Both the position numbers and the translations under genes were made by a program. The notes beneath the pieces were generated by a model, which saw only the letters and a program-made list of their open reading frames with translations, did not search any database and was not told the origin of the DNA. From assembly GCA_963793265.1 (NCBI GenBank), contig CAWBZI010000002.1:256001-320000 (forward strand): 64,000 bases of DNA, read 5' to 3'. Positions 1-64,000 of this stretch are shown in pieces (positions within the stretch are counted from its first letter, which is position 1; every line of letters starts with the position of its first letter). The DNA comes from an uncultured cyanobacterium. Lineage in GTDB: Bacteria > Cyanobacteriota > Cyanobacteriia > Phormidesmidales > Phormidesmidaceae.

Positions 1-522
1 CCTGGCACCGACATTCTACTTGGCCCTGAAATGCGCTCCACCGGAGAAGTCATGGGTATCGACACCAGCTTCGGCCTGGCCTATGCAAAGGCTGAACTTG
101 CCGCCGGGCAGCATCTCCCCGACTCAGGCACCGTCTTCATCTCCGTCAACGACCGCGACAAGCCCGCCGTTATCCCTATCGCCCAAGGCTTTGCCGACTT
201 AGGCTTTAGCCTTCTCGCCACTGGCGGCACCCACAAAGCGCTCAAAGACGCAGGCATTCCAGTCGAACTCACCCTCAAAATTCACGAGGGCCGCCCTCAC
301 GTAGGCGACGCCCTCAAAAACCAGCTCATCAATCTTGTCGTCAACTCGCCCATTGGCATCGCCGCCCAAGAAGACGACCGCATCATCCGCCGTAGCGCCC
401 TGGAATACAAAATCCCGATTGTTACCACCATCGCCGGAGCTAAAGCTACCTTATCTGCAATCCAATCACTTCGAGAAAACAAAATCACCGTCAAGGCCCT
501 TCAAGACTATTTGAAACCATAG
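1..522 (+). CDS. carB: Carbamoyl-phosphate synthase large subunit, C-terminal part with MGS domain (5' end outside window)
   Basis: Frame 1 reads PGTDILLGPEMRSTGEVMGID...GTVFISVNDRDK...LATGGTH...KIHEGRPHV...IRRSALEYKIPIVTTIAGA, the typical CarB C-terminus. Confidence 0.97.
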   Translation, partial: PGTDILLGPEMRSTGEVMGIDTSFGLAYAKAELAAGQHLPDSGTVFISVNDRDKPAVIPIAQGFADLGFSLLATGGTHKALKDAGIPVELTLKIHEGRPHVGDALKNQLINLVVNSPIGIAAQEDDRIIRRSALEYKIPIVTTIAGAKATLSAIQSLRENKITVKALQDYLKP

Positions 523-539
523 GAACCAAAGAAAGAAAC

Positions 540-752
540 TTATGAAAGCTTAATACCTGATTGTTTCTCGATAGATTTCAAGGTGCCTATAGGAATCACT
601 TTACTGCTGTGAATTGGCACAATTGCAGTACGCCTTGTTTCTGCGTTAAACAGCTTCAGGTGCGAACCGCTCTGCGAGGCTTCGACAAACCCAGCGGCCT
701 TGAGCTGTTTGACAACTTGCTTAGCAGTTAGCCGAGGCGTTCTAGATGACAT
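540..752 (-). CDS. hicA: HicA-family toxin (mRNA interferase)
   Basis: 70 aa; LKAAGF...SGSHLKL...AIVPIH...IPIGTLKSIEKQSG matches the HicA pattern including the GSH catalytic His. Confidence 0.9.
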   Translation of the reverse strand: MSSRTPRLTAKQVVKQLKAAGFVEASQSGSHLKLFNAETRRTAIVPIHSSKVIPIGTLKSIEKQSGIKLS

Positions 753-762
753 ATCAACAACG

Positions 763-972
763 CTAAAGGGCCAATTGCATAACTTCAGCAGGAGGTTGCA
801 TATCCAATAGATGCTCAGGAATGGGCTCTAGCATAAGCTGAATGGCATCTTTAAGATTTTCTATAGCCTCCTCCCGCGTCTCTCCGAAAGAAGAAACAAA
901 ATTCAGCTCTGGGCAAGTAGCTGAATATGACTGCGCTTCGTCGTCCCATTCCAAAATTGCTCGAACTGTCAC
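763..972 (-). CDS. hicB: Short HicB-family antitoxin with no C-terminal DNA-binding domain
   Basis: 69 aa, GTG start; YSATCPELNFVSSFGETREEAIENLKDAI is the HicB N-terminal motif; adjacent to hicA. Confidence 0.88.
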   Translation of the reverse strand: MTVRAILEWDDEAQSYSATCPELNFVSSFGETREEAIENLKDAIQLMLEPIPEHLLDMQPPAEVMQLAL

Positions 973-1021
973 TAGCTTGTTTCCTCTGCTGCGTTAGTCA
1001 ACAGATTCATGATAGCAGCAC

Positions 1022-1057
1022 AAAAAAACTCCCTAGCATCCAAAAGACGCTAGGGAG
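1022..1057 (-). terminator. Intrinsic terminator after the PEP-CTERM gene
   Basis: CTCCCTAGC/GCTAGGGAG stem followed by a 7-T run on the minus strand, ~40 nt past the stop codon. Confidence 0.8.
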
Positions 1058-1094
1058 CAAGTAACCTACTCAAACTTAAAAACTTATATCGGCT

Positions 1095-1949
1095 TTATGC
1101 CATACGACGACGCAGGCGAGCCGACAGCAGACCAAACGCAGCTAGACCGAGCAGTGCGCCAGGCTCCGGTACATCCTGGGCAAAGTCTCCTGAGATGGCA
1201 ATGCCGTCATTCGCGCACTCTTCTAACAAGTGAGCGATATACGATGCGTTGGTTGGCAGTAGCGAGCGGTCAAACTTGAAGGTGATTTGCTCGGTGCCTG
1301 TTGCATTGAAGTGAGCAAAATCTAAACCTGCTGTAGAGGCGTCTTGAGCATTTACAAAGTCAATACTGCCTAAGCGATCACCCCCATCAATTACGTTCTT
1401 AATCTGCGTATTTTGGCCGGTTGTATTGCCCGCATAGTAGCTATACACGCTCTCTTTTGTTGAAAAGTCTGTACCCCAAGAATTCTCTCTTTCAAATCCT
1501 GCCTGGTAGTAACCTTTCAAAGTATTGTAGCCTGCATTCTGCGCGCCAACGCCTTTGGCCGATACGCTACCATACACCCCTGTTTGAGCAACGCCTGAAT
1601 CTGTTCTAGTCGCAAACTTAACTGCAAACAAGCTGCTGTTTGCGCTCGCATCGTTGAAAGTGCCGCTGCCAAAATCAAAGAATAAATCGCCCCAGCCTAC
1701 GTTGTTGTTAGTGGCACTGTTGTTCGTAACGCCCGCTAGTGGAAGGTTAGCGCTAATCGACACGTAGATATTTTCAGCAGTCTCTTTGATTGCCAAACCC
1801 TTGATGTCGTAAACAGAACCGCCTGACGAATCACCGAATGCATCAACGCTGTAGTTCCAGCCCTGATGCAGTTGCCCGGCCTGTGCAGCCTGCGTACCCG
1901 CTAGGCTCAAAGCTACGGTTCCAGCAACTAAAACAGTTTTCTTAAACAT
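1095..1949 (-). CDS. PEP-CTERM exosortase-sorted surface protein (possibly XDD3-like)
   Basis: Signal peptide MFKKTVLVAG...AQA; C-terminal VPEP + hydrophobic helix + RLRRR; ATG at 1949 preferred over the upstream TTG. Confidence 0.9.
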   Translation of the reverse strand: MFKKTVLVAGTVALSLAGTQAAQAGQLHQGWNYSVDAFGDSSGGSVYDIKGLAIKETAENIYVSISANLPLAGVTNNSATNNNVGWGDLFFDFGSGTFNDASANSSLFAVKFATRTDSGVAQTGVYGSVSAKGVGAQNAGYNTLKGYYQAGFERENSWGTDFSTKESVYSYYAGNTTGQNTQIKNVIDGGDRLGSIDFVNAQDASTAGLDFAHFNATGTEQITFKFDRSLLPTNASYIAHLLEECANDGIAISGDFAQDVPEPGALLGLAAFGLLSARLRRRMA

Positions 1950-2221
1950 GAGCAAACCCCTTTTCCTTAGTAGAATTGCGGAACGCTTTATTGTTTATCC
2001 CTCAGTGTTTTCCGCTGAGTTTCGGTATAAACAACTACGTTTCGCTTGTCTTACTGTTGTATTCACGCAGACTCTTAGGTGATAAGGGTGCTAGCAATCA
2101 GTTTGCAATCACTTTATAAATCACGTGAATATGTAAGGAAGCTAGGAACTTTGTTCTATAGGTGTTAGTCTGCTGGAAATTTTCTTGATTTTGGAGGGCG
2201 TAAGGTCTTGCGCCCTTACGG

Positions 2222-2884
2222 TTATGCAGGCAGACCCCAGTGTGTCGGAGCAAAGTCGGCTAGTCTCGGAAGTATTTCGTCAGCCTGCTGATAGAGTTCG
2301 CGGTTCATGTGTGCAGCGGGCACGGCGACAACAAACATGCCAGCCGCTTTAGCGGCTTTTACCCCTGCTGGAGAATCTTCAAATACCAAACATGTCGCGG
2401 GATCGGCCTTTAGCCGTGTTGCAGCCACTAAGAAGCTATCGGGTGCGGGCTTGCTGCGTTTAACCGCTGGATCGCTGCCTAGCACAATGGCGTCAAACGT
2501 CGCTAGCCAGTCTTGATAGCGCTGCGTTTTGAGGTTGAATGTAACGGCTGCTGAACTGGTGGCGATCGCCTGCGGCACCCCCAAATCATAAAACCGCTGC
2601 GTCATCACCCTTGCGCCCGGCATCGGCATGGCCTCAGGCAGCATGTCATAAATCAGCTCATCCCTGGCCGCCAGGTGCTCCTCAGCCGTCAGCGGCAAAT
2701 CCAAATCATCCACTAAAATCTGGGCGCAGTCCATCGCCTGCCGCCCCATAATTTTGCGATGCAGAGCGGGCGTAAATGTCTTGCCATAACGGCTGGCGAT
2801 CATCTCATTCACCCGGCAGTAAATCGGCTCTGTGTCTAGCAGCAGCCCGTCAAAGTCGTAAATAAGATGGGTGATTTTTGGCAT
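2222..2884 (-). CDS. HAD-IA family phosphatase (pseudouridine-5'-phosphatase/GS1-like)
   Basis: DFDGLLLDTE motif I, IATSS, KPAPD and VFEDSPAG motifs. Confidence 0.9.
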   Translation of the reverse strand: MPKITHLIYDFDGLLLDTEPIYCRVNEMIASRYGKTFTPALHRKIMGRQAMDCAQILVDDLDLPLTAEEHLAARDELIYDMLPEAMPMPGARVMTQRFYDLGVPQAIATSSAAVTFNLKTQRYQDWLATFDAIVLGSDPAVKRSKPAPDSFLVAATRLKADPATCLVFEDSPAGVKAAKAAGMFVVAVPAAHMNRELYQQADEILPRLADFAPTHWGLPA

Positions 2885-2968
2885 GTTCCTCGCAGCACGT
2901 AAGCTCTGGCAATTTTGCTATTAACTATGCCACGAGTCGCGCAAGCCCGCCGTTATCAGCCAACCAGT

Positions 2969-5900
2969 CTAAAAAGATAGCTGAATGCCGCCATCTATCA
3001 TCACGCCGTCATTATCGCTCCAGGTGTCTTGCATCCGAACATACAGGCCCGGCCCTTTAGATCGCCCAGTTCCTACCGTTTCCACAATGCGTTCCGGCTG
3101 AGCAGTGCCGCCTGCATCCGTACGAACCTCTGTTACAAACTGATTTACCGGCACCGCCACCATTTCTCCATTGGCTGCTGTCATCATTTCGACGACCGGC
3201 TCGCCGTTAGCATCTATCACTGGCTCTGTTTTATAAAGAGGGACAGCCTCGCCTGCTAAGTTGTACTGATAAGCTGCCCGCTGCCGTTCGCCAAAGGGAT
3301 GAAAAATGGCTGAGGCCCGCCAGCCTGCGCTAGTGCCTTCGCGATCGCGCCCAAAGAGCGTATTTTTTAAAAACAGCTCGGCCCGCAGCGTATTTGCCGC
3401 TGGCGTCCAAGGCGTATTGCCAAAGTTGAAGACACCGCCAAACGCAATTTCTCCGTCTACCGGCGCAGCATTCGCATAGCTATCGGTATCTGTGGTTGTG
3501 TCGGCTTCGACAATATCGGTGCGAGTACTCAGCGTTTCTATTACCTCTTCAGTCGTTGACTCGACCAAAACTTCCTCACCCGTTTGAGTGATGGTGGTTG
3601 TGTCTATATCCCGGCGCTCTGGATCAAACAGCACGGTTGAGGTGGGAGAAAAGGTGGGGTTCTCTAGCAAACCCTCGGTATTGATTTCAAAGGTCGCGGT
3701 GCCGGTTCGCTGCGATCGCTCGGTCGTCTCTACAGTTGTCGTCTCAATCTGTGAGGCAGGCGTGGAGAATATATTGATTGTCTCTAGCGATCGCCGCTGG
3801 TCGGTCGCTGTTGATATCGTAGAACGCCGCCGAGTGACCGTATCTTGCTGGTTGCCAATGCCGCCAGTGAGCGAAGCGCCTACATAGAGGCCGAAGGCTC
3901 TGGTCGTACGTGCGTATGCTCTTTGTCCGCCATCAGAAGCCAAAATTGGATAGATCTCATTGCCGACGCGTGCGTCTGCTTCACCCGGATCGTCCAAATC
4001 GACGGTTGAAGTGCGATCGCCGCTTAAAAACTCCGTATATAGTCCTTGAATGCCGTTAAACACAGCCGTCGCCGCATTCTGAGCGGCGATGGTATCTTCT
4101 ACCGCGTACACTTCTTCAGCCTCTTTTAAAAAGTTCTGCGGCTGCTGATCGGCTGAGATAATCCGAAAGCCACCCTCGACGATCTGATAGCCTTCCGCGC
4201 CGCCTTCTACGCCTTGAGTCACCTCGTAGGTTTGCCCGACCCGCAGGTTTTGGTCTGGCTGCTGCGGCACCAGCGCGTAGATTGCGCGCCTCGCCTCGCC
4301 TGGCGCTAGTGAAATTGGTTCACGCGCATACTCATCACTATCCCACTGCGGCACAAACACCATTTCACCGCCTACTTGCTCAATTAGCAGTCCGCCTACA
4401 TTGCGCGTATAGGCCGAATTTCCCACACCCACGCGCCAGGGATTTGGGGGGGCAATCATCACTGCCGAGTTAGTCGGAAGCTGAAAAACGCCGTTATCCG
4501 AGCTGAGCTGCTCGCCTTTAATCACCTCGCCTGAGCGATCGGGCACATAGCCCACCAGCCGCCGATTGTTGAACAAGCCGGTTGGCTCTAGCAGGCGATC
4601 CGACTGCCCGGTCTGAACGTCATTGCCCAAAGCATCTGTAGCCAGCCGATGCGTCCGGCTCAAAAACTGCGTTACGCTAACCGAGCCTACTAAACCCGCC
4701 TCGCCATCGCCCACAAAAGGATTGAACGTTAGCTCTCCTGACAATAAAGTCGGCGGTGCGCTCGGATTTTCAACCAGCGGCGCAAGCTGCCCGGCCGCGC
4801 TAAACCCGTCGCTTCCGGCCCTGATTTGCCCTGTACCGGCATAGCGGTTATACACAAGCTGCTCGCCCGCCTCAGTTCGCACGCCCACCGCATGAGTCAG
4901 CCGTGCTGCCGATAGCTCAGGAATCTCCACCCGCCCTCGATCAATCTCTTCTAAAACAATATCTTCAACCGTCTCAATCGTTTCTATCTCACCCTCTTCT
5001 ACCAGCAGCTCTCGCCTGATCTCGGGTTCTAGCAACGTCTCGTCCGTTCGCGTTGAAAACGTAACGTTGACATCATCTTCAATTGCGATCGCCTCTCCTA
5101 CACCCATCCGCACGTTTAGATAGTCACCGTCATTAAAGTCTTTGTCGCCGCCGCCCTGCAAATCTTCAACAATCAAATTGCCACTAGCATCAAAGTAAGC
5201 CCCAGACTCGGTTGCCGCCGCATTGTCACTACGCAAATTAAGGAGCTGAATTTCTATCCGCTCACCCTCTTCGTAAGTGACGAACAAAGATTCTGTTGTA
5301 TTTAAAAGCTGACCATCTGGCCCGCGTGTCACACCGTCTCCTCTTACAAAGGCGCGCGTTACTGGCTGACCATTGCCATCGACAACACTTGCACCCGGAA
5401 CAACATTACCGTCAGTATCTAACACCCTCACTTCAATACCTTCACCAAAGGCATGGTTGCCTACATCCTGGTTCAAGTTCAGCTCGGTCGTCACGTTTAC
5501 CGAGCCGTTCTGTAGCGTAAACGTTGGGCCAGCAGCGCCACTGTTGATCACACTGCCAAAATTCTCTCGAATGTAGTCTAAGTCAGTGCCTAAGATAACG
5601 CTGTTGGGCGCAAGCGTTCCGTCAGTAGTCGTTGGAATCGTCTGACCTGAGGCCGTTCCAGCCGGTACGTCTACCGGCAGTGGAATGCTCGAATTATTGG
5701 TTAAGTCTCCGGTATCGATAGTGTAGGCGTTGCGATTGACGCTCACGCCACCTGTATTGGCATCGCGATTTACCACCGCTTGAGCCTGCACCTCTTTATG
5801 TCCTGCAATCGCTAATCCGCCGGTCAGCAACAGCACCCTCATCAGCTTGTTCAACTGAGTATTGTCTTTGTGAAGCGCTTCATGAAGCATCCCTAGTTTC

Positions 5901-6007
5901 AAGGGATGCGCTGCTCGCGACGAGGCAACTTCTAACAGAGCCGTTGATGGAGCCACTGATGAGGATGTTGATGAAGCAGTGCGTTTGCTTGGCACAGGCG
6001 TTTTCAT
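2969..6007 (-). CDS. Large secreted acidic protein, putative outer-membrane protein; paralog 1 of 4
   Basis: Hydrophobic signal ending VQA-Q (true start may be an internal Met); EDLQGGGDKDFNDGDY motif; C-terminus DGGIQLSF; colinear with the three upstream paralogs. Confidence 0.85.
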   Translation of the reverse strand: MKTPVPSKRTASSTSSSVAPSTALLEVASSRAAHPLKLGMLHEALHKDNTQLNKLMRVLLLTGGLAIAGHKEVQAQAVVNRDANTGGVSVNRNAYTIDTGDLTNNSSIPLPVDVPAGTASGQTIPTTTDGTLAPNSVILGTDLDYIRENFGSVINSGAAGPTFTLQNGSVNVTTELNLNQDVGNHAFGEGIEVRVLDTDGNVVPGASVVDGNGQPVTRAFVRGDGVTRGPDGQLLNTTESLFVTYEEGERIEIQLLNLRSDNAAATESGAYFDASGNLIVEDLQGGGDKDFNDGDYLNVRMGVGEAIAIEDDVNVTFSTRTDETLLEPEIRRELLVEEGEIETIETVEDIVLEEIDRGRVEIPELSAARLTHAVGVRTEAGEQLVYNRYAGTGQIRAGSDGFSAAGQLAPLVENPSAPPTLLSGELTFNPFVGDGEAGLVGSVSVTQFLSRTHRLATDALGNDVQTGQSDRLLEPTGLFNNRRLVGYVPDRSGEVIKGEQLSSDNGVFQLPTNSAVMIAPPNPWRVGVGNSAYTRNVGGLLIEQVGGEMVFVPQWDSDEYAREPISLAPGEARRAIYALVPQQPDQNLRVGQTYEVTQGVEGGAEGYQIVEGGFRIISADQQPQNFLKEAEEVYAVEDTIAAQNAATAVFNGIQGLYTEFLSGDRTSTVDLDDPGEADARVGNEIYPILASDGGQRAYARTTRAFGLYVGASLTGGIGNQQDTVTRRRSTISTATDQRRSLETINIFSTPASQIETTTVETTERSQRTGTATFEINTEGLLENPTFSPTSTVLFDPERRDIDTTTITQTGEEVLVESTTEEVIETLSTRTDIVEADTTTDTDSYANAAPVDGEIAFGGVFNFGNTPWTPAANTLRAELFLKNTLFGRDREGTSAGWRASAIFHPFGERQRAAYQYNLAGEAVPLYKTEPVIDANGEPVVEMMTAANGEMVAVPVNQFVTEVRTDAGGTAQPERIVETVGTGRSKGPGLYVRMQDTWSDNDGVMIDGGIQLSF

Positions 6008-6094
6008 ATTGATTTTGGTGATTGTTTCTCTACGCTTTCATAGGCAATCTTCTATTTCCTGTCTATGCTAAAAACTACGTATCAAAAAACTTTG

Positions 6095-6115
6095 AAACTT
6101 TATGTCGTTAAAATT
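6095..6115. promoter_or_regulatory. Conserved imperfect palindrome upstream of paralog 1
   Basis: AAACTTTATGTCGTTAAAATT; matches 9445-9465 at 19/21 positions and resembles 12981-13000. Confidence 0.55.
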
Positions 6116-6121
6116 GTTGTA

Positions 6122-6153
6122 TAGGAAATTTCAAAAACTGCTGAAATTTCCTA
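6122..6153. repeat. Perfect 12-bp inverted repeat upstream of paralog 1
   Basis: TAGGAAATTTCA-N8-TGAAATTTCCTA. Confidence 0.6.
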
Positions 6154-6189
6154 CAGTGATAGTGCAACAACAACAATGATCTAAATCAC

Positions 6190-6223
6190 AAAAAGCGCCT
6201 CTCTTTAACAAGAGAAGCGCTTT
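6190..6223 (-). terminator. Intrinsic terminator after paralog 2
   Basis: AAAGCGCCTCTCT/AGAGAAGCGCTTT stem with T-run on the minus strand. Confidence 0.75.
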
Positions 6224-6227
6224 GAGA

Positions 6228-6270
6228 CTCTATTCCAATCAGCTCTATTCCAATCAGCTCTACTTCAATC
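6228..6270. repeat. 15-bp tandem repeat x3
   Basis: CTCTATTCCAATCAG twice, then the degenerate copy CTCTACTTCAATC. Confidence 0.85.
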
Positions 6271-6319
6271 GTAAGTGCGCGTTTAGAGCCTGCTTGCAAA
6301 CGCGGGCGGGCCTTAGCCC

Positions 6320-9184
6320 TTAAAAGGTGAACTGAAGTCCGCCGTCAAAGGCTACGCTGTCGCCGTCATCAAACGAATCTTCTACCCGTAGGTAAACGCC
6401 AGGCCCCTTCGAGCGACCTGTTCCTGCCATTTGAGGTATGCGATCGCCATTTTCATCCAGCACAAATCGGTTCACCGGCATCTCTACCGTTTCACCGTCA
6501 GGCCCTGTGAGCACCTCTACGACCTGATCTCCATTGGCATCTAGCACCGGCTCGGTTTCATAGATAGCCGACACTGCGCCCGTCTCATCATACTGATAGG
6601 CTTCTTCTCGCTTCTCGCCAAACGGATGGAAGATAGCAGCAGCGCGCCAGCCCACCTCAGAACCATCACCGCCACGGCCAATGACCGTATCTCTGCCAAA
6701 CAGCTCGGCGCGCAGCGTATTAGCCGCGGGTGTCCAGGGCGTGTTGCCGAAGTTCATCACGCCGCCTATAGCTAGCTCGCCGCGAATAGGGGTTGCGTTC
6801 GCATTGCTCTCCGAGCGCCGCTCAGGCTCACTGCTATCAGACTCAATTACGCGAGTTTCAAGGTTCTCAACTGTCTCAGTCGAATTCGACTCGACTAGCA
6901 CCTCGTCTTCAAGATCAATGCGATCGCCCGGCTCTAGCGTGCGCGTATTGGTATCGACAACTCTCGCTTCAGAAGTCGGATCAAACGCCACATTCTCAAG
7001 CGCGCCGTTCCCGTTGATATCAAAGCTGGCCGTGCCGTCTCTTTCAGTTGTCGTCGTCGTTTCAATCGTCGTCGAAAGCACCTGTACTCTAGGCGTTTCA
7101 AAGATATTCACCCGCCTTGAAATCCGCTGCAAGTCTGTCTCTGTTGTTAGCGTTGTGCGAATCTCATCAAACGTATCGCGCTGGTTACCAATACCTCCGG
7201 CTAATGAGCCTGCAATATAAAAGCCTGCGGCCCGAGTCGTGCGGCTATACGCCTGCTGTCCAATTTGTGGCAAGAGCGAATTACCCACTCGTGCATCAGC
7301 TAACTCTGGAATATTGGGATCGACAGTGGGCTCAAGTTCGCCGTCAGGCTCAATATACAGCCCGCGAATGCCGTTAAAGACAGCGGTCGCTGCGTTGTCT
7401 ATAGTCGGCAGCGTGTCTTCTACGGTATAAACCTCTGTGGTTTCTTGGTAGAAGTTCTCAGGATTTTGATCGGCAGCAATGATGGTAAAACCGCCGTCTG
7501 CAATCCGATAGTTTTCGCCGCTAGCATCAACGGTATAGGTTTGGCCTAGCGTTAGGTTTTGACCGGGCTGCTGAGGCACCAGCGCATAGATAATTCGACT
7601 GACTTCTCCAGGTGCTATGGCCGTTGGCGTTTGGGCATAGCCAGCGTTTGTCCACTGCGGCACAAACGTAAGCGATCCGTCTGTACCCTCTAAAATAAAA
7701 CCGCCTACGTTGTCGGTATAGGCAGCGTTGCCACGACCGACTCGGTTGGGATCAGGGGGTGCGATCGCAATGGCGCGATCCGAAGGCAGATCAAAAATAC
7801 CGTTCACCGCACTCACCTCCTGACTGGTTGGCACGTAGCCCACCATCCGACGGTTGTTGAATAAGCCTGTGGGCTCTAGCAGCCTGCGGTCGTCATCTTC
7901 GGGGGTAACCAGTTCGTTGCCAAAAATATCAGTCGCTTCGCGGTGAGTGCGGGTGATGAACTGGGTGATACCGATTGAGGTTGAGAAACCGGCTTCGTTG
8001 TCATCTGCAAACGGATCGAAAATGGCATCGGCTGTCAGTAAGGTCGGGGGCGCTTGAGGATTACCGATTAAAGGTCGTAGCTGACCTGTGGCACCTACGC
8101 CATCACTCCCTAAGCGCACTTGCCCGACTGAGGCATAGCGGTCATACACCAGCAGTTCATCGTCTTCAGTGCGCGCGCCAACGGCATGGCCTAGCCGGTT
8201 AGAAAGATTGTCAGGTAGCTCGACGCTGCCAAAATCTCGGTTGGCCTGAGTTACTTCTTCAGAAACTGCCGTGACCGTCTCAATCTCATCGCGCTCAATC
8301 ACTTCTTCTTCGCGCCGTTCAGGATCAAGCGGCTCAAACGCGTCCTCCGTGTCAGTCTCAACCACGGTGTCTCGCTCGATCGCGGCAGCAGTACCCTGTC
8401 CACCCGGCAGATCTACATATTCACCATCATCAAAGTCGAGGTCGCCGCCTTGTGGCAAATCTTCTGCAATGATCTGTCCGTCTCTCGTGAAATAGACGCC
8501 TGATTCTGAGGGCTGCGCGTTATTGTCTCTGACGTTGAGAATGCGCAGCTCAACCCGATCGTTTTCATCGTACTCAACGGTGATGCTTTCATTTGAAGGC
8601 AGCGTTTGTCCCTGAGGGCCTACTGTAACGCTATCGCCTCTAACAAATCTTCGCTCTTGACTGAGAACATTGCCATCTTGATCAAAGACGGTGACCTGGA
8701 TGCCCTCGCCAAACGCATGATTGCCCGGTACATAGTTCAGATCGAATGTAGTAGTGGTGCGTATGGAGTTGCGCTGAAGCGCAAACGTTGGCCCATCATC
8801 TCGATTCACAATCTCGTTAAAAGCGCGGTTGATGTACTCAAAATCTGTAGAGATATCGAGGCTGTTTGGCGCAAGCCGGTCGGTATCGACATCTAGCGCC
8901 TGCCCTTCTACGGTTTCTTCTGGCAGCTCCGTAGGCAGTGGAATATCCGAGGTATTGGTGAGTGGCCCCGTGTTGATGTCAAAGGCGTTTTGATCGACAA
9001 AGACAGCACCCGTATTGTCGTCACGGTTGACGCTCACGCGTGATCTGGACGGTGCTGTTTGGGCGATCGCACTTTGGCCGACAAGACCAAGACCACCAGC
9101 AATCATAAATACCGCCCATAGCAGCTTGAATGTAGGTGTGCTAAAAGAGGTGCTGGCTGATTGGGGGCGGATGAATAGAGACAT
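6320..9184 (-). CDS. Large secreted acidic protein, putative outer-membrane protein; paralog 2 of 4
   Basis: Signal peptide ending AIA-Q; EDLPQGGDLDFDDGEY; C-terminus DGGLQFTF. Confidence 0.87.
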   Translation of the reverse strand: MSLFIRPQSASTSFSTPTFKLLWAVFMIAGGLGLVGQSAIAQTAPSRSRVSVNRDDNTGAVFVDQNAFDINTGPLTNTSDIPLPTELPEETVEGQALDVDTDRLAPNSLDISTDFEYINRAFNEIVNRDDGPTFALQRNSIRTTTTFDLNYVPGNHAFGEGIQVTVFDQDGNVLSQERRFVRGDSVTVGPQGQTLPSNESITVEYDENDRVELRILNVRDNNAQPSESGVYFTRDGQIIAEDLPQGGDLDFDDGEYVDLPGGQGTAAAIERDTVVETDTEDAFEPLDPERREEEVIERDEIETVTAVSEEVTQANRDFGSVELPDNLSNRLGHAVGARTEDDELLVYDRYASVGQVRLGSDGVGATGQLRPLIGNPQAPPTLLTADAIFDPFADDNEAGFSTSIGITQFITRTHREATDIFGNELVTPEDDDRRLLEPTGLFNNRRMVGYVPTSQEVSAVNGIFDLPSDRAIAIAPPDPNRVGRGNAAYTDNVGGFILEGTDGSLTFVPQWTNAGYAQTPTAIAPGEVSRIIYALVPQQPGQNLTLGQTYTVDASGENYRIADGGFTIIAADQNPENFYQETTEVYTVEDTLPTIDNAATAVFNGIRGLYIEPDGELEPTVDPNIPELADARVGNSLLPQIGQQAYSRTTRAAGFYIAGSLAGGIGNQRDTFDEIRTTLTTETDLQRISRRVNIFETPRVQVLSTTIETTTTTERDGTASFDINGNGALENVAFDPTSEARVVDTNTRTLEPGDRIDLEDEVLVESNSTETVENLETRVIESDSSEPERRSESNANATPIRGELAIGGVMNFGNTPWTPAANTLRAELFGRDTVIGRGGDGSEVGWRAAAIFHPFGEKREEAYQYDETGAVSAIYETEPVLDANGDQVVEVLTGPDGETVEMPVNRFVLDENGDRIPQMAGTGRSKGPGVYLRVEDSFDDGDSVAFDGGLQFTF

Positions 9185-9444
9185 GGGGGGACTTCAGGAA
9201 GGGAGTTTCTAGTGATAGTAGATTTGCTTAACGTTTGTCGCAGGTGGGTTTGCGCGGCCTTTGTAAACGTTTGACGTTATCTTCAGGGATGGTGCTGAAC
9301 TATATTTCAGTATGAATACTTATTCTCTGTGAGTTTTTTAAAATTGACATTCACAGTAAAACCTTCTAGGAAAAGGCGTAAACCTATTGAGATGAGTTAA
9401 AACAAGCCTTCTCTAGGGGAACCAAAGGGTTGAAATATAGTCTA

Positions 9445-9465
9445 AAACTTCATGTTGTTAAAATT
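9445..9465. promoter_or_regulatory. Conserved imperfect palindrome upstream of paralog 2
   Basis: AAACTTCATGTTGTTAAAATT. Confidence 0.55.
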
Positions 9466-9917
9466 TCGTACATGGCGGCTCAGGATGTAGCAAAGCTCAC
9501 GAAGGGTTCATGAAAGTGCGACTGTAGGCAAACGCTATACGAAGGGTTATAAAAGCCTCCTTTAAGGCGCGATAAAGACTCAGCGCAGAGCGCAACAACA
9601 ACTTTCTCTGAGCATTACGCCTCCTAAGAGAGCGCTCACCAAAGACGCTACCAACTTGTCGTGACTTCTATAAGACGCTACCGCTTTGTACGTATTTCTG
9701 CTATTGCCTTCATATTTTCTTTACCTTGTAGCTATAAAAGCCCATCGCTTTGTGTCAGTTCTTAGGGGCTTCCTGTTAAAACGGCCATATTCCGCTAGTG
9801 GTAGATCTTTGAGCAGCTTCAGCTCAAAGTGATTTAGCTCACGGCCCAACGGTAATTTCGGCGAGCTGCTCAGTGATATCACTTAATCGTTTATCAAGGC
9901 CCTAAGAAAATAATTCT

Positions 9918-12770
9918 CTAGAAAGAGAACTGAATACCCCCGGCGACTTGAGGCCCTACCCCACTGCTAAAGACATCTTCTAGCCGTAAGTACACACCAG
10001 GCCCCTGAGCGCGGCCAATGCCTTCTTTTTGAGGCGTGCGATCGCCATTTTCATCCAACACAAACCGATTGACCGGCACCGCTACAGATTCGCCGTTCTC
10101 ACTCATTAGCGTTTCCATAAGCTGAGCGCCGCTGCTGTCGTACACCGGCTCTGTTTCGTAAAGCGCGATCGCCCTGCCTGAGGCGTCATATTGATAGGCT
10201 TCGCGCTGCACCTCTCCAAATGGATGGAACAACACTTCTGCGCGCCAGCCAATGCCGCCGTCATGACGGCGACCGATCACGGTTTCTTTGGCAAACAGCT
10301 CAGCGCGCACGGTATTAGCAGCGGTCGTCCAGGGCGTATTGCCAAAATTAAACACACCGCCCAAAGCAATTTCACCTTGCACCGCAGAGAAATTGGCCTG
10401 TGAATCTGTCTCGGTTGTTGTCTCTTCATCTGCCGATACCAGCCTGGCGACCATCGGCGCATTCTCTTCAGCGGTCACACTGCTTGCTAAAAACTCTTCT
10501 CCGCGCACCAGGCGCTGCTGAACATTTCTCTCAATGCTAGAAACATCTGTTGTGGTGCGTGTGCCTTCTACAAACCGAACGTTTTCAAGCTCGCCTTGGC
10601 TGTTGATATCAAATAGCGCTGTGCCTGTGTTCTGCGCGGTGGTGGTGGTTTCTCGCTGTGAGGAGTCCACCTGCGTGAGTGGCGTAAAGAACGTATCGAG
10701 CGTTCTAAGCTGTCTCATTTCATCGATATCGCGAGCAATCGTAGTCGTCGTGCGCTGAACGGTATCTTGCTGGTTGCCAAGTCCGCCTGTGAGCGCGCCG
10801 CCCAAATAAAAGCCTGCTGCCCGCGTTGTTTTTCTGTAGGCATTTTGCCCCACATCACCCACCACCACGTCCATTGGAAACAGCATATTTCCAACCCGCG
10901 CATCGGCCTCAGCGGCTAAGCCGACGTCTACTGTCGGCACCGGCTGACCACCCAACGTCTCGGCATAGATGCCTTGCACGCCATTAAATAAGCTGGTGAC
11001 TGCGTTGCCGTCAGGCAGGGTATCTTCTACCGCATAGACCTCTGGCATCTCCTGCACAAAGTTTTGTGGGTACTGGTCTGCTGCGATAATTTTGAAGCCA
11101 CCGTCAGCAATCTGGTAGCCATTGCCTTGTCGAGTCACTGCGTATGAGCCCCCTACCTGCAATGCTTGGCCTGTCTGCTGAGGCACCAGTGCGTAGATCA
11201 TGCGAGTTGCCTCTTGAGCTTCTAGTGAGATCGGGGTTTGCGCGTAGCCGTTATTGGCCCACTGCGGCACAAAGGTAATCTCGCCCGCTGCACCTTCAAT
11301 CAGCAGGCCGCCAACGTTGTCGGTATAGGCAGAATCTCCTCTGCCTACCCGCGTAGGATCAGCCGGTGCGATCACCACAGCGCGATCGCTCGGTAGCTCA
11401 AAGATCCCGTCTCTCGAAAAAATCTGACTTCCCAACACCGTCTCACTCTGCGTCGGTGGCACGTAGCCGACCCATCGCTGGTTGTTCAACAATCCAGTCG
11501 GTTCGAGCAGCCGATCGTCGCCACTAGCAGGCTCAATCACATTCCCAAATACATCTGTTGCCTGCCGGTGTGTTCGGTTGAGAAACTGCGTAACGCCGAC
11601 AGTTGCAGAGAGCCCGGCTTCGTTGTCGCCCACAAAGGGATTAAAGTTGAGATTACCGTGCAGGAGCGTTGGCGGTGCGCTCGGATTTTTTATTAGCGGT
11701 GCGAGCTGTCCGGTGACCCCTACACCGTCACTGCCTAATCGCACTTCAGATTCTGCGGTGTAGCGGTCGTAAATCAAATATTCGCCCGCTTCAGTTAGCG
11801 CTGCTGAGGCGTGACCTAGCCGGTCTGCTATCGTATCAGGCGCTTCTACGCTGCCAAAAGTCTTCTCACTTTGTTCATCTGTTTCGACTTCTCGAAGCGT
11901 TCTGACGACTTCGGTTTCAAGCCGCTCCTCCTGTCGAGTTTCCGGTGCCAACGGCGTTTCAGACTGGAGGTCTTCTACAACAACCTCGCTAATTTCTTCT
12001 AACGTTAGCGCCTCGCCCCGGCCCCCTGAAATTTGTAGATAGTCACCGTCGTTAAAGTCTCTATCGCCACCGTCTTGAAGATCTTCAACAATAAACTGAC
12101 CGTCTTCGGTGAAGTATATCGCTGACTCATTCGGCGCAGCGTTGTCTTCTCTAATATTAAGCACGCGCAGCTCAACCGTTTCATCTGCGCCATAGCTCGC
12201 TGTGACCTGGGCGCTTTCGGGTAAGCGATCACCCTGATTAAACTGAACGCGATCGCCCCTAACAAAAGCCGATTCCTCTGATTTAACCGACCCATCTTCA
12301 TTAAAAACCGTCACTGTAATGCCCTCACCAAAGGCATGATTACCTCGACCATAGTTCACATCAAACTGAGTCGTTAGCTCCAAAGTTTCTGTTTGGAGCT
12401 GATAGGTTGCCCTCGGATTTTCTTGGGACAAAATGTTGTTGAAAGCGCCGTTGATGTAGTCTACATCGGTGGTAAGTTCGATGCTGTTAGGCGCAAAAAC
12501 GCCTGGGCGTGGCGGTAGGGAAACGCCCTCTCTAGCATCTATGGGCAGGCGGTCGGGCAAAGCAATATTAGAGCCGTTATTCAGCTCGCCTGTTTGAAAG
12601 TCGAAGGCGTTGTTATCGACTCTCACCACGCCGCTGGCACTGTCGTAGAAGATTTCTTGAGCGATCGCGCCCTCTGCCATCAGCCCTAGACCACCCGTTG
12701 CGATCAAAACTGACAACAGAGCTGCAGAAGGCACGTTATAAGAAGTGGAAGCTGGGTGTAGGGATGTCAT
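9918..12770 (-). CDS. Large secreted acidic protein, putative outer-membrane protein; paralog 3 of 4
   Basis: Signal peptide ending AIA-Q; EDLQDGGDRDFNDGDY; C-terminus AGGIQFSF. Confidence 0.87.
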   Translation of the reverse strand: MTSLHPASTSYNVPSAALLSVLIATGGLGLMAEGAIAQEIFYDSASGVVRVDNNAFDFQTGELNNGSNIALPDRLPIDAREGVSLPPRPGVFAPNSIELTTDVDYINGAFNNILSQENPRATYQLQTETLELTTQFDVNYGRGNHAFGEGITVTVFNEDGSVKSEESAFVRGDRVQFNQGDRLPESAQVTASYGADETVELRVLNIREDNAAPNESAIYFTEDGQFIVEDLQDGGDRDFNDGDYLQISGGRGEALTLEEISEVVVEDLQSETPLAPETRQEERLETEVVRTLREVETDEQSEKTFGSVEAPDTIADRLGHASAALTEAGEYLIYDRYTAESEVRLGSDGVGVTGQLAPLIKNPSAPPTLLHGNLNFNPFVGDNEAGLSATVGVTQFLNRTHRQATDVFGNVIEPASGDDRLLEPTGLLNNQRWVGYVPPTQSETVLGSQIFSRDGIFELPSDRAVVIAPADPTRVGRGDSAYTDNVGGLLIEGAAGEITFVPQWANNGYAQTPISLEAQEATRMIYALVPQQTGQALQVGGSYAVTRQGNGYQIADGGFKIIAADQYPQNFVQEMPEVYAVEDTLPDGNAVTSLFNGVQGIYAETLGGQPVPTVDVGLAAEADARVGNMLFPMDVVVGDVGQNAYRKTTRAAGFYLGGALTGGLGNQQDTVQRTTTTIARDIDEMRQLRTLDTFFTPLTQVDSSQRETTTTAQNTGTALFDINSQGELENVRFVEGTRTTTDVSSIERNVQQRLVRGEEFLASSVTAEENAPMVARLVSADEETTTETDSQANFSAVQGEIALGGVFNFGNTPWTTAANTVRAELFAKETVIGRRHDGGIGWRAEVLFHPFGEVQREAYQYDASGRAIALYETEPVYDSSGAQLMETLMSENGESVAVPVNRFVLDENGDRTPQKEGIGRAQGPGVYLRLEDVFSSGVGPQVAGGIQFSF

Positions 12771-12980
12771 TTCAGGAACCGAGGAAATTGCTGTACAAGA
12801 AGTGAAAAGATGTATAAAATTACACTTCTTATTCGCAATCCTACTGACAGCAACCCTGAGGTCACCTCCGTACAGTCGTCTTTGCCTCAGTAGTCACCCA
12901 TACTAATCGAGTAAAGTTTATCTTCTAAAAGCTAATAGAATCAGTACTCCTACGTAGATTATTGAATAATCAACGCTGAC

Positions 12981-13000
12981 AACTTTACATAGTTGAAATT
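12981..13000. promoter_or_regulatory. Conserved imperfect palindrome upstream of paralog 3
   Basis: AACTTTACATAGTTGAAATT, same AACTTYA-N6-TRAAATT layout. Confidence 0.45.
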
Positions 13001-13037
13001 GAGATGAATTAATCAAGCACTGCCCTAAAACGCTGAA

Positions 13038-13057
13038 AGCCTCTCAACTGAGAGGCT
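13038..13057. terminator. Hairpin after paralog 4, possible terminator
   Basis: AGCCTCTCA-AC-TGAGAGGCT about 80 nt past the stop codon. Confidence 0.5.
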
Positions 13058-13135
13058 CTAGCTTTTTGAAGCAGCGATAAAACTGGCAGCAGAGTGTGTG
13101 TAACTTTGGCAAAGGTCTTGACTTGTTTGCTGAAG

Positions 13136-16060
13136 CTAGAAGGCAAACTGAAGGCCACCTGCAATCACAACGCCATCGTTATCGCTAAAAATATCTTCTA
13201 GGCGCAGATAAACACCCGGCCCTTTAGCGCGCCCTGTCCCGACCGTTTCGGCCACGCGATCGCCGAACTCATCTACAACAAACTGGTTCACAGGCACCGT
13301 AGCCGTCTCACCATCTGCCAAAGTAATCGAATCTAGGAGCTGAGAACCGCTGCTGTCTAGTACCGGCTCCGTTTTATAAAGGGCCACTGCGTTTCCTAGC
13401 GTGTCGTACTGATAGGCTTCCTTGTGCACCTCACCAAAAGGATGAAACACCACCTCGGTTCTCCATCCTGTTTCGTTACCACGACTGCTGCGCCCAAATA
13501 CTGCATCTCTGGTAAACAGCTCAGCTCGCACGGTATTTGCCGCAGGCGACCACGGCGTATTGCCAAAGTTCATCACGCCGCCCAAAGACAGCTCGCCCTG
13601 CACAGAAGAGAAGTTCGCATACGAATCGGTATCCTCTGTTGTCTCGCTGTCTGTCTCAACAAACCTACGCTCAGTCACTTCTGTTCTTTCAAATGGCGTG
13701 CTGCTTACCAGCTCCTCTTCACCTCGCTCAATTTGAGTTTCACGCGCTAGCTCTCTAGTCGAAGTTTGAGTGCTTCGAGTGTCTTCTACAAACCTGGCCT
13801 CAGCAATTTCTCCTCGTTCGTTGATGGTGAAAAAGGCCATGCCGACACCCGTCGTATTTTCAGATATCTCTGTAATGACAGAATCGACCTGCGATCGCGG
13901 CGTCATAAACGTATCGATCGTTCCTTGGGTTCTAATCTCATTAGTCACCAGCTCGCGTGAAGAAGTCGTCCGGCTCACCCGATCTTTCTGGTTACCAATT
14001 CCGCCTGTCAGCAGCCCGCCAATATAAAAGCCAAAGGATCGAGTCGTCCGCGCATAGGCTCCCTGGCCCTCAGAGCCAACGACCGTATCTAATGGAAACA
14101 ACGCATTTCCAACCCGCGCGTCAACCTCATCAGCAACAGTCACATCTACTGTTGGCACGGGCTCGCCGCCGGGTGCTTCTACATAAACGCCCCGAATACC
14201 ATTGAACAAATCGGTAATCGTATTCCCGACCGGCAGCGTGTCTTCTACGGCGTATACCTCCGCTGTCTCTGCAACAAAGTTATCCGGCTGTCGGTCAGCA
14301 GAAATAACGGTAAAGCCGCCGTCAGCAATCTGGTAGCTGTCAGGCCCGTCTACCACCGCATATCGCTCGCCAAGCTGTAGCGCCTGTCCCGACTGCTGTG
14401 GCACCAGCGCATAAATTGCTCGCGTAGCCTCGCCAGCTTCTAATACAATCGGCTCCGCGGCAAAACCAGCTGCTGTCCACTGAGGCACGAACGTTAAGTT
14501 CCCGGCCGCATCTTCAAGTAAAAGACCACCGACATTGTTGACGTAGGCTGCGTTTCCTCTGCCAGTGGCTGTCGCTGGACGGGTGATCTCTACCGCCTGA
14601 TCGCCCGGCAGCTCAAAAATACCGTTTGTTGGAAATATCTGAGGCCCTAGTGCCGTTTGATTAGGGGTTGATGGCACATAGCCCACCCAGCGGCGGTTAT
14701 TAAATAAGCCCGCTGGCTCAAGCAGCCGAGGCCCGTCTGGATCGGGGTTAACAATCTCATTGCCAAACACGTCTTTAGCGACCCGGTGCGTTCGATTGAA
14801 AAACTGTGTGATTCCAAGCCCTGTGGTGAAGCCCGCCTCATTGTCACCCACAAAAGGATTAAATCGCACGTCTCCGGTGAGTAGCGTGGGCGGCGCGCTT
14901 GGATTTCTAATCAGTGGCGCAAGCTGACCCGTTGCCGCTAGGCCATCACTACCCAACCGAAACCGGCCTGTGCTCGTATAGCGATCGTAAACGAGTAAAT
15001 CACCTTCTGCGCTGCGCGCGCCTCTGGCATGACCTAATCGAGGTGAAAGAAACTCGGCTATTTCGACTTCCCCATAATCTCGCTCCTCTGTGATTAGCGC
15101 TGATGCAGGGGTCACTTCCTCAACTTCTAGCTCCCTGATAACAACAGTCTCCTGCCGCATTTCAGGATCAAGCGGCATCTCATCAGGAATTCTTTCTATC
15201 GAAGTCTCGTTGAGTTCAGTCTGTGCTAACGCCTCACCTTCTCCGCCCGTAATTAGTAGATAGTCACCATCGTTAAAGTCTCTGTCGCCGCCCTCTGGTA
15301 GGTCTTCAACGACTAGCTGGCCGTCTTCAGCAAAATAAACGCCTGATTCGAATGGCTGTCCATTGTTTTCTCTAAGATTAAGCACGCGCAGCTCAACATT
15401 GTCTTCTGTTCCATACGTTACGCTAATATCTTCACTTTCGGGCAACTGTTCGCCGTCTGGCCCAATCACAATGGCATCGCCGCGTACAAAAACGCGCTCT
15501 CGGCTAATCACCTCACCATCTGGCCCGAACACAACCGCCTCAATGCCCTCGCCAAAGTCGTGATTGCCAACGCTACGGTTTACATCAAAGTCTGTAGTGA
15601 CCTGCAAAGAATCAGGCTGCAATTGAAACGTGTTGCCCTCTTCTGGGGTCAAAATGCTATCAAGTGCCTCGTTGATATAGTCCACATCAGAACTCAACTC
15701 AACATTGTTGGGCGCTAAGATCCCGGCGTTTGTAGGTAGTGGAACGCGGTCTGAGGTTTCACTAGGTAGCCCGTCTGGTATGGGAATATCAGACTCGTTT
15801 GAGAATCGGCCTGTTTGAATATCAAAAGCGTTGTTGTCTAGCCGCACAAAACCGGTATTGGGATCGAGGGAAATATTAGGATTGGTTTGGGCGATCGCAC
15901 TCCGTTTTCCTACACCAATCCCACTGACTGCTAGCAACAAACTCAAAAACGCTAGCACAGGGCGAAGCGAAGCATGGTGATGGGTAACGGAGCGAACAAC
16001 ACAAAGAACAGCATTAAGCTGAGAAACACTGACTGATCCGAATAATTTCATGACTGACAT
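13136..16060 (-). CDS. Large secreted acidic protein, putative outer-membrane protein; paralog 4 of 4
   Basis: Signal ending AIA-Q; EDLPEGGDRDFNDGDY; C-terminus AGGLQFAF. Confidence 0.87.
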   Translation of the reverse strand: MSVMKLFGSVSVSQLNAVLCVVRSVTHHHASLRPVLAFLSLLLAVSGIGVGKRSAIAQTNPNISLDPNTGFVRLDNNAFDIQTGRFSNESDIPIPDGLPSETSDRVPLPTNAGILAPNNVELSSDVDYINEALDSILTPEEGNTFQLQPDSLQVTTDFDVNRSVGNHDFGEGIEAVVFGPDGEVISRERVFVRGDAIVIGPDGEQLPESEDISVTYGTEDNVELRVLNLRENNGQPFESGVYFAEDGQLVVEDLPEGGDRDFNDGDYLLITGGEGEALAQTELNETSIERIPDEMPLDPEMRQETVVIRELEVEEVTPASALITEERDYGEVEIAEFLSPRLGHARGARSAEGDLLVYDRYTSTGRFRLGSDGLAATGQLAPLIRNPSAPPTLLTGDVRFNPFVGDNEAGFTTGLGITQFFNRTHRVAKDVFGNEIVNPDPDGPRLLEPAGLFNNRRWVGYVPSTPNQTALGPQIFPTNGIFELPGDQAVEITRPATATGRGNAAYVNNVGGLLLEDAAGNLTFVPQWTAAGFAAEPIVLEAGEATRAIYALVPQQSGQALQLGERYAVVDGPDSYQIADGGFTVISADRQPDNFVAETAEVYAVEDTLPVGNTITDLFNGIRGVYVEAPGGEPVPTVDVTVADEVDARVGNALFPLDTVVGSEGQGAYARTTRSFGFYIGGLLTGGIGNQKDRVSRTTSSRELVTNEIRTQGTIDTFMTPRSQVDSVITEISENTTGVGMAFFTINERGEIAEARFVEDTRSTQTSTRELARETQIERGEEELVSSTPFERTEVTERRFVETDSETTEDTDSYANFSSVQGELSLGGVMNFGNTPWSPAANTVRAELFTRDAVFGRSSRGNETGWRTEVVFHPFGEVHKEAYQYDTLGNAVALYKTEPVLDSSGSQLLDSITLADGETATVPVNQFVVDEFGDRVAETVGTGRAKGPGVYLRLEDIFSDNDGVVIAGGLQFAF

Positions 16061-16714
16061 CTAGGGGGGGTAGAAGCGACGGAGCGATTGAGAAACGCTT
16101 TATAGCGTTATCAACAACTGCTAGGACAAGAGATCTCTTGTTCTAACAGGGCTGTTTATATAGAACAAAAGAGCTGAGTAGCTCATCGAGGTATCTCAAT
16201 GCCAGCAACCTTGCTGGTTACTGGTGAGTGAAAATTTAGCTAGCTACGATGGTGCAGCTAACGACCTTTCAGCCGTATAGATTTCTTTTACGCAACATCC
16301 ACAGCCGTGAGCGAAAAATCCTTTTTAGCAATCTGCGCTGTGCTGTTTTGCTACGACGATTTAGAGCGACACGGCCAATGGCAAAAGAGGAAACCCTGAC
16401 ATACCTTGGTCTGTGTAGAAAAGTACAGACAATAGGTATGTCAAGTAGGGCAAAGTAGCGTAGCAGTTTTTACCTGGAAAAATGGTGTCAAAAACGTCTT
16501 CAAATCTTTTCTTAAAGCGTTCCTGGCGACAGTAAACAGTTAATAAATCAGATGATTCGTAAGGAAAACATCTTTCAAATAGCCTTCCGAACAAAAGCAG
16601 CACATACCGTAGCTGCCGTTTACCTAACGACGATAATTCTAAAATCCAAAGCACCACTTCACACAAACCTTACCTTTATCCTCACGTACTTCACACAAGA
16701 TTAATCTACACCAT

Positions 16715-16755
16715 AAAAAGTTTCCAGTACTGAGGAAGTTCAGCACTGGAAATTT
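16715..16755 (-). terminator. Intrinsic terminator after alpha-amylase
   Basis: AAGTTTCCAGTACTGA/TCAGCACTGGAAATTT stem followed by a T-run on the minus strand. Confidence 0.7.
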
Positions 16756-16870
16756 AATAGTATTAAAAGATACTCAAGCGAAAAAGCGTAAGTTCTAGGT
16801 TAAAGACTGTCCTAACTGTTGAAAGCTTTCAGGCGATCGCGCCCATCGAATATTTCAACTGTTAGCGCCT

Positions 16871-18352
16871 TTAGCCCTCAGGAACCCACACTGACACCGA
16901 TCCAGCGTTGCAGCGAAAGTCAGCCCAGCCCTGATCATTTGTCACAACAGTGTCCTTGATCCCATCCGTAATATCTACGTAAGTGCGGTTAGCCTGGCCT
17001 ACTTCCATCCACTTAGTTCCTTCATCTCCGTTACTGAGCACAACGGCCATTCCGCCCGGCTGCTCCTCGGTTCCTAATCGCGTCCAGCCCAGTGTGTTCG
17101 CATGATCGAAGTAGTCGTACTGATCGCCAAAAGCGTACGTACTTCTAGCTTCTAAAAACTTATCAATAATCCACTGATGACTGTCCATCCAAATTTCATA
17201 CTCACCACCATCTTTGCCGCTGTCTTTATAGTGTGCTCCGTAGTAATCGGCATAGAAAATGCATGGATAGCCCTCACGCCGTAGCAGAATTAGCGCATAG
17301 GCAATTGGCTTAAACCAGGCTTCTACTACCGATTCTAATGACTGTAAGGGCTGAGAGTCGTGATTATCAACGAGGGTCACCGCCAGCGCGGGCTGCTCTT
17401 TGACCAGGGTGTCGTCAAAGATAGATCGCATGTCGTAGTCTTTACCTTTTGTGCTCGCTACGCTGAAGTTGTAGTGCAAGGGCGCATCGAATAGCGCAAC
17501 ATCGCCGCCTGTCACGTCAATAAAATGGTGCAGCGCCTCGATTTCGTCAGACCAGTACTCGCCAACAGCGAACATCCGTTTGCCACTGTATTTGCGCACG
17601 TGCTTTAGCCAGCCTGGGAAGAAGCCCGCTCGAATATGCTTGACCGCATCAAAACGAAAGCCGTCAATATCAGTCGTATCGACATACCACTCGCCCCAGT
17701 TTGCCAGCTCTTTTCCGACCTCGGGATGGCTCAAGTCTAAATCGCAGCCCATTAAATAGTCAAAGCCACCTTTTTCTAAATCAACCGCATCATCAAATTG
17801 TTTGCCTTCAAAAAGATAGACGGCCTTGAAATCATCTGGAGCATACACATTGTAGTCCACCGCGTTGAAGTGCCACCAGTGCCATTCCAGCTCAGAATAC
17901 TTGCCCTGGCGACCTGGAAAAGTGAAGTGAGTCCAGGCTTTAATCGTGACTTGATCCCCAATAGGCTGGGTGCGATCGCTAGGTGCATAGGGCGTCACCT
18001 TAAACTCCTCTTCCTCATCAGCGCCTAGCTTATGATTGAGCACCACATCTGCATATATCTGGATGCCCGCATCGTGCGCTTTCTGAATTGCTGCTACGTA
18101 CTCGTCTTTTGTTCCATATTTTGTCCGCACCGATCCCTTTTGATCAAACTCACCTAGATCAAATAGATCGTATACACCGTAGCCCACGTCATAGCCACCT
18201 GCCGTTCCTTTATAAGCAGGCGGCAACCACAGCGCTGTAATACCTACTTTTGCTAGCGCCTCGGCTTTCTCGGCTACATCGTTCCATAGCTGGCCGTCTG
18301 GCTCGTTATACCAGTGAAAATATTGCATCATCACGCCATTAGGTGCAGACAT
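16871..18352 (-). CDS. amyA: Alpha-amylase, GH13 (cytoplasmic AmyA-like)
   Basis: NGVMMQYFHW, GYGVYDLFDLGEFDQKG, DGFRFDAVKH, EYW, VDNHD conserved regions; ATG at 18352. Confidence 0.95.
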   Translation of the reverse strand: MSAPNGVMMQYFHWYNEPDGQLWNDVAEKAEALAKVGITALWLPPAYKGTAGGYDVGYGVYDLFDLGEFDQKGSVRTKYGTKDEYVAAIQKAHDAGIQIYADVVLNHKLGADEEEEFKVTPYAPSDRTQPIGDQVTIKAWTHFTFPGRQGKYSELEWHWWHFNAVDYNVYAPDDFKAVYLFEGKQFDDAVDLEKGGFDYLMGCDLDLSHPEVGKELANWGEWYVDTTDIDGFRFDAVKHIRAGFFPGWLKHVRKYSGKRMFAVGEYWSDEIEALHHFIDVTGGDVALFDAPLHYNFSVASTKGKDYDMRSIFDDTLVKEQPALAVTLVDNHDSQPLQSLESVVEAWFKPIAYALILLRREGYPCIFYADYYGAHYKDSGKDGGEYEIWMDSHQWIIDKFLEARSTYAFGDQYDYFDHANTLGWTRLGTEEQPGGMAVVLSNGDEGTKWMEVGQANRTYVDITDGIKDTVVTNDQGWADFRCNAGSVSVWVPEG

Positions 18353-18696
18353 GTCGGTACACTCCAAAAAGGGATAGAAGTTATTAGGTTATTCGCACAA
18401 TCATCCTGCCAAATCAGGAGAAGTTGTGCATGTCTAAAGACACATATTCTCTGCGCTCTATCTACAGACGAACAAACAGTTGTTATGTGCGCAAGTGCTT
18501 TCTTCAAAGTTAGCATTACTCTTTACTCAAAAATTAGCCCCTCTATATTATGCAGGGCGGGCTCTTTTCAACTGTCTGGAAATAAGCTGTTCTTTGGTCT
18601 TTTTAGCCACTTATTAGCTACATACACAGCTCAACCAAAAGCCCTAGAATAAAGCATTGTTATTCCCCAGCCCGTAGGCTGAGCGTTGCTTCACAC

Positions 18697-19911
18697 ATGC
18701 TCTCCACTATTAAAGAAATTGCCGATAAGATCTCACCGCGCCTGATCGATATTCGCCGCCACATCCATGCTCATCCTGAACTGAGCGGACAGGAATACAA
18801 AACCGCTGCCTACGTCTCTGGCGTGCTCTCCTCCTGTGGGTATCAGGTGCAGGAAATGGTAGGCAAAACGGGCGTTGTCGCGGAGCTAGAGGGGAAAAAT
18901 CGCCCCCACAAAAACGTCCTTGCTATCCGCACTGACATGGACGCTTTGCCCATTGTCGAAAAAAACGACCTGCCCTTTATCTCTAAGAGCCCCGGCATTA
19001 TGCACGCCTGCGGTCATGACGTTCACACCACCGTCGGCCTGGGCACCGCAATGGTACTCTCCGAACTCACGCAGGCTAGCGACACGCCCTTTCTCAGCAC
19101 GACGCGCTTCCTCTTTCAGCCTGCCGAGGAAACCTCGCAGGGGGCCAAATGGATGATCGAAGACGGGGTGATGAATAATGTAGCTGCTATTCTTGGGGTT
19201 CACGTTTTTCCTAGCATCCCAGCAGGCGTGATTGGCCTGCGCCAGGGGCCGCTGACCGCTGCGGCTGACGACCTTGAGATTGTGATTTTTGGTGAGTCAG
19301 GCCACGGGGCGCGCCCGCATGAGGCGATTGACGCGATTTGGATTGCCGCGCAGGTGATCACGGTGCTGCAGCAGTCTATTAGCCGCACGATTAATCCGCT
19401 GCATCCTGCTGTCATTACAATTGGTCAAATATCAGGGGGTCGTGCGCCGAATGTGATTGCCGATCAGGTGCGGTTGACAGGAACCGTGCGATCGCTCCAT
19501 GCTGACACTCACGCCCTGCTCCCTGAGTGGATCGAAAAGATTGCCACCGATGTGTGCCGCCTCCATGGCGCGACCTGCACTGTGAAATACGTTCGCCGCT
19601 GCACTTCGGTATTAAACAATCCTGACCTGACGAATCTGGTTGCGACCTGCGCGACTGAGGCTTTAGGACGCGATCGCATTCAATGGATAGCGGACGCTTC
19701 TATGGGCGCAGAAGACTTCGCTAACTACACAGACATTGCCCCTGGCACTATGTTCCGTCTCGGCGTCGGCTTTGAGGGCCGCACCAACTATCCGCTTCAC
19801 CACTCCCAGTTTGAAATTCAAGAAGACGCCCTGCTAGCTGGGGTAGTCACGATGGCCTACAGTGCCTACCGCTACTGGCAGCGTGCCTCAGAAGTTGCAA
19901 AAGTTGTCTAG
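18697..19911 (+). CDS. M20D amidohydrolase (N-acyl-L-amino acid amidohydrolase-like)
   Basis: RRHIHAHPELSGQE, RTDMDALP, MHACGHDVH, FQPAEE, GHGARPH, EDF, LHH motifs. Confidence 0.93.
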   Translation: MLSTIKEIADKISPRLIDIRRHIHAHPELSGQEYKTAAYVSGVLSSCGYQVQEMVGKTGVVAELEGKNRPHKNVLAIRTDMDALPIVEKNDLPFISKSPGIMHACGHDVHTTVGLGTAMVLSELTQASDTPFLSTTRFLFQPAEETSQGAKWMIEDGVMNNVAAILGVHVFPSIPAGVIGLRQGPLTAAADDLEIVIFGESGHGARPHEAIDAIWIAAQVITVLQQSISRTINPLHPAVITIGQISGGRAPNVIADQVRLTGTVRSLHADTHALLPEWIEKIATDVCRLHGATCTVKYVRRCTSVLNNPDLTNLVATCATEALGRDRIQWIADASMGAEDFANYTDIAPGTMFRLGVGFEGRTNYPLHHSQFEIQEDALLAGVVTMAYSAYRYWQRASEVAKVV

Positions 19912-20087
19912 AATACGTCTTTAGATAGAGGAAACGTAAGTAAGCCTCCCTAAAAGGATGTATATCTGCAAATTTCTCCCTCTTAATGTTAAAAAAACTA
20001 CAAATCTTGCACCACGGATATAGGTAGTCACTACATTTTTAATGTTGCAATACACCTACTGTTAAGTTAAGGATCTGTGAAAATCAT

Positions 20088-20525
20088 ATGACTTTCTTTC
20101 AACGCAGCCGTCGCAGGCTTGCTGCTATCGCTACTGCGCTCTCACTCGTACTGTTGCTAACGGTGACGACGGGCTGTTCGTCTACTGCTACCGTTGATGC
20201 ACCGCCTTCTAGCAGCGTAGGCTACAGCCAGCTAGAGCGTGGAAACTCCGTCGCCGGTCAGGAGTATGGTGACTGGGTAGTAGGCGCAGCAAAGGGTCTG
20301 GTATCTGATGCCTACGTGCGAGACAACAACAAACTCGGCGTGGTGATTACCGATGACGTTCGCCCCAGCGAAGTCAGAGATCTTTCTAAGTCTTTGTTGC
20401 AAGGCTTCCGCCAAAGCTTTCCAAATAAAGACCTCACCGTACTGGTATATGCGCCTGACAAAGAGCTTATATTGACGGCAAACTACGACTCACAAACTAA
20501 TGAAGTGGAATACGAAGCAGGCTAG
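20088..20525 (+). CDS. Hypothetical lipoprotein
   Basis: Basic N-terminus, hydrophobic stretch and lipobox-like TTGC. Confidence 0.75.
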   Translation: MTFFQRSRRRLAAIATALSLVLLLTVTTGCSSTATVDAPPSSSVGYSQLERGNSVAGQEYGDWVVGAAKGLVSDAYVRDNNKLGVVITDDVRPSEVRDLSKSLLQGFRQSFPNKDLTVLVYAPDKELILTANYDSQTNEVEYEAG

Positions 20526-20600
20526 CTAGCCGCCTTCTATCCTTCTTATCTAGCCTTTTCAAACAAGGCTAATATCATCAATTTTTGGAGCATACCCCCC

Positions 20601-21119
20601 ATGTCTAGTAGCGATAAATATAAACGCGAGATTATGAAAGATCTCGCCGCTGGTAATAAGGAAGTCTTGGAGCCTAACGGTAACGATTCTCTTGGCGAGA
20701 AATATAGCAGCTTTGATGAATTCGCTGATAGGTCTTCTCGCGACGAGCGTCACGGCCTGATTAAGCGATCTTTCCACCCGGAGCGTGTCCCTGCGGCCCA
20801 AATGGATCCTGAGCTGCGCGAAGCCGTTTCTAAGATTAAGCCTAACGAACGCGACGACGTTGCCCGCGACTTCTTTAAACACTTTAAAGAGAGAGGCTTG
20901 AGCGATCGCGATCTCGAAAAGCAGCTTGGTCTATCCACGCACAGCGCGCGCAAAATGAACGCTGATGACGTGAGCAAGCTAGCCTCTTTCGCTTACACCG
21001 CGCACCCTGATATCTTCCAAGAAGTGCTTGCCGATCAGCCTGCTATTCTCAAGTTTTTGAGCAATCCTTTAGTGGGTGCGGCGATTGGGGCGATCGCCTC
21101 TAAGTGGCTTCGCAAATAG
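20601..21119 (+). CDS. Hypothetical protein (charged, hydrophobic C-terminal tail)
   Basis: 172-aa ORF with GGAG RBS, followed by a terminator. Confidence 0.75.
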   Translation: MSSSDKYKREIMKDLAAGNKEVLEPNGNDSLGEKYSSFDEFADRSSRDERHGLIKRSFHPERVPAAQMDPELREAVSKIKPNERDDVARDFFKHFKERGLSDRDLEKQLGLSTHSARKMNADDVSKLASFAYTAHPDIFQEVLADQPAILKFLSNPLVGAAIGAIASKWLRK

Positions 21120-21199
21120 CGTGATCGGTAGCGTAGACAAAGCGCAGATCGTACCTGTATAGACATAAGGATATGTCTAACAGGTTAACTACATAGTGT

Positions 21200-21227
21200 A
21201 AAAAAGGTGCCAGAAGGCACCTTTTTT
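21200..21227. terminator. Bidirectional-type intrinsic terminator
   Basis: AAAAAAGGTGCC-AGAA-GGCACCTTTTTT perfect inverted repeat. Confidence 0.85.
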
Positions 21228-21271
21228 CGTGAGTACTAAACGATAGAATTTAACTGCTATTTTGAGATGAT

Positions 21272-22174
21272 ATGACCGATCAAACTTTTAATCCGTTCGC
21301 ACCTGGCCCATTACTAATCGCCGGGGCTGCTGCTGGGAGCCTAGCGGCGATCGCCTATGCGGGTGCTTGCTTTGCCCTCTACAGCTACCAAAGGAACCTA
21401 ATCTTTCTCCCGCGCCCCCATATCATCTACACCCCCAATGAGGTCGATTTGCCCTACGAGGACGTTTGGATACCTACCCAATCAGCTGCCGAAAAGCTCC
21501 ATGCCTGGTGGCTTCCGAATCCTAGCAGCAGTCAAACCCTCCTTTTTTGCCATGGCAACTACGGCAATATCAGCTACAACCTGGAGCGGCTAAAGTTTTA
21601 CTACGATCTAGGGTTTTCTATCCTTGCTTTTGACTACCGTGGATACGGTCAAAGCATTAGTAGCACAGCGCCTCTCCCTACCGAAGAAAGCGTCTGCGCT
21701 GATGCCGAAACCGCTTGGAACTACCTGACGAACCGCCGCGACATTGCACCCGAAAATATCACCATCATGGGGCACTCAATGGGTGGCGCTGTCGCTATCG
21801 ATTTGGCAGCGCGACACCCTGATGCTGCTCGCCTGATTGTCAAAAGCTCCTTTACCACCATGCAAGACGCGGTTCTAGCTAGACAGATCTACCGCTTCTT
21901 TCCCATACAGCAGCTCCTCACCGAACCTTTTGATTCGCTTAGCAAAGCTAAGTATCTACAGATGCCTGTCCTCTACGTTCACGGCGATCAAGACTTTGAC
22001 GTGCCTGCCGATATGAGCCAGCGCCTTTACGATGCGACGCCTGAGCCTAAAGAGATTTGGATTGCGGAAGGCGCAGATCACAACAACATTTCGACGGTGA
22101 CGGGCGATCGCTATAAAGCTGTTATCCAATCGTTTTGTAACAGCAGGCAAAGAAAACCTGTGCTTACTGCATAG
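21272..22174 (+). CDS. Alpha/beta hydrolase (BEM46/ABHD13-like) with N-terminal membrane anchor
   Basis: HGNYGN, DYRGYG, GHSMGG nucleophile, HGDQD, ADHN. Confidence 0.9.
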   Translation: MTDQTFNPFAPGPLLIAGAAAGSLAAIAYAGACFALYSYQRNLIFLPRPHIIYTPNEVDLPYEDVWIPTQSAAEKLHAWWLPNPSSSQTLLFCHGNYGNISYNLERLKFYYDLGFSILAFDYRGYGQSISSTAPLPTEESVCADAETAWNYLTNRRDIAPENITIMGHSMGGAVAIDLAARHPDAARLIVKSSFTTMQDAVLARQIYRFFPIQQLLTEPFDSLSKAKYLQMPVLYVHGDQDFDVPADMSQRLYDATPEPKEIWIAEGADHNNISTVTGDRYKAVIQSFCNSRQRKPVLTA

Positions 22175-22256
22175 ACCAGACCTGCTGACCGAAATCGAGA
22201 GACTTGTGTATGATGTCTAACGAAGCAAAATCCACACAGGCTCATACATAGGCTCA

Positions 22257-23885
22257 ATGTTTCAGCACCTTTTCTCTGCTCTAAAAACAACGACGCTAGG
22301 CTGTGCGACGGCTTTGCTTGTCGCTTTACCGTCACAAGCGGCCGATAACATTCGGTTTCGCTACGGCCTGTTTGAAGTTACTGTTACTCGCCAAGAGCTT
22401 GAAACATACGCTGAAACGGGCACTGCTGAAGGCGGCTTAAAAACAGTTCTTTCCCGATTGAGCCCTGGTATTCAGTCGCAGCTTCAAACCTCTCTTCAGG
22501 CGCGCTATCCAATCGATCCTATTTTGGCGAACCGATTTTCCTATACTGGCTCAGGCGTACAGCTTCTCACCGAAGCCGGTAATCTTGTGCGAACGGCCTC
22601 GGGGCTTAACGGATTTAAAGGCTTACGCGGCGCGCTGACGCTATCGGCCTCTGACCCGAGAGGACTCACACTACTCAACTTTATTGAAGCTTTTCCTACA
22701 GATATTCAGATCAATATTGGTCAAGCTCTAGATCTTGCTAATGGCTATGGTGAGCTGTTAGGACAAACGCAGCAAATAGTAGAACAGCTAGTGGTGCAGA
22801 CGGATGCGATCGCTGCTACTGAATCTTCAACAAACTTCAGTACCCTTCCAGATCCCAGAGCTTTGGGCGGGCAAGAGGTCGCTATGCAAACGCTGACGCT
22901 TTATGATGACCGGCGCGATCGCACCATTCTCACTGACTTTTACACGCCCATATCGCAAGATTCGGACATTCCTGTGATTGTTGTTTCTAATGGACTCGGT
23001 GCAAAGCGCAGTCGGTTTAATGAGCTAGGCGTGCATTTGGCTTCTCACGGATTTGCGGTGGCGCTGATTGATCATCCGGGGAGCGATCGCGAACGCCTTA
23101 GAGACTTTTACGAAGGCCAGCAGTCCGAAAACTTTGAAGCCTCAGAATATGTTGATCGCCCTTTAGACGTTAGCTTTGTGCTCGACGAACTCACACGCCT
23201 AAACGCCAGTACTTTCAACAACCAGCTAAACCCAGATCGAGCAGGTGTCTTTGGCTACTCCTTTGGCGGCACTACAGCCCTTGCCCTTGCTGGGGCTGAG
23301 ATTGATCGCGATCATCTCCAACAAGAATGCGATACCCGCAACAGCTTGTATAATATCTCTCTTTTATACCAGTGCCGCGCAATCGACTTACCCGAAGCGG
23401 CCACAAACGTCAGCTTTAGAGACAATCGCGTCAAAGCCGTCTACGTTTTTGTGCCCTTTAGCCGCAGCCTCTATGGCCCCGAGGGCATGGCTCAAGTAGA
23501 AACGCCTGTGATGTGGGAAGCTACCGACAAGGACATTCTCACGCCTTTGCTGATAGAACAGCTTCCTTCTTACTCATGGATGACTGCAAACAATGCTGAT
23601 GAAAGCGACCAATATCTAGTGATCACATCCGGCTTGCCTCACGCTCGAATCACCTTAGAAGTGCTTAATCGCATCACGGGCGAAGCGACAAAATGGGAAG
23701 ATATCAAACCCATTGCAGAAACCTATCACCACATGCTAAACACGGCTTTTTTTCAGGTGCACTTAGCTGAAGACGAAACCTATAGCCCCTACCTTCAGGC
23801 CCAAGGCGCGCAATATCTCACGCAAGCGCCCTATAACCTTACTTGGACAGAAGATTCGCTACCGTCAGAACTTATGGATGATTGA
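22257..23885 (+). CDS. Secreted DUF1400-like domain plus alpha/beta hydrolase
   Basis: Signal peptide SQA-A; N-domain ELETYAETG...LRGALTLSA...LTLLNFIEAFP; SNGLG, DHPGSD, RPLDVSFVLD, GYSFGG. Confidence 0.85.
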   Translation: MFQHLFSALKTTTLGCATALLVALPSQAADNIRFRYGLFEVTVTRQELETYAETGTAEGGLKTVLSRLSPGIQSQLQTSLQARYPIDPILANRFSYTGSGVQLLTEAGNLVRTASGLNGFKGLRGALTLSASDPRGLTLLNFIEAFPTDIQINIGQALDLANGYGELLGQTQQIVEQLVVQTDAIAATESSTNFSTLPDPRALGGQEVAMQTLTLYDDRRDRTILTDFYTPISQDSDIPVIVVSNGLGAKRSRFNELGVHLASHGFAVALIDHPGSDRERLRDFYEGQQSENFEASEYVDRPLDVSFVLDELTRLNASTFNNQLNPDRAGVFGYSFGGTTALALAGAEIDRDHLQQECDTRNSLYNISLLYQCRAIDLPEAATNVSFRDNRVKAVYVFVPFSRSLYGPEGMAQVETPVMWEATDKDILTPLLIEQLPSYSWMTANNADESDQYLVITSGLPHARITLEVLNRITGEATKWEDIKPIAETYHHMLNTAFFQVHLAEDETYSPYLQAQGAQYLTQAPYNLTWTEDSLPSELMDD

Positions 23886-23891
23886 AGATAT

Positions 23892-25649
23892 TTACTTCGA
23901 TAGTTGAGCGATACAGCTAGCCTCTAAAACGATCAGATTTGCCTCTGTGACCGTTGAGCAGGACGGTATGGTGCGGGCGATCGCAGGTTCTAGCCCCTGC
24001 TGTAGTGATTCTTTTGCATCTACTACGAGCGATCGCACCGAACTCCCTAACAGCCAGCTTTGCCCATCAAGATAATCAGGCTCCGCGAAATTCTGAGCCA
24101 CAATCCAAATATCAACTCCATACTTTTCAATAAAAGTTTGCACGGTGCTTAAATCTGTACTGTATTGCGCTTCTACTAATGCCTCTGCCCGCTGCCTCAT
24201 TTCACTATAAAACTCAACATGAAACGGAAGCGCAAATTCTCTCCCTACCAGCACTGAACGCTCAGAAAATGCGGGTACGTTGTCGTTTACCTCTGCAACT
24301 AGAGACGCTACCAAGCTATCTTTAGGAGCGCGCGCTATGAACTCGAAAATGTCCGGTGTTGTGCCGATCCGCCAGCCCTGGCCACCTAAAAAGAGAAAGG
24401 GGACGGCAGGCGTGATGATGACAGCGATCGCAAATGATATGCTTAGCCAAACTTTAGCATGGCGCAACAGTGCCCACTGTCTGATTTGCCATTGTTTGCT
24501 CAACCACTTTAGCCATTCACTCAGCACCAGCGTGAGCATAATGCCCGAAGCTATGATAAGCGCGAACCTGGCGCTGTAAAAAGAATAGCGACTCGGTAGA
24601 AATAAAACGGGGAAAATCAGATGGGCTAGAAAGAACAGACTCGTTGCTGATAGCGTGAGGTCGGCCAGCACTCTAACGTTTGGGGTGATACGAGCAGCTA
24701 GCGAAAAAGTCTTTTGAAAACGCGAGTTTATAAACGCCAGAGGTAGTAGAAATCCTAGTAAGATGATGGGCGGCAGTAAAGGGAAGCGAATGCCGCTAGA
24801 GCCTGTGAATAGAAAGTCTGAGAGTGAAACACTAAAATATTCGCCGCGTCCGTCTTGCTGAAATTCGGGCCAAGCTCTCATCTCGCTAAGGTTGGTGAGC
24901 CGCCCTACCTGATCGGCTACCTGGCTAGAGAAGAATAGCAAAAGCCCCCCGGTGATGATAAATGCGATGAGCCAAGCACCATAATCTTGAAAGCGTTTCG
25001 GTAGCGCTGGCCTGTATCCATTCCATCTGATAAGTCTGAAGGTTAGAAGGCCCAAGGAGACTAACATCATCTGAGGGTAGAACAGTCCCAGTAATCCTAA
25101 GGTCAGCAGATAAAACAGTTTTTTGTCTTGCAGCAGGTAGTACAAGAATGCGGCGAAGATTGGATAGATAAACGATCTGGGTGCTGTTGCGATCAGATCG
25201 TCTCTGATCCAGATGTTCTGATTGAGCAAGAGGGTGGTGAGTAGGCCGCTGATGGGGACGGGCAAAATCATGAGCGCTACCCAGTATAGGTAGGCGGTTG
25301 CGATCGCACCCAATATCAAAGGTGCAAATTTCGCAAACGTCAGCGGCTCAACGCCAAGTGCAGCTACAATACCAAACAAAAATTTGTAGCCCACAGGCTG
25401 AATAGCGCCGAAGTAAAACGCCATCGGATCGTTTGGGAACAAAGCCGGATCGATGAGGCGCTGTAGCCAAACCACATGGATGCGAGCATCGTCTTGGACG
25501 ACATAATTAGAGGCAGTTGCATAAAAAAGAGAGATTAGCCCGAAGTATAAAGGGGCAATAAAACTCAGGCCAAACCAAAAGGCCACCACCGGATCTTTGA
25601 GGGAAGGCTGGGAGGGCAGTCGCTTAAATCCAGACTTGAGCGCGTTCAT
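23892..25649 (-). CDS. Polytopic membrane protein, probably a GT-C-type glycosyltransferase
   Basis: More than 10 hydrophobic segments, early luminal QDD acidic pair, soluble C-terminal domain; divergent from the MTase/FAAL/PKS/GT2 operon. Confidence 0.65.
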   Translation of the reverse strand: MNALKSGFKRLPSQPSLKDPVVAFWFGLSFIAPLYFGLISLFYATASNYVVQDDARIHVVWLQRLIDPALFPNDPMAFYFGAIQPVGYKFLFGIVAALGVEPLTFAKFAPLILGAIATAYLYWVALMILPVPISGLLTTLLLNQNIWIRDDLIATAPRSFIYPIFAAFLYYLLQDKKLFYLLTLGLLGLFYPQMMLVSLGLLTFRLIRWNGYRPALPKRFQDYGAWLIAFIITGGLLLFFSSQVADQVGRLTNLSEMRAWPEFQQDGRGEYFSVSLSDFLFTGSSGIRFPLLPPIILLGFLLPLAFINSRFQKTFSLAARITPNVRVLADLTLSATSLFFLAHLIFPVLFLPSRYSFYSARFALIIASGIMLTLVLSEWLKWLSKQWQIRQWALLRHAKVWLSISFAIAVIITPAVPFLFLGGQGWRIGTTPDIFEFIARAPKDSLVASLVAEVNDNVPAFSERSVLVGREFALPFHVEFYSEMRQRAEALVEAQYSTDLSTVQTFIEKYGVDIWIVAQNFAEPDYLDGQSWLLGSSVRSLVVDAKESLQQGLEPAIARTIPSCSTVTEANLIVLEASCIAQLSK

Positions 25650-25713
25650 AGAAATATTTGTGGGGCCAAAAATCAGTAATGATATACTACGCTCCCAAGG
25701 CCGTTAGTTAAGA

Positions 25714-26442
25714 GTGAAGCTGTCAATGGAATGCCCGCAAGATGTATGGCTCGATCAGCTACAGTCAGCGACACACTACAACCAGTGGATTTTTTCTCAG
25801 ATTCAGCCTCACCTCAAAGGGCGCACGTTAGAGGTTGGCTGCGGTAACGGCAACTTCACAGCGCTAATTGCTCAGCAGTGCCCTCAGCTCGTGGCAGTAG
25901 ACCTTAACGCCGACTACGTTGAGCAGACTAAAGCCCGCCTACAGTCGTACGAACACGTGAGCGTTTTGACGGCTGATGCGACTCAGCTAGACGATGCACA
26001 AATAGGCGGCGCGCAAACCTTCGACACCATTATCTTGCTAGACGTGCTAGAGCATATCGAAAACGACGTTGAACTACTCCAACGACTGCGACGTTCTCTT
26101 GCACCTGACGGCACACTGCTATTAAAAGTGCCTGCTCTTGATTATTTATACAATTCTTTAGACGAAGCGGTCGGTCACCATCGACGCTATACGCTACAAA
26201 CGCTAAAAGAGTCTTTTACCCGTGCGGCTTTTGCAGAGCCCACGATCAAATACTTCAATATGGTCGGCATTTTAGGCTGGTGGCTGAACGGCGCGGTACT
26301 TAAGCGTACGAATCCGCCCGGACAACAGGTGGGTCTGTTCGACCGATGCGTGCCCTTGTTTCAGGCTGTAGAAGCTAACTTGCCTTGCCCTGTAGGGCTG
26401 TCTTTGTTCGCGACAGCATCCCCTCAGCCTGCCCGTCCGTAA
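25714..26442 (+). CDS. Class I SAM-dependent methyltransferase
   Basis: LEVGCGNG, DVLEHIEND, GHHRRY motifs. Confidence 0.9.
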   Translation: MKLSMECPQDVWLDQLQSATHYNQWIFSQIQPHLKGRTLEVGCGNGNFTALIAQQCPQLVAVDLNADYVEQTKARLQSYEHVSVLTADATQLDDAQIGGAQTFDTIILLDVLEHIENDVELLQRLRRSLAPDGTLLLKVPALDYLYNSLDEAVGHHRRYTLQTLKESFTRAAFAEPTIKYFNMVGILGWWLNGAVLKRTNPPGQQVGLFDRCVPLFQAVEANLPCPVGLSLFATASPQPARP

Positions 26443-26519
26443 GCTAGGGCAATTTGGAGACGGGTCTGAGAGCAGGCTATAATCCGTCTGAATTGTCGCC
26501 CTTTCACTCACCTTTTTAC

Positions 26520-28340
26520 ATGGCTTCAGGTTCTACAGATTTTCTTCCTACCAGCGAGCCCAATCAGCTCGATCAGTGCTCATCTCTCGTAGAGATTTTG
26601 CGATATAGAGCCCGCCATCAGCCTCATCAGGTCGCTTATATTGAGCTAGAAAATGGAGAAGTGGAGCGCGATCGCCTCACCTACGGACAGCTAGACGAAC
26701 GGACTATAGCGATCGCCGCTCACCTGCAATCGCTTGGCGCGGCGGGCTCTAGAGTGCTGCTCACGTTTCCCCTATCAGATGGGCTAGCGTTTACCGCCGC
26801 TTTTTTTGGCTGTTTGTACGCAGGCGCGATCGCTGTCACCGCCTGGCCCCCACTCAACGAATCCCTCCTTTCGGAACTCCAATACAAAGCTATTGACGCT
26901 GAAGTGAAATTCGCGCTATCCGTTGAACCCTTACTCGCTCAGGCCAAAGAACCCTTCGCCGCCGCTCCCCCACTTAACGATATCCATTGGATCGCCATTG
27001 ATACGCTTGAGTCAGCCGCCGACACCTGGAGAATGCCTGAGATAGAAGATAATTCTCTCGCCTACTTGCAATACACCTCAGGCTCTACCGGCCTGCCAAA
27101 GGGCGCGATGATTAGCCATGGCAACGTGCTCGACAATCTGGGCCTTATTTACAACACCTGCCAGTACACCACAAAAGACATTGGTATCTGTTGGCTCCCG
27201 CTCTACCACGATTTAGGCTTAGTGGGTGCGGTCATTCAGCCCGTATACGCGGGCGGGCCTGCGGTGATGATGTCGCCAGTGGATTTCATTTTGAAGCCGC
27301 TACGCTGGTTGCAGGCGATTACGCGCTACAAGGGCACCACGAGCGGCGGGCCTAACTTTGCCTATGAGCTGTGCCTGCGCAAGATTACCGCTGAGCAAGT
27401 GACGGCACTGGATTTGAGTAGCTGGGCGATCGCTGTCAACGGAGCAGAACCTGTCTTGGCAACAACCCTAGAAAAATTTGCCAAGAAGTTTGCACCCGCA
27501 GGCTTTCGCAAAGAGGCTTTTTGTCCTGCTTATGGCATGGCCGAAACAACTGTGATGGTGTCGCTGACTGAGCGAAAAGAGATACCAACGGTTGAATTTG
27601 TGCGGCGAGATGCGCTTGAGAAGAACAAAATTGAGCTGGCCGAGCGGGAGTCACAGAGTCGATCAGTTGTTGGCTGCGGTCAGATCACCAAAGACAATCC
27701 TGTGGTGATTGTGAACCCTGATACGCTAGCGCGCTGCGGCCCTGATGAGGTTGGTGAAGTTTGGGTGAGTGGGAAGAGTGTTGCGCAGGGATATTGGAAT
27801 CGCCCTGAAGAGACTAAAACAACGTTTAGAGCCTATACGTCAGATACTAAAGAAGGCCCTTTTTTAAGGACGGGCGATATGGGCTTTGTTCAAGACAATG
27901 AACTGTTCATTACTGGGCGAATTAAAGATGTAATTATTTTGTGGGGCAACAATCACTATCCACATTTTTTAGAAGACACGATTGAAAAAAGCCATCCGGC
28001 TCTGCGGCCTGGCGGGGTAGCCGTTTTTGGCGTTGAGGTAGACGGTGAAGAAAGATTGGTGGTGGTTCAGGAAATTGAGTCTCGGCATTTGAAGTCGCTA
28101 GATGCAGATACCGTTATTGGCGCTATTCGGCAGAATTTAGGAATGCATCATATGTTAGAAGCTCACGCGATCGCGCTACTTCGACCCGGCAGCACGCCCA
28201 AAACGCCTACTGGGAAAACGCAGCGGGCGGCTTGTAAGGCGAAGTATTTGGCTGGTGAGCTGAATATTGTTAGCCAGTGGCAGCATAGCGATATTGCCGA
28301 GGGTATTTTGTTAGATCTGGCACTGGGGGCGAGTCGTTGA
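26520..28340 (+). CDS. Stand-alone fatty acyl-AMP ligase (FAAL)
   Basis: [51 protein letters not shown] at 26520. Confidence 0.93.
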   Translation: MASGSTDFLPTSEPNQLDQCSSLVEILRYRARHQPHQVAYIELENGEVERDRLTYGQLDERTIAIAAHLQSLGAAGSRVLLTFPLSDGLAFTAAFFGCLYAGAIAVTAWPPLNESLLSELQYKAIDAEVKFALSVEPLLAQAKEPFAAAPPLNDIHWIAIDTLESAADTWRMPEIEDNSLAYLQYTSGSTGLPKGAMISHGNVLDNLGLIYNTCQYTTKDIGICWLPLYHDLGLVGAVIQPVYAGGPAVMMSPVDFILKPLRWLQAITRYKGTTSGGPNFAYELCLRKITAEQVTALDLSSWAIAVNGAEPVLATTLEKFAKKFAPAGFRKEAFCPAYGMAETTVMVSLTERKEIPTVEFVRRDALEKNKIELAERESQSRSVVGCGQITKDNPVVIVNPDTLARCGPDEVGEVWVSGKSVAQGYWNRPEETKTTFRAYTSDTKEGPFLRTGDMGFVQDNELFITGRIKDVIILWGNNHYPHFLEDTIEKSHPALRPGGVAVFGVEVDGEERLVVVQEIESRHLKSLDADTVIGAIRQNLGMHHMLEAHAIALLRPGSTPKTPTGKTQRAACKAKYLAGELNIVSQWQHSDIAEGILLDLALGASR

Positions 28341-28342
28341 GG

Positions 28343-31300
28343 ATGTTAGACTCCAGCATCACTAACCTTGTCGATTTGTTGAAATTTAGAGCCGCTAGCC
28401 AGCCGCAAAAAACGGCCTATATCTTCCTGGAAAATGGTGAAACTGAAGAGTCTCGCCTTACTTATGAGCAGTTGGATCAGAAGGCGATAGAGATTGCAGC
28501 TTTTCTACGACAACGGGCGACTGTAGGCGATCGCGCCCTGCTCCTCTACCCTCCCGGACTAGACTTCATCACTGCCTTCTTCGGCTGTCTATACGCAGGC
28601 ATCATCGCCGTTCCGGCCTATCCTCCTCGCAAGAACCAAAGCCTTGAAAGATTGCAGGCGATCGCCCAAGATTCCCAAGCCACTCTCGCCCTCTCCACGC
28701 AAAAAGTTGTCACCGACACCCAAAAAAGCTGGCAGCAAGATCCACTCTCTTCCACCCTCCAATGGCTAGCCACCGACAGCGCTTTAGCTACAGATAACAC
28801 CTTTCTCCCACCTTCGCCTGCTCCCAAAACCCTTGCCTTTCTCCAATACACCTCTGGCTCCACTGGCACCCCCAAAGGCGTCATGGTGTCTCACGGCAAC
28901 CTCCTCCACAACTGCGCCACCATCTACGCCTGCTTTGAAAACAACATCGAACACGTCGGCGTTTCCTGGCTCCCCTTCCATCACGATATGGGCCTCATCG
29001 GCGGCGTCCTTCAAACCATCTACGGCGGCGGTACCGTCATCCTCATGTCACCCGTTGCCTTCTTACAAAAGCCGATTCGCTGGCTTCAGGCGATCTCTCA
29101 CTACAACGCCGTTACCAGCGGTGGCCCTAACTTCGCCTACGACCTGTGTGTTCAAACCATTAAACCCGAGCAGCTATCGGCGCTTGACTTGAGCAGTTGG
29201 AGCCTTGCTTTCACAGGCGCAGAGCCCGTTCGACCCGAAACCTTAGAACGATTTACCGACACCTTTACAAGCTGTGGATTTCGCAACAATACCTTCTATC
29301 CCTGCTATGGCATGGCCGAAACTACGCTGCTTGTGACAGGTGGCATAAGGGCGGACGACCCTGTTATCCATACGGTTAATCGAGATGCCTTAGAGAGAAA
29401 TCAAATTAAAGCCAGTGCGATACCGAGTGAAAGTAAAGCGCTTGTGGGCTGCGGTCGTACCTGGCTAAATACAAAGGTGAGGATTGTTGATCCCGATACG
29501 TTGAAGCTTTGTGCGCCTGATAAGGTGGGTGAGATTTGGGTGGCTGGAGAGAGTATTGCTCAGGGGTACTGGCAAAGGGATGAGCAAACGCAGCAGACTT
29601 TTCAGGCATATATAGCTGATACGAATGAAGGGCCATTTTTGCGTACGGGCGACCTGGGCTTTTTTAATGGTGAAGAACTGTTTATCACCGGACGGCTGAA
29701 AGATGTTGTGATTATTCGAGGTCGTAATCACTATCCACAAGACATTGAGCTGACGGCGGAGAGTGCGCACGAGGCTTTGCAGCTAAACGGCTGTGCGGCT
29801 TTTTCGGTAGAGATTAGTTCGTCAGAGCAGTTGGTGATAGTGCAGGAGGTGAAGCGATCGCACCTCCGCAGCTTAAGCGATTCAAAAGTAGTAGACGACA
29901 TTGTTCTCTCCATCCGCCGGGCCATTTCAGAAGCACACGAGCTACAGGTATACGCCATTCTGTTGCTGAAGCCAGGCGCACTGCCAAAGACTTCTAGTGG
30001 CAAAGTTCAGAGAAAACAATGTCAGCGCGAGTTCTTAGCGGACAGTATCGCTACCGTCGCGCAGTGGAAAAGAGCGCTACAAAGTGCCGTTCCTCCTGTT
30101 AATCAGGAATTTGCAGTCGCATTGAACAATCTCACGCATCAGGAGAAGGTTCAGGCAATAGAAACCTGGCTTGTAAACCGAATTTCTCAGCGGCTACAGA
30201 TTTCATCTACAGAAATAGACCGACAAGAGCCTCTGGCTAGCTATGGCCTGGATTCTTTGCAGGCGATAGAAATGTCTACCGAGTTAGAAGCTTGGTTAGA
30301 AAAACCTGTTGTGCCTACGGTTGTATACGACTATCCAACGATAGAAGCTTTGGCACAGCGGTTGGCCTCGGATGAGGAGAGAAGGGTTGCGATCACCCCT
30401 AAAAAAGCAACCGCCTCTGACGAACCTATTGCTGTCATCGGCATGAGCTGCCGATTTCCCGGAGCCCCTGACCTACAATCATTCTGGCAGCTTCTCACAG
30501 AAGGACAGGACGCGATTACTGCTATTCCTTTATCACGGTGGGATGCCGATAAAGTAAAGTCCGCCGCGGACTCAAAGCAACCGGCTCAGTGGGGCGGTTT
30601 TCTCAAACAGGTCGATCAGTTTGACCCTAAGTTTTTTGGTCTTTCGCCTCGGGAAGCTACACACGCCGACCCTCAGCAGAGATTACTGTTGGAGGTGTGT
30701 TGGGAAGCGCTAGAAAATGCAGGACTAGCCGCAGACCAGCTTGAAGGTTCTCAGTCGGGTATCTTCATCGGCGTGAGTAACGGCGACTATTCCCGATTGC
30801 AGGGCGGGCAGCTTGACAAAGATGTTTACTACGGCACTGGTAACGCCTTCAGCATTGCCGCAAACAGACTCTCCTACTTTTTAGACTGGCACGGCCCCAG
30901 TTTCGCGATAGACACTGCCTGTTCTTCTTCGTTAGTTGCGGTTCATCAAGCCTGCCAAAGTCTCAAAACAGGAGAAAGTAATTTAGCATTAGCAGGTGGC
31001 GTAAATCTTATATTAGATCCTCAGCTTACGGTTACCTTTTCGCAGGCGCAAATGCTCGCCGCCGATGGCCGATGTAAGACATTTGATGCTGGTGCTGATG
31101 GCTACGTACGCAGTGAAGGCTGTGGGATTGTAGCGCTTAAAAGGCTGTCGGATGCAGTGGCCGCAGGGGATAATATTGTTGGTGTAATTCAGGGCTCAGC
31201 CGTTAATCAGGACGGAAGAAGTAATGGGTTGACTGCACCGAATAGTTTGGCTCAGCAGGGTGTGATTCGTCAGGCTTTGGAGAATGCAGGGGTTAGCGAT

Positions 31301-34300
31301 CGCCAGATCACATATATTGAAGCTCACGGCACGGGTACAACATTAGGCGATCCGATTGAAGTCAATGCGCTTAAGGCTGTTTTTACAACTGAAAGAGAAA
31401 ATCAGCCTTGCTATGTGGGCTCGGTAAAAACCAATATCGGACATACCGAACCAGCGGCGGGTGTGACTGGGCTGATTAAGGTTTTGCTGTCGCTACAGAA
31501 CCAAGAAATTCCGCCGCATCTGCATTTGCAAAAGGTGAATCCTTATATTCAGCTCGAAAATACGCCGCTGCAAATTCCGACTGAGAAACAATCCTGGGTG
31601 TCTGATCAGGCTCCTCGCATAGCGGGCGTGAGCGCTTTCGGGTTTGGGGGCACAAACGCGCATGTAATTGTCGCTGAATCGCCTCGATCTGTTGAGCAGG
31701 AAACAGAGCTGCCGGTTGTAGGCGATCGCCCGCATCATCTCCTTACCCTTTCAGCTAAAAGCGAGGATGCGCTACAGGCGCTGGTTCTACGCTATCAAGA
31801 TTTTTTGGCGTCGAGCAAATCATCGTTAGCAGATATTTGTTTTACGGCAAACGAGGGGCGATCGCACTTCCCCCACCGTCTAGCCGTTCAAGCCTCTTCC
31901 CTATCTCAGCTACAGCAAAATCTAAAAAACAAAAAACACCTCCTCGCAGGCGAGCTTTCAAGCCAAAAGCCACCACAAATTGCTTTTCTCTTCACCGGAC
32001 AAGGCTCCCAGTATTTCAACATGGGAAAGCAGCTTTACGAAACCCAACTCACCTTTAAGCAAGCCCTCGACCGCTGCGATGAAATCCTACAGCCGTTGCT
32101 GAGAAAATCCCTACTGTCAGTTCTCTATGCGTCTGCCTCAGATTCTCTATTAGACCAAACCGCCTACACTCAACCCGCAATTTTTGCAGTTGAATACGCC
32201 TTGGCGCAGCTTTGGAAATCTTGGGGCATCACACCCGATGTCGTTTTAGGTCATAGCGTGGGTGAGTATGCCGCCGCTTGCGTATCAGGCGTATTTAGCT
32301 TAGAAGACGGCCTGACGTTAATCGCGGCTCGGAGCAAGTTGATGCAGGCTTTGCCCGCTGGTGGCGAGATGCTTTCTTTATTAGCGACGGTTGAGGATGT
32401 GAGAAAGTGGATTGAGCCTTATGAAGGAGAGGTTGCGATCGCTGCTATTAATGGCCCCAAGAGCGTGGTAATTTCTGGCGTGGGAGAAGCGGTGAGTGCG
32501 ATCGCTCAATCCTTACAGGCTAAAGGTATTAAGACCCAAAAACTCACGGTTTCTCATGCCTTTCATTCGCCGCTGATGGAGCCGATGTTGGGAGAGTTTA
32601 ATGCGATCGCCCAACAAATCACATATAGCCTACCTAAAACGCCCTTCGTTTCCTGCGTTACTGGCAAGTTTATCACTGATGAAATTGCCACGTCTCAATA
32701 CTGGGTTCGCCACGTACAGCAACCTGTTAACTTTGCTAAAGGCATCGCCACCCTACAGGCAAAAGACTACCGCATCTATTTAGAAATCGGGCCTAAGCCG
32801 TTACTACTCGGCATGGCAAAGCAGTGTCTTCCATCCAACACCGAGATTCTTTGCTTACCCAGCCTCAGAGCAGAATCGTCTAGTCAAGGTGACTGGTATC
32901 AGATACTTCAAACCCTCAGTCACTTATACATTAACGGCCTCGCTATTGAATGGAAGAAATTCGATCAAGACTATCCACGACAGAAAGTATCGCTGCCGAC
33001 TTATCCTTTTCAAAGACAGCGATACTGGTCTGAGAACAAATCTCAGCCGCAGATATCCCAACAGCTCAGCATCTCGACTGTCGGCTCCAACCATCCCCTC
33101 CTCGGACAGCAGTTTCAATCCCCCGTTTCCCCCACTCAATTTCAAGCTCAGCTCAGCCCTCAACAGCCTAGCTATCTGACGCATCATCGCGTATTCAGTC
33201 AGGCCATATTGCCAGCCGCCGCTTATCTAGAAACGGCCTTAGCAGCAGGCGTGACAAAACATGATTTTCCTATATCCCTGACAGACGTAGCTATTCAGCG
33301 AGGACTAATTCTACAAGAGGATAATCCGATAACGGTTCAAACCGTACTTGAGCCAGTAGAAAACGACGCTCATACATTTAAAGTATTTAGCCTAGCGCCT
33401 GCATCTAGCGACAAAGCGGCTCAATGGACACGCCATGCCGAAGGGAAAATACAACAAACTAAAAACAGCAGGCCGCTACCGATTGATTTAGAAGTCTGTA
33501 AAGCTAATTTTCTTCAGCAGGTTCCTGTCCAAGAGTATTATCAAAAGCTGCATCAGCAAGGCTTAGAATATGGCGCAGATTTTCAAGCGATTCAACAGCT
33601 ATGGGCTGCACCGAATCAGGCATTTGGAAAGATTGAACTGCCTACAACACTAGCAATTGAACCCTATCAAGTACATCCTGTATTGTTAGATGCCAGCTTT
33701 CAAATATTAGCTGCTGCGATTGGTGAAGTCCACGGATCAGAGACGTACTTACCCGCAGGCATAGAGCGAATCAGCCTGTACGACAAGGTTCCAGAAAGCC
33801 TCTGGGCGATTGGCTCGATATTACCTTCAGCAGAAAACGCTAGGCAACTTACCGCTGATGTAAAGCTGCTTGACGCTACCGGAGCCCTTATCGCTCACGT
33901 AGAAGGGCTGACGCTCAATCGCATCAATCGAGAGGTTTTACTGCGCTACCTTCAACCAGAAACTCCGCCTGCTTTGTACGCGGTGCAGTGGGAAAAGTCG
34001 TCTTTACCGCCCGCGCCTATTCTGCCAGTCACCGCTCAAACCTGGCTTATCTTTTCCTCTGATGCCGACAGCGTTAGCACACCACTTATAGAGGATCTTC
34101 AACAGCAAAACCATAGATGTATTCTTGTTTCTCCTGGCGAAACCTATCAGCAAATCGATGATCAGCACTATCTCATTAATTCAGCTAATCCAGAAGACTT
34201 TCAACAGTTGATTAGCACTGTTTTATCTGAGGACAATAGTTTGCAAGGCGTTGTTTGCCTATCTTTAGATTGTGTAGGCATTCTGCACCTTGTACAGACC

Positions 34301-36766
34301 GTTGTTGAGTCTAAAACGAAAACCTCTTTATGGCTATTGACGCAGGGTACGCAAAGTATACATACGATTAGCGCAGCGCCCCTTCAGTTTCAGCAAGCGT
34401 CGATTTGGGGCTTAGGGCGAGTGATTGCTTTAGAGCATCCTGAGCTAAGCTGTCGGCGCATTGATTGGGCGGAAGGTGAAAAGGTATCGCAGTTAGTAGA
34501 AGAGTTGTTGGTCGCTGACGTGGAAGATCAGATTGCCTATCGGGGGGGCGATCGCTACATCCCCCGACTCACGCCCTACAGCAAAGCCAAAAGCAGCTTT
34601 CTCCCAATCCCCGCAGGTCAATCCTTTCAGCTCAAGCTCACTGAGTATGGCCTAATAGATAATCTTGAGCTTCAGTCGGTGCAGAGGCGATCGCCTGCCC
34701 CCCAAGAAGTTGAAATTCAGGTCGCCGCCGCCGGACTTAACTTTAGAGACGTACTTAACACCCTGGGCCTGCTCAAAGACTACTATGCCACCCATCTTGG
34801 CATCACACACGCCAACCAGCTCACATTTGGCTTTGAATGCGCGGGCACCATCGTAGCTATTGGCGAGCAAGTCTCTCACCTCGAAGTCGGTGATGAAGTC
34901 ATTGCCACCATGCTTACCGATGGCGTGAGTCGATTCGTTACCACCCGCTCAGAATTCGTCATTCCTAAGCCCCAACAAATCACCTTTGCAGAAGCTGCCA
35001 CCTTGCCGCTTGCCTTCCTAACCGCCTACTACGGCCTTCACCATCTCGCCAAACTTCAGCCAGGCGACAAAGTTCTCATCCACTCAGCAGCCGGTGGCGT
35101 AGGTCAGGCCGCCGTACAAATTGCCCAAAAGGTAGGCGCTGAGATCTTCGCGACTGCCAGCCCGAGTAAATGGGACTTTCTCAAAGCTCAGGGCATTAGT
35201 CACGTTATGAACTCTCGTAGCTTAGACTTTGCTGACGAAATCGCGGAAACAACTGAGGGGAAAGGTGTCGATGTGGTTCTTAACAGCTTAAATGGTGACT
35301 TTATCGATAAAAGCTTTGAAGTACTATCTGATGAAGGTCGCTTTGTTGAGCTAGGGAAAATCGGTATCTGGAATGAAGAGAAGGTGCAGCAAGCCTACCC
35401 TCAAGCCCAATACTTTCCGTTTGACTTAGGCGAAGTAACCCGAGAAGATCCTGCCTTTATCCGCGACGTATGGAACGAGCTAAGCGACGCTTTCAACCAG
35501 GAGCACTTCCATCCGCTTCCTATTAAAACCTTTCCCATTCAAAATAGCGTCTCAGCCTTTCGCCATATGCAGCAGGCAAAGCACATTGGCAAAGTTGTTC
35601 TCACGCTACCTGCTACCGTTCCCGCCAATATTTCTATCAATGGCGACAGCACTTACTTAATCACAGGCGGGCTCGGTGCTTTGGGCCTACAGGTCGCTGA
35701 ATGGATTGCGAGTCAGGGCGGTGAGCATATTGTTCTAGTGGGGAGGCGATCGCCCAGCGAGCAAGCCCAAGCAACAATTAGCCAGCTAGAAGAGTTGGGA
35801 ATTGAAGTGCTAGTCATCTTAGGAGACATTTCACAGCAACAGTCGGTCGAAGAAATATTTGAGCAGCTAGCCGAAGCAGACGTACCACCACTCAAAGGTA
35901 TTATTCACGCGGCAGGCATTCTCGAAGACGGCTTACTATCGCAGCTCACAGCGCCACAGTTTGAAAAAGTATTTGCGCCTAAAGTCGCGGGCACCTGGCA
36001 CCTACATCAGGCTTGTCAGTCGCTGTCGCTGGACTTCTTTGTTTGTTTCTCTTCTATCGCGTCTCTGATCGGTTCACCCGGCCAAGCCAACTACGCCGCC
36101 GCCAATGCCTATATGGACGCGCTCATGCAGCACCGTCAAGCACAAGGTTTACCTGGACTGAGCATTAACTGGGGGCCGTGGGCAAATGCAGGCATGGCCG
36201 CACAGCTAGAGGCGATCGCGCAAGATCGTCTGAGCGCTCGGGGCGTTACCCCCATTCAGGCCGAGCAAGGATTGAAGCTATTAGGAGAGCTGCTAAGACA
36301 AGAAATCGCTCAGGTCGGTGTGTTCTCAATCGATTGGCCTAAATTTAGTGCGCAGTTGCCGCCCGGTGTGACGCTACCTATGCTGGCGTCGTTTAAGACC
36401 GTGGTGGTTGATGAAAATAGGCGCGATCGCCTCCAGGGTCTAGAAAAGTTAAAGCAGGTTCCGGCTCGCGATCGCCGCCACCATCTCATGCGACACATCC
36501 AAACCGAAATCGCTGACGTACTAGGCTACGACTCACCCGACGAAATCGCTCTAAACCAGCCCCTCGGAGACTTGGGCGTAGACTCCCTGATGGCCGTCGA
36601 ACTTGCCAATCAGCTTGAATACAACCTCGGCCCCACCATCCCAGCGAGCTTCCTATTCGAGCATCCTACGCTACAAGGCTTAGTCGGTTATCTAATCGAA
36701 CAAATGCCAGACGTTGAGTTTCTAGAAAACGAGCCTACAACAGATACACCCATAGCAGACCGCTAA
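28343..36766 (+). CDS. Type I PKS: FAAL-ACP-KS-AT-DH-ER-KR-ACP, no thioesterase
   Basis: [49 protein letters not shown] and HAFHS (malonyl-type); [38 protein letters not shown]; terminal ACP GVDSL. Confidence 0.95.
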
Positions 36767-36777
36767 CCTATCTTCTC

Positions 36778-37506
36778 ATGAAACTCTCTGTCGTCATTCC
36801 TGTTTACAACGAAATAAATACGATTGACGCTGTTCTAAAAATGGTGGCTAAGGCTTTACCTGACGTGCTAAAGGAGATTGTTATCGTTGACGACTTTTCC
36901 ACCGACGGCACCCGAGAATGGCTTGTCATTCAAAGCTCAAAGGAATGGATGGACTTTCTAGAGTATCCCTCTCTCAGTGGGGTAAATCTGTTGCTACAGC
37001 CACAAAATAGAGGGAAGGGTGCCGCCCTACGCGAAGGATTCAGCGCTGCAACGGGTGATGTCATTATCATTCAGGACGCCGATCTTGAATATGATCCTGA
37101 TGACTGGGCCGACATGTGGAAGCTCATTGCTGAAGACAAAGCAGATGTAGTCTATGGCTCTCGCTTCTATGGCAAGCCGCACCGTGTTCTCTATTTCCAT
37201 CATTCTCTCGGCAACAAAACTATTTCAACGCTGCTGAATGTTATCTGCAACACAACACTTTCTGATGTAGAAGTTTGTTATAAAATGTTTCGTAAACAAG
37301 TGCTCAAAGATATTGAGCTAACTTGTGATGGCTTTGGATTTGAGGTTGAGTTTTCGGTAAAAGTGGCGCGATCGCCGCATAGATGGCGGCTTTACGAAGT
37401 AGCCGTAGCCTATTACGGGCGTACCTACGAAGAAGGTAAAAAAATAAGCTGGAAAGATGGCGTTAAGGCGCTTTGGCTCATTGTTTGGTTTGCAATAAGA
37501 ACGTAG
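36778..37506 (+). CDS. GT2 glycosyltransferase (polyprenol-phosphate glycosyltransferase/DPM1-like)
   Basis: [51 protein letters not shown]. Confidence 0.92.
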
Positions 37507-37562
37507 ATGATCGCTACGAATAAGACATACTTTGCATATTGTGAGTTGACGGAGGCTAGTTC

Positions 37563-37804
37563 ATAAAAGCTCAAGTAGATCAATGGGTAACTCTCTTGCC
37601 GTCCGAATTCCAAAGCACATCGTTCAAGCACTCAACCTTCAAGCCAACGATGCCATAGAATTTAGTGTAGTAGAGGGAAAGGCTGTCATAAAGCCCATTC
37701 GCATATTGCCTGAGTTTACGCTGGATGAACTGTTGGAACAGATCGTAGAAACGCCGGAGGCGGAAGTTAGTTGAGATCAACCTGTTGGTGAGAAAGTTTG
37801 ATAA
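37563..37804 (+). pseudogene. mazE: Degraded MazE/AbrB antitoxin
   Basis: GGAGG RBS, then ATA-KAQVDQW / frameshift / GNSLAVRIPK...FTLDELLEQI...EVS*DQPVGEKV*; both stops fall where MazE has Trp. Confidence 0.8.
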
Positions 37805-37885
37805 GTGTATATTCCTCAACGAGGCGATTTCATCTGGCTCAAATTCGATCCTCAATCTGGCCATGAACAGAATCGACACAGGCCG
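37805..37885 (+). pseudogene. mazF: Truncated MazF/PemK toxin N-terminus
   Basis: GTG-YIPQRGDFIWLKFDPQSGHEQNRHRP; similarity ends at the IS junction. Confidence 0.85.
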
Positions 37886-38369
37886 CGTCAACATAGTGTT
37901 CTTTCGGCGGTAGCTGCTTAGCAATTAGCGCGTCGTGAATGCTCTCGATACACTGTGATTCGTGACGCAGCGCATCTGTGGTCATCACCTGCGTAATCAA
38001 GTGAACGCTCTTGTCATCACAGGTTTCACTCAGGTGCGTGCGGTAGCCCGCCCAGCTAATGCCCTGGCGGCGACAGTAGCGCGCTTCGGTATCGTAGGGC
38101 GATGCGATATGAGGCGTCTGAACATTTAGCTCTCGACTGCTTTTCCAACGCAGGCAGCTGACAGCTTCCCCTTCGACGTAGCTGTAGTGATACTGCTACA
38201 GACCAGCGAGCGTTTGAACGCTGTCTAACGCCTGCCCTTCTGTCGCTACCTCCGAGCTGGCTAAGCACTTCAGTAAGGTGTCGCCGTCTTCGCCAATCTT
38301 AAAGGCGGCTTTGGCGGTGCGCCGTGTATTGGCAGGAACTGTGCGATGCGGTTTAGAACTCAAGGACAT
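37884..38369 (-). mobile_element. IS1182-like transposase remnant (internally deleted, with stop codon)
   Basis: MSLSSKPHRTVPANTRRTAKAAF jumps to IGEDGDTLL...; then IASPYDTEARY...WAGYRTHLSETCDDKSVHLITQV...IHDAL...PKEHYVDA. Confidence 0.8.
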
Positions 38370-38493
38370 CGGCAATCTGACAGGTTAGCGGTTAGCGAAC
38401 TGGCAAGTCAGCGCTTCGCGATCTCGCTTCCTGTTAGCGATACATCAGCTACAGTTCTATGATTGTTGAAATGAATACCATCTTGTCTGCGGA

Positions 38494-39072
38494 TTAGGGT
38501 CGAATACCTTGCCAAAGACTTTCAATAATATCTTCTATATAGTCTTTAGGCTCTGGTAACGGCGCGGACAATTGGCTCAGAAATACGTAGCTTATACAGC
38601 TACCCATAAATTGCAGTGCAACCGTCCGAGGATCCACTGCTTTCATTCTTCCTAGCTTCATTTCTATTTTGAAAAAAAGAACAAGTGCCTTTAAATTTTG
38701 GATAGGTGGTGTACCTTCAGATTTAACCATGTCGGCGGGTGTGGTCAAACCTTTGGACATCAGCATGATGAGCTTTGGCATATGTTCCTGAAAATACTCA
38801 ATCACTTGCAGACTAATTAGCTTAAGATTTTCCTTGAGGTTTCCTTTTCCGACTAAAGACTTCAGTGAGGATCGCCACAAAGGAACACCAGGTAGTCCCA
38901 TCGCTTTGAGAAATAAATTTTCTTTCGTAGAGAATCGCTTGAAAATTGATGCTTCAGAAATACCTGCTCGCCTTGCGATATCGACTGTTGATGCGCCAAA
39001 TCCTTGCTCTAGAAACACCGCTAGCGCCGCATCTAAAATTTGTTTATCGGTAATTTTACGTGTTCTAGCCAT
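38494..39072 (-). CDS. TetR/AcrR family regulator (paralog of 44250-44840)
   Basis: ILDAALAVFLEQGFGASTVDIARRAGISEASIFKRFSTKENLF HTH. Confidence 0.93.
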   Translation of the reverse strand: MARTRKITDKQILDAALAVFLEQGFGASTVDIARRAGISEASIFKRFSTKENLFLKAMGLPGVPLWRSSLKSLVGKGNLKENLKLISLQVIEYFQEHMPKLIMLMSKGLTTPADMVKSEGTPPIQNLKALVLFFKIEMKLGRMKAVDPRTVALQFMGSCISYVFLSQLSAPLPEPKDYIEDIIESLWQGIRP

Positions 39073-39233
39073 ATTCACGAGCAGACGTTTTTCTCACTAG
39101 TAAGAACATCTAATATATTTAGAGTCCTTATGTCTCACTGTATAGGATGATTTCGCTCAAAGGTAGAGCCGGTCGGTAATGGGTCAGTCGCTCGTAAGCC
39201 TACTAGCCACTATTGAAATGTTGACCAAGGGGG

Positions 39234-39283
39234 TTGACGCTGTAGAAATTTGCGCTATTAATAAGTAAGTAATTACTTATTAA
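39234..39283 (+). promoter_or_regulatory. Sigma70-type promoter overlapped by operator type A
   Basis: TTGACG (-35), TATTAAT (-10 region), palindrome TAATAAGTAA-GTAA-TTACTTATTA. Confidence 0.7.
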
Positions 39284-39341
39284 ACGCTGCGTGCCATGTC
39301 CAACCGATTAATAGTTTGATTACAAATTAGGGGATTGACTC

Positions 39342-39818
39342 ATGAGAATGACCATTTTTAATTCAAAGCTGCTTGTTGTAGGTATGCTGGCAATCGGGTT
39401 GTCTACGCTTAGTGAAAGATCCGCTCATGCTTTTTCTAACGCCGTATCCACATCAGAAGCAGCCTTGAATCAGTCTGATTTCGACGCTCAGATGCTGGCT
39501 CAGTTTCCGAGAGGTGGTTCTTTTCCTATGAGGAATGACCCCTTTTCAGATCGTCTGCGCAATGGTCGCAATAGCCGCGATGAGTGGGAAGATCGGCGTG
39601 AAGACTTCGAAGACGAACGGGAAGATCGGCGTGAAGACTTTAGGGATGAGCTTGAGGACTGCCGTGATGAAGACGGTGACGATCGGCGTGAGTGCCTTGA
39701 AGACCTCAGTGACGATTTTGAAGATAGCTCAGTGCGTGAGTCCAGTCCTTTTGGCGATCGCAGCTCGCGCGGAGGGGCTTTTCTCTTTCGGAAGGAATCT
39801 CCGAAACCTTCTCTCTGA
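39342..39818 (+). CDS. Small secreted protein with acidic/basic 11-aa repeats
   Basis: GGGG RBS, signal peptide ending AHA-F; repeats DEWEDRREDFE/DEREDRREDFR and two Cys. Confidence 0.7.
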   Translation: MRMTIFNSKLLVVGMLAIGLSTLSERSAHAFSNAVSTSEAALNQSDFDAQMLAQFPRGGSFPMRNDPFSDRLRNGRNSRDEWEDRREDFEDEREDRREDFRDELEDCRDEDGDDRRECLEDLSDDFEDSSVRESSPFGDRSSRGGAFLFRKESPKPSL

Positions 39819-39870
39819 GGTTCTAGAGATGTATCAAAGAAAAATAGTTGAAAAATAACTACGATATATC

Positions 39871-39963
39871 ACTCCGGCAATTAAATAGATCCGAGAGGAT
39901 CGCTGTGCAAGCCTTATAAAAAGGAATTTTCCTAAATCTTTTCGCCTATTTAGACGCCGGAGT
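39871..39963. repeat. 93-bp segment bounded by imperfect terminal inverted repeats (MITE-like)
   Basis: ACTCCGGCAATTAAATAG ... CTATTTAGACGCCGGAGT (15/18 complementary). Confidence 0.45.
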
Positions 39964-40074
39964 CATACATAGAAACAGCAACTAACAGTATCGACAGGGG
40001 TCTTGATCGCAGCATCATTAGTGTTTGTAAGTGCTGGAATCTTTCAGAAAGTAAATTCGATCACTAGGCGATGT

Positions 40075-40442
40075 AGTTATGGCAGACGAGGGCTAGCGAG
40101 TAGCCGCGGGCCAGACGTTAGCAAGATTAGATATTCGGAATTTAGAGACGCAGCGACTTCAGGTTGAGGCGCAAAAGGCGCAGGCGATCGCCCGACTTAC
40201 CGAGCTGCAAAATGGTGCTAGAGCAGAAGATATTGCAGCCGCTGAAGCTGCGGTAAGAGATTTAGAGCAGCAGCTCACCCTACAAAGAACGCAGGAGCAG
40301 CGCCGAGAGTACCTTTATGAGAGAGGCGCGATCGCCAGAGAGCAGCTAGATGAATTTGCCTTCGGTGCTAATTCACTACAAGCTAAGCTAGAACAGGCTC
40401 GAAGCCGCCTAGAAGAGCTGCGTAACGGCACTCGCTTTGAGC
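40075..40442 (+). pseudogene. 368-bp duplicated internal fragment of the RND adaptor gene (copy of 45692-46059)
   Basis: Ungapped alignment at constant offset 5617 with about 10 substitutions, including CAG>TAG. Confidence 0.95.
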
Positions 40443-40450
40443 TAGCAATG

Positions 40451-40501
40451 TTGACTATATCTATTGAGTGAGCTATTAATGAGTGAGCAGTCACTCATTA
40501 A
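40451..40501 (+). promoter_or_regulatory. Promoter with operator type A upstream of the ABC exporter operon
   Basis: TTGACT (-35), TATTAAT, perfect palindrome TTAATGAGTGA-GCAG-TCACTCATTAA. Confidence 0.75.
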
Positions 40502-40560
40502 CTATTTGCCTACGCGGTTACTCCGTATTAAGTCACCTTCACGGTTCACAAACTGATTCG

Positions 40561-42048
40561 ATGAAAGAAAATCAAATTTCTGACGTTTTGAACATTCGAG
40601 CTTCGCTGTCTAAGGTTGCCTTTTCACGCCGATGGCTCTGGGGCTTTCTGTCTGTATTCTTGCTGCTGACCTTAGGATTTGGCAGAAATCTGTTGACTAG
40701 CCGTCGTTCATCAGACTCTGATACGCTCACTCGACAAGTGGAGAGAGCAACGGTTCCGGTAGTCATCACTGCTAATGGCACGGTAGAAGCAGAACGCGCT
40801 ATCAACTTAAGCCCCAAAAATTCGGGTGTTGTGGAAACACTACTGGTGGAAGAGGGCGATCGCGTCACCCAAGGCCAAGTTGTTGCCCTCATGGACGACT
40901 CAAACCTGCGGGGCGAACTCCTTCAGGTACAAGGGCAGCTGGCACAACAGAAAGCAAACTTAGAACGGATAATAGCAGGCGATCGCCCCGAAGATATTGC
41001 CCGAGCCGAAGCTCAACTGGCTGAAGCCGAAGCCAACCTGCGAGAACTCCGCTCGGGCAACCGCAACCAAGAAATTTCGCAGGCCGAAGCGCGGTTGCAG
41101 CGGGCGCGCACAACCCTACAGCAGCGAGAAACCAACCTACAGCGCTACGAATCTCTTTTTAGCGCAGGTGCCATCTCACGAGAAGACGTCGAACAAAGAA
41201 GAGTTGATCGCGATGTGGCTATTGCTGACGTTAGAGAAGCTGAAGAAGCGCTGTCTCTCACTAATGCGGGTAGCCGTGATGAACAAATCGCGCAAGCTGA
41301 GGCTCGCGTAGAGCAGCAGCGGCAAAGTGTTGCCGCGATAAAATCTGGTAATCGCCCAGAAGATATCGAGCAGGCGCGCGCACAGGTACTTTCGGCTGAA
41401 GGGACACTGCAAACGACAGAAGCGAGACTTCAAGACACCGAAATCAGAGCCCCTTTCGACGGGGTGGTCAATCAAATTTACGCTGAGCTAGGGGCCTTTG
41501 TGAGTCCTTCGGTGTCGGGTGGTAATACAGAATCGGCTTCATCGTCGTCTATCCTACAGCTTTCAAGCGATCGCAACGAAGTAGTGGTCAATCTTCCCGA
41601 GGCGCAAATTGCTAAGGTTGAAGTGGGGCAGCCTGTTGTTATTCAAGCCGATGCTTTTTCTGGTGAAACCTTCACAGGACAGGTATCACAGATAGCGGCT
41701 CAGGCAAGTGTCAGTCAAAATGTCACCAGCTTTGAAGTAAGGCTTTCGCTGGATTTGCCTGAAGCCGAAAAGCTGAGAGTCGGCATGAATGTGGAAGCTC
41801 AGTTTGAGGTAGGCCAAATAGAAAATGCGCTGCTAGTGCCTAACGCCGCTGTTGTTAAAGGGCCAGAAGGTGAGGGCGTGTATGTGTTAGAGGGCGATGA
41901 GCCTGTGTTTCAATCCATTCAGTCTGGAGAGACTGTTCAAGGTCAAACGGAAGTAATTTCTGGGCTTGATGGCGACGAGCAAGTTCTAATCTCACCGCCT
42001 TCAGAAGCAGAATCTCCTGGCGGCTTTCAGCTTCCTTCTCCACCATAA
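40561..42048 (+). CDS. Efflux periplasmic adaptor subunit (HlyD/MacA-like)
   Basis: N-terminal TM; ITANGTVEA, VEEGDRVTQGQ, long coiled coil, IRAPFDGVV, LRVGMNV, LLVPNAAV; ATG 40561 chosen because the longer ORF start lies inside the operator. Confidence 0.92.
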   Translation: MKENQISDVLNIRASLSKVAFSRRWLWGFLSVFLLLTLGFGRNLLTSRRSSDSDTLTRQVERATVPVVITANGTVEAERAINLSPKNSGVVETLLVEEGDRVTQGQVVALMDDSNLRGELLQVQGQLAQQKANLERIIAGDRPEDIARAEAQLAEAEANLRELRSGNRNQEISQAEARLQRARTTLQQRETNLQRYESLFSAGAISREDVEQRRVDRDVAIADVREAEEALSLTNAGSRDEQIAQAEARVEQQRQSVAAIKSGNRPEDIEQARAQVLSAEGTLQTTEARLQDTEIRAPFDGVVNQIYAELGAFVSPSVSGGNTESASSSSILQLSSDRNEVVVNLPEAQIAKVEVGQPVVIQADAFSGETFTGQVSQIAAQASVSQNVTSFEVRLSLDLPEAEKLRVGMNVEAQFEVGQIENALLVPNAAVVKGPEGEGVYVLEGDEPVFQSIQSGETVQGQTEVISGLDGDEQVLISPPSEAESPGGFQLPSPP

Positions 42049-42063
42049 AATTCGTCTAAAAAC

Positions 42064-42098
42064 ATTCACACTCAAGATTCACACTCAATATTCACGCT
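42064..42098. repeat. 13-bp tandem repeat (two full copies plus a partial)
   Basis: ATTCACACTCAAG ATTCACACTCAAT ATTCACGCT. Confidence 0.7.
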
Positions 42099-42157
42099 GC
42101 GTTCAGCGCGACTTTCAACGATGCTCACTCTCAGCAAGCACAATCAACGACAAGGTT

Positions 42158-43462
42158 ATGTCTCTACTTAACGCTGGTTCTTCTCAGCCGACGGTTTCAG
42201 TTTCGCCGTATAAAAAACGTGCTCACCGCGTCTCTCAGATCGAGATTGTGGAGATGGCGTGGGAAGCTCTATGGAGTAACAAGCTTCGCAGCGGGCTGAC
42301 AATGCTAGGCGTAATCATAGGCATTGGATCTGTTATCTCGATCACCTCTATCGGACAAGGGATTCAAAAGTCTACAGAAGAGAGTATTCGCGGTTTGGGC
42401 ACAGACACCTTACAAGTGGTTGCAGGCTCTGCCCAAAGCGATGGCATTAGCCAGGGGCAAGGATCGGTAACAACCCTCACCTGGGAAGATGCACAGGCTA
42501 TAGAACAACAAGCTCCTTCAGCAACAGTGGTGTCCGCTTATCTTCAGCGCAGTGTTCAGGCCGTCTATGGCGAAAACAACACTTCAACCACTGTATATGG
42601 GACTGATTTAGCCTATCCTAACGCTCGTAATACCTATCCAGCTCAGGGACGGTTTTTCACAGAAGAAGAGCTTTCAAGCTCAGCGTCCGTTGCTGTAATT
42701 GCACCGACCGTTCAAGCCGATTTATTTCCGCTAAATGTCAACCCGATTGGTGAGAAAATTCGTATTCAGAGCGAAATTTACGACGTCATTGGTGTGATGG
42801 AAGCCAAAGGTTCTCAGGGCCCGCTAGATCGCGATGATGCGATCTACATTCCGCTCACCACAATGTCAGCTCGGATTATTGGCAACAACTCGTTAATGGG
42901 TGTATCTGTCAATGGCATTTATGTGAAAGGGAGAACTGAAAGCGAGCTAGAGACGGTGAAATTTCAACTGGAGAACATACTGCGATTGCGTCACGATATT
43001 GCAACGCCCGAAGACGACGATTTTAGTATTATCAATCAGGCAGATATTTTAGAAACGCTCACAACCGTTTTAGGATTGCTGACGACTTTGATTGTAGCGA
43101 TCGCAGGCATTTCTTTAGTAGTCGGTGGCATTGGTATCGCCAATATCATGCTGGTTTCAGTCGTTGAGCGTACGCGCGAAATCGGTATTCGCAAGGCATT
43201 GGGCGCAACAGAAAGAACAATCTTGAGTCAATTTTTAACAGAATCCATCGTCATTTCCATCGCAGGTGGGGTTATTGGAATTGTACTTGGCACGGCTGTT
43301 ACCTTTGTCTCGGCAACAGCCTTTAGGTTCCCGTTTGTGATTTCCAGTAGCGCTGTTTTTGCGAGCTTCGGGCTCTCTACCGCAGTCGGGCTGGTTGCAG
43401 GCGTCATACCCGCAAGAAACGCTTCTAAGCTCGATCCGATTGTGGCCTTAAGAAGTGAATAG
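42158..43462 (+). CDS. MacB/FtsX-type ABC transporter permease
   Basis: NKLRSGLTMLGVIIGIGSV, ISLVVGGIGIANIMLVSVVERTREIGIRKALGA, PARNASKLDPIVALRSE. Confidence 0.95.
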   Translation: MSLLNAGSSQPTVSVSPYKKRAHRVSQIEIVEMAWEALWSNKLRSGLTMLGVIIGIGSVISITSIGQGIQKSTEESIRGLGTDTLQVVAGSAQSDGISQGQGSVTTLTWEDAQAIEQQAPSATVVSAYLQRSVQAVYGENNTSTTVYGTDLAYPNARNTYPAQGRFFTEEELSSSASVAVIAPTVQADLFPLNVNPIGEKIRIQSEIYDVIGVMEAKGSQGPLDRDDAIYIPLTTMSARIIGNNSLMGVSVNGIYVKGRTESELETVKFQLENILRLRHDIATPEDDDFSIINQADILETLTTVLGLLTTLIVAIAGISLVVGGIGIANIMLVSVVERTREIGIRKALGATERTILSQFLTESIVISIAGGVIGIVLGTAVTFVSATAFRFPFVISSSAVFASFGLSTAVGLVAGVIPARNASKLDPIVALRSE

Positions 43463-44153
43463 ATCTACAGTCAATTCATTCCAGAAAATTATGATCGAAA
43501 TGACAGGCATCACTAAGGTCTATCAGCTAGGCGACGTCGATGTGCCTATTTTGAAAGGCATTGATTTAACGATTAGTGCTAGTGAGTATGTTTCAGTGAT
43601 GGGTGCATCAGGGTCAGGCAAGTCTACCTTGATGAACATCATCGGCTGTCTGGATCAACCGACAGAAGGACACTATTCCCTGGAAGGGCGTGATTTGACG
43701 ACGCTAGATAAAGATGAACTCGCCTTCATTCGCAATCAAAAGATTGGCTTCATCTTCCAGCAGTTTAATCTGCTGCCACGATCGACAGCGGTGGAAAATG
43801 TCATGCTGCCGATGGTTTATGCCGGGATACCCAAAGATGAAAGACGCGATCGCGCTGAAATAGCCTTGCAGAAAGTTGGGTTGGGCGATCGCATCAACAA
43901 TCGACCCAGTCAGCTATCGGGTGGTCAGCAACAGCGGGTCGCGATCGCCCGTGCCCTGGTCAACGAACCCGCTCTCTTACTGGCAGATGAACCGACTGGC
44001 GCGCTAGATAGCCAAACCTCTCAAGAAGTGATGAGTCTATTTAATCAACTCAACAGCCAAGAAATTACAATTGTCATCATTACCCATGAGATTGAAGTAG
44101 CTGAGCAAGCCAAGCGACAAATTCGGATTCAAGACGGCTTGGTTGTAAGCTAA
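43455..44153 (+). CDS. ABC transporter ATP-binding protein (LolD/MacB-type)
   Basis: GASGSGKST, LSGGQQQRVAIARAL, ADEPTGALD. Confidence 0.96.
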   Translation: MNRSTVNSFQKIMIEMTGITKVYQLGDVDVPILKGIDLTISASEYVSVMGASGSGKSTLMNIIGCLDQPTEGHYSLEGRDLTTLDKDELAFIRNQKIGFIFQQFNLLPRSTAVENVMLPMVYAGIPKDERRDRAEIALQKVGLGDRINNRPSQLSGGQQQRVAIARALVNEPALLLADEPTGALDSQTSQEVMSLFNQLNSQEITIVIITHEIEVAEQAKRQIRIQDGLVVS

Positions 44154-44249
44154 AGCTATAGGCGTTAGGTCACGCTGTATCATGAAATAGCGGCGCTGTT
44201 ACGGCAGGGCCAACTTCCTATCGCTATCACTTAATGCACGTATCGTTAC

Positions 44250-44840
44250 ATGGCTAGGCCCAGCAAAATCACCAATGAACAAATTTTGAAAGCGGCTCAG
44301 GCAGTTTTTTTAGAAAAAGGATTTGGCGCGTCAACTCAAGAAATTGCTACCAAAGCAGGTATCTCTGAAGGGTCTATCTTTAAGCGATTTCCCACAAAGG
44401 AAGCGTTATTTATTGCAGCAATGGGCATGTCAAAAGTCTCTTCTGTGACTTCATTGATAGAGACAGTGCCTGGGCAAGGTGATTTACAAGAGAACCTCAA
44501 TGAAATTGGGCTTAAAATGATTGATTTCATCCAACAGCTATTGCCCAAAATGATGATGGTGAGATCAAAAGGGCTACCGCTACCACCAATGCTCACCGAA
44601 TCTGGCACAGCGCCTCCTGTGCTTGTCATCCAAGCGTTGACAGCTTTATTTGAAAAAGAGATCGCTTTAGGGCGGATGCGTTGCCCCCATCCTCAAATTG
44701 TTGCCATGATGTTTTTAGGCAGCATGACAGAGTATGTTTTTCTCTCGCAGGCGTCTGCGCCGTTGCCCGACCCTAAAGCCTATGTGGGCTCTGTCGTAGA
44801 CGTTCTTTGGAAAAGCATTCAACCTGATGACGTGAACTAG
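44250..44840 (+). CDS. TetR/AcrR family regulator (paralog of 38494-39072)
   Basis: ILKAAQAVFLEKGFGASTQEIATKAGISEGSIFKRFPTKEALF. Confidence 0.93.
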   Translation: MARPSKITNEQILKAAQAVFLEKGFGASTQEIATKAGISEGSIFKRFPTKEALFIAAMGMSKVSSVTSLIETVPGQGDLQENLNEIGLKMIDFIQQLLPKMMMVRSKGLPLPPMLTESGTAPPVLVIQALTALFEKEIALGRMRCPHPQIVAMMFLGSMTEYVFLSQASAPLPDPKAYVGSVVDVLWKSIQPDDVN

Positions 44841-45242
44841 CCTGGCGCTGTTTGGCAAAAGTCATTGTCTGAGCCCAAACAGACGGCCTTGGCGTATCTT
44901 TATCTGTATACATACCATCTACAGAGAACGCAACAGAAAGTCTGTGTCTGCGATCGCACTGCTTGGCTAGTTGGATAAAAGCACTCCTAGACCCCATCAT
45001 TCGTAGTCGACCTTTGTTTGGCATTACATACGCATTCAATTCGAGCTGACTGAGGCACTGCGTCGGGCGGATAGGCTACGCACATTAGGCGGCTCATTTC
45101 GCCCTCTGTTATATGAGCTAACCTACCGATTGAATTATCTTCAATGCTGGCAATTAATTGCACAATCATTCGACTAGCGAGCAAGCTCTGCTTTTCTAAG
45201 AGATTTACCTTTCTGAGAATATTTTCTCAGAAATAAAAGGGG

Positions 45243-45295
45243 TTGCACTTTTTTAATTTGTACGCTCTAATAAGATTAAGTCAATCGACTGATTA
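45243..45295 (+). promoter_or_regulatory. Promoter with operator type B upstream of the RND operon
   Basis: TTGCAC (-35-like) and imperfect palindrome AAGTCAATCGACTGATTA at 45278-45295. Confidence 0.6.
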
Positions 45296-45338
45296 ACTTT
45301 ATTCTATTCTTACAGATTCTGGCAAGCAGGTAATCACT

Positions 45339-46817
45339 ATGAACTCTGAACCTCTCCAATCTCCAAGCGCTTTTCCAGCCAATTCCGCAGGTGCTGGTTC
45401 AGCTTCTAGTCCTAAGCAGTGGCCTAAGTCTCTGAGGCGTCAGCCACGCTGGGTTAGATACGCTTTGCTAGGTTCTGTTGGGCTTTTGGTTGCCGTCGGT
45501 GGCGTGGCTGGCTACCGGGCACTCGTGAGTACACCGCCCGAAACATCTGCTGAACGAAGTGCGGCGTTGCCTGTCGAAACAACGGCAGTAGAGAGGGTTT
45601 CGTCATATCAAGTGCCGCGAACTTATACCGGAGAAATCGTGGCGCTTCGTAGCAGCGAGCTGGGCTTTGAGCGGGGCGGCGAGCTTGTTCAAGTTATGGC
45701 AGACGAGGGCCAGCGAGTGGCCGCGGGCCAGACGTTAGCAAGATTAGATATTCGGAACTTAGAGACGCAGCGACTTCAGGTTGAGGCGCAAAAGGCGCAG
45801 GCGATCGCCCGACTTACCGAGCTGCAAAATGGTGCTAGAGCAGAAGATATTGCAGCCGCTGAAGCTGCGGTAAGAGATTTAGAGCAGCAGCTCACCTTAC
45901 AAAGAACGCAGGAGCAGCGCCGAGAGTACCTTTATGAGAGAGGTGCGATCGCCAGAGAGCAGTTAGATGAATTTGCCTTCGGTGCTAATTCACTACAAGC
46001 TAAGCTAGATCAGGCTCAGAGCCACCTAGAAGAGCTGCGTAACGGCACTCGCTTTGAGCAGACTGACGCGCAAGAAGCCGTGGTGAATCAGCTTGACGCA
46101 CAACTCAGAGATATTGACGTTAATATCTCAAAAAGCACGATCTCTGCGCCTTTTGATGGTATTGTCGCTGAGCGAAGATCTGACGAAGGCACCGTAATAG
46201 GCACAGGACAAGCTGTTATTGAGCTAGTAGAAGCTGCAACGCCGGAAGTTCGAATTGGCATTCCAGCGAGTGTTGTAAACCAAATACAAATTGGCGCATC
46301 GGAAACTATCCGTATTAACAATCAGCCGTATTCTGCTGAAGTCACCGCAATTCTACCTGAGGTTGATCAAAGTACAAGAACTCAAACGGTTGTGCTGGCG
46401 CTAGATACGGCTGCAATCGGAGAAGTAGAGCCGGGGCAGACAGCGAGGCTAACGATATCAGAGACAATTCAATCTGATGGCTTTTGGCTACCAAGAGGGG
46501 CATTGACTCAAGGCATTCGGGGGCTATGGACTTGCTATGTTGTGGTGCCTGCTGCTGAATATAAAGGTTTGGAAGCTCAAGAAGCTTTTGTTGAAAAGGC
46601 TAAGGCGAACAGCAGTCAGACAGCAGAACAGGAGAATTCTCTGGTCGTAGAACAGCGATCGGTAGAGATTATTCAGCAAGAAACAACAGGCGATGGGGCT
46701 AATACCAGTACTCGCGTTTTAGTGAGAGGTACTCTACAGCCTGGAGATCAGGTCGTGACCAGCGGTGTTCATCGTTTAGTCCCAAAGCAAAAAGTCACAG
46801 CGGTTTCATCTCGATGA
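45339..46817 (+). CDS. RND efflux periplasmic adaptor subunit
   Basis: TM anchor; SELGFERGGEL, DEGQRVAAGQTLARLD, ISAPFDGIV, GTLQPGDQVVTSG. Confidence 0.93.
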   Translation: MNSEPLQSPSAFPANSAGAGSASSPKQWPKSLRRQPRWVRYALLGSVGLLVAVGGVAGYRALVSTPPETSAERSAALPVETTAVERVSSYQVPRTYTGEIVALRSSELGFERGGELVQVMADEGQRVAAGQTLARLDIRNLETQRLQVEAQKAQAIARLTELQNGARAEDIAAAEAAVRDLEQQLTLQRTQEQRREYLYERGAIAREQLDEFAFGANSLQAKLDQAQSHLEELRNGTRFEQTDAQEAVVNQLDAQLRDIDVNISKSTISAPFDGIVAERRSDEGTVIGTGQAVIELVEAATPEVRIGIPASVVNQIQIGASETIRINNQPYSAEVTAILPEVDQSTRTQTVVLALDTAAIGEVEPGQTARLTISETIQSDGFWLPRGALTQGIRGLWTCYVVVPAAEYKGLEAQEAFVEKAKANSSQTAEQENSLVVEQRSVEIIQQETTGDGANTSTRVLVRGTLQPGDQVVTSGVHRLVPKQKVTAVSSR

Positions 46818-46884
46818 AGCTGCCAACGTTCAACGACTCTTTACTTGTTTAAATCAACCACAATACGCTCAACTTAGAACTCCC

Positions 46885-49800
46885 ATGGTTCGTCCTTTTT
46901 TCCGCAATATCCGGCTTCTCCTTTTAACGATTGTTATTGTCTTAGTTTGGGGGATTTCCGCTATGCAATCCCTACCAAGGCAAGAAGATCCGACCCAAGT
47001 TTCCCGAGTCGCTGTTATAAACACGCTGTTCCCAGGTGCTAGTGCTGAGCGAGTAGAAGCACTGGTCACCGAAGTTGTCGAATCTGAAGTCTCTGCGATT
47101 GAAGAAGTAAAAACAATTAGCTCAACCTCACGAGTCGGCTTTTCAACCGTCGTCGTTGAGCTAGAAGATTCGGTTGAAAATGCAGAGCCTATCTGGTCTC
47201 GGGTACGAGATAAGATGGAAGATGCCAATATTCTTTTCCCACCTGGCGCTTTTAAGCCTGAGCTTGAAGCCACGGAGACTCGGGCATACGCAATGATTGC
47301 AGCTATTACCTGGGATCAAAGTAGCGCGCCCAACTACGCTATACTTAGGCGCTTTGGAGAAGAGTTTGAAATTCAGATGCGGGGCGTTGCAGGCACCGAA
47401 GAGATCGAAGAGTTTGGTATTCCAGATGAAGAAATCAATGTAGAAATCAATGCGTCTGACTTAGCCGCTGTTGGGCTCAGTGCTCAGCAGCTAGCCCAGC
47501 AAGTGAGTCAGAGTGACGCGAAAGTAACCGCCGGACAGCTGCGCAATCCCAACGAAAACTTATCGATTGAAGTAGATAGTGAGCTAAGTTCCCTAGAACA
47601 AATCCGACAGATTCCGATTCGCTCAGCGAACGGCCAGTTTACTCGACTAGGCGATGTTGCTAAAGTTGACCGCGGCGTCAGAGAGCCTCCTACCGATATC
47701 TCATTCGTCAACGGCAAACCAGCAGTTGCCTATGGCATTTTGATGAGTTCTGGACAACGAATTGACCAGTGGGCGGAAAGCGCTTTTCAGCAGATGGAAG
47801 CCTTTCGCACTCAGCTACCGGGTGGGCTCTCTCTAACCGTTCTGCTCGATCAGAGTCAATATGTGGATGCTCGGCTAGGGACACTGGTATCTAACCTAGT
47901 GTTCGGTGCGGCTTTAGTTGTGATTGTCACGTTTATTACGATGGGCTGGCGCTGTTCGTTGATTGTGGGCGCGGCGCTGCCGTTGAGTATTTGCGCTGTG
48001 CTCGGCCTAATGAGCGTGCTGGGCATTCCGATTCATCAAATATCGGTGGCTGGACTGATTATTGCACTGGGTCTATTAATCGATAACGCAGTGGTTGCCG
48101 TTGATGAGATTCAGGTAGAGCTAAAGCATGGTGTTGCGCCTGAAAATGCGGTCGTTGATACGGTGAAGTACCTTCAGGGGCCGTTGTTTGCCTCTACGAT
48201 CACGACCATGATGACATTTCTACCGATTGCGCTGTTGCCAGGGGGTGCAGGAGAGTTTGTTGGTTCTATCGCGATGACTGTGATTCTTTCGATTGGCTCA
48301 TCGCTTGTCCTTTCGCTCACGGTTATTGCAGCGATCACCGGTAAAATTTTGGGCGAGAGTGAAGCTGATATTGAGAAATTACAGAATCAGGATTCTCTCA
48401 GTATTTTTCAACGACTGTTTCGCATTCTGATGAAGCCGGGTGCCTGGTGGAACGACGGGTGGAGCCCCAAGCGACTGGGCAACTTCTATCGGTGGACGGT
48501 AAAGCGAGCAATGGCGAAACCTGTCTTTGCCATTGTATTGACAATGGTAATACCGGCTGTTGGTTTTATTCAAGCGGGCAGCTTGGACACTCAGTTTTTC
48601 CCCTCGTTAGATCGCGATCAGTTTCAGATAGAGGTTGAGTTTTCTCAGGAAAACGCGATCGCTAACTCTCAAGAGCAGGTAATGCGCGCCCGAGATTTGC
48701 TTTTGGAGTATGAACAGATAACCGAAGTTCACTGGTTTGTAGGTGAAAGCGCGCCTAAGTTCTACTACAACATTGGTGCGACCCGAGAAAATTCGCCTTA
48801 CTACGCGCAGGCGCTAGTGCAGCTTAACTCTTCAGAAGCGGTGACGCCCCTCATTCAAGAGATTCAGTCAGACCTAGATGTCGCACTTCCTGAAGCGCGA
48901 GTGCTGGTACGACAGCTAGAGCAAGGGCCGCCTTTTGATGCGCCGGTAGAGCTAAGGATATATGGGCCCAATATCGAAGAGCTAAGAGCGCTAGGCGCAA
49001 GAGCCAGAGAGATTCTGACGACAGTCCCTGATGTGGTACATGTCCGAGATGATTTGACCGCGACTGTTCCTAAATTAGTGCTGGAGATCGATGAAGAGCA
49101 GGCGCAGCAAGCAGGCGTTTCTAATCAAGAAGTTGCGCAGCAGCTACAGGCAACGCTAGAAGGTACCGTTGGAGGTTCTATTCTGGAATCGACTGAGAAC
49201 TTGCCTGTGCGCGTGCAAATTTCAGATGGTGATCGCGGCGATCTCTCTCAAATCGAGGCACTAAACCTACAGCCTGGACAAAACGGACAAGGACAAAATG
49301 CACAAGGGCAAGGCGACAGCTTTAGAACAGTGTCTGCACTCGGAGCGTTTAAGATAGTGCCACAGCTTTCGCAAATTGCACATCGCAATGAACAGCGTGT
49401 AAACACGGTACAAGGCTTTATCACAGCAGGTACACTGCCTTCTAAAGTGCTGGCCGATTTTCAGGCGGCGATGGAAGAACAGGGCTTTGAGCTACCTCCG
49501 GGCTACTACACAGAGATTGGAGGTGAGCAGGCCGAAAGCAGCGATGCAACAGGCGACTTATTAGGATCGGTTGGCCTACTGCTAGTTGCAATGGCCGCTG
49601 CCCTTGTGCTCTCGCTTCAGAGCTTTCGCTCGGCGGGTATTGTTGCAGCCGTTGGCGTTGGTTCTGTGGGTATGGCGTTATTCTCACTGTGGGCTTTTGG
49701 TTCGTTGCTAGGTTTTATGGCCATTGTGGGTGCGATGGGCCTAATCGGCATTGCTATTAACGGCAGCATTATTGTGCTCTCAGCTATCAATGAAGACAAG

Positions 49801-50109
49801 CCAGCTAGAGCAGGCGATCGCAAAGCCATACAAGAGGTGGTGATGCGCGCGACCCGTCACGTAGTGACGACAACGGTAACGACCATGGTTGGGTTTGCAC
49901 CGCTGCTGCTTTCGGGCGATCCCTTTTGGAACCCGCTCGCAGTTGCGATCGCAGGCGGCATTGGTGGCTCTCCTTTCCTGGCACTATATTTCACACCCGC
50001 AGCGTATTTGATGATGCATAGACGAGATCGTCGAGATGCTCACAATAACAATCACGACCAGACGACACGCCAGTCCAAACAATCCACACAAGCGCTACCT
50101 TCGACGTAG
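46885..50109 (+). CDS. RND efflux permease (AcrB/AcrD/AcrF family)
   Basis: PRQEDP, FPGASAERVE, ALGLLIDNAVV, GLIGIAINGSI, two TM clusters, 1074 aa. Confidence 0.95.
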   Translation: MVRPFFRNIRLLLLTIVIVLVWGISAMQSLPRQEDPTQVSRVAVINTLFPGASAERVEALVTEVVESEVSAIEEVKTISSTSRVGFSTVVVELEDSVENAEPIWSRVRDKMEDANILFPPGAFKPELEATETRAYAMIAAITWDQSSAPNYAILRRFGEEFEIQMRGVAGTEEIEEFGIPDEEINVEINASDLAAVGLSAQQLAQQVSQSDAKVTAGQLRNPNENLSIEVDSELSSLEQIRQIPIRSANGQFTRLGDVAKVDRGVREPPTDISFVNGKPAVAYGILMSSGQRIDQWAESAFQQMEAFRTQLPGGLSLTVLLDQSQYVDARLGTLVSNLVFGAALVVIVTFITMGWRCSLIVGAALPLSICAVLGLMSVLGIPIHQISVAGLIIALGLLIDNAVVAVDEIQVELKHGVAPENAVVDTVKYLQGPLFASTITTMMTFLPIALLPGGAGEFVGSIAMTVILSIGSSLVLSLTVIAAITGKILGESEADIEKLQNQDSLSIFQRLFRILMKPGAWWNDGWSPKRLGNFYRWTVKRAMAKPVFAIVLTMVIPAVGFIQAGSLDTQFFPSLDRDQFQIEVEFSQENAIANSQEQVMRARDLLLEYEQITEVHWFVGESAPKFYYNIGATRENSPYYAQALVQLNSSEAVTPLIQEIQSDLDVALPEARVLVRQLEQGPPFDAPVELRIYGPNIEELRALGARAREILTTVPDVVHVRDDLTATVPKLVLEIDEEQAQQAGVSNQEVAQQLQATLEGTVGGSILESTENLPVRVQISDGDRGDLSQIEALNLQPGQNGQGQNAQGQGDSFRTVSALGAFKIVPQLSQIAHRNEQRVNTVQGFITAGTLPSKVLADFQAAMEEQGFELPPGYYTEIGGEQAESSDATGDLLGSVGLLLVAMAAALVLSLQSFRSAGIVAAVGVGSVGMALFSLWAFGSLLGFMAIVGAMGLIGIAINGSIIVLSAINEDKPARAGDRKAIQEVVMRATRHVVTTTVTTMVGFAPLLLSGDPFWNPLAVAIAGGIGGSPFLALYFTPAAYLMMHRRDRRDAHNNNHDQTTRQSKQSTQALPST

Positions 50110-50117
50110 CTATAGCA

Positions 50118-50441
50118 ATGATAAAGTTTCCCGTCTTACAGTATCTCAATCAACTATTTTTCGATAACGGTAGAGCACTGGTTCTCAGCCCGAAAGCGTA
50201 CTGGAAAATTCACTGCGTTTTACAGTGCGAGCGCTGCTATCAGAGCCAGCCGCTAGAACGCTCTTGGCGGTTAGATTACAGTGATTTTATAATAAGAAAC
50301 TGGGCGATAGCAGACCGGCATCTCTTAGAAGAAGAAAGTGGCGACTTTCTAGAGCACTGCTGGCGGCTGAATTTTAAAGAACACAGCCTTCACGGCCATT
50401 TTGAAGAACCGCCATCAGACTCTTTTGAGAATGATGTTTGA
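50118..50441 (+). CDS. Hypothetical small protein with repeated LExxWRL motif
   Basis: Starts 8 nt after the RND stop; LERSWRL and LEHCWRL repeats. Confidence 0.55.
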   Translation: MIKFPVLQYLNQLFFDNGRALVLSPKAYWKIHCVLQCERCYQSQPLERSWRLDYSDFIIRNWAIADRHLLEEESGDFLEHCWRLNFKEHSLHGHFEEPPSDSFENDV

Positions 50442-50489
50442 TAGCGCTATAGCAACAGAATTTAAGGCTATCTAATCTTAACCAGCAGC

Positions 50490-51107
50490 ATGAACAGATC
50501 AATTTTTTACATTCCAGACTCAAGTAAACCCGCGGAAGTGACTGCCTCTTTGTCAGCGGCCTTACAGGTCTTTGAGGCATACGGATATTCAATGGCCAGC
50601 ATGGCTCGCATCGCTGAGGTCTCAAATATCAGTGAGCGTAAGCTGTATAGCTATTTCGATAGTAAGCAGGCGTTGTTCGAGGTGCTCGTCAAGCATTTGA
50701 TAGAGAGCACCTACCAAACACTTTTTAGCATCATTAGGGAATACGACTTTAATCTTCCGCCAAAACAAGTGCTAGCGCAGGTCGCTACTGTAACGCTTGA
50801 AAGCGTCTCTAGAGACCAGTCATTTTTAACGTTAATACGGCTGATTGTAGAAGAATCTAGCCGATTTCCTGAGCTAGCTAAGATATTCGTCTTGGAAATA
50901 GAGAAACCACTGCTTGAACAGCTCTCCTCTTATCTACGATTCCATCCAAACGTTCAGGTCAAAGATCCGATGGCTTCAGCACGAATTTTCGTGGGTGCAC
51001 TAGCGCACTATCTGCTTATACAAGAAATGTTCAACGGGAAAGCAGATCTGCCCTTTGACTCAGAAAGAATGATTGCTGTTCTCGTTTCTCAGATTATAGG
51101 TGCCTAA
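50490..51107 (+). CDS. TetR/AcrR family regulator
   Basis: AALQVFEAYGYSMASMARIAEVSNISERKLYSYFDSKQALF; ESSRFPELA. Confidence 0.9.
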   Translation: MNRSIFYIPDSSKPAEVTASLSAALQVFEAYGYSMASMARIAEVSNISERKLYSYFDSKQALFEVLVKHLIESTYQTLFSIIREYDFNLPPKQVLAQVATVTLESVSRDQSFLTLIRLIVEESSRFPELAKIFVLEIEKPLLEQLSSYLRFHPNVQVKDPMASARIFVGALAHYLLIQEMFNGKADLPFDSERMIAVLVSQIIGA

Positions 51108-51130
51108 GCTGATAGTGCATACATAGTGCA

Positions 51131-51148
51131 TAAGTGACTAATCGCTTA
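51131..51148. promoter_or_regulatory. Operator type A-like palindrome upstream of ndhC
   Basis: TAAGTGA-CTAA-TCGCTTA, one mismatch to the TRAGTRA-N4-TYACTYA core. Confidence 0.45.
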
Positions 51149-51201
51149 GGCATCATCAAATTTTTGTTGAAAACTTTCAATCATTATCGCAGGAGTACGC
51201 T

Positions 51202-51564
51202 ATGTTTGTTTTAAGTGGGTATGAGTATTTTTTAGGCTTTTTATTGCTTAGCAGCTTAGTCCCTGTTGTGGCCTTGGTCGCGGCCAAACTGTTGCGCCCA
51301 CCCACTGCTGGGCCAGCTAGCCGAACAACCTACGAATCAGGCTGTGAACCTATCGGTGGCGCATGGATTCAGTTCAATGTTCGATACTACATGTACGGTT
51401 TAGTTTTTCTGATATTTGATATAGAGACAGTCTTTTTGTATCCTTGGGCGGTTGCCTTCCACTCTCTAGGTCTTTTCGCTTTTTTAGAAGCCTTAATATT
51501 TATTGGAATTCTAGTGGTTGGCCTAGTCTATGCTTGGCGTAAAGGTGCCTTGGAATGGTCATAG
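51202..51564 (+). CDS. ndhC: NAD(P)H-quinone oxidoreductase (NDH-1) subunit 3, stand-alone copy
   Basis: [66 protein letters not shown]. Confidence 0.96.
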
Positions 51565-51680
51565 TGTTGAAGAGGTCATCTTACATATGCCACATAGAAG
51601 ATTGCTATGCTTTTAGCTCAACACAATGCATTGTCACTCTGCCAGCCGCTCGAACGTATTTTTATCAACAATTAAACCTG

Positions 51681-51732
51681 TTGACAACAGCTAGTCTTTC
51701 ATCTATCTTTTAATAAATCACTCGACTGACTT
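51681..51732 (+). promoter_or_regulatory. Promoter with operator type B upstream of the glutaredoxin-fusion pair
   Basis: TTGACA-N17-TATCTT, then AAATCACTCGACTGACTT at 51715-51732. Confidence 0.65.
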
Positions 51733-51871
51733 GTTAAAAGCACAATAGAATCATCCGCTAAGCGCTTGCGCAGATGATGAAAAGCCTTATCCCGCCAGTT
51801 ATTTAGACTTCTCGACCCGTATCAAAAAATGTTGCTTTCCTATCTCTTTAAGGATTAAGGAGGATTAAGAC

Positions 51872-53581
51872 ATGTCACAACCGAGTATCACTATATTTAC
51901 TCAGCCTAATTGCCCTTACTGTGCAAGTTCTAAGCTGCTGCTAAGCAAGAATGGCTATGCCTACATCGAACACAACGTAAACGCTTCAAAGCGTGCGGCA
52001 GCAGCAAGTATCTACTTTTCGGGAAGTACGTCTGTGCCGCAAGTGTTTTTAGGAAGCTATGCTCTTGGCAACTGGGAGACGCTAGAAAAGCTAATAAATA
52101 CCGGCTATCTTGAGGTGCTCGTCACTATGTTCGATCTAGATTCCGTTTGTTCTACCTTGAATTTTGATGGCCTCTCGGATGCCAAGCTGTTTGAGGGCGC
52201 TAAAGATATTTCAATGGCCAGTGCGATTCTAGAAAGTGACTTTACCTATGAACCCGATGAAGATCTCGAAGAACGAGCGCTTTTACACTTTTACAAAGAT
52301 CTCATAGGCTTTTTACCCACTTCGCAGCTCTATTTCTATCACTGGCAACGGGCCTATAAGCTGGTTAATCTGTTGCAGTTTGTGCCATCGGCATCTTTCA
52401 ATATAGCAACCTACGGCCCTGCCATGATGAACGCTGTTGCCTATACGGCTTCAAGTACTCACGGGCAATCGCCACGTAAAGCTCATGCTGCGGCAATAGA
52501 GAATGAAAGCGCTCTGAAGATAATTGAAGCTTTACAGAAAGCTCGAAAGCAACCGGCAGCAGACAATCCCTTTGGCCCTTACGAGCTGGCGCTAGCTGAC
52601 TTGGCAGGCCGAGCGGCCCTTAATAATGTATCAACCCATTTCTTATCTTACCTAGAAGCGCTAGCACCGCAAGCTCGAAATCAGCTAGAGGGAATGGATA
52701 GCGATAGGCCGAGAGATGCAAAGGCCGATATTGATGCTGTTGCTACAATGTCTGCTACGTTTGGCTTTCTTAATGTCTTTAACGATCTGCTCGGACAAAC
52801 GGGAGAAGGGAGCCGCGCCTTTCAAACGGATACACGCTTGGGCATGAAGGCTAGAAGGCGTGCTGCTTCAAAAAACAACAAAGCCAGCGCTAGTGCCAAA
52901 CTTGACTATCCGCTACCTATCGCGCCACCTTACAAGCTCATCGCAGCACAATACGCCTCAGATATAGGTGATATCGATAAATTCATTAAGAGAGAACTTG
53001 GGTTATTCCCGAACTGGATGCTTGCTTGGCCGCAAGGGTCTGCGCCTGCTTTACAGGCTTATCTCTACACCGAATTAATGGGCAACCGTTTGAACGAGCG
53101 GATTACCCCAGAGCTTCGCCACCTGATGGCTCGGGTCAGCGCGATCGCTAAAGGGCATAGCTATCTAGCGGCACTTGAAGGCTTTTTGGCATACCGATTC
53201 TCAGGGTCTTCTGGCTTCGGTCAGTGCGCGATCACGCGAATTCGCAGCTGCTTTAAAGTCGCAACGAGCTGGACAGACAGTGAGAATGTTTTTTCATATG
53301 AAGAGATCGCCGCGCTAAGACTTGCCTGGATTTCAGCACAGGTGCCACTGGCTACGCCAAAACGATTTGTTCAAGCGGCGCTCGATGCGTTTGATTCTGT
53401 TGAGCTGATCCATCTTATTACAACCTGTGCGATCGCCTCAATGGTTCAGCGCTTTGTTGCGATCGCTAGGCCAGAAATGGAGCCTCAGGTCATTGCCTTT
53501 ATCGCAGAGCACAACATTGAATATAAAACGCTGGTGCTTCGCTATCCCATTACTACATCTAATGTAGCCAAAGCTGCTTAA
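51872..53581 (+). CDS. Glutaredoxin (CPYC) fused to a duplicated AhpD-like helical region lacking the CxxC
   Basis: FTQPNCPYC...SVPQVF; HGQSPRKAH where the paralog has HGCSYCQVH; AAGGAGG RBS. Confidence 0.75.
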   Translation: MSQPSITIFTQPNCPYCASSKLLLSKNGYAYIEHNVNASKRAAAASIYFSGSTSVPQVFLGSYALGNWETLEKLINTGYLEVLVTMFDLDSVCSTLNFDGLSDAKLFEGAKDISMASAILESDFTYEPDEDLEERALLHFYKDLIGFLPTSQLYFYHWQRAYKLVNLLQFVPSASFNIATYGPAMMNAVAYTASSTHGQSPRKAHAAAIENESALKIIEALQKARKQPAADNPFGPYELALADLAGRAALNNVSTHFLSYLEALAPQARNQLEGMDSDRPRDAKADIDAVATMSATFGFLNVFNDLLGQTGEGSRAFQTDTRLGMKARRRAASKNNKASASAKLDYPLPIAPPYKLIAAQYASDIGDIDKFIKRELGLFPNWMLAWPQGSAPALQAYLYTELMGNRLNERITPELRHLMARVSAIAKGHSYLAALEGFLAYRFSGSSGFGQCAITRIRSCFKVATSWTDSENVFSYEEIAALRLAWISAQVPLATPKRFVQAALDAFDSVELIHLITTCAIASMVQRFVAIARPEMEPQVIAFIAEHNIEYKTLVLRYPITTSNVAKAA

Positions 53582-53664
53582 GTAAGCTATCGCGCACGCT
53601 ATCTGTTTCAGGATTCTCAAAGATTTTGTTCATCTATAAACTCCATCTATAAACTCTAAGTCTC

Positions 53665-55281
53665 ATGACACAACCTCAGATCGCAATATTCACCAAACCA
53701 AGCTGCCCGTACTGCGAGAAAGCTAAACATGTTTTACGAAGCTACAACTATACAGAGTACGACATTACCTACCTGCGTAATGCTGAGGCAACCCTATACT
53801 TCAGTGGCGTTGCTACAGTGCCACAGATCTTCATCGGCAGCTATCATATCAACGGGGCAGATGATCTCGAACGGCTAGAGATGTCAGGAAAACTGTTAGA
53901 GATCATTAGCGCTGTCCAGAGCCCGCCGCTTCTTATTGATGCTGTCTCTGACCAGACGCTGAAGGAAGGTGCAGAAGATCGGATTTTGAGAACTGTTATC
54001 ACCAAGCTAGACGGCTCGCGTAGTGACGACCCAGAGATCTGGCCGCTTTTGCACTTTAGCAAAGATTTCTTTGGCTTTTGGCCAAACACTTACGACTATC
54101 TCTATTATTGGCCAGAGCTATTTAAGCTCTTCGCCTATTGCCACTACATTCCTGCGATTGACTGCGCTAAACAAAGCCTTGGCGTGCTCAATATGCTGGC
54201 TGTGGGCTATGCAACCTCTAAAGCGCACGGCTGCTCTTATTGTCAGGTGCATAGCGTAGCTGCAGAGGGAGATAGCTCTCTTCAGGTCGAACAGAAGCTG
54301 GCGCAAGTGAAGGAAGGCAATATAGATGATGGAAATCCCTACGATGAGCTATCAGTCGTCATCACCGATTTTGCAGCTAAAGCAACGCACAATCAGGTGA
54401 ACAAAGATTTTCTCAACTATACTGTTAACCGGCTCAAAGAGTTCGCAACAGCTTCAACAACCGTATATGACTACGTTGAAGCCGTCGAAATGATGGTTGC
54501 CAATCTTGGCTTTCTTAATGTCTTCAACGATCTTATCGGAACTGAGATAGAAGGAGACTGGGCCAAGCAAGCTGAAGAACACAGCGGTATTGAGTCAGGT
54601 CGTCACGTAGCAGCGCAAAAAAATCCGTCGAACTTAGACTACGCACTGCCGACGGGTGGGCCATCTATGCTAGAAATAATGGCAAAGTATGATAGATCCA
54701 TTGAGGATTTGATGGCTTATACAGAAGTTAACTTTGGGCTGATGCCTGACTGGATAAGACTTTGGCCTACTGCTCTGCAAAAAAGGCAGGCCTATTGGTA
54801 TGGAGAAGTGATGGGCAGCGGCGATCGCACGTCGGTATCAGCAGAGCTAAAACACCTTATGGCTAGAGTCTCAGCGATCGCAAAAGGCCATGCCTATCTA
54901 TCAGCGGTTGAGGGCTTTATGGCCCATCATACAGGCGCTGGTAACCCCCACGTTGTTGATAGAATTCGGCACTGCTTCGCGGTTGCAAGCGGAAAGAGAT
55001 CTGCTCAAAACTTATTTACCGCTCGTGAGGAAGCTGCCTTAAGATTCGCCTGGCTCTCTGCTCAAGTGCCGCTAAAGACACCTAACAAGTTTGTTCAACC
55101 GGCTATATCGCTGTATACAGCCAAGGAATTGGTTTATTTGAGTATTGTTTGCGCGATCGCCTCTTCGCTACAGCGATTTGCGGCCATTACAAAACCTGAA
55201 GTAGAGCCAGAGGTTTCTCAGTTCTTAGAAGAGCACCAGCTTATTACTGATACGCTACTGCTGCGTTATCCAGAGCTTTGA
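53665..55281 (+). CDS. Glutaredoxin (CPYC) fused to an AhpD/carboxymuconolactone-decarboxylase-like region with CxxC
   Basis: FTKPSCPYC...TVPQIFIG...GADDL; TSKAHGCSYCQVH; GFLNVFND; second repeat ELKHLMARVSAIAKGHAYL. Confidence 0.8.
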   Translation: MTQPQIAIFTKPSCPYCEKAKHVLRSYNYTEYDITYLRNAEATLYFSGVATVPQIFIGSYHINGADDLERLEMSGKLLEIISAVQSPPLLIDAVSDQTLKEGAEDRILRTVITKLDGSRSDDPEIWPLLHFSKDFFGFWPNTYDYLYYWPELFKLFAYCHYIPAIDCAKQSLGVLNMLAVGYATSKAHGCSYCQVHSVAAEGDSSLQVEQKLAQVKEGNIDDGNPYDELSVVITDFAAKATHNQVNKDFLNYTVNRLKEFATASTTVYDYVEAVEMMVANLGFLNVFNDLIGTEIEGDWAKQAEEHSGIESGRHVAAQKNPSNLDYALPTGGPSMLEIMAKYDRSIEDLMAYTEVNFGLMPDWIRLWPTALQKRQAYWYGEVMGSGDRTSVSAELKHLMARVSAIAKGHAYLSAVEGFMAHHTGAGNPHVVDRIRHCFAVASGKRSAQNLFTAREEAALRFAWLSAQVPLKTPNKFVQPAISLYTAKELVYLSIVCAIASSLQRFAAITKPEVEPEVSQFLEEHQLITDTLLLRYPEL

Positions 55282-55318
55282 CAAAGATTAGCGCTTTAAG
55301 AGAGATTCCATCGCGCCG

Positions 55319-55360
55319 ATATCAAATCAGCAATATCAAATCAGTAATATCGAATCAGTC
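55319..55360. repeat. 14-bp tandem repeat x3
   Basis: ATATCAAATCAGCA ATATCAAATCAGTA ATATCGAATCAGTC. Confidence 0.8.
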
Positions 55361-55362
55361 AG

Positions 55363-57084
55363 GTGCTTCTTCACCAATTTATACAGCAGCAGATGTCAGT
55401 CACTAAACCCTCAGGCAACAGTCTACAAGTTGAGTCAACAAGAGCCTCTGATATAGCGTTAGTGAGAAGCTCTGCTAAAACAGTCATAGCAGAGCTTTTT
55501 CCCATTGTTGGAATAGCGACACTGCTGCGCTTTTGGAAGTTAGAGGCTAAGCCCCTCTGGGGTGACGAACTCCATACTGCTTTTTACAGTCTGGGCAAAA
55601 ATCTATCGGAGATACCGGTAGATGTGCTCTCACCTGTGAGCAGATATTGGACATTACTGGATTATCCATTCGATAGCACCGTTTGGCAGGCCGCCTATAC
55701 CGTGACGACGTATAGCAATCATCCTCCGCTCTTTTTTATGCTGATGAACCAGTGGCTCAGATGGTGCGGCAGTTCTATCTGGAGCTTAAGAGCGCTCCCT
55801 GTTTTCTTTGGCATACTGTCTGTTGTGGGCAGCTATTGTTTAGGGTGTATTGCGGGTGGAAACAAGGTTGGCCGCTACACAGCTTTACTCATGGCCGTCT
55901 CACCCTATAGCCTCTATCTATCGCAAGAGGCGCGGCACTATAGCTTAGCAGTTGCGATCGCAACGTTCTCTCTCACCCTCTGGCTATCGCTACTCAAAGA
56001 CAATCAGCAAAAACAAGCAAAGGCTCACTGGGCCGCATGGATATTACTCAACAGCTTTGGCTTTTGGGTTCACTATTTTTATAGTTTCTGTATTGCTGCT
56101 CAGTGGGGCGTTGTTTTAGCTCGCCTATGGCAGCAGCGTTCAAATGCTAATAGCAAGGTGCTGGCAAGAAGATGGCGATGGGCGATGGGCTTTACCTTGT
56201 TGTTGTGCTCACCTCTGTTAGCAACAGCGCTCACACATTTTCAGGGCGAAGGCGGTATTAGCTGGCTCAGCCGTTCCTTGCCTTGGTGGCAAACGATTTT
56301 ACTCCCGTGGGTTCAGTCTATAGCAGCGGGTGTTTTTACGCTGATTCTGTTGCCTGTAGAAGAGAGCCCCCTTTGGATTACTGTCCCCTCTGCAATCGTA
56401 ATGTGGGGCGTGTTTTGGCTGATTATTCAGCAGGGAGTTGTAGGCTGGAAGTCAGCGTCACTCTCTTTAAGAAGTCAGCCGCTAGTCGGCTATAGTCTTG
56501 GCGTGTTCGCTCTTATGCTGAGCGTCACCTATGGACTAGGAAAAGACGTAACCCTAGCGCCACGCTACTTTTTTGCGGTATATCCGGCGGTAACAGCGAT
56601 TATTGCCGTTGGACTGGCTCGCCGCCATCAGCGGATTCTAGGACTGGCAATCGCTGCCGGACTGCTCAGTCAAGTTTTCATCGCTCACGACTTAGCGCTG
56701 TTTAAGCCTTATCTTCCAGGGCAAATAGGAATGCACCTAGCGGCAAACCATCAGCCTACTGTTGTACTCATGAGCCCCCAGCCACCTCATTACGATTCTC
56801 GCGTCCTTAGCTACATCCTCGCGATTCCTCCCGATAGCGATACTTTAGTCGGCATCGTCGAGCCTACTTCCTCAGAGGACTGGGTGCTCAATCTATCAGG
56901 TGTAGAAACCTTCGCTGATGATTCCTTTACCCTTTGGCTCGTTGAAGTGCATCGGCAAGTTCCCTTCGCCCCAGAGGTAACGCTGCCCCGACACAGCTGC
57001 ACACGGCAAGGCGAAGCGTTAACAACCAAAGGCACTCAGCAGCAAAAGTACCAGTGCGATGCTCTGCCCACTAAGAGAGTCTAG
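55363..57084 (+). CDS. GT-C glycosyltransferase (GT39/PMT_2-like); start uncertain
   Basis: LRFWKLEAKPLWGDE, NHPPLFF, SLRALP, VSPYSLYLSQEARHYSL, APRYF; multiple TM helices. Confidence 0.85.
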   Translation: MLLHQFIQQQMSVTKPSGNSLQVESTRASDIALVRSSAKTVIAELFPIVGIATLLRFWKLEAKPLWGDELHTAFYSLGKNLSEIPVDVLSPVSRYWTLLDYPFDSTVWQAAYTVTTYSNHPPLFFMLMNQWLRWCGSSIWSLRALPVFFGILSVVGSYCLGCIAGGNKVGRYTALLMAVSPYSLYLSQEARHYSLAVAIATFSLTLWLSLLKDNQQKQAKAHWAAWILLNSFGFWVHYFYSFCIAAQWGVVLARLWQQRSNANSKVLARRWRWAMGFTLLLCSPLLATALTHFQGEGGISWLSRSLPWWQTILLPWVQSIAAGVFTLILLPVEESPLWITVPSAIVMWGVFWLIIQQGVVGWKSASLSLRSQPLVGYSLGVFALMLSVTYGLGKDVTLAPRYFFAVYPAVTAIIAVGLARRHQRILGLAIAAGLLSQVFIAHDLALFKPYLPGQIGMHLAANHQPTVVLMSPQPPHYDSRVLSYILAIPPDSDTLVGIVEPTSSEDWVLNLSGVETFADDSFTLWLVEVHRQVPFAPEVTLPRHSCTRQGEALTTKGTQQQKYQCDALPTKRV

Positions 57085-57296
57085 TCAGGCTAAACTCATT
57101 CCCAGCGAACTTCCCACAGCGCACCCATAGCGCACCCATAACACAAAGGTGTTCTTGTATACTGATCTATGCAAGCGACGCGATGTCAACCTCGCTATTG
57201 GGCATCGGGCCTCACTGTCGGGACAATCCGATAGGGTGCCTGCGCTCTGAGCAGTATCTTGCTTACGTTTGTTTAAATTACTTATATATGCCCGTG

Positions 57297-57983
57297 ATGA
57301 AATCAAATTCTCTTCAGTCCAACGGCAGCCAGCGCGGTGAAGAAGCTCGTCGTAGCTTAATAGAAGCGGGCATTGAAGCTTTTGGCACGCACGGGTATGA
57401 AGCTGCAAGCACTCGTAGCATCGTCGAAAAAGCAGGCGTGAACCTGGGCGCTATTCCCTATTACTTTAAAAATAAGGAAGGGCTTTATCACGCAGTTGCC
57501 GAGCACATTGCCTTTTATCTTGACGATCCAGAAATAAACGATGCGATCGCACACATTGATCATCAAACAAAAAGCTCATCGCTGTCGAAAGAGCAAGCCT
57601 TAGAACTTATACACAAGCTCTTTGATGCTTTCGTAACGACGCTCATATCCTCCAACAAGCCCGATCTGTGGATACGGTTCATCTTCCGCGAGCTGATGGA
57701 GCCCTCCTCTGTCTTCGAAATCCTCAACAAAAGAGTAGTCAAAAAGACAATCGATCCCTGCACTGCTTTGATTAGCAAGATATTAGACAAGCCGATTGAC
57801 GATCCAGAATGTACCATTCGAGCCTTTTCACTATTTGGCCAGGTGCTAATTTTTCGTTCAATACGACAGGTCACTTTGAAAAGCCTGGGCTGGGACTCTT
57901 TAGAAGGCGATCGCCTCGATCTAGTTCGCAGCGTCATTCATCAGCAGGTTGACGGTGCCCTACGCGCTCAAGTTAAAGGCTAG
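57297..57983 (+). CDS. TetR family regulator, CecR/YbiH-like
   Basis: LIEAGIEAFGTHGYEAASTRSIVEKAGVNLGAIPYYFKNKEGLY; FIFRELMEPS, FSLFGQVLIFR; start placed at ATG 57297. Confidence 0.88.
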   Translation: MKSNSLQSNGSQRGEEARRSLIEAGIEAFGTHGYEAASTRSIVEKAGVNLGAIPYYFKNKEGLYHAVAEHIAFYLDDPEINDAIAHIDHQTKSSSLSKEQALELIHKLFDAFVTTLISSNKPDLWIRFIFRELMEPSSVFEILNKRVVKKTIDPCTALISKILDKPIDDPECTIRAFSLFGQVLIFRSIRQVTLKSLGWDSLEGDRLDLVRSVIHQQVDGALRAQVKG

Positions 57984-58208
57984 AGAGTAGGCTTCTGTCA
58001 GCCGCTGACAATAGATCTTGCAAATATACGACTCAAGACAGATTTGTTGACATTTTGAAGAACTCTTTGTCAAATTCAATCTTCCTGGCAGCTCATTTTG
58101 AACAGGCTCTGTATGATGTTTCAGAGCCCAATGCAGCCATAAATGCTGCTAGGCATGAACGAACGATGGCATACTAGAGAGCGATCGCACCTGTCAGGTT
58201 ACTTCATC

Positions 58209-59378
58209 ATGCCGCTCAACCGTCGTCGCTTTGTTCTCTTAAGTGGATTAGCCATCGGAGCTGCGAGCACAACCGCCTTATCCTGCACTCAGTCTGGATC
58301 TAAAGCCACTGCTCAAACCTCTGCTCAACCGTCAGATTCGGCCTTAGATCCAGCACCCGATCAAGCTCTCAATACTGCACCTGCCCCGGCTGGCCTTTTT
58401 GCCCCTCAGCGTGGCGATATTCGGCTAGCTATCATTAGCGATCTCAACAGCGCCTACGGCTCCACCGACTATCGCCCTGAGGTGATCAAAGGCATTGGCC
58501 TTCTCCCCGACTGGCAGCCTGATATGGTGCTTTGCGGCGGTGACATGGTAGCAGGCCAAAAGCTTACGCTTTCAGAAGGCGAAATCGAAGCCATGTGGTC
58601 TGCTTTCGATGAAAAAATTCTCTCCCCTATTCGCTCAGCAGGGCTACCTTTCGCCCTCACAATAGGCAACCACGACGCCTCTAGCTTTCAACAAAATGGC
58701 GAGTTCGTTTACGTTTTAGACCGGCAAGAATCTTCTCAATATTGGGAAGGTCATCAAACCGATACTGACCTCAACTTTGTTGATGCCAGCGGATTTCCCT
58801 TTTACTATAGCTTCACTCACCGCGATATCTTCTATCTCACCTGGGACGCTTCTTCTGCTGATGTTCCACCTGAGCAAGTTGCTTGGGCCGATCGCGCCTT
58901 AGCTAGCCCAGAAGCACAGCAGGCAAAGCTGCGAATAGTAATGGGCCATTTGCCTTTGTATGCGGTTTCTCAAAGACGCGATCGCCCCGGTGAATATCTC
59001 AATCAGGCCGATGAGCTTCGCCAGCTTCTCGAACGTCACAACGTTCACACCTATATTAGCGGCCACCATCACGCCTATTTTCCAGGCAAAGCAGGTAACC
59101 TCAACATGCTTCATGCAGGCGCACTCGGCAGTGGCCCAAAATCTCTTTTAGCTACTAACACTGCGCCTTTTCAAACGCTTACTATCATGGATATGTTTTT
59201 AGACACCGCCAGTACTGCCTACACTACCTACAACATGAATACGATGGAAGTTGTTGATCCGCAAGCGCTGCCCCGGCAAATTGTTGGCCCGAATGGCCGA
59301 GAGCTTCGTCAAGACGTTGCAATGAGCGATTTAACGCAGGCTGAGAAATCACAGCCATATGTGCCCAGCGATACGTAA
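58209..59378 (+). CDS. Tat-exported (lipo)protein metallophosphoesterase, calcineurin-like
   Basis: NRRRFV twin-Arg, ALSC lipobox-like; SDLN, GGDMVAG, GNHD, MGH, SGHHH motifs. Confidence 0.9.
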   Translation: MPLNRRRFVLLSGLAIGAASTTALSCTQSGSKATAQTSAQPSDSALDPAPDQALNTAPAPAGLFAPQRGDIRLAIISDLNSAYGSTDYRPEVIKGIGLLPDWQPDMVLCGGDMVAGQKLTLSEGEIEAMWSAFDEKILSPIRSAGLPFALTIGNHDASSFQQNGEFVYVLDRQESSQYWEGHQTDTDLNFVDASGFPFYYSFTHRDIFYLTWDASSADVPPEQVAWADRALASPEAQQAKLRIVMGHLPLYAVSQRRDRPGEYLNQADELRQLLERHNVHTYISGHHHAYFPGKAGNLNMLHAGALGSGPKSLLATNTAPFQTLTIMDMFLDTASTAYTTYNMNTMEVVDPQALPRQIVGPNGRELRQDVAMSDLTQAEKSQPYVPSDT

Positions 59379-59879
59379 CGCACAGCAAGCCCTCATCGAC
59401 GTAGCCACAGCTGGTCTGCTTTATGCAGAACAATTTATGCTGTGACTTTTCATGATACGTTTTCAAGCAAACCATCACAGCCGTACCGTGAGCTTTGCGT
59501 AGCCACATATCAAATAGAATTGATTAGACAAAATTAGTTCCCAAAGAGCCGAAGAATTTGGGGAAATAGCTGCTAAATCAGTATTTTTAAGCCAAAAGGC
59601 TTAACTTTTTCGCTTGCAAAGACGCGTTGCTGAAAAGTCTTGTAGACTCTTGGAGAGTACTTTTTAAGACACGGCAACGCCCGTGAAATTAACTAAGCAC
59701 TCAAGGCAATTTTGTGTTTATTGCTACCGCATCAAATTAAGTAAGTTGATACTTCTTAAACACACTCAACTCCTGATAAATCTCGCTACAAAAGTTTGAG
59801 CTGTTGTTCGCTCAAACCTATCTAAAAAATCTCTCCTTAGAGTTCTTTTTAGCTCGATTGGCAGATCCATAGAGGCCCT

Positions 59880-61121
59880 ATGAGGCAACTTTCACTGACT
59901 ATTTTCTATCAGTTCGATCCCTGGCATTCTTCAATAGGCGGCGTTCAAACCGTAATCCGAAACTTCATCAAATTTGCACCCCCTGAGTTTATTGTGCGGC
60001 TAGTAGGTATAGAGGCTACGCCTGATGGCGAGGTGGGTAAGTGGCAGCGGCGCAAGCTGGCTGGGCGTGCGGTTAGTTTTTTCCCTCTGTTTCGCCTGAT
60101 CGAAGACGACTCTAGAAGGCGGATACCCACGTCGCTACGCTATGCTCTAAGCCTGCGAGGCAAAAACTTTGCCTCCGACTTTATGCACTTTCATCGCTTA
60201 GAACCTAGCCTTTTTACAGGCCACTGGTCGGGGCAAAAAACGCTGTTTGTGCATAACGATATTCATCAGCAGATGAGATCGAGCGACGTTAAAGGCATCT
60301 TATGGCGGCGGTTTCCGCAGCTTTACTTTTCACTAGAGCGGCGGCTGATGCCCCAGTTTACGCGGGTGCTTTCGTGCAATTCTGAGTCTACAGCGCTCTA
60401 CCGGCAACAGTATCCGCAGCTTGCCAAACGAATTTCTTTTGTTCGTAACTGCTTTGACGGAGATGTTTTTTATCCACTGACGGCGCAGGCAAAAGAGCAG
60501 CAGCGGCAACAGCTAGCTGCTCAAATGGGACTCAACGAAAACACCCGCTTTTTACTGTTTGCGGGAAGACTACATCCTCAAAAAGATCCCCTGCTCCTAC
60601 TGGAGGCTTTTTCGCACGTTTCTCAAGCGATCGCTGAGCAGCCAGTGCACTTGCTGATTGCTGGCAGCGGCGAACTGATGGCGGCGATGCGCAATAAGGC
60701 CGCGCAGCTAGATCTCTCTCGGCACGTTACGTTTCTAGGCTCGGTGCCGTATCAGCAGCTTGCTGATCTTCAGCGCTTAGCCAGTGTGTTTGTGCTAACG
60801 AGCGCCTACGAGGGCTTACCGCTAGTGGTGCTAGAGGCGCTAGCCTGTGGAACGCCTGTGGTGACTACTCAAGCCGGAGAGACACCCCGCTTGCTTGGGG
60901 CCCAAAGCGGTATTGTGTGTGACGAGCGATCGCCCCAGTCAATCGCCCAAGCTATACAAACTGTTCTACAAAACCCCAACCAGTTCACCGCTCAAGCCTG
61001 TATTCAAAACGCCGATCTCTATAGCGCTAAAACGGTTGTAGAAGAAGTATACGAAGACATGCGGCAGCAGCGTCAGCCCGCTGCGAACCCATCGCCAATG
61101 CTCGCAGGCGTTTACCGCTAA
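59880..61121 (+). CDS. GT4 glycosyltransferase
   Basis: GGVQT, FAGRLHPQKD, SAYEGLPLVVLEALACGTPVV. Confidence 0.93.
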   Translation: MRQLSLTIFYQFDPWHSSIGGVQTVIRNFIKFAPPEFIVRLVGIEATPDGEVGKWQRRKLAGRAVSFFPLFRLIEDDSRRRIPTSLRYALSLRGKNFASDFMHFHRLEPSLFTGHWSGQKTLFVHNDIHQQMRSSDVKGILWRRFPQLYFSLERRLMPQFTRVLSCNSESTALYRQQYPQLAKRISFVRNCFDGDVFYPLTAQAKEQQRQQLAAQMGLNENTRFLLFAGRLHPQKDPLLLLEAFSHVSQAIAEQPVHLLIAGSGELMAAMRNKAAQLDLSRHVTFLGSVPYQQLADLQRLASVFVLTSAYEGLPLVVLEALACGTPVVTTQAGETPRLLGAQSGIVCDERSPQSIAQAIQTVLQNPNQFTAQACIQNADLYSAKTVVEEVYEDMRQQRQPAANPSPMLAGVYR

Positions 61122-61137
61122 GGAGTCCTTTTAAAAA

Positions 61138-62298
61138 ATGAAAATTGCCGTTGTTGGCTCCAAAGGGCTCCCGCCACGTCAGGGAGGAATAGAGCACCAC
61201 TGTGCAGAAATCTATTCTCGCATAGCCAGTAGAGGGCACGCCGTCGAGCTATTTGCGCGGTCTTCTTACCACCATCTAGCGTGGAACAAACGCTATACCT
61301 ACAAAGAGATTCGGGTAAATAACTTACCCTCTATTCCGCTAAGAGGCGTTGATGCTTTTGTAAATTCGGGTCTAGCCGCTACTCTCTCTAGTTTGCAACA
61401 GTTCGATATTATTCACTTCCACGCTTTAGGCCCGGCTATATTTAGCTGGATTCCTCGCTGGCTATCACCTAAAACGAAGGTGGTGGTGACCTGTCACGGG
61501 CTTGACTGGCAGCGAGCAAAGTGGGGCCGGTTTTCGACTAAGCTGCTCAAGCTAGGAGAGGAATTTGCGGTGCATAATGCTCACGGCATTGGGGTTGTTT
61601 CTGAAGACCTCCAGCGTTATTTTTTGGAGTACTATTGCTGCCAAACAACCTGTATCGGCAACGCACCGGCGGGCTATCAGCCTTCTGATCCTGCGTTTAA
61701 TTTTGTGCGATCGCAAGGTTTAGAAAAAGGCCGCTATATCCTATTTTTAGGTCGCCTTGTACCTGAAAAAAGGCCCGATTTACTGGTGAAAGCCTTTAAC
61801 AAGCTGCGTTCACAGCATTGGAAATTAGTGTTTGTCGGCGGCGCTAGCGATACCTCAACCTATCGTGAAAGTCTCAAAGATTTGGCGCACGCTAATTCTA
61901 ATATTCTCTTTAGCGGAGAGCTACAGGGAGAATTGCTTGCTGAAATGGTTAGAGGCGCAGGGCTATTTGTATTACCGTCTGAAATGGAGGGTCTGCCGTT
62001 GGCATTACTAGAAGCCATGCGTGAAGGGATTCCGGTGGTTACCAGCGACATTCCGGCGCACCGGCAGCTCTTAGGTGTCGATCGCGGGCTGTGGTTTGAA
62101 GAGGGAAATATCGACGCCTGCCGCGCTACGTTAGCTTGGGCTATGCAAAACCCTGACTTTATGAAACAAGCCGCTCAAAGAGCCCAATATTACGTTCAAA
62201 AAAACTATACCTGGGATGCAATCGCTGCCCACTGGCTCACCTTTTATGACGAGATACTGGGCATTCCCTCACCTATCAAAACGCCCGTGCCGTTCTAA
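61138..62298 (+). CDS. GT4 glycosyltransferase
   Basis: GSKGLPPRQGGIE, HGLDWQRAKW, LGRLVPEKR, EGLPLALLEAM. Confidence 0.93.
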   Translation: MKIAVVGSKGLPPRQGGIEHHCAEIYSRIASRGHAVELFARSSYHHLAWNKRYTYKEIRVNNLPSIPLRGVDAFVNSGLAATLSSLQQFDIIHFHALGPAIFSWIPRWLSPKTKVVVTCHGLDWQRAKWGRFSTKLLKLGEEFAVHNAHGIGVVSEDLQRYFLEYYCCQTTCIGNAPAGYQPSDPAFNFVRSQGLEKGRYILFLGRLVPEKRPDLLVKAFNKLRSQHWKLVFVGGASDTSTYRESLKDLAHANSNILFSGELQGELLAEMVRGAGLFVLPSEMEGLPLALLEAMREGIPVVTSDIPAHRQLLGVDRGLWFEEGNIDACRATLAWAMQNPDFMKQAAQRAQYYVQKNYTWDAIAAHWLTFYDEILGIPSPIKTPVPF

Positions 62299-62529
62299 AA
62301 AGGTAAACAATGCGCCCCTAATGACGTTTTTCAAAAGCTTTAGTTCCGCTTTTTCCAACAATCTTTTGCTCATCGTCTTTAGCGTTTTTTTGAGCGTTTT
62401 TATATATGATTGGAGCAATCGTCATCAGCATCTATCCACCCGTTCTACGCTATGCAGACATCTCTCGACCTTATGCATTTCAGGAAAATCCTGAAGTTCT
62501 TTTGGAGTTGACGCATCCAGCGAATATGA

Positions 62530-64000
62530 ATGAATAACCTATCATCGCTACCCTCTATACTAAAACGCAGGGCGATTCCTGCGGCGATCACGGTGCTTTG
62601 TGCGATCGCGCTTGGCGTCATTCACGGTCTGTTTTCAAAGCCTATCTACGAAGCCTCTACCCGGCTAATTGTAGGCGCGCAAACCGTTAGCCTCTCTGAA
62701 ATTGGCCAGGATATTAACGAAAGTCGGCGCAACATCCCCACCGGAGCTACTTTACTTGCGACCCAATCAGAACTTATTAAGTCAGAGCGAGTGCTAGCAG
62801 GTGCTCTAGCGTCTCTATCGCCGGAATTTGCTGAACTAGGTGTTTTAGAAGAGCCGCTTACGATCGAAGCGATTAAAGAGAATTTGACGGTTTCTATTAT
62901 TCCAGCGACTAATATCCTCGAATTAACGTTTGTTCACGCCGATCCGGCGGTTGCAGCAGCGGTGCTGAATCAAGTTGCCGAAGCCGTTGTTGCTGAGGGA
63001 GCCGAGTCTATTCGTGCTCAAGCAGCCTCAGCGCGTCGCTTTTTAGAAGAGAAAATTCCTGAGCAGCGATCTAAGCTTTTGGAAATTGAAGCAGCCGAAA
63101 CGCTGTACCGTCAGGAAACCGGCATTGTCTCTTTAGACGTGCAAACGCAGAACTGGATTGAAAGCCTCACTCAGGTACGGGCTCAAGAGCTAAGTCTGGC
63201 AACGCAGCTTCAAGAGGCGCAGGTTCGAGATGACGCTTTGAGAAACGTGACCGGCGTCAATAGCTTAGAGCGGGCTTATTCTAGCGTTCGAGTCGGCCAG
63301 AATGAAACTATCAATCAGCTCGAAGCGCAGCTTGTAGAAATAGAGAGTGTCGTTGCCGAAACCGAGTCTTTGATTGGGCCAAGGCACCCGGATATGGTTG
63401 AACTTTTGGCCCGCAGAGATAAGCTGCGTAATTTTTATCAGCAGACAGTCGCAGGCTTAATTCCAGGGTCAGCCGTCGCTTCACCCGCTAGTCAGGGGGC
63501 CGCAGAGGAGATCAGCCAGGATTTGATCTCTCAATATATTCTGGGACAGATTGAGCGTAATGCTCTAGCAGAAACGCTATCAACCGTTCAGTCAGAAAGA
63601 GAGCAGCTTGAGGGTAATCTGTCGCGGGTGCCTGAGTATCAGCAGCCGCTGTTTGCTTTGGTGCGTGATCGCGAAGAAGCCGCTAGCACGCTCTCTTTGC
63701 TGCGTAACAAACTAGAAGAAGCTCGAATTGCCGAAGCGCAGGTGACGGATATCATTCGGATCTCAGATTCGGCGCAAGTCCCGACTGAGCCGAGCAGCTC
63801 AGGACTGGTGAGCCTAGCTGTTTCAGGTTTTGCGGGGCTGCTTTTAGCAGTAGGCGTGGTTTTGCTACTCGAAACGATAGACGACCGGCTGCATACCGTA
63901 GAAGAGTTGGAAGCGGCTGTTGATCTGCCAGTACTGGGGCTTTTGCCTAAAGGGTTACCGGCTGACTTTGGGCCTGGCAGTATGAGAGAATTTTTACAGA
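62530..64000 (+). CDS. Wzc/GumC-type polysaccharide co-polymerase (runs off the window; absent from the ORF track)
   Basis: MNNLSSLPSILKRRAIPAAITVL...KPIYEASTRLIV...TQSELIKSERVL...TNILEL...GPRHPDM...KLEEARIAEA, second TM, LPVLGLLP. Confidence 0.9.
   Translation, partial: MNNLSSLPSILKRRAIPAAITVLCAIALGVIHGLFSKPIYEASTRLIVGAQTVSLSEIGQDINESRRNIPTGATLLATQSELIKSERVLAGALASLSPEFAELGVLEEPLTIEAIKENLTVSIIPATNILELTFVHADPAVAAAVLNQVAEAVVAEGAESIRAQAASARRFLEEKIPEQRSKLLEIEAAETLYRQETGIVSLDVQTQNWIESLTQVRAQELSLATQLQEAQVRDDALRNVTGVNSLERAYSSVRVGQNETINQLEAQLVEIESVVAETESLIGPRHPDMVELLARRDKLRNFYQQTVAGLIPGSAVASPASQGAAEEISQDLISQYILGQIERNALAETLSTVQSEREQLEGNLSRVPEYQQPLFALVRDREEAASTLSLLRNKLEEARIAEAQVTDIIRISDSAQVPTEPSSSGLVSLAVSGFAGLLLAVGVVLLLETIDDRLHTVEELEAAVDLPVLGLLPKGLPADFGPGSMREFLQ

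Follow-up and report, generated by a model that had tools for sequence, protein, structure and literature searches.

The four tandem genes described here are best explained as encoding outer-membrane barrels that each display a LecB-like head on a stalk, acting as calcium-dependent glycan-binding adhesins, with the paralogs forming an old repertoire. We give this reading as a whole about an even chance; the underlying architecture of barrel, stalk and LecB-fold head, taken jointly, is very probable on the structure model. An initial annotation of the array was incomplete, in that it overlooked the LecB/DUF4114-like head, the three-stranded stalk and a probable second lectin-like domain.

Four intact ORFs lie side by side on the minus strand at positions 2969-16060 of the window (the whole 64,000-nucleotide stretch analysed), and the genome holds only these four copies. 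They are ORF1 (2969..6007, 1012 aa, head at 5126-5785), whose true start codon may lie 3' of the first ATG; ORF2 (6320..9184, 954 aa, head at 8423-9061); ORF3 (9918..12770, 950 aa), the copy used for the structure model; and ORF4 (13136..16060, 974 aa, head at 15266-15889, barrel strands at 14801-14971, 13988-14041, 13442-13615 and 13139-13222), which is the first gene in the reading direction. Mature numbering of ORF3 is the ORF residue minus 37, and all protein segments located below are on the minus strand. End-to-end alignment gave identities to ORF1 of 52, 50 and 48% for the other three, and every conserved block listed in the initial annotation was found, which bears out its description of four colinear same-strand paralogs. 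Codon identity among the copies was 37-41% at third positions versus 68-74% at second positions. Because third-position identity is so far below second-position identity, the copies are old and purifying selection acts on them, supporting at the sequence level the earlier proposal of an old paralog expansion kept by selection.

In each ORF a single hydrophobic stretch lies near the N-terminus (mean hydropathy over 15 residues 1.8-2.4, versus ≤1.3 elsewhere) and precedes a predicted AxA↓Q-type cleavage site (VQA↓Q in ORF1). In alignment A2, Ala occupied position -1 in 132/143 rows and Gln position +1 in 133/144. From hydropathy and pattern, a Sec-type signal peptide ending AIA↓Q is predicted for ORF3 at 12660..12770. 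The C-termini are GGIQLSF, GGLQFTF, GGIQFSF and GGLQFAF, and the terminal Phe is found in 168 of 181 sequences; the signal peptide, as a sequence pattern, and the GGxQx(S/T/A)F ending claimed for each protein were thus seen on all four. Lipoprotein anchoring was ruled out, as the four mature chains contain no Cys.

A terminator-like hairpin is located 3' of ORF2 (6192..6223, minus strand) and further ones at 9555-9568 and 13038-13057, all as consensus matches only. A conserved near-palindromic motif upstream of ORF1 (6095..6115, minus strand) has an identical-pattern copy upstream of ORF2 (9445-9465) and a 4-mismatch copy upstream of ORF3 (near 12980-13000); the 3-mismatch pattern gave 2 sites genome-wide. 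Rfam gave no match in window positions 1-20000. In the host the locus is stable, with housekeeping neighbours that identify it as a conserved site on the chromosome. In 11-13 loci an iron ABC-type cluster is also found nearby.

The family is apparently undescribed so far. No Pfam or NCBIfam match to the ORFs reached cut-off, which agrees with the earlier statement that no characterised family matches; PHROGs gave no match with ORF3 as query, and no sequence match in the PDB fell below E 0.17. In the ESM Atlas, the whole protein had only sub-0.9 matches to small, mostly viral clusters, in two of which a minority of members are assigned to outer-membrane barrel families, and the head as query returned nothing. 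With the full-length model, Foldseek found nothing in the PDB beyond artefacts from the long strands (TM-score ≤0.09).

The family is almost confined to one cyanobacterial family (45/150 genomes, versus 0/400 phylum-wide), and within the same genus 4 of 38 genomes lack it, including one that is 97% complete. A single match each is seen in near-complete genomes and at a phage locus, and on this ground the obligate form of the hetero-oligomer suggested earlier was rejected; the adhesin repertoire proposed beside it stays the leading idea. The match at the phage locus is a short form (637-642 aa) on a 119 kb IMG/VR contig, where its neighbours encode portal, capsid, protease and terminase proteins. 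Further short forms are P0141-P0143, P0147, P0148, P0156 and P0130. No match was found among PLSDB plasmids or, with the short-form alignment as query, in the genome collection, and a metagenome scan yielded 3 loci, all long-form. Two candidates were dropped: a weak match in G187 (E 1.3e-5), within a protein that looks unrelated, and P0178, a repeat protein. The family might instead have begun on a phage, as a surface protein for masking receptors or binding virions, which the host would later have retained and expanded as decoys. The narrow distribution and the company of the short form would fit such an origin, and the available text of one preprint describes phage-encoded barrels as common and suggests that they alter receptors (bioRxiv 10.64898/2026.10.24.761521). 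However, two scans turned up only 1 viral contig, 50,697 INPHARED records yielded none, and the host locus is stable with housekeeping flanks, so we consider this origin very improbable.

The AlphaFold model of ORF3, built from 144 sequences, reached pLDDT 88.5; pTM was 0.52 at full length, and confidence in the middle of the stalk was low. The monomer model contains an amphipathic 10-stranded barrel, the outcome of the modelling that the initial annotation had called for and in keeping with its claim of an outer-membrane barrel of roughly 8-10 scattered strands with large inserts. Three inserts of ~250, 125 and 75 residues follow barrel strands 4, 5 and 8, and 300 residues precede strand 1. 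Strands 1-4 (11583..11753, mature 303-359), with a short SDG turn between 1 and 2, are followed by strand 5 (10770..10823, mature 613-630), strands 6-8 (10224..10394, mature 756-812) and strands 9-10 with the terminal Phe (9921..10004). A terminal Phe on an amphipathic strand is the BamA/Omp85 insertion signal. The insert between strands 8 and 9 (10005..10223, mature 813-885) is a beta-hairpin, periplasmic by standard topology, and is missing from the shortest homologs. In the alignment, hydrophobic and polar faces alternate in all ten strands; lumen positions are 52% Gly/Ala/Ser/Thr and include conserved Arg and Glu residues. The best-fitting small barrel was the designed 10-stranded TMB10_163 (Z 10.7, rmsd 2.6, 133/143 residues), and OmpT and OpcA matched at Z 9.5 and Z 9.4. 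Co-evolution within the barrel was noisy, placing 283-285 near both ends and giving unexplained strand 6-10 and 1-5 signals.

Matches to autotransporter barrels (Z 9.4-10.8) started at model residues 259-268, and they begin at the barrel-proximal segments of those chains. This is the region of the linker and short hairpin (11754..11858, mature 268-302), which would span the barrel lumen to the periplasm. The initial annotation could match the proteins to neither autotransporters nor SLH porins. There is indeed no Pfam autotransporter or SLH match, but an autotransporter-like mode, in which the N-terminal part lies outside on a linker that threads the barrel, appears most likely. The best barrel matches also include the sugar porins VhGalP (Z 11.8), KdgM (Z 10.4) and NanC (Z 10.1). 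Together with the conserved lumen Arg and Glu and the iron cluster near the loci, they could point to a channel, in which the head collects oligosaccharides or metal complexes that the barrel hands to the periplasmic domain. However, the sugar porins align over part of their length only and sharing a barrel fold says nothing about function, the linker has to occupy the pore, the head would stand ~20 nm from the pore mouth, and the neighbouring genes mark a chromosomal site. We regard such a channel as hardly probable.

The stalk consists of three long hydrophilic strands, polar on both faces: one N-terminal and two from barrel loop 3. Strand 1, which is Glu-rich, descends from the head (11859..12020, mature 214-267), and the Thr/Glu-rich loop-3 hairpin (10395..10769, mature 631-755) supplies strands 2 and 3, with its turn near 686-690 beside the head. 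Compact domains align over model residues 1 to ~695, which places the hairpin tip next to the head. The lengths of the stalk segments co-varied among 14 diverse homologs with a slope of 1.00 and r of 0.999, the 14 points representing about five classes and so not being independent, and ranged from 41/26/32 to 118/102/124 residues. Lengths were taken from alignment anchors, and two homologs with no recognisable head (P0138 and P0145) were left out. The other inserts tracked stalk length less closely (r 0.79 and 0.86). Co-evolution favoured strand 1 antiparallel to the outgoing strand (i+j 897-900), and the stalk pairing is thus supported by the model, length co-variation and co-evolution. Judged from strand length, the stalk would be ~17-20 nm long, and it may be tunable from ~8 to 33 nm across homologs. 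Leukocidin and hemolysin matches did appear, at Z ≤5.4 (rmsd ~6-7), but both faces of each stalk strand are polar, and a pore-forming toxin was rejected for that reason.

The N-terminal head (12045..12659, mature 1-205) has a core at 56-214 that takes a LecB/PA-IIL fold in the model. Folded alone it reached pLDDT 94.4 and pTM 0.89, and PA-IIL ranked 1 of 48,161 chains (Z 6.0, rmsd 3.5, 106/114 residues). In a second look at the head, the top 11 rows were all LecB-family lectins; BclA matched at Z 6.5-6.9 (6.9 on the full model), and values of 6.0-6.9 for the head are middling. Foldseek with the head found no PDB match at E ≤0.001 and nothing convincing among viral models. The head motif matched a DUF4114-like profile with a probability of 95% (E 2e-8, 22 columns). 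DUF4114 itself (PF13448) stayed below the Pfam cut-off of 27 bits, with 16.6-17.5 bits on three ORFs and 13.1-19.9 in the genome search, over only the C-terminal third of the Pfam model. Below cut-off, DUF4114 scored in 5/16 members (best E 8e-5) and PA-IIL in 1/16 (best E 0.09).

An acidic loop, EDLxxGGDxDFND, is almost invariant in the head; in ORF3 it is EDLQDGGDRDFNDG (12045..12086, mature 192-205), the predicted calcium/sugar site. Most of its acids recur in 175-180 of the 181 sequences, the individual counts being E192 178, D199 175, D201 177, N/D203 172 and D204 178. Model residue 214 aligns to residue 114 of the PA-IIL chain, an offset of 100 that, if the last strand is ungapped, fits the positions of the LecB calcium loop, which we take to be E95, D99, D101, N103 and D104. 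The loop RGNHAFGEG (12321..12347, mature 105-113) combines conserved H108, G111, E112 and G113 with hypervariable positions 107 and 109, and N107 co-varies with N203 (z 7.6); from these sequence patterns it is likely the specificity loop. The modelled head thus has the antiparallel beta-sandwich and the acidic calcium loop of the LecB family. Its last strand runs on into the stalk, leaving no free C-terminal carboxyl, whereas LecB-family sites use the C-terminal carboxyl of the partner chain according to the accessible part of PMC3164656. An Acanthamoeba DUF4114 sandwich binds mannose-agarose, as stated in the portion of PMC11934332 available. Overall, we find it somewhat probable that the modelled head binds sugar.

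The lack of that carboxyl also favours a head of the same architecture that binds calcium only, in an acidic coat or lattice without preference for any sugar, whose role would be to stiffen the envelope or to nucleate carbonate. An excess of Asp+Glu (14-17%) over Lys+Arg (~7%) would suit a coat of this kind, as would a near-fixed stalk length, which an even-height coat would need: in the main clade, the outgoing strand had 53 residues in 67 of the 71 sequences measured, a regex-based and unreliable count for which 71 of 248 sequences were measurable. However, hypervariability at 107 and 109 between fixed neighbours, with co-variation with N203, fits ligand specificity better; four old paralog lines have been retained; and the family is missing from some genomes of the genus. 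A calcium-only coat is therefore unlikely in our view, while being the foremost of the alternatives to the glycan-binding adhesin.

The insert between barrel strands 4 and 5 (10824..11582, mature 360-612) is periplasmic by standard topology and is probably a second LecB/DUF4114-like acidic domain, homologous to the head. It has near-invariant E545, D546, T576, D578 and D586, and its loop is nearly fixed. HHalign of this domain against the head and DUF4114 was not significant (E 0.14-0.27), and BLASTP and HHalign between head and middle domain did no better than reversed controls. A six-element profile comparison of the two gave z 3.8-4.0, a value that is suggestive only, as the elements were paired by eye. 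In the structure search with the full model, no LecB-family row fell on the middle domain among each entry's best alignment. That this domain binds wall glycan is a doubtful proposition.

For the glycan-binding adhesin, a route to the surface may be proposed. The chain would be exported by Sec and cleaved at AxA↓Q, and BamA/Omp85 would insert the barrel through the terminal Phe strand. If both barrel ends are periplasmic, loop 3 lies outside, and because it pairs with the strand beneath the head, the head would be outside as well, with residues ~268-283 kept in the pore like an autotransporter linker. Aligned ranges and topology logic are the basis for threading the N-terminal linker through the modelled lumen, and an outside head is probable. 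It would take Ca2+ and sugar through the EDxxxGGDxDFND loop, the variable loop 105-110 tuning specificity between paralogs, and the targets would be surface or matrix sugars. In the weakest step, the periplasmic middle domain may hold on to polysaccharide attached to peptidoglycan, so that the protein would act as a wall-to-sheath staple.

The opposite orientation would place stalk and head in the periplasm as a tether to the thick peptidoglycan, like OmpM/SlpA, with the 360-612 domain facing outward. A stalk of 17-20 nm, as estimated from strand length, is on the periplasmic scale; no large N-terminal domain would then have to move across the membrane; and in cyanobacteria a lectin could take hold of the polysaccharides linked to peptidoglycan, going by what is accessible of bioRxiv 10.1101/2020.03.24.006684. 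This orientation nevertheless puts the end of the terminal Phe strand outside the cell, the N-terminal chain still has to traverse the barrel, and the variable loop sits on the head whereas the loop of the 360-612 domain is nearly fixed. As a general rule for BamA substrates, the end of the terminal strand is not outside the cell. We judge the inverted orientation improbable.

Going beyond the preferred adhesin reading, the proteins could form a new, type V-like class of self-display, in which a 10-stranded barrel exports its own 270-residue N-terminus, locks it together with one of its loops into a three-stranded stalk of tunable length, carries LecB-type domains on both sides of the membrane and staples wall glycan to sheath, neighbours or surfaces, with phages carrying a short version to re-dress the host; this we put forward only tentatively and think it rather unlikely as a whole. 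To our knowledge, a 10-stranded barrel is smaller than any known through-pore autotransporter barrel.

Compared with type Va proteins (AIDA-I, EstA, NalP, Hbp), the family shares a signal peptide and a Phe-ended C-terminal barrel and, as a prediction, an N-terminal surface domain and a pore linker. It differs in having 10 strands instead of 12, in a barrel split by inserts and not one contiguous C-terminal block, in a linker that is coil in the model, in a stalk built jointly by passenger and loop 3, and in lacking a beta-helix and any Pfam autotransporter match. Autotransporters with a chain through the barrel are described with 12 strands in the available sections of PMC6555100. Type Vf proteins, the Helicobacter Hop and Hom adhesins (BabA, HomB), likewise combine a small barrel with a large insert and occur as lineage-restricted adhesin paralogs (PMC6555100, PMC8714817, both as far as accessible). 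Hop/Hom barrels, unlike those here, have 8 strands, carry their ectodomain as an insert after strand 1 and before strand 2, and lack a passenger at either terminus (available text of PMC6555100). 

The head core resembles LecB, BclA, CV-IIL, the BC2L-C C-domain, thrombocorticin and DUF4114 (Z 5.1-6.9, 101-113 residues aligned) and shares the acidic DxDFND loop with an adjacent variable loop. It is set apart by an identity of only 12-17%, a helix and additional strands at the N-terminus, the lack of a free C-terminus and fusion to stalk and barrel, whereas the LecB family forms soluble dimers or tetramers. OpcA, itself an adhesin, and OmpT agree in strand number and fold, but have ~250-300 residues without N-terminal ectodomain, stalk or inserted periplasmic domains, at 7-9% identity. 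Cyanobacterial SLH-porins, OmpM/SlpA and type Ve intimins also join a barrel to a periplasmic domain and, to the extent that the sources at hand describe them, offer a possible outer-membrane-to-wall link; the candidate wall-binding domain here is instead an inserted LecB-like fold. Pfam at E ≤0.1 gave no SLH, OprB or LysM match, and the N-terminal domain models as a beta-sandwich, unlike SLH/OprB porins. The SLH-peptidoglycan link is described as the only known cyanobacterial outer-membrane tether in the accessible part of bioRxiv 10.1101/2020.03.24.006684.

If the proposed export is true, the family would provide a natural 10-stranded case with which to test passenger export through a finished pore against export in a hybrid barrel formed with BamA. 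The stalk, in which one strand from the passenger and two from a loop change length in step, would be unusual as a molecular ruler and might serve as a scaffold for display, and the family offers ~180 naturally occurring versions of a LecB-type specificity loop. Its members are named candidates for how cyanobacteria hold on to their sheath, each other and surfaces, and a barrel-held lectin head on a long stalk would, if true, be a new way of displaying a surface adhesin in bacteria.

ORF calling of the window bore out the four tandem genes on the minus strand (ORF1, 2969-6007; ORF2, 6320-9184; ORF3, 9918-12770; ORF4, 13136-16060; 1012, 954, 950 and 974 residues), and alignment confirmed that the products are colinear end to end with all of the shared blocks listed in the initial annotation, at 48-52% identity to ORF1. 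Among the paralogs, third codon positions were 37-41% identical, near saturation, and second positions 68-74%. No above-threshold Pfam match was obtained (DUF4114 appeared below threshold on the motif EDLxxGGDxDFND in three ORFs), the NCBIfam search of the ORFs gave no match, and the PDB sequence search gave none with E <0.17. Leaders ahead of the mature Gln were long across the family (median 55 residues), reminiscent of the extended signal peptides of autotransporters; mis-called starts could account for part of this length.

An AlphaFold2 model of mature ORF3, whose residue numbers are used throughout, was built from 144 sequences (pLDDT 88.5, pTM 0.52) and contained ten barrel strands at 303-309, 312-318, 331-339, 347-359, 614-627, 760-772, 782-795, 802-811, 888-896 and 904-912, all of which alternate in the alignment between a hydrophobic and a polar face. 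The proposal of an outer-membrane barrel made of scattered strands with large inserts was thereby supported. In a structural search of 48,161 chains the matches were filled by barrels, including VhGalP (Z 11.8), AIDA-I (Z 10.8), OmpT (Z 9.5) and OpcA (Z 9.4), and the designed 10-stranded TMB10_163 superposed with Z 10.7 and rmsd 2.6 over 133/143 residues. Soluble nitrobindin-type barrels also matched (Z up to 10.7); we favour a membrane barrel for the model because its strands are hydrophobic on the outward side, a signal peptide is present and the chain ends in Phe, as do 168 of 181 family sequences. The insert after strand 8 is reduced to a turn in the shortest homologs, and homologs P0123 and P0128 retain head, stalk and barrel but are missing most of the insert that follows strand 4, including the core of the middle domain. 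These differences confirm the domain borders. The co-evolving pairs S758-V905, L619-P903 and R307-A622 join strands 5/6 with 10 and 1 with 5; a sequential monomer barrel does not account for these signals, which may be oligomer contacts or noise.

The stalk is built from three very long strands (206-267, 628-685 and 691-757), rich in Glu and Thr and polar on both faces, and is the least conserved region (33-36% among the four paralogs, versus 59-70% in barrel segments). In 14 diverse homologs, representing about five independent classes, its three segments varied in length together, measuring 41/26/32, 42/28/34, 64/50/60, 74-77/60-64/72-77 and 118/102/124 residues, with slope 1.00 (r 0.999) for the first against the second. 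Co-evolution in 170 sequences placed strand 1 antiparallel to the outgoing strand (peak at i+j 897-900) and gave an antiparallel peak within the loop hairpin at i+j 1377-1384. From about 55 residues at 3.3 Å each, the stalk would be 17-20 nm long. Compact PDB domains align across model residues 1 to about 695, so the hairpin tip is in contact with the head in the model. Homologs P0138, P0144 (Candidatus Melainabacteria) and P0145 have the same barrel, stalk and middle domain and lack the usual head, their N-terminus being absent or an unrelated Gly/Pro/Asn-rich region without a Pfam match; the tip therefore appears exchangeable.

The last strand of BamA substrates ends in the periplasm. The same orientation here would place the hairpin between strands 5 and 6 outside and, by the same barrel topology, the inserts that follow strands 4 and 8 on the inner side. 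With the N-terminal stalk strand outside and barrel strand 1 starting inside, the membrane would have to be crossed by residues about 268-283, which are modelled as coil. Autotransporter structural matches start at model residues 259-268, and 52% of lumen positions are Gly, Ala, Ser or Thr, similar to the small-residue lining of type Vc pores (PMC6555100). We infer from the aligned ranges and the barrel topology that this linker would cross through the barrel, barrel co-evolution being noisy on where it runs.

A LecB-like fold was proposed for the head from its motif ahead of the structural search. Folded alone (pLDDT 94.4), the head had PA-IIL as its top match among 48,161 chains (Z 6.0, rmsd 3.5, 106/114), and a second comparison, over 995 chains, had BclA, thrombocorticin, PA-IIL, CV-IIL and BC2L-C in its top 11 rows (Z 5.1-6.5); Foldseek alone gave no significant match. 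The head residues were compared with those of LecB by residue number. E192, D193, D199, D201 and D204 were conserved in 175-180 of 181 sequences; H108, G111, E112 and G113 were also conserved, with 107 and 109 variable. The co-variation of N107 and N203 (z 7.6) would fit a specificity loop adjoining the predicted calcium loop. Differences in specificity among the window paralogs are plausible and, since residues 108-110 read HAF in three and HDF in ORF4, would not be large. In published work, DUF4114 is grouped with BclA, RS-IIL and PA-IIL, and replacing D by A in the DUF4114 calcium motif of Myxococcus PilY1.1 ends colony motility (PMC9109919, PMC13190605); an Acanthamoeba DUF4114 sandwich binds mannose-agarose (PMC11934332). 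A point against the LecB-like reading is that LecB-type sites require the partner chain's C-terminal carboxyl (PMC3164656), which the head here, unlike those lectins, cannot provide likewise.

Residues 441-589 of the middle domain follow the head's order of elements by sequence (AYTDNVGG for HAFGEGI, IYALV for ELRVL, VEDT for VEDL). In the family's short forms, TVD(F/Y/N)ND corresponds to the head's DxDFND; a profile alignment of the two domains gave no significant match. Co-evolving pairs I454-A484, A526-V541 and D442-E584 mirror those of the head. E545, D546, T576 and D586 were kept in 179/181 sequences and D578 in 174/181, and the loop was nearly fixed in this set. An invariant inner site, paired with a variable outer one, would be in keeping with a self ligand, for instance the peptidoglycan-linked polysaccharide of cyanobacteria (bioRxiv 10.1101/2020.03.24.006684); that the middle domain might grip such a ligand is the weakest step of our reading.

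The protein search returned 228 relatives; among the 120 listed, excluding the query, identity was 51-82%, and relatives with a name were labelled hypothetical or uncharacterised and came from Phormidesmis, Leptolyngbya, Nodosilinea, Vacuolonema and unclassified cyanobacteria. When 1.84 billion representatives were searched with a profile, 62 matches were obtained, many fragmentary; short forms measured 624-745 aa, long forms reached 1118 aa, and two matches came from Candidatus Melainabacteria. By whole-genome search the family was present in 45 of 150 genomes of the window's own family (two as weak fragments), including 34/38 of its genus, and in 0 of 400 others sampled across the phylum. 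The source genome holds exactly four copies, all in the array; loci elsewhere carry one to four. The 48 named loci belong to Phormidesmis, Nodosilinea, Thainema, Vacuolonema and similar taxa. The chromosomal site is conserved, neighbours over 51 loci plus the window including HAD hydrolase (23), amidohydrolase (16) and carB (15). Beyond carB, two further elements identified by eye, an iron ABC-type cluster and a PKHD-like hydroxylase, lie near the array in 9-13 loci (L050, L055, L057, L061-L064, L066, L072, L073). In a tree of 48 sequences, a chosen subset of 181, every window paralog clustered with sequences of other genomes, and starred support was obtained for each of the ORF1, ORF2 and ORF3 clades as well as for a four-sequence ORF4 group; the duplications therefore predate the species, as the suggested old expansion had it.

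One short form also occurs on a 119 kb IMG/VR contig (IMGVR_UViG_3300003878_000001; L034:7932-9860), in a phage head-morphogenesis region with genes for portal, major head, head protease and terminase. It adjoins two DNA methyltransferases and a sulfotransferase-like protein (judged by eye), and portal and capsid are encoded on opposite strands. The terms 10-stranded, lectin and autotransporter are absent from the main text of a preprint on phage-encoded barrels (10.64898/2026.10.24.761521).

Intergenic gaps in the array (312-733 bases) contain terminator-like hairpins, which suggests separate transcription of its genes; the region held 26 terminator-like sites versus 15.3 ± 4.3 in shuffled sequence. 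A near-palindromic motif of the type TTCA-N6-TGAA lies on the minus strand upstream of array genes (6095-6115, 9445-9465 and near 12980-13000), about 280-550 bases ahead of the mature start, and also upstream in loci L013, L017, L029, L041, L045 and L056. At 5 mismatches it occurred in 13/52 upstream regions (1.3 expected in shuffles) and is likely a common regulator site. Two genes downstream of the array, on the minus strand, an XDD3-family PEP-CTERM surface protein is encoded (1095-1955), as in 7 loci counting the window. The stretch 23892-37506 encodes a fatty acyl-AMP ligase, a methyltransferase, a GT2, a multi-pass membrane protein and a 2809 aa polyketide synthase (ligase-ACP-KS-AT-DH-ER-KR-ACP); the product may be a glycolipid or envelope lipid. 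Three tandem plus-strand ORFs of 538-573 aa (51872-57084) are possibly a further paralog array; two of them carry a glutaredoxin domain at the N-terminus, and the ORFs had no other Pfam match at E 1e-8.

Type Va autotransporters have 12 contiguous strands, and type Vf proteins have 8 and lack a terminal passenger (PMC6555100, PMC8714817), unlike the array proteins. No description of the family was found by title or abstract opening in the full-text literature, where subscription journals are thinly covered, under DUF4114, Phormidesmis outer membrane, cyanobacterial lectin adhesins, 10-stranded or small-barrel autotransporters, type Vf and cyanophage barrels. The observation in the initial annotation stands, and its interpretation as an unrecognised adhesin, filament, S-layer or hetero-oligomer system is supported in part and extended: the family likely works like an autotransporter adhesin, its reading as a glycan-binding adhesin has about an even chance of being right, and we regard the array proteins as a new architecture among self-displayed outer-membrane adhesins, taken broadly.
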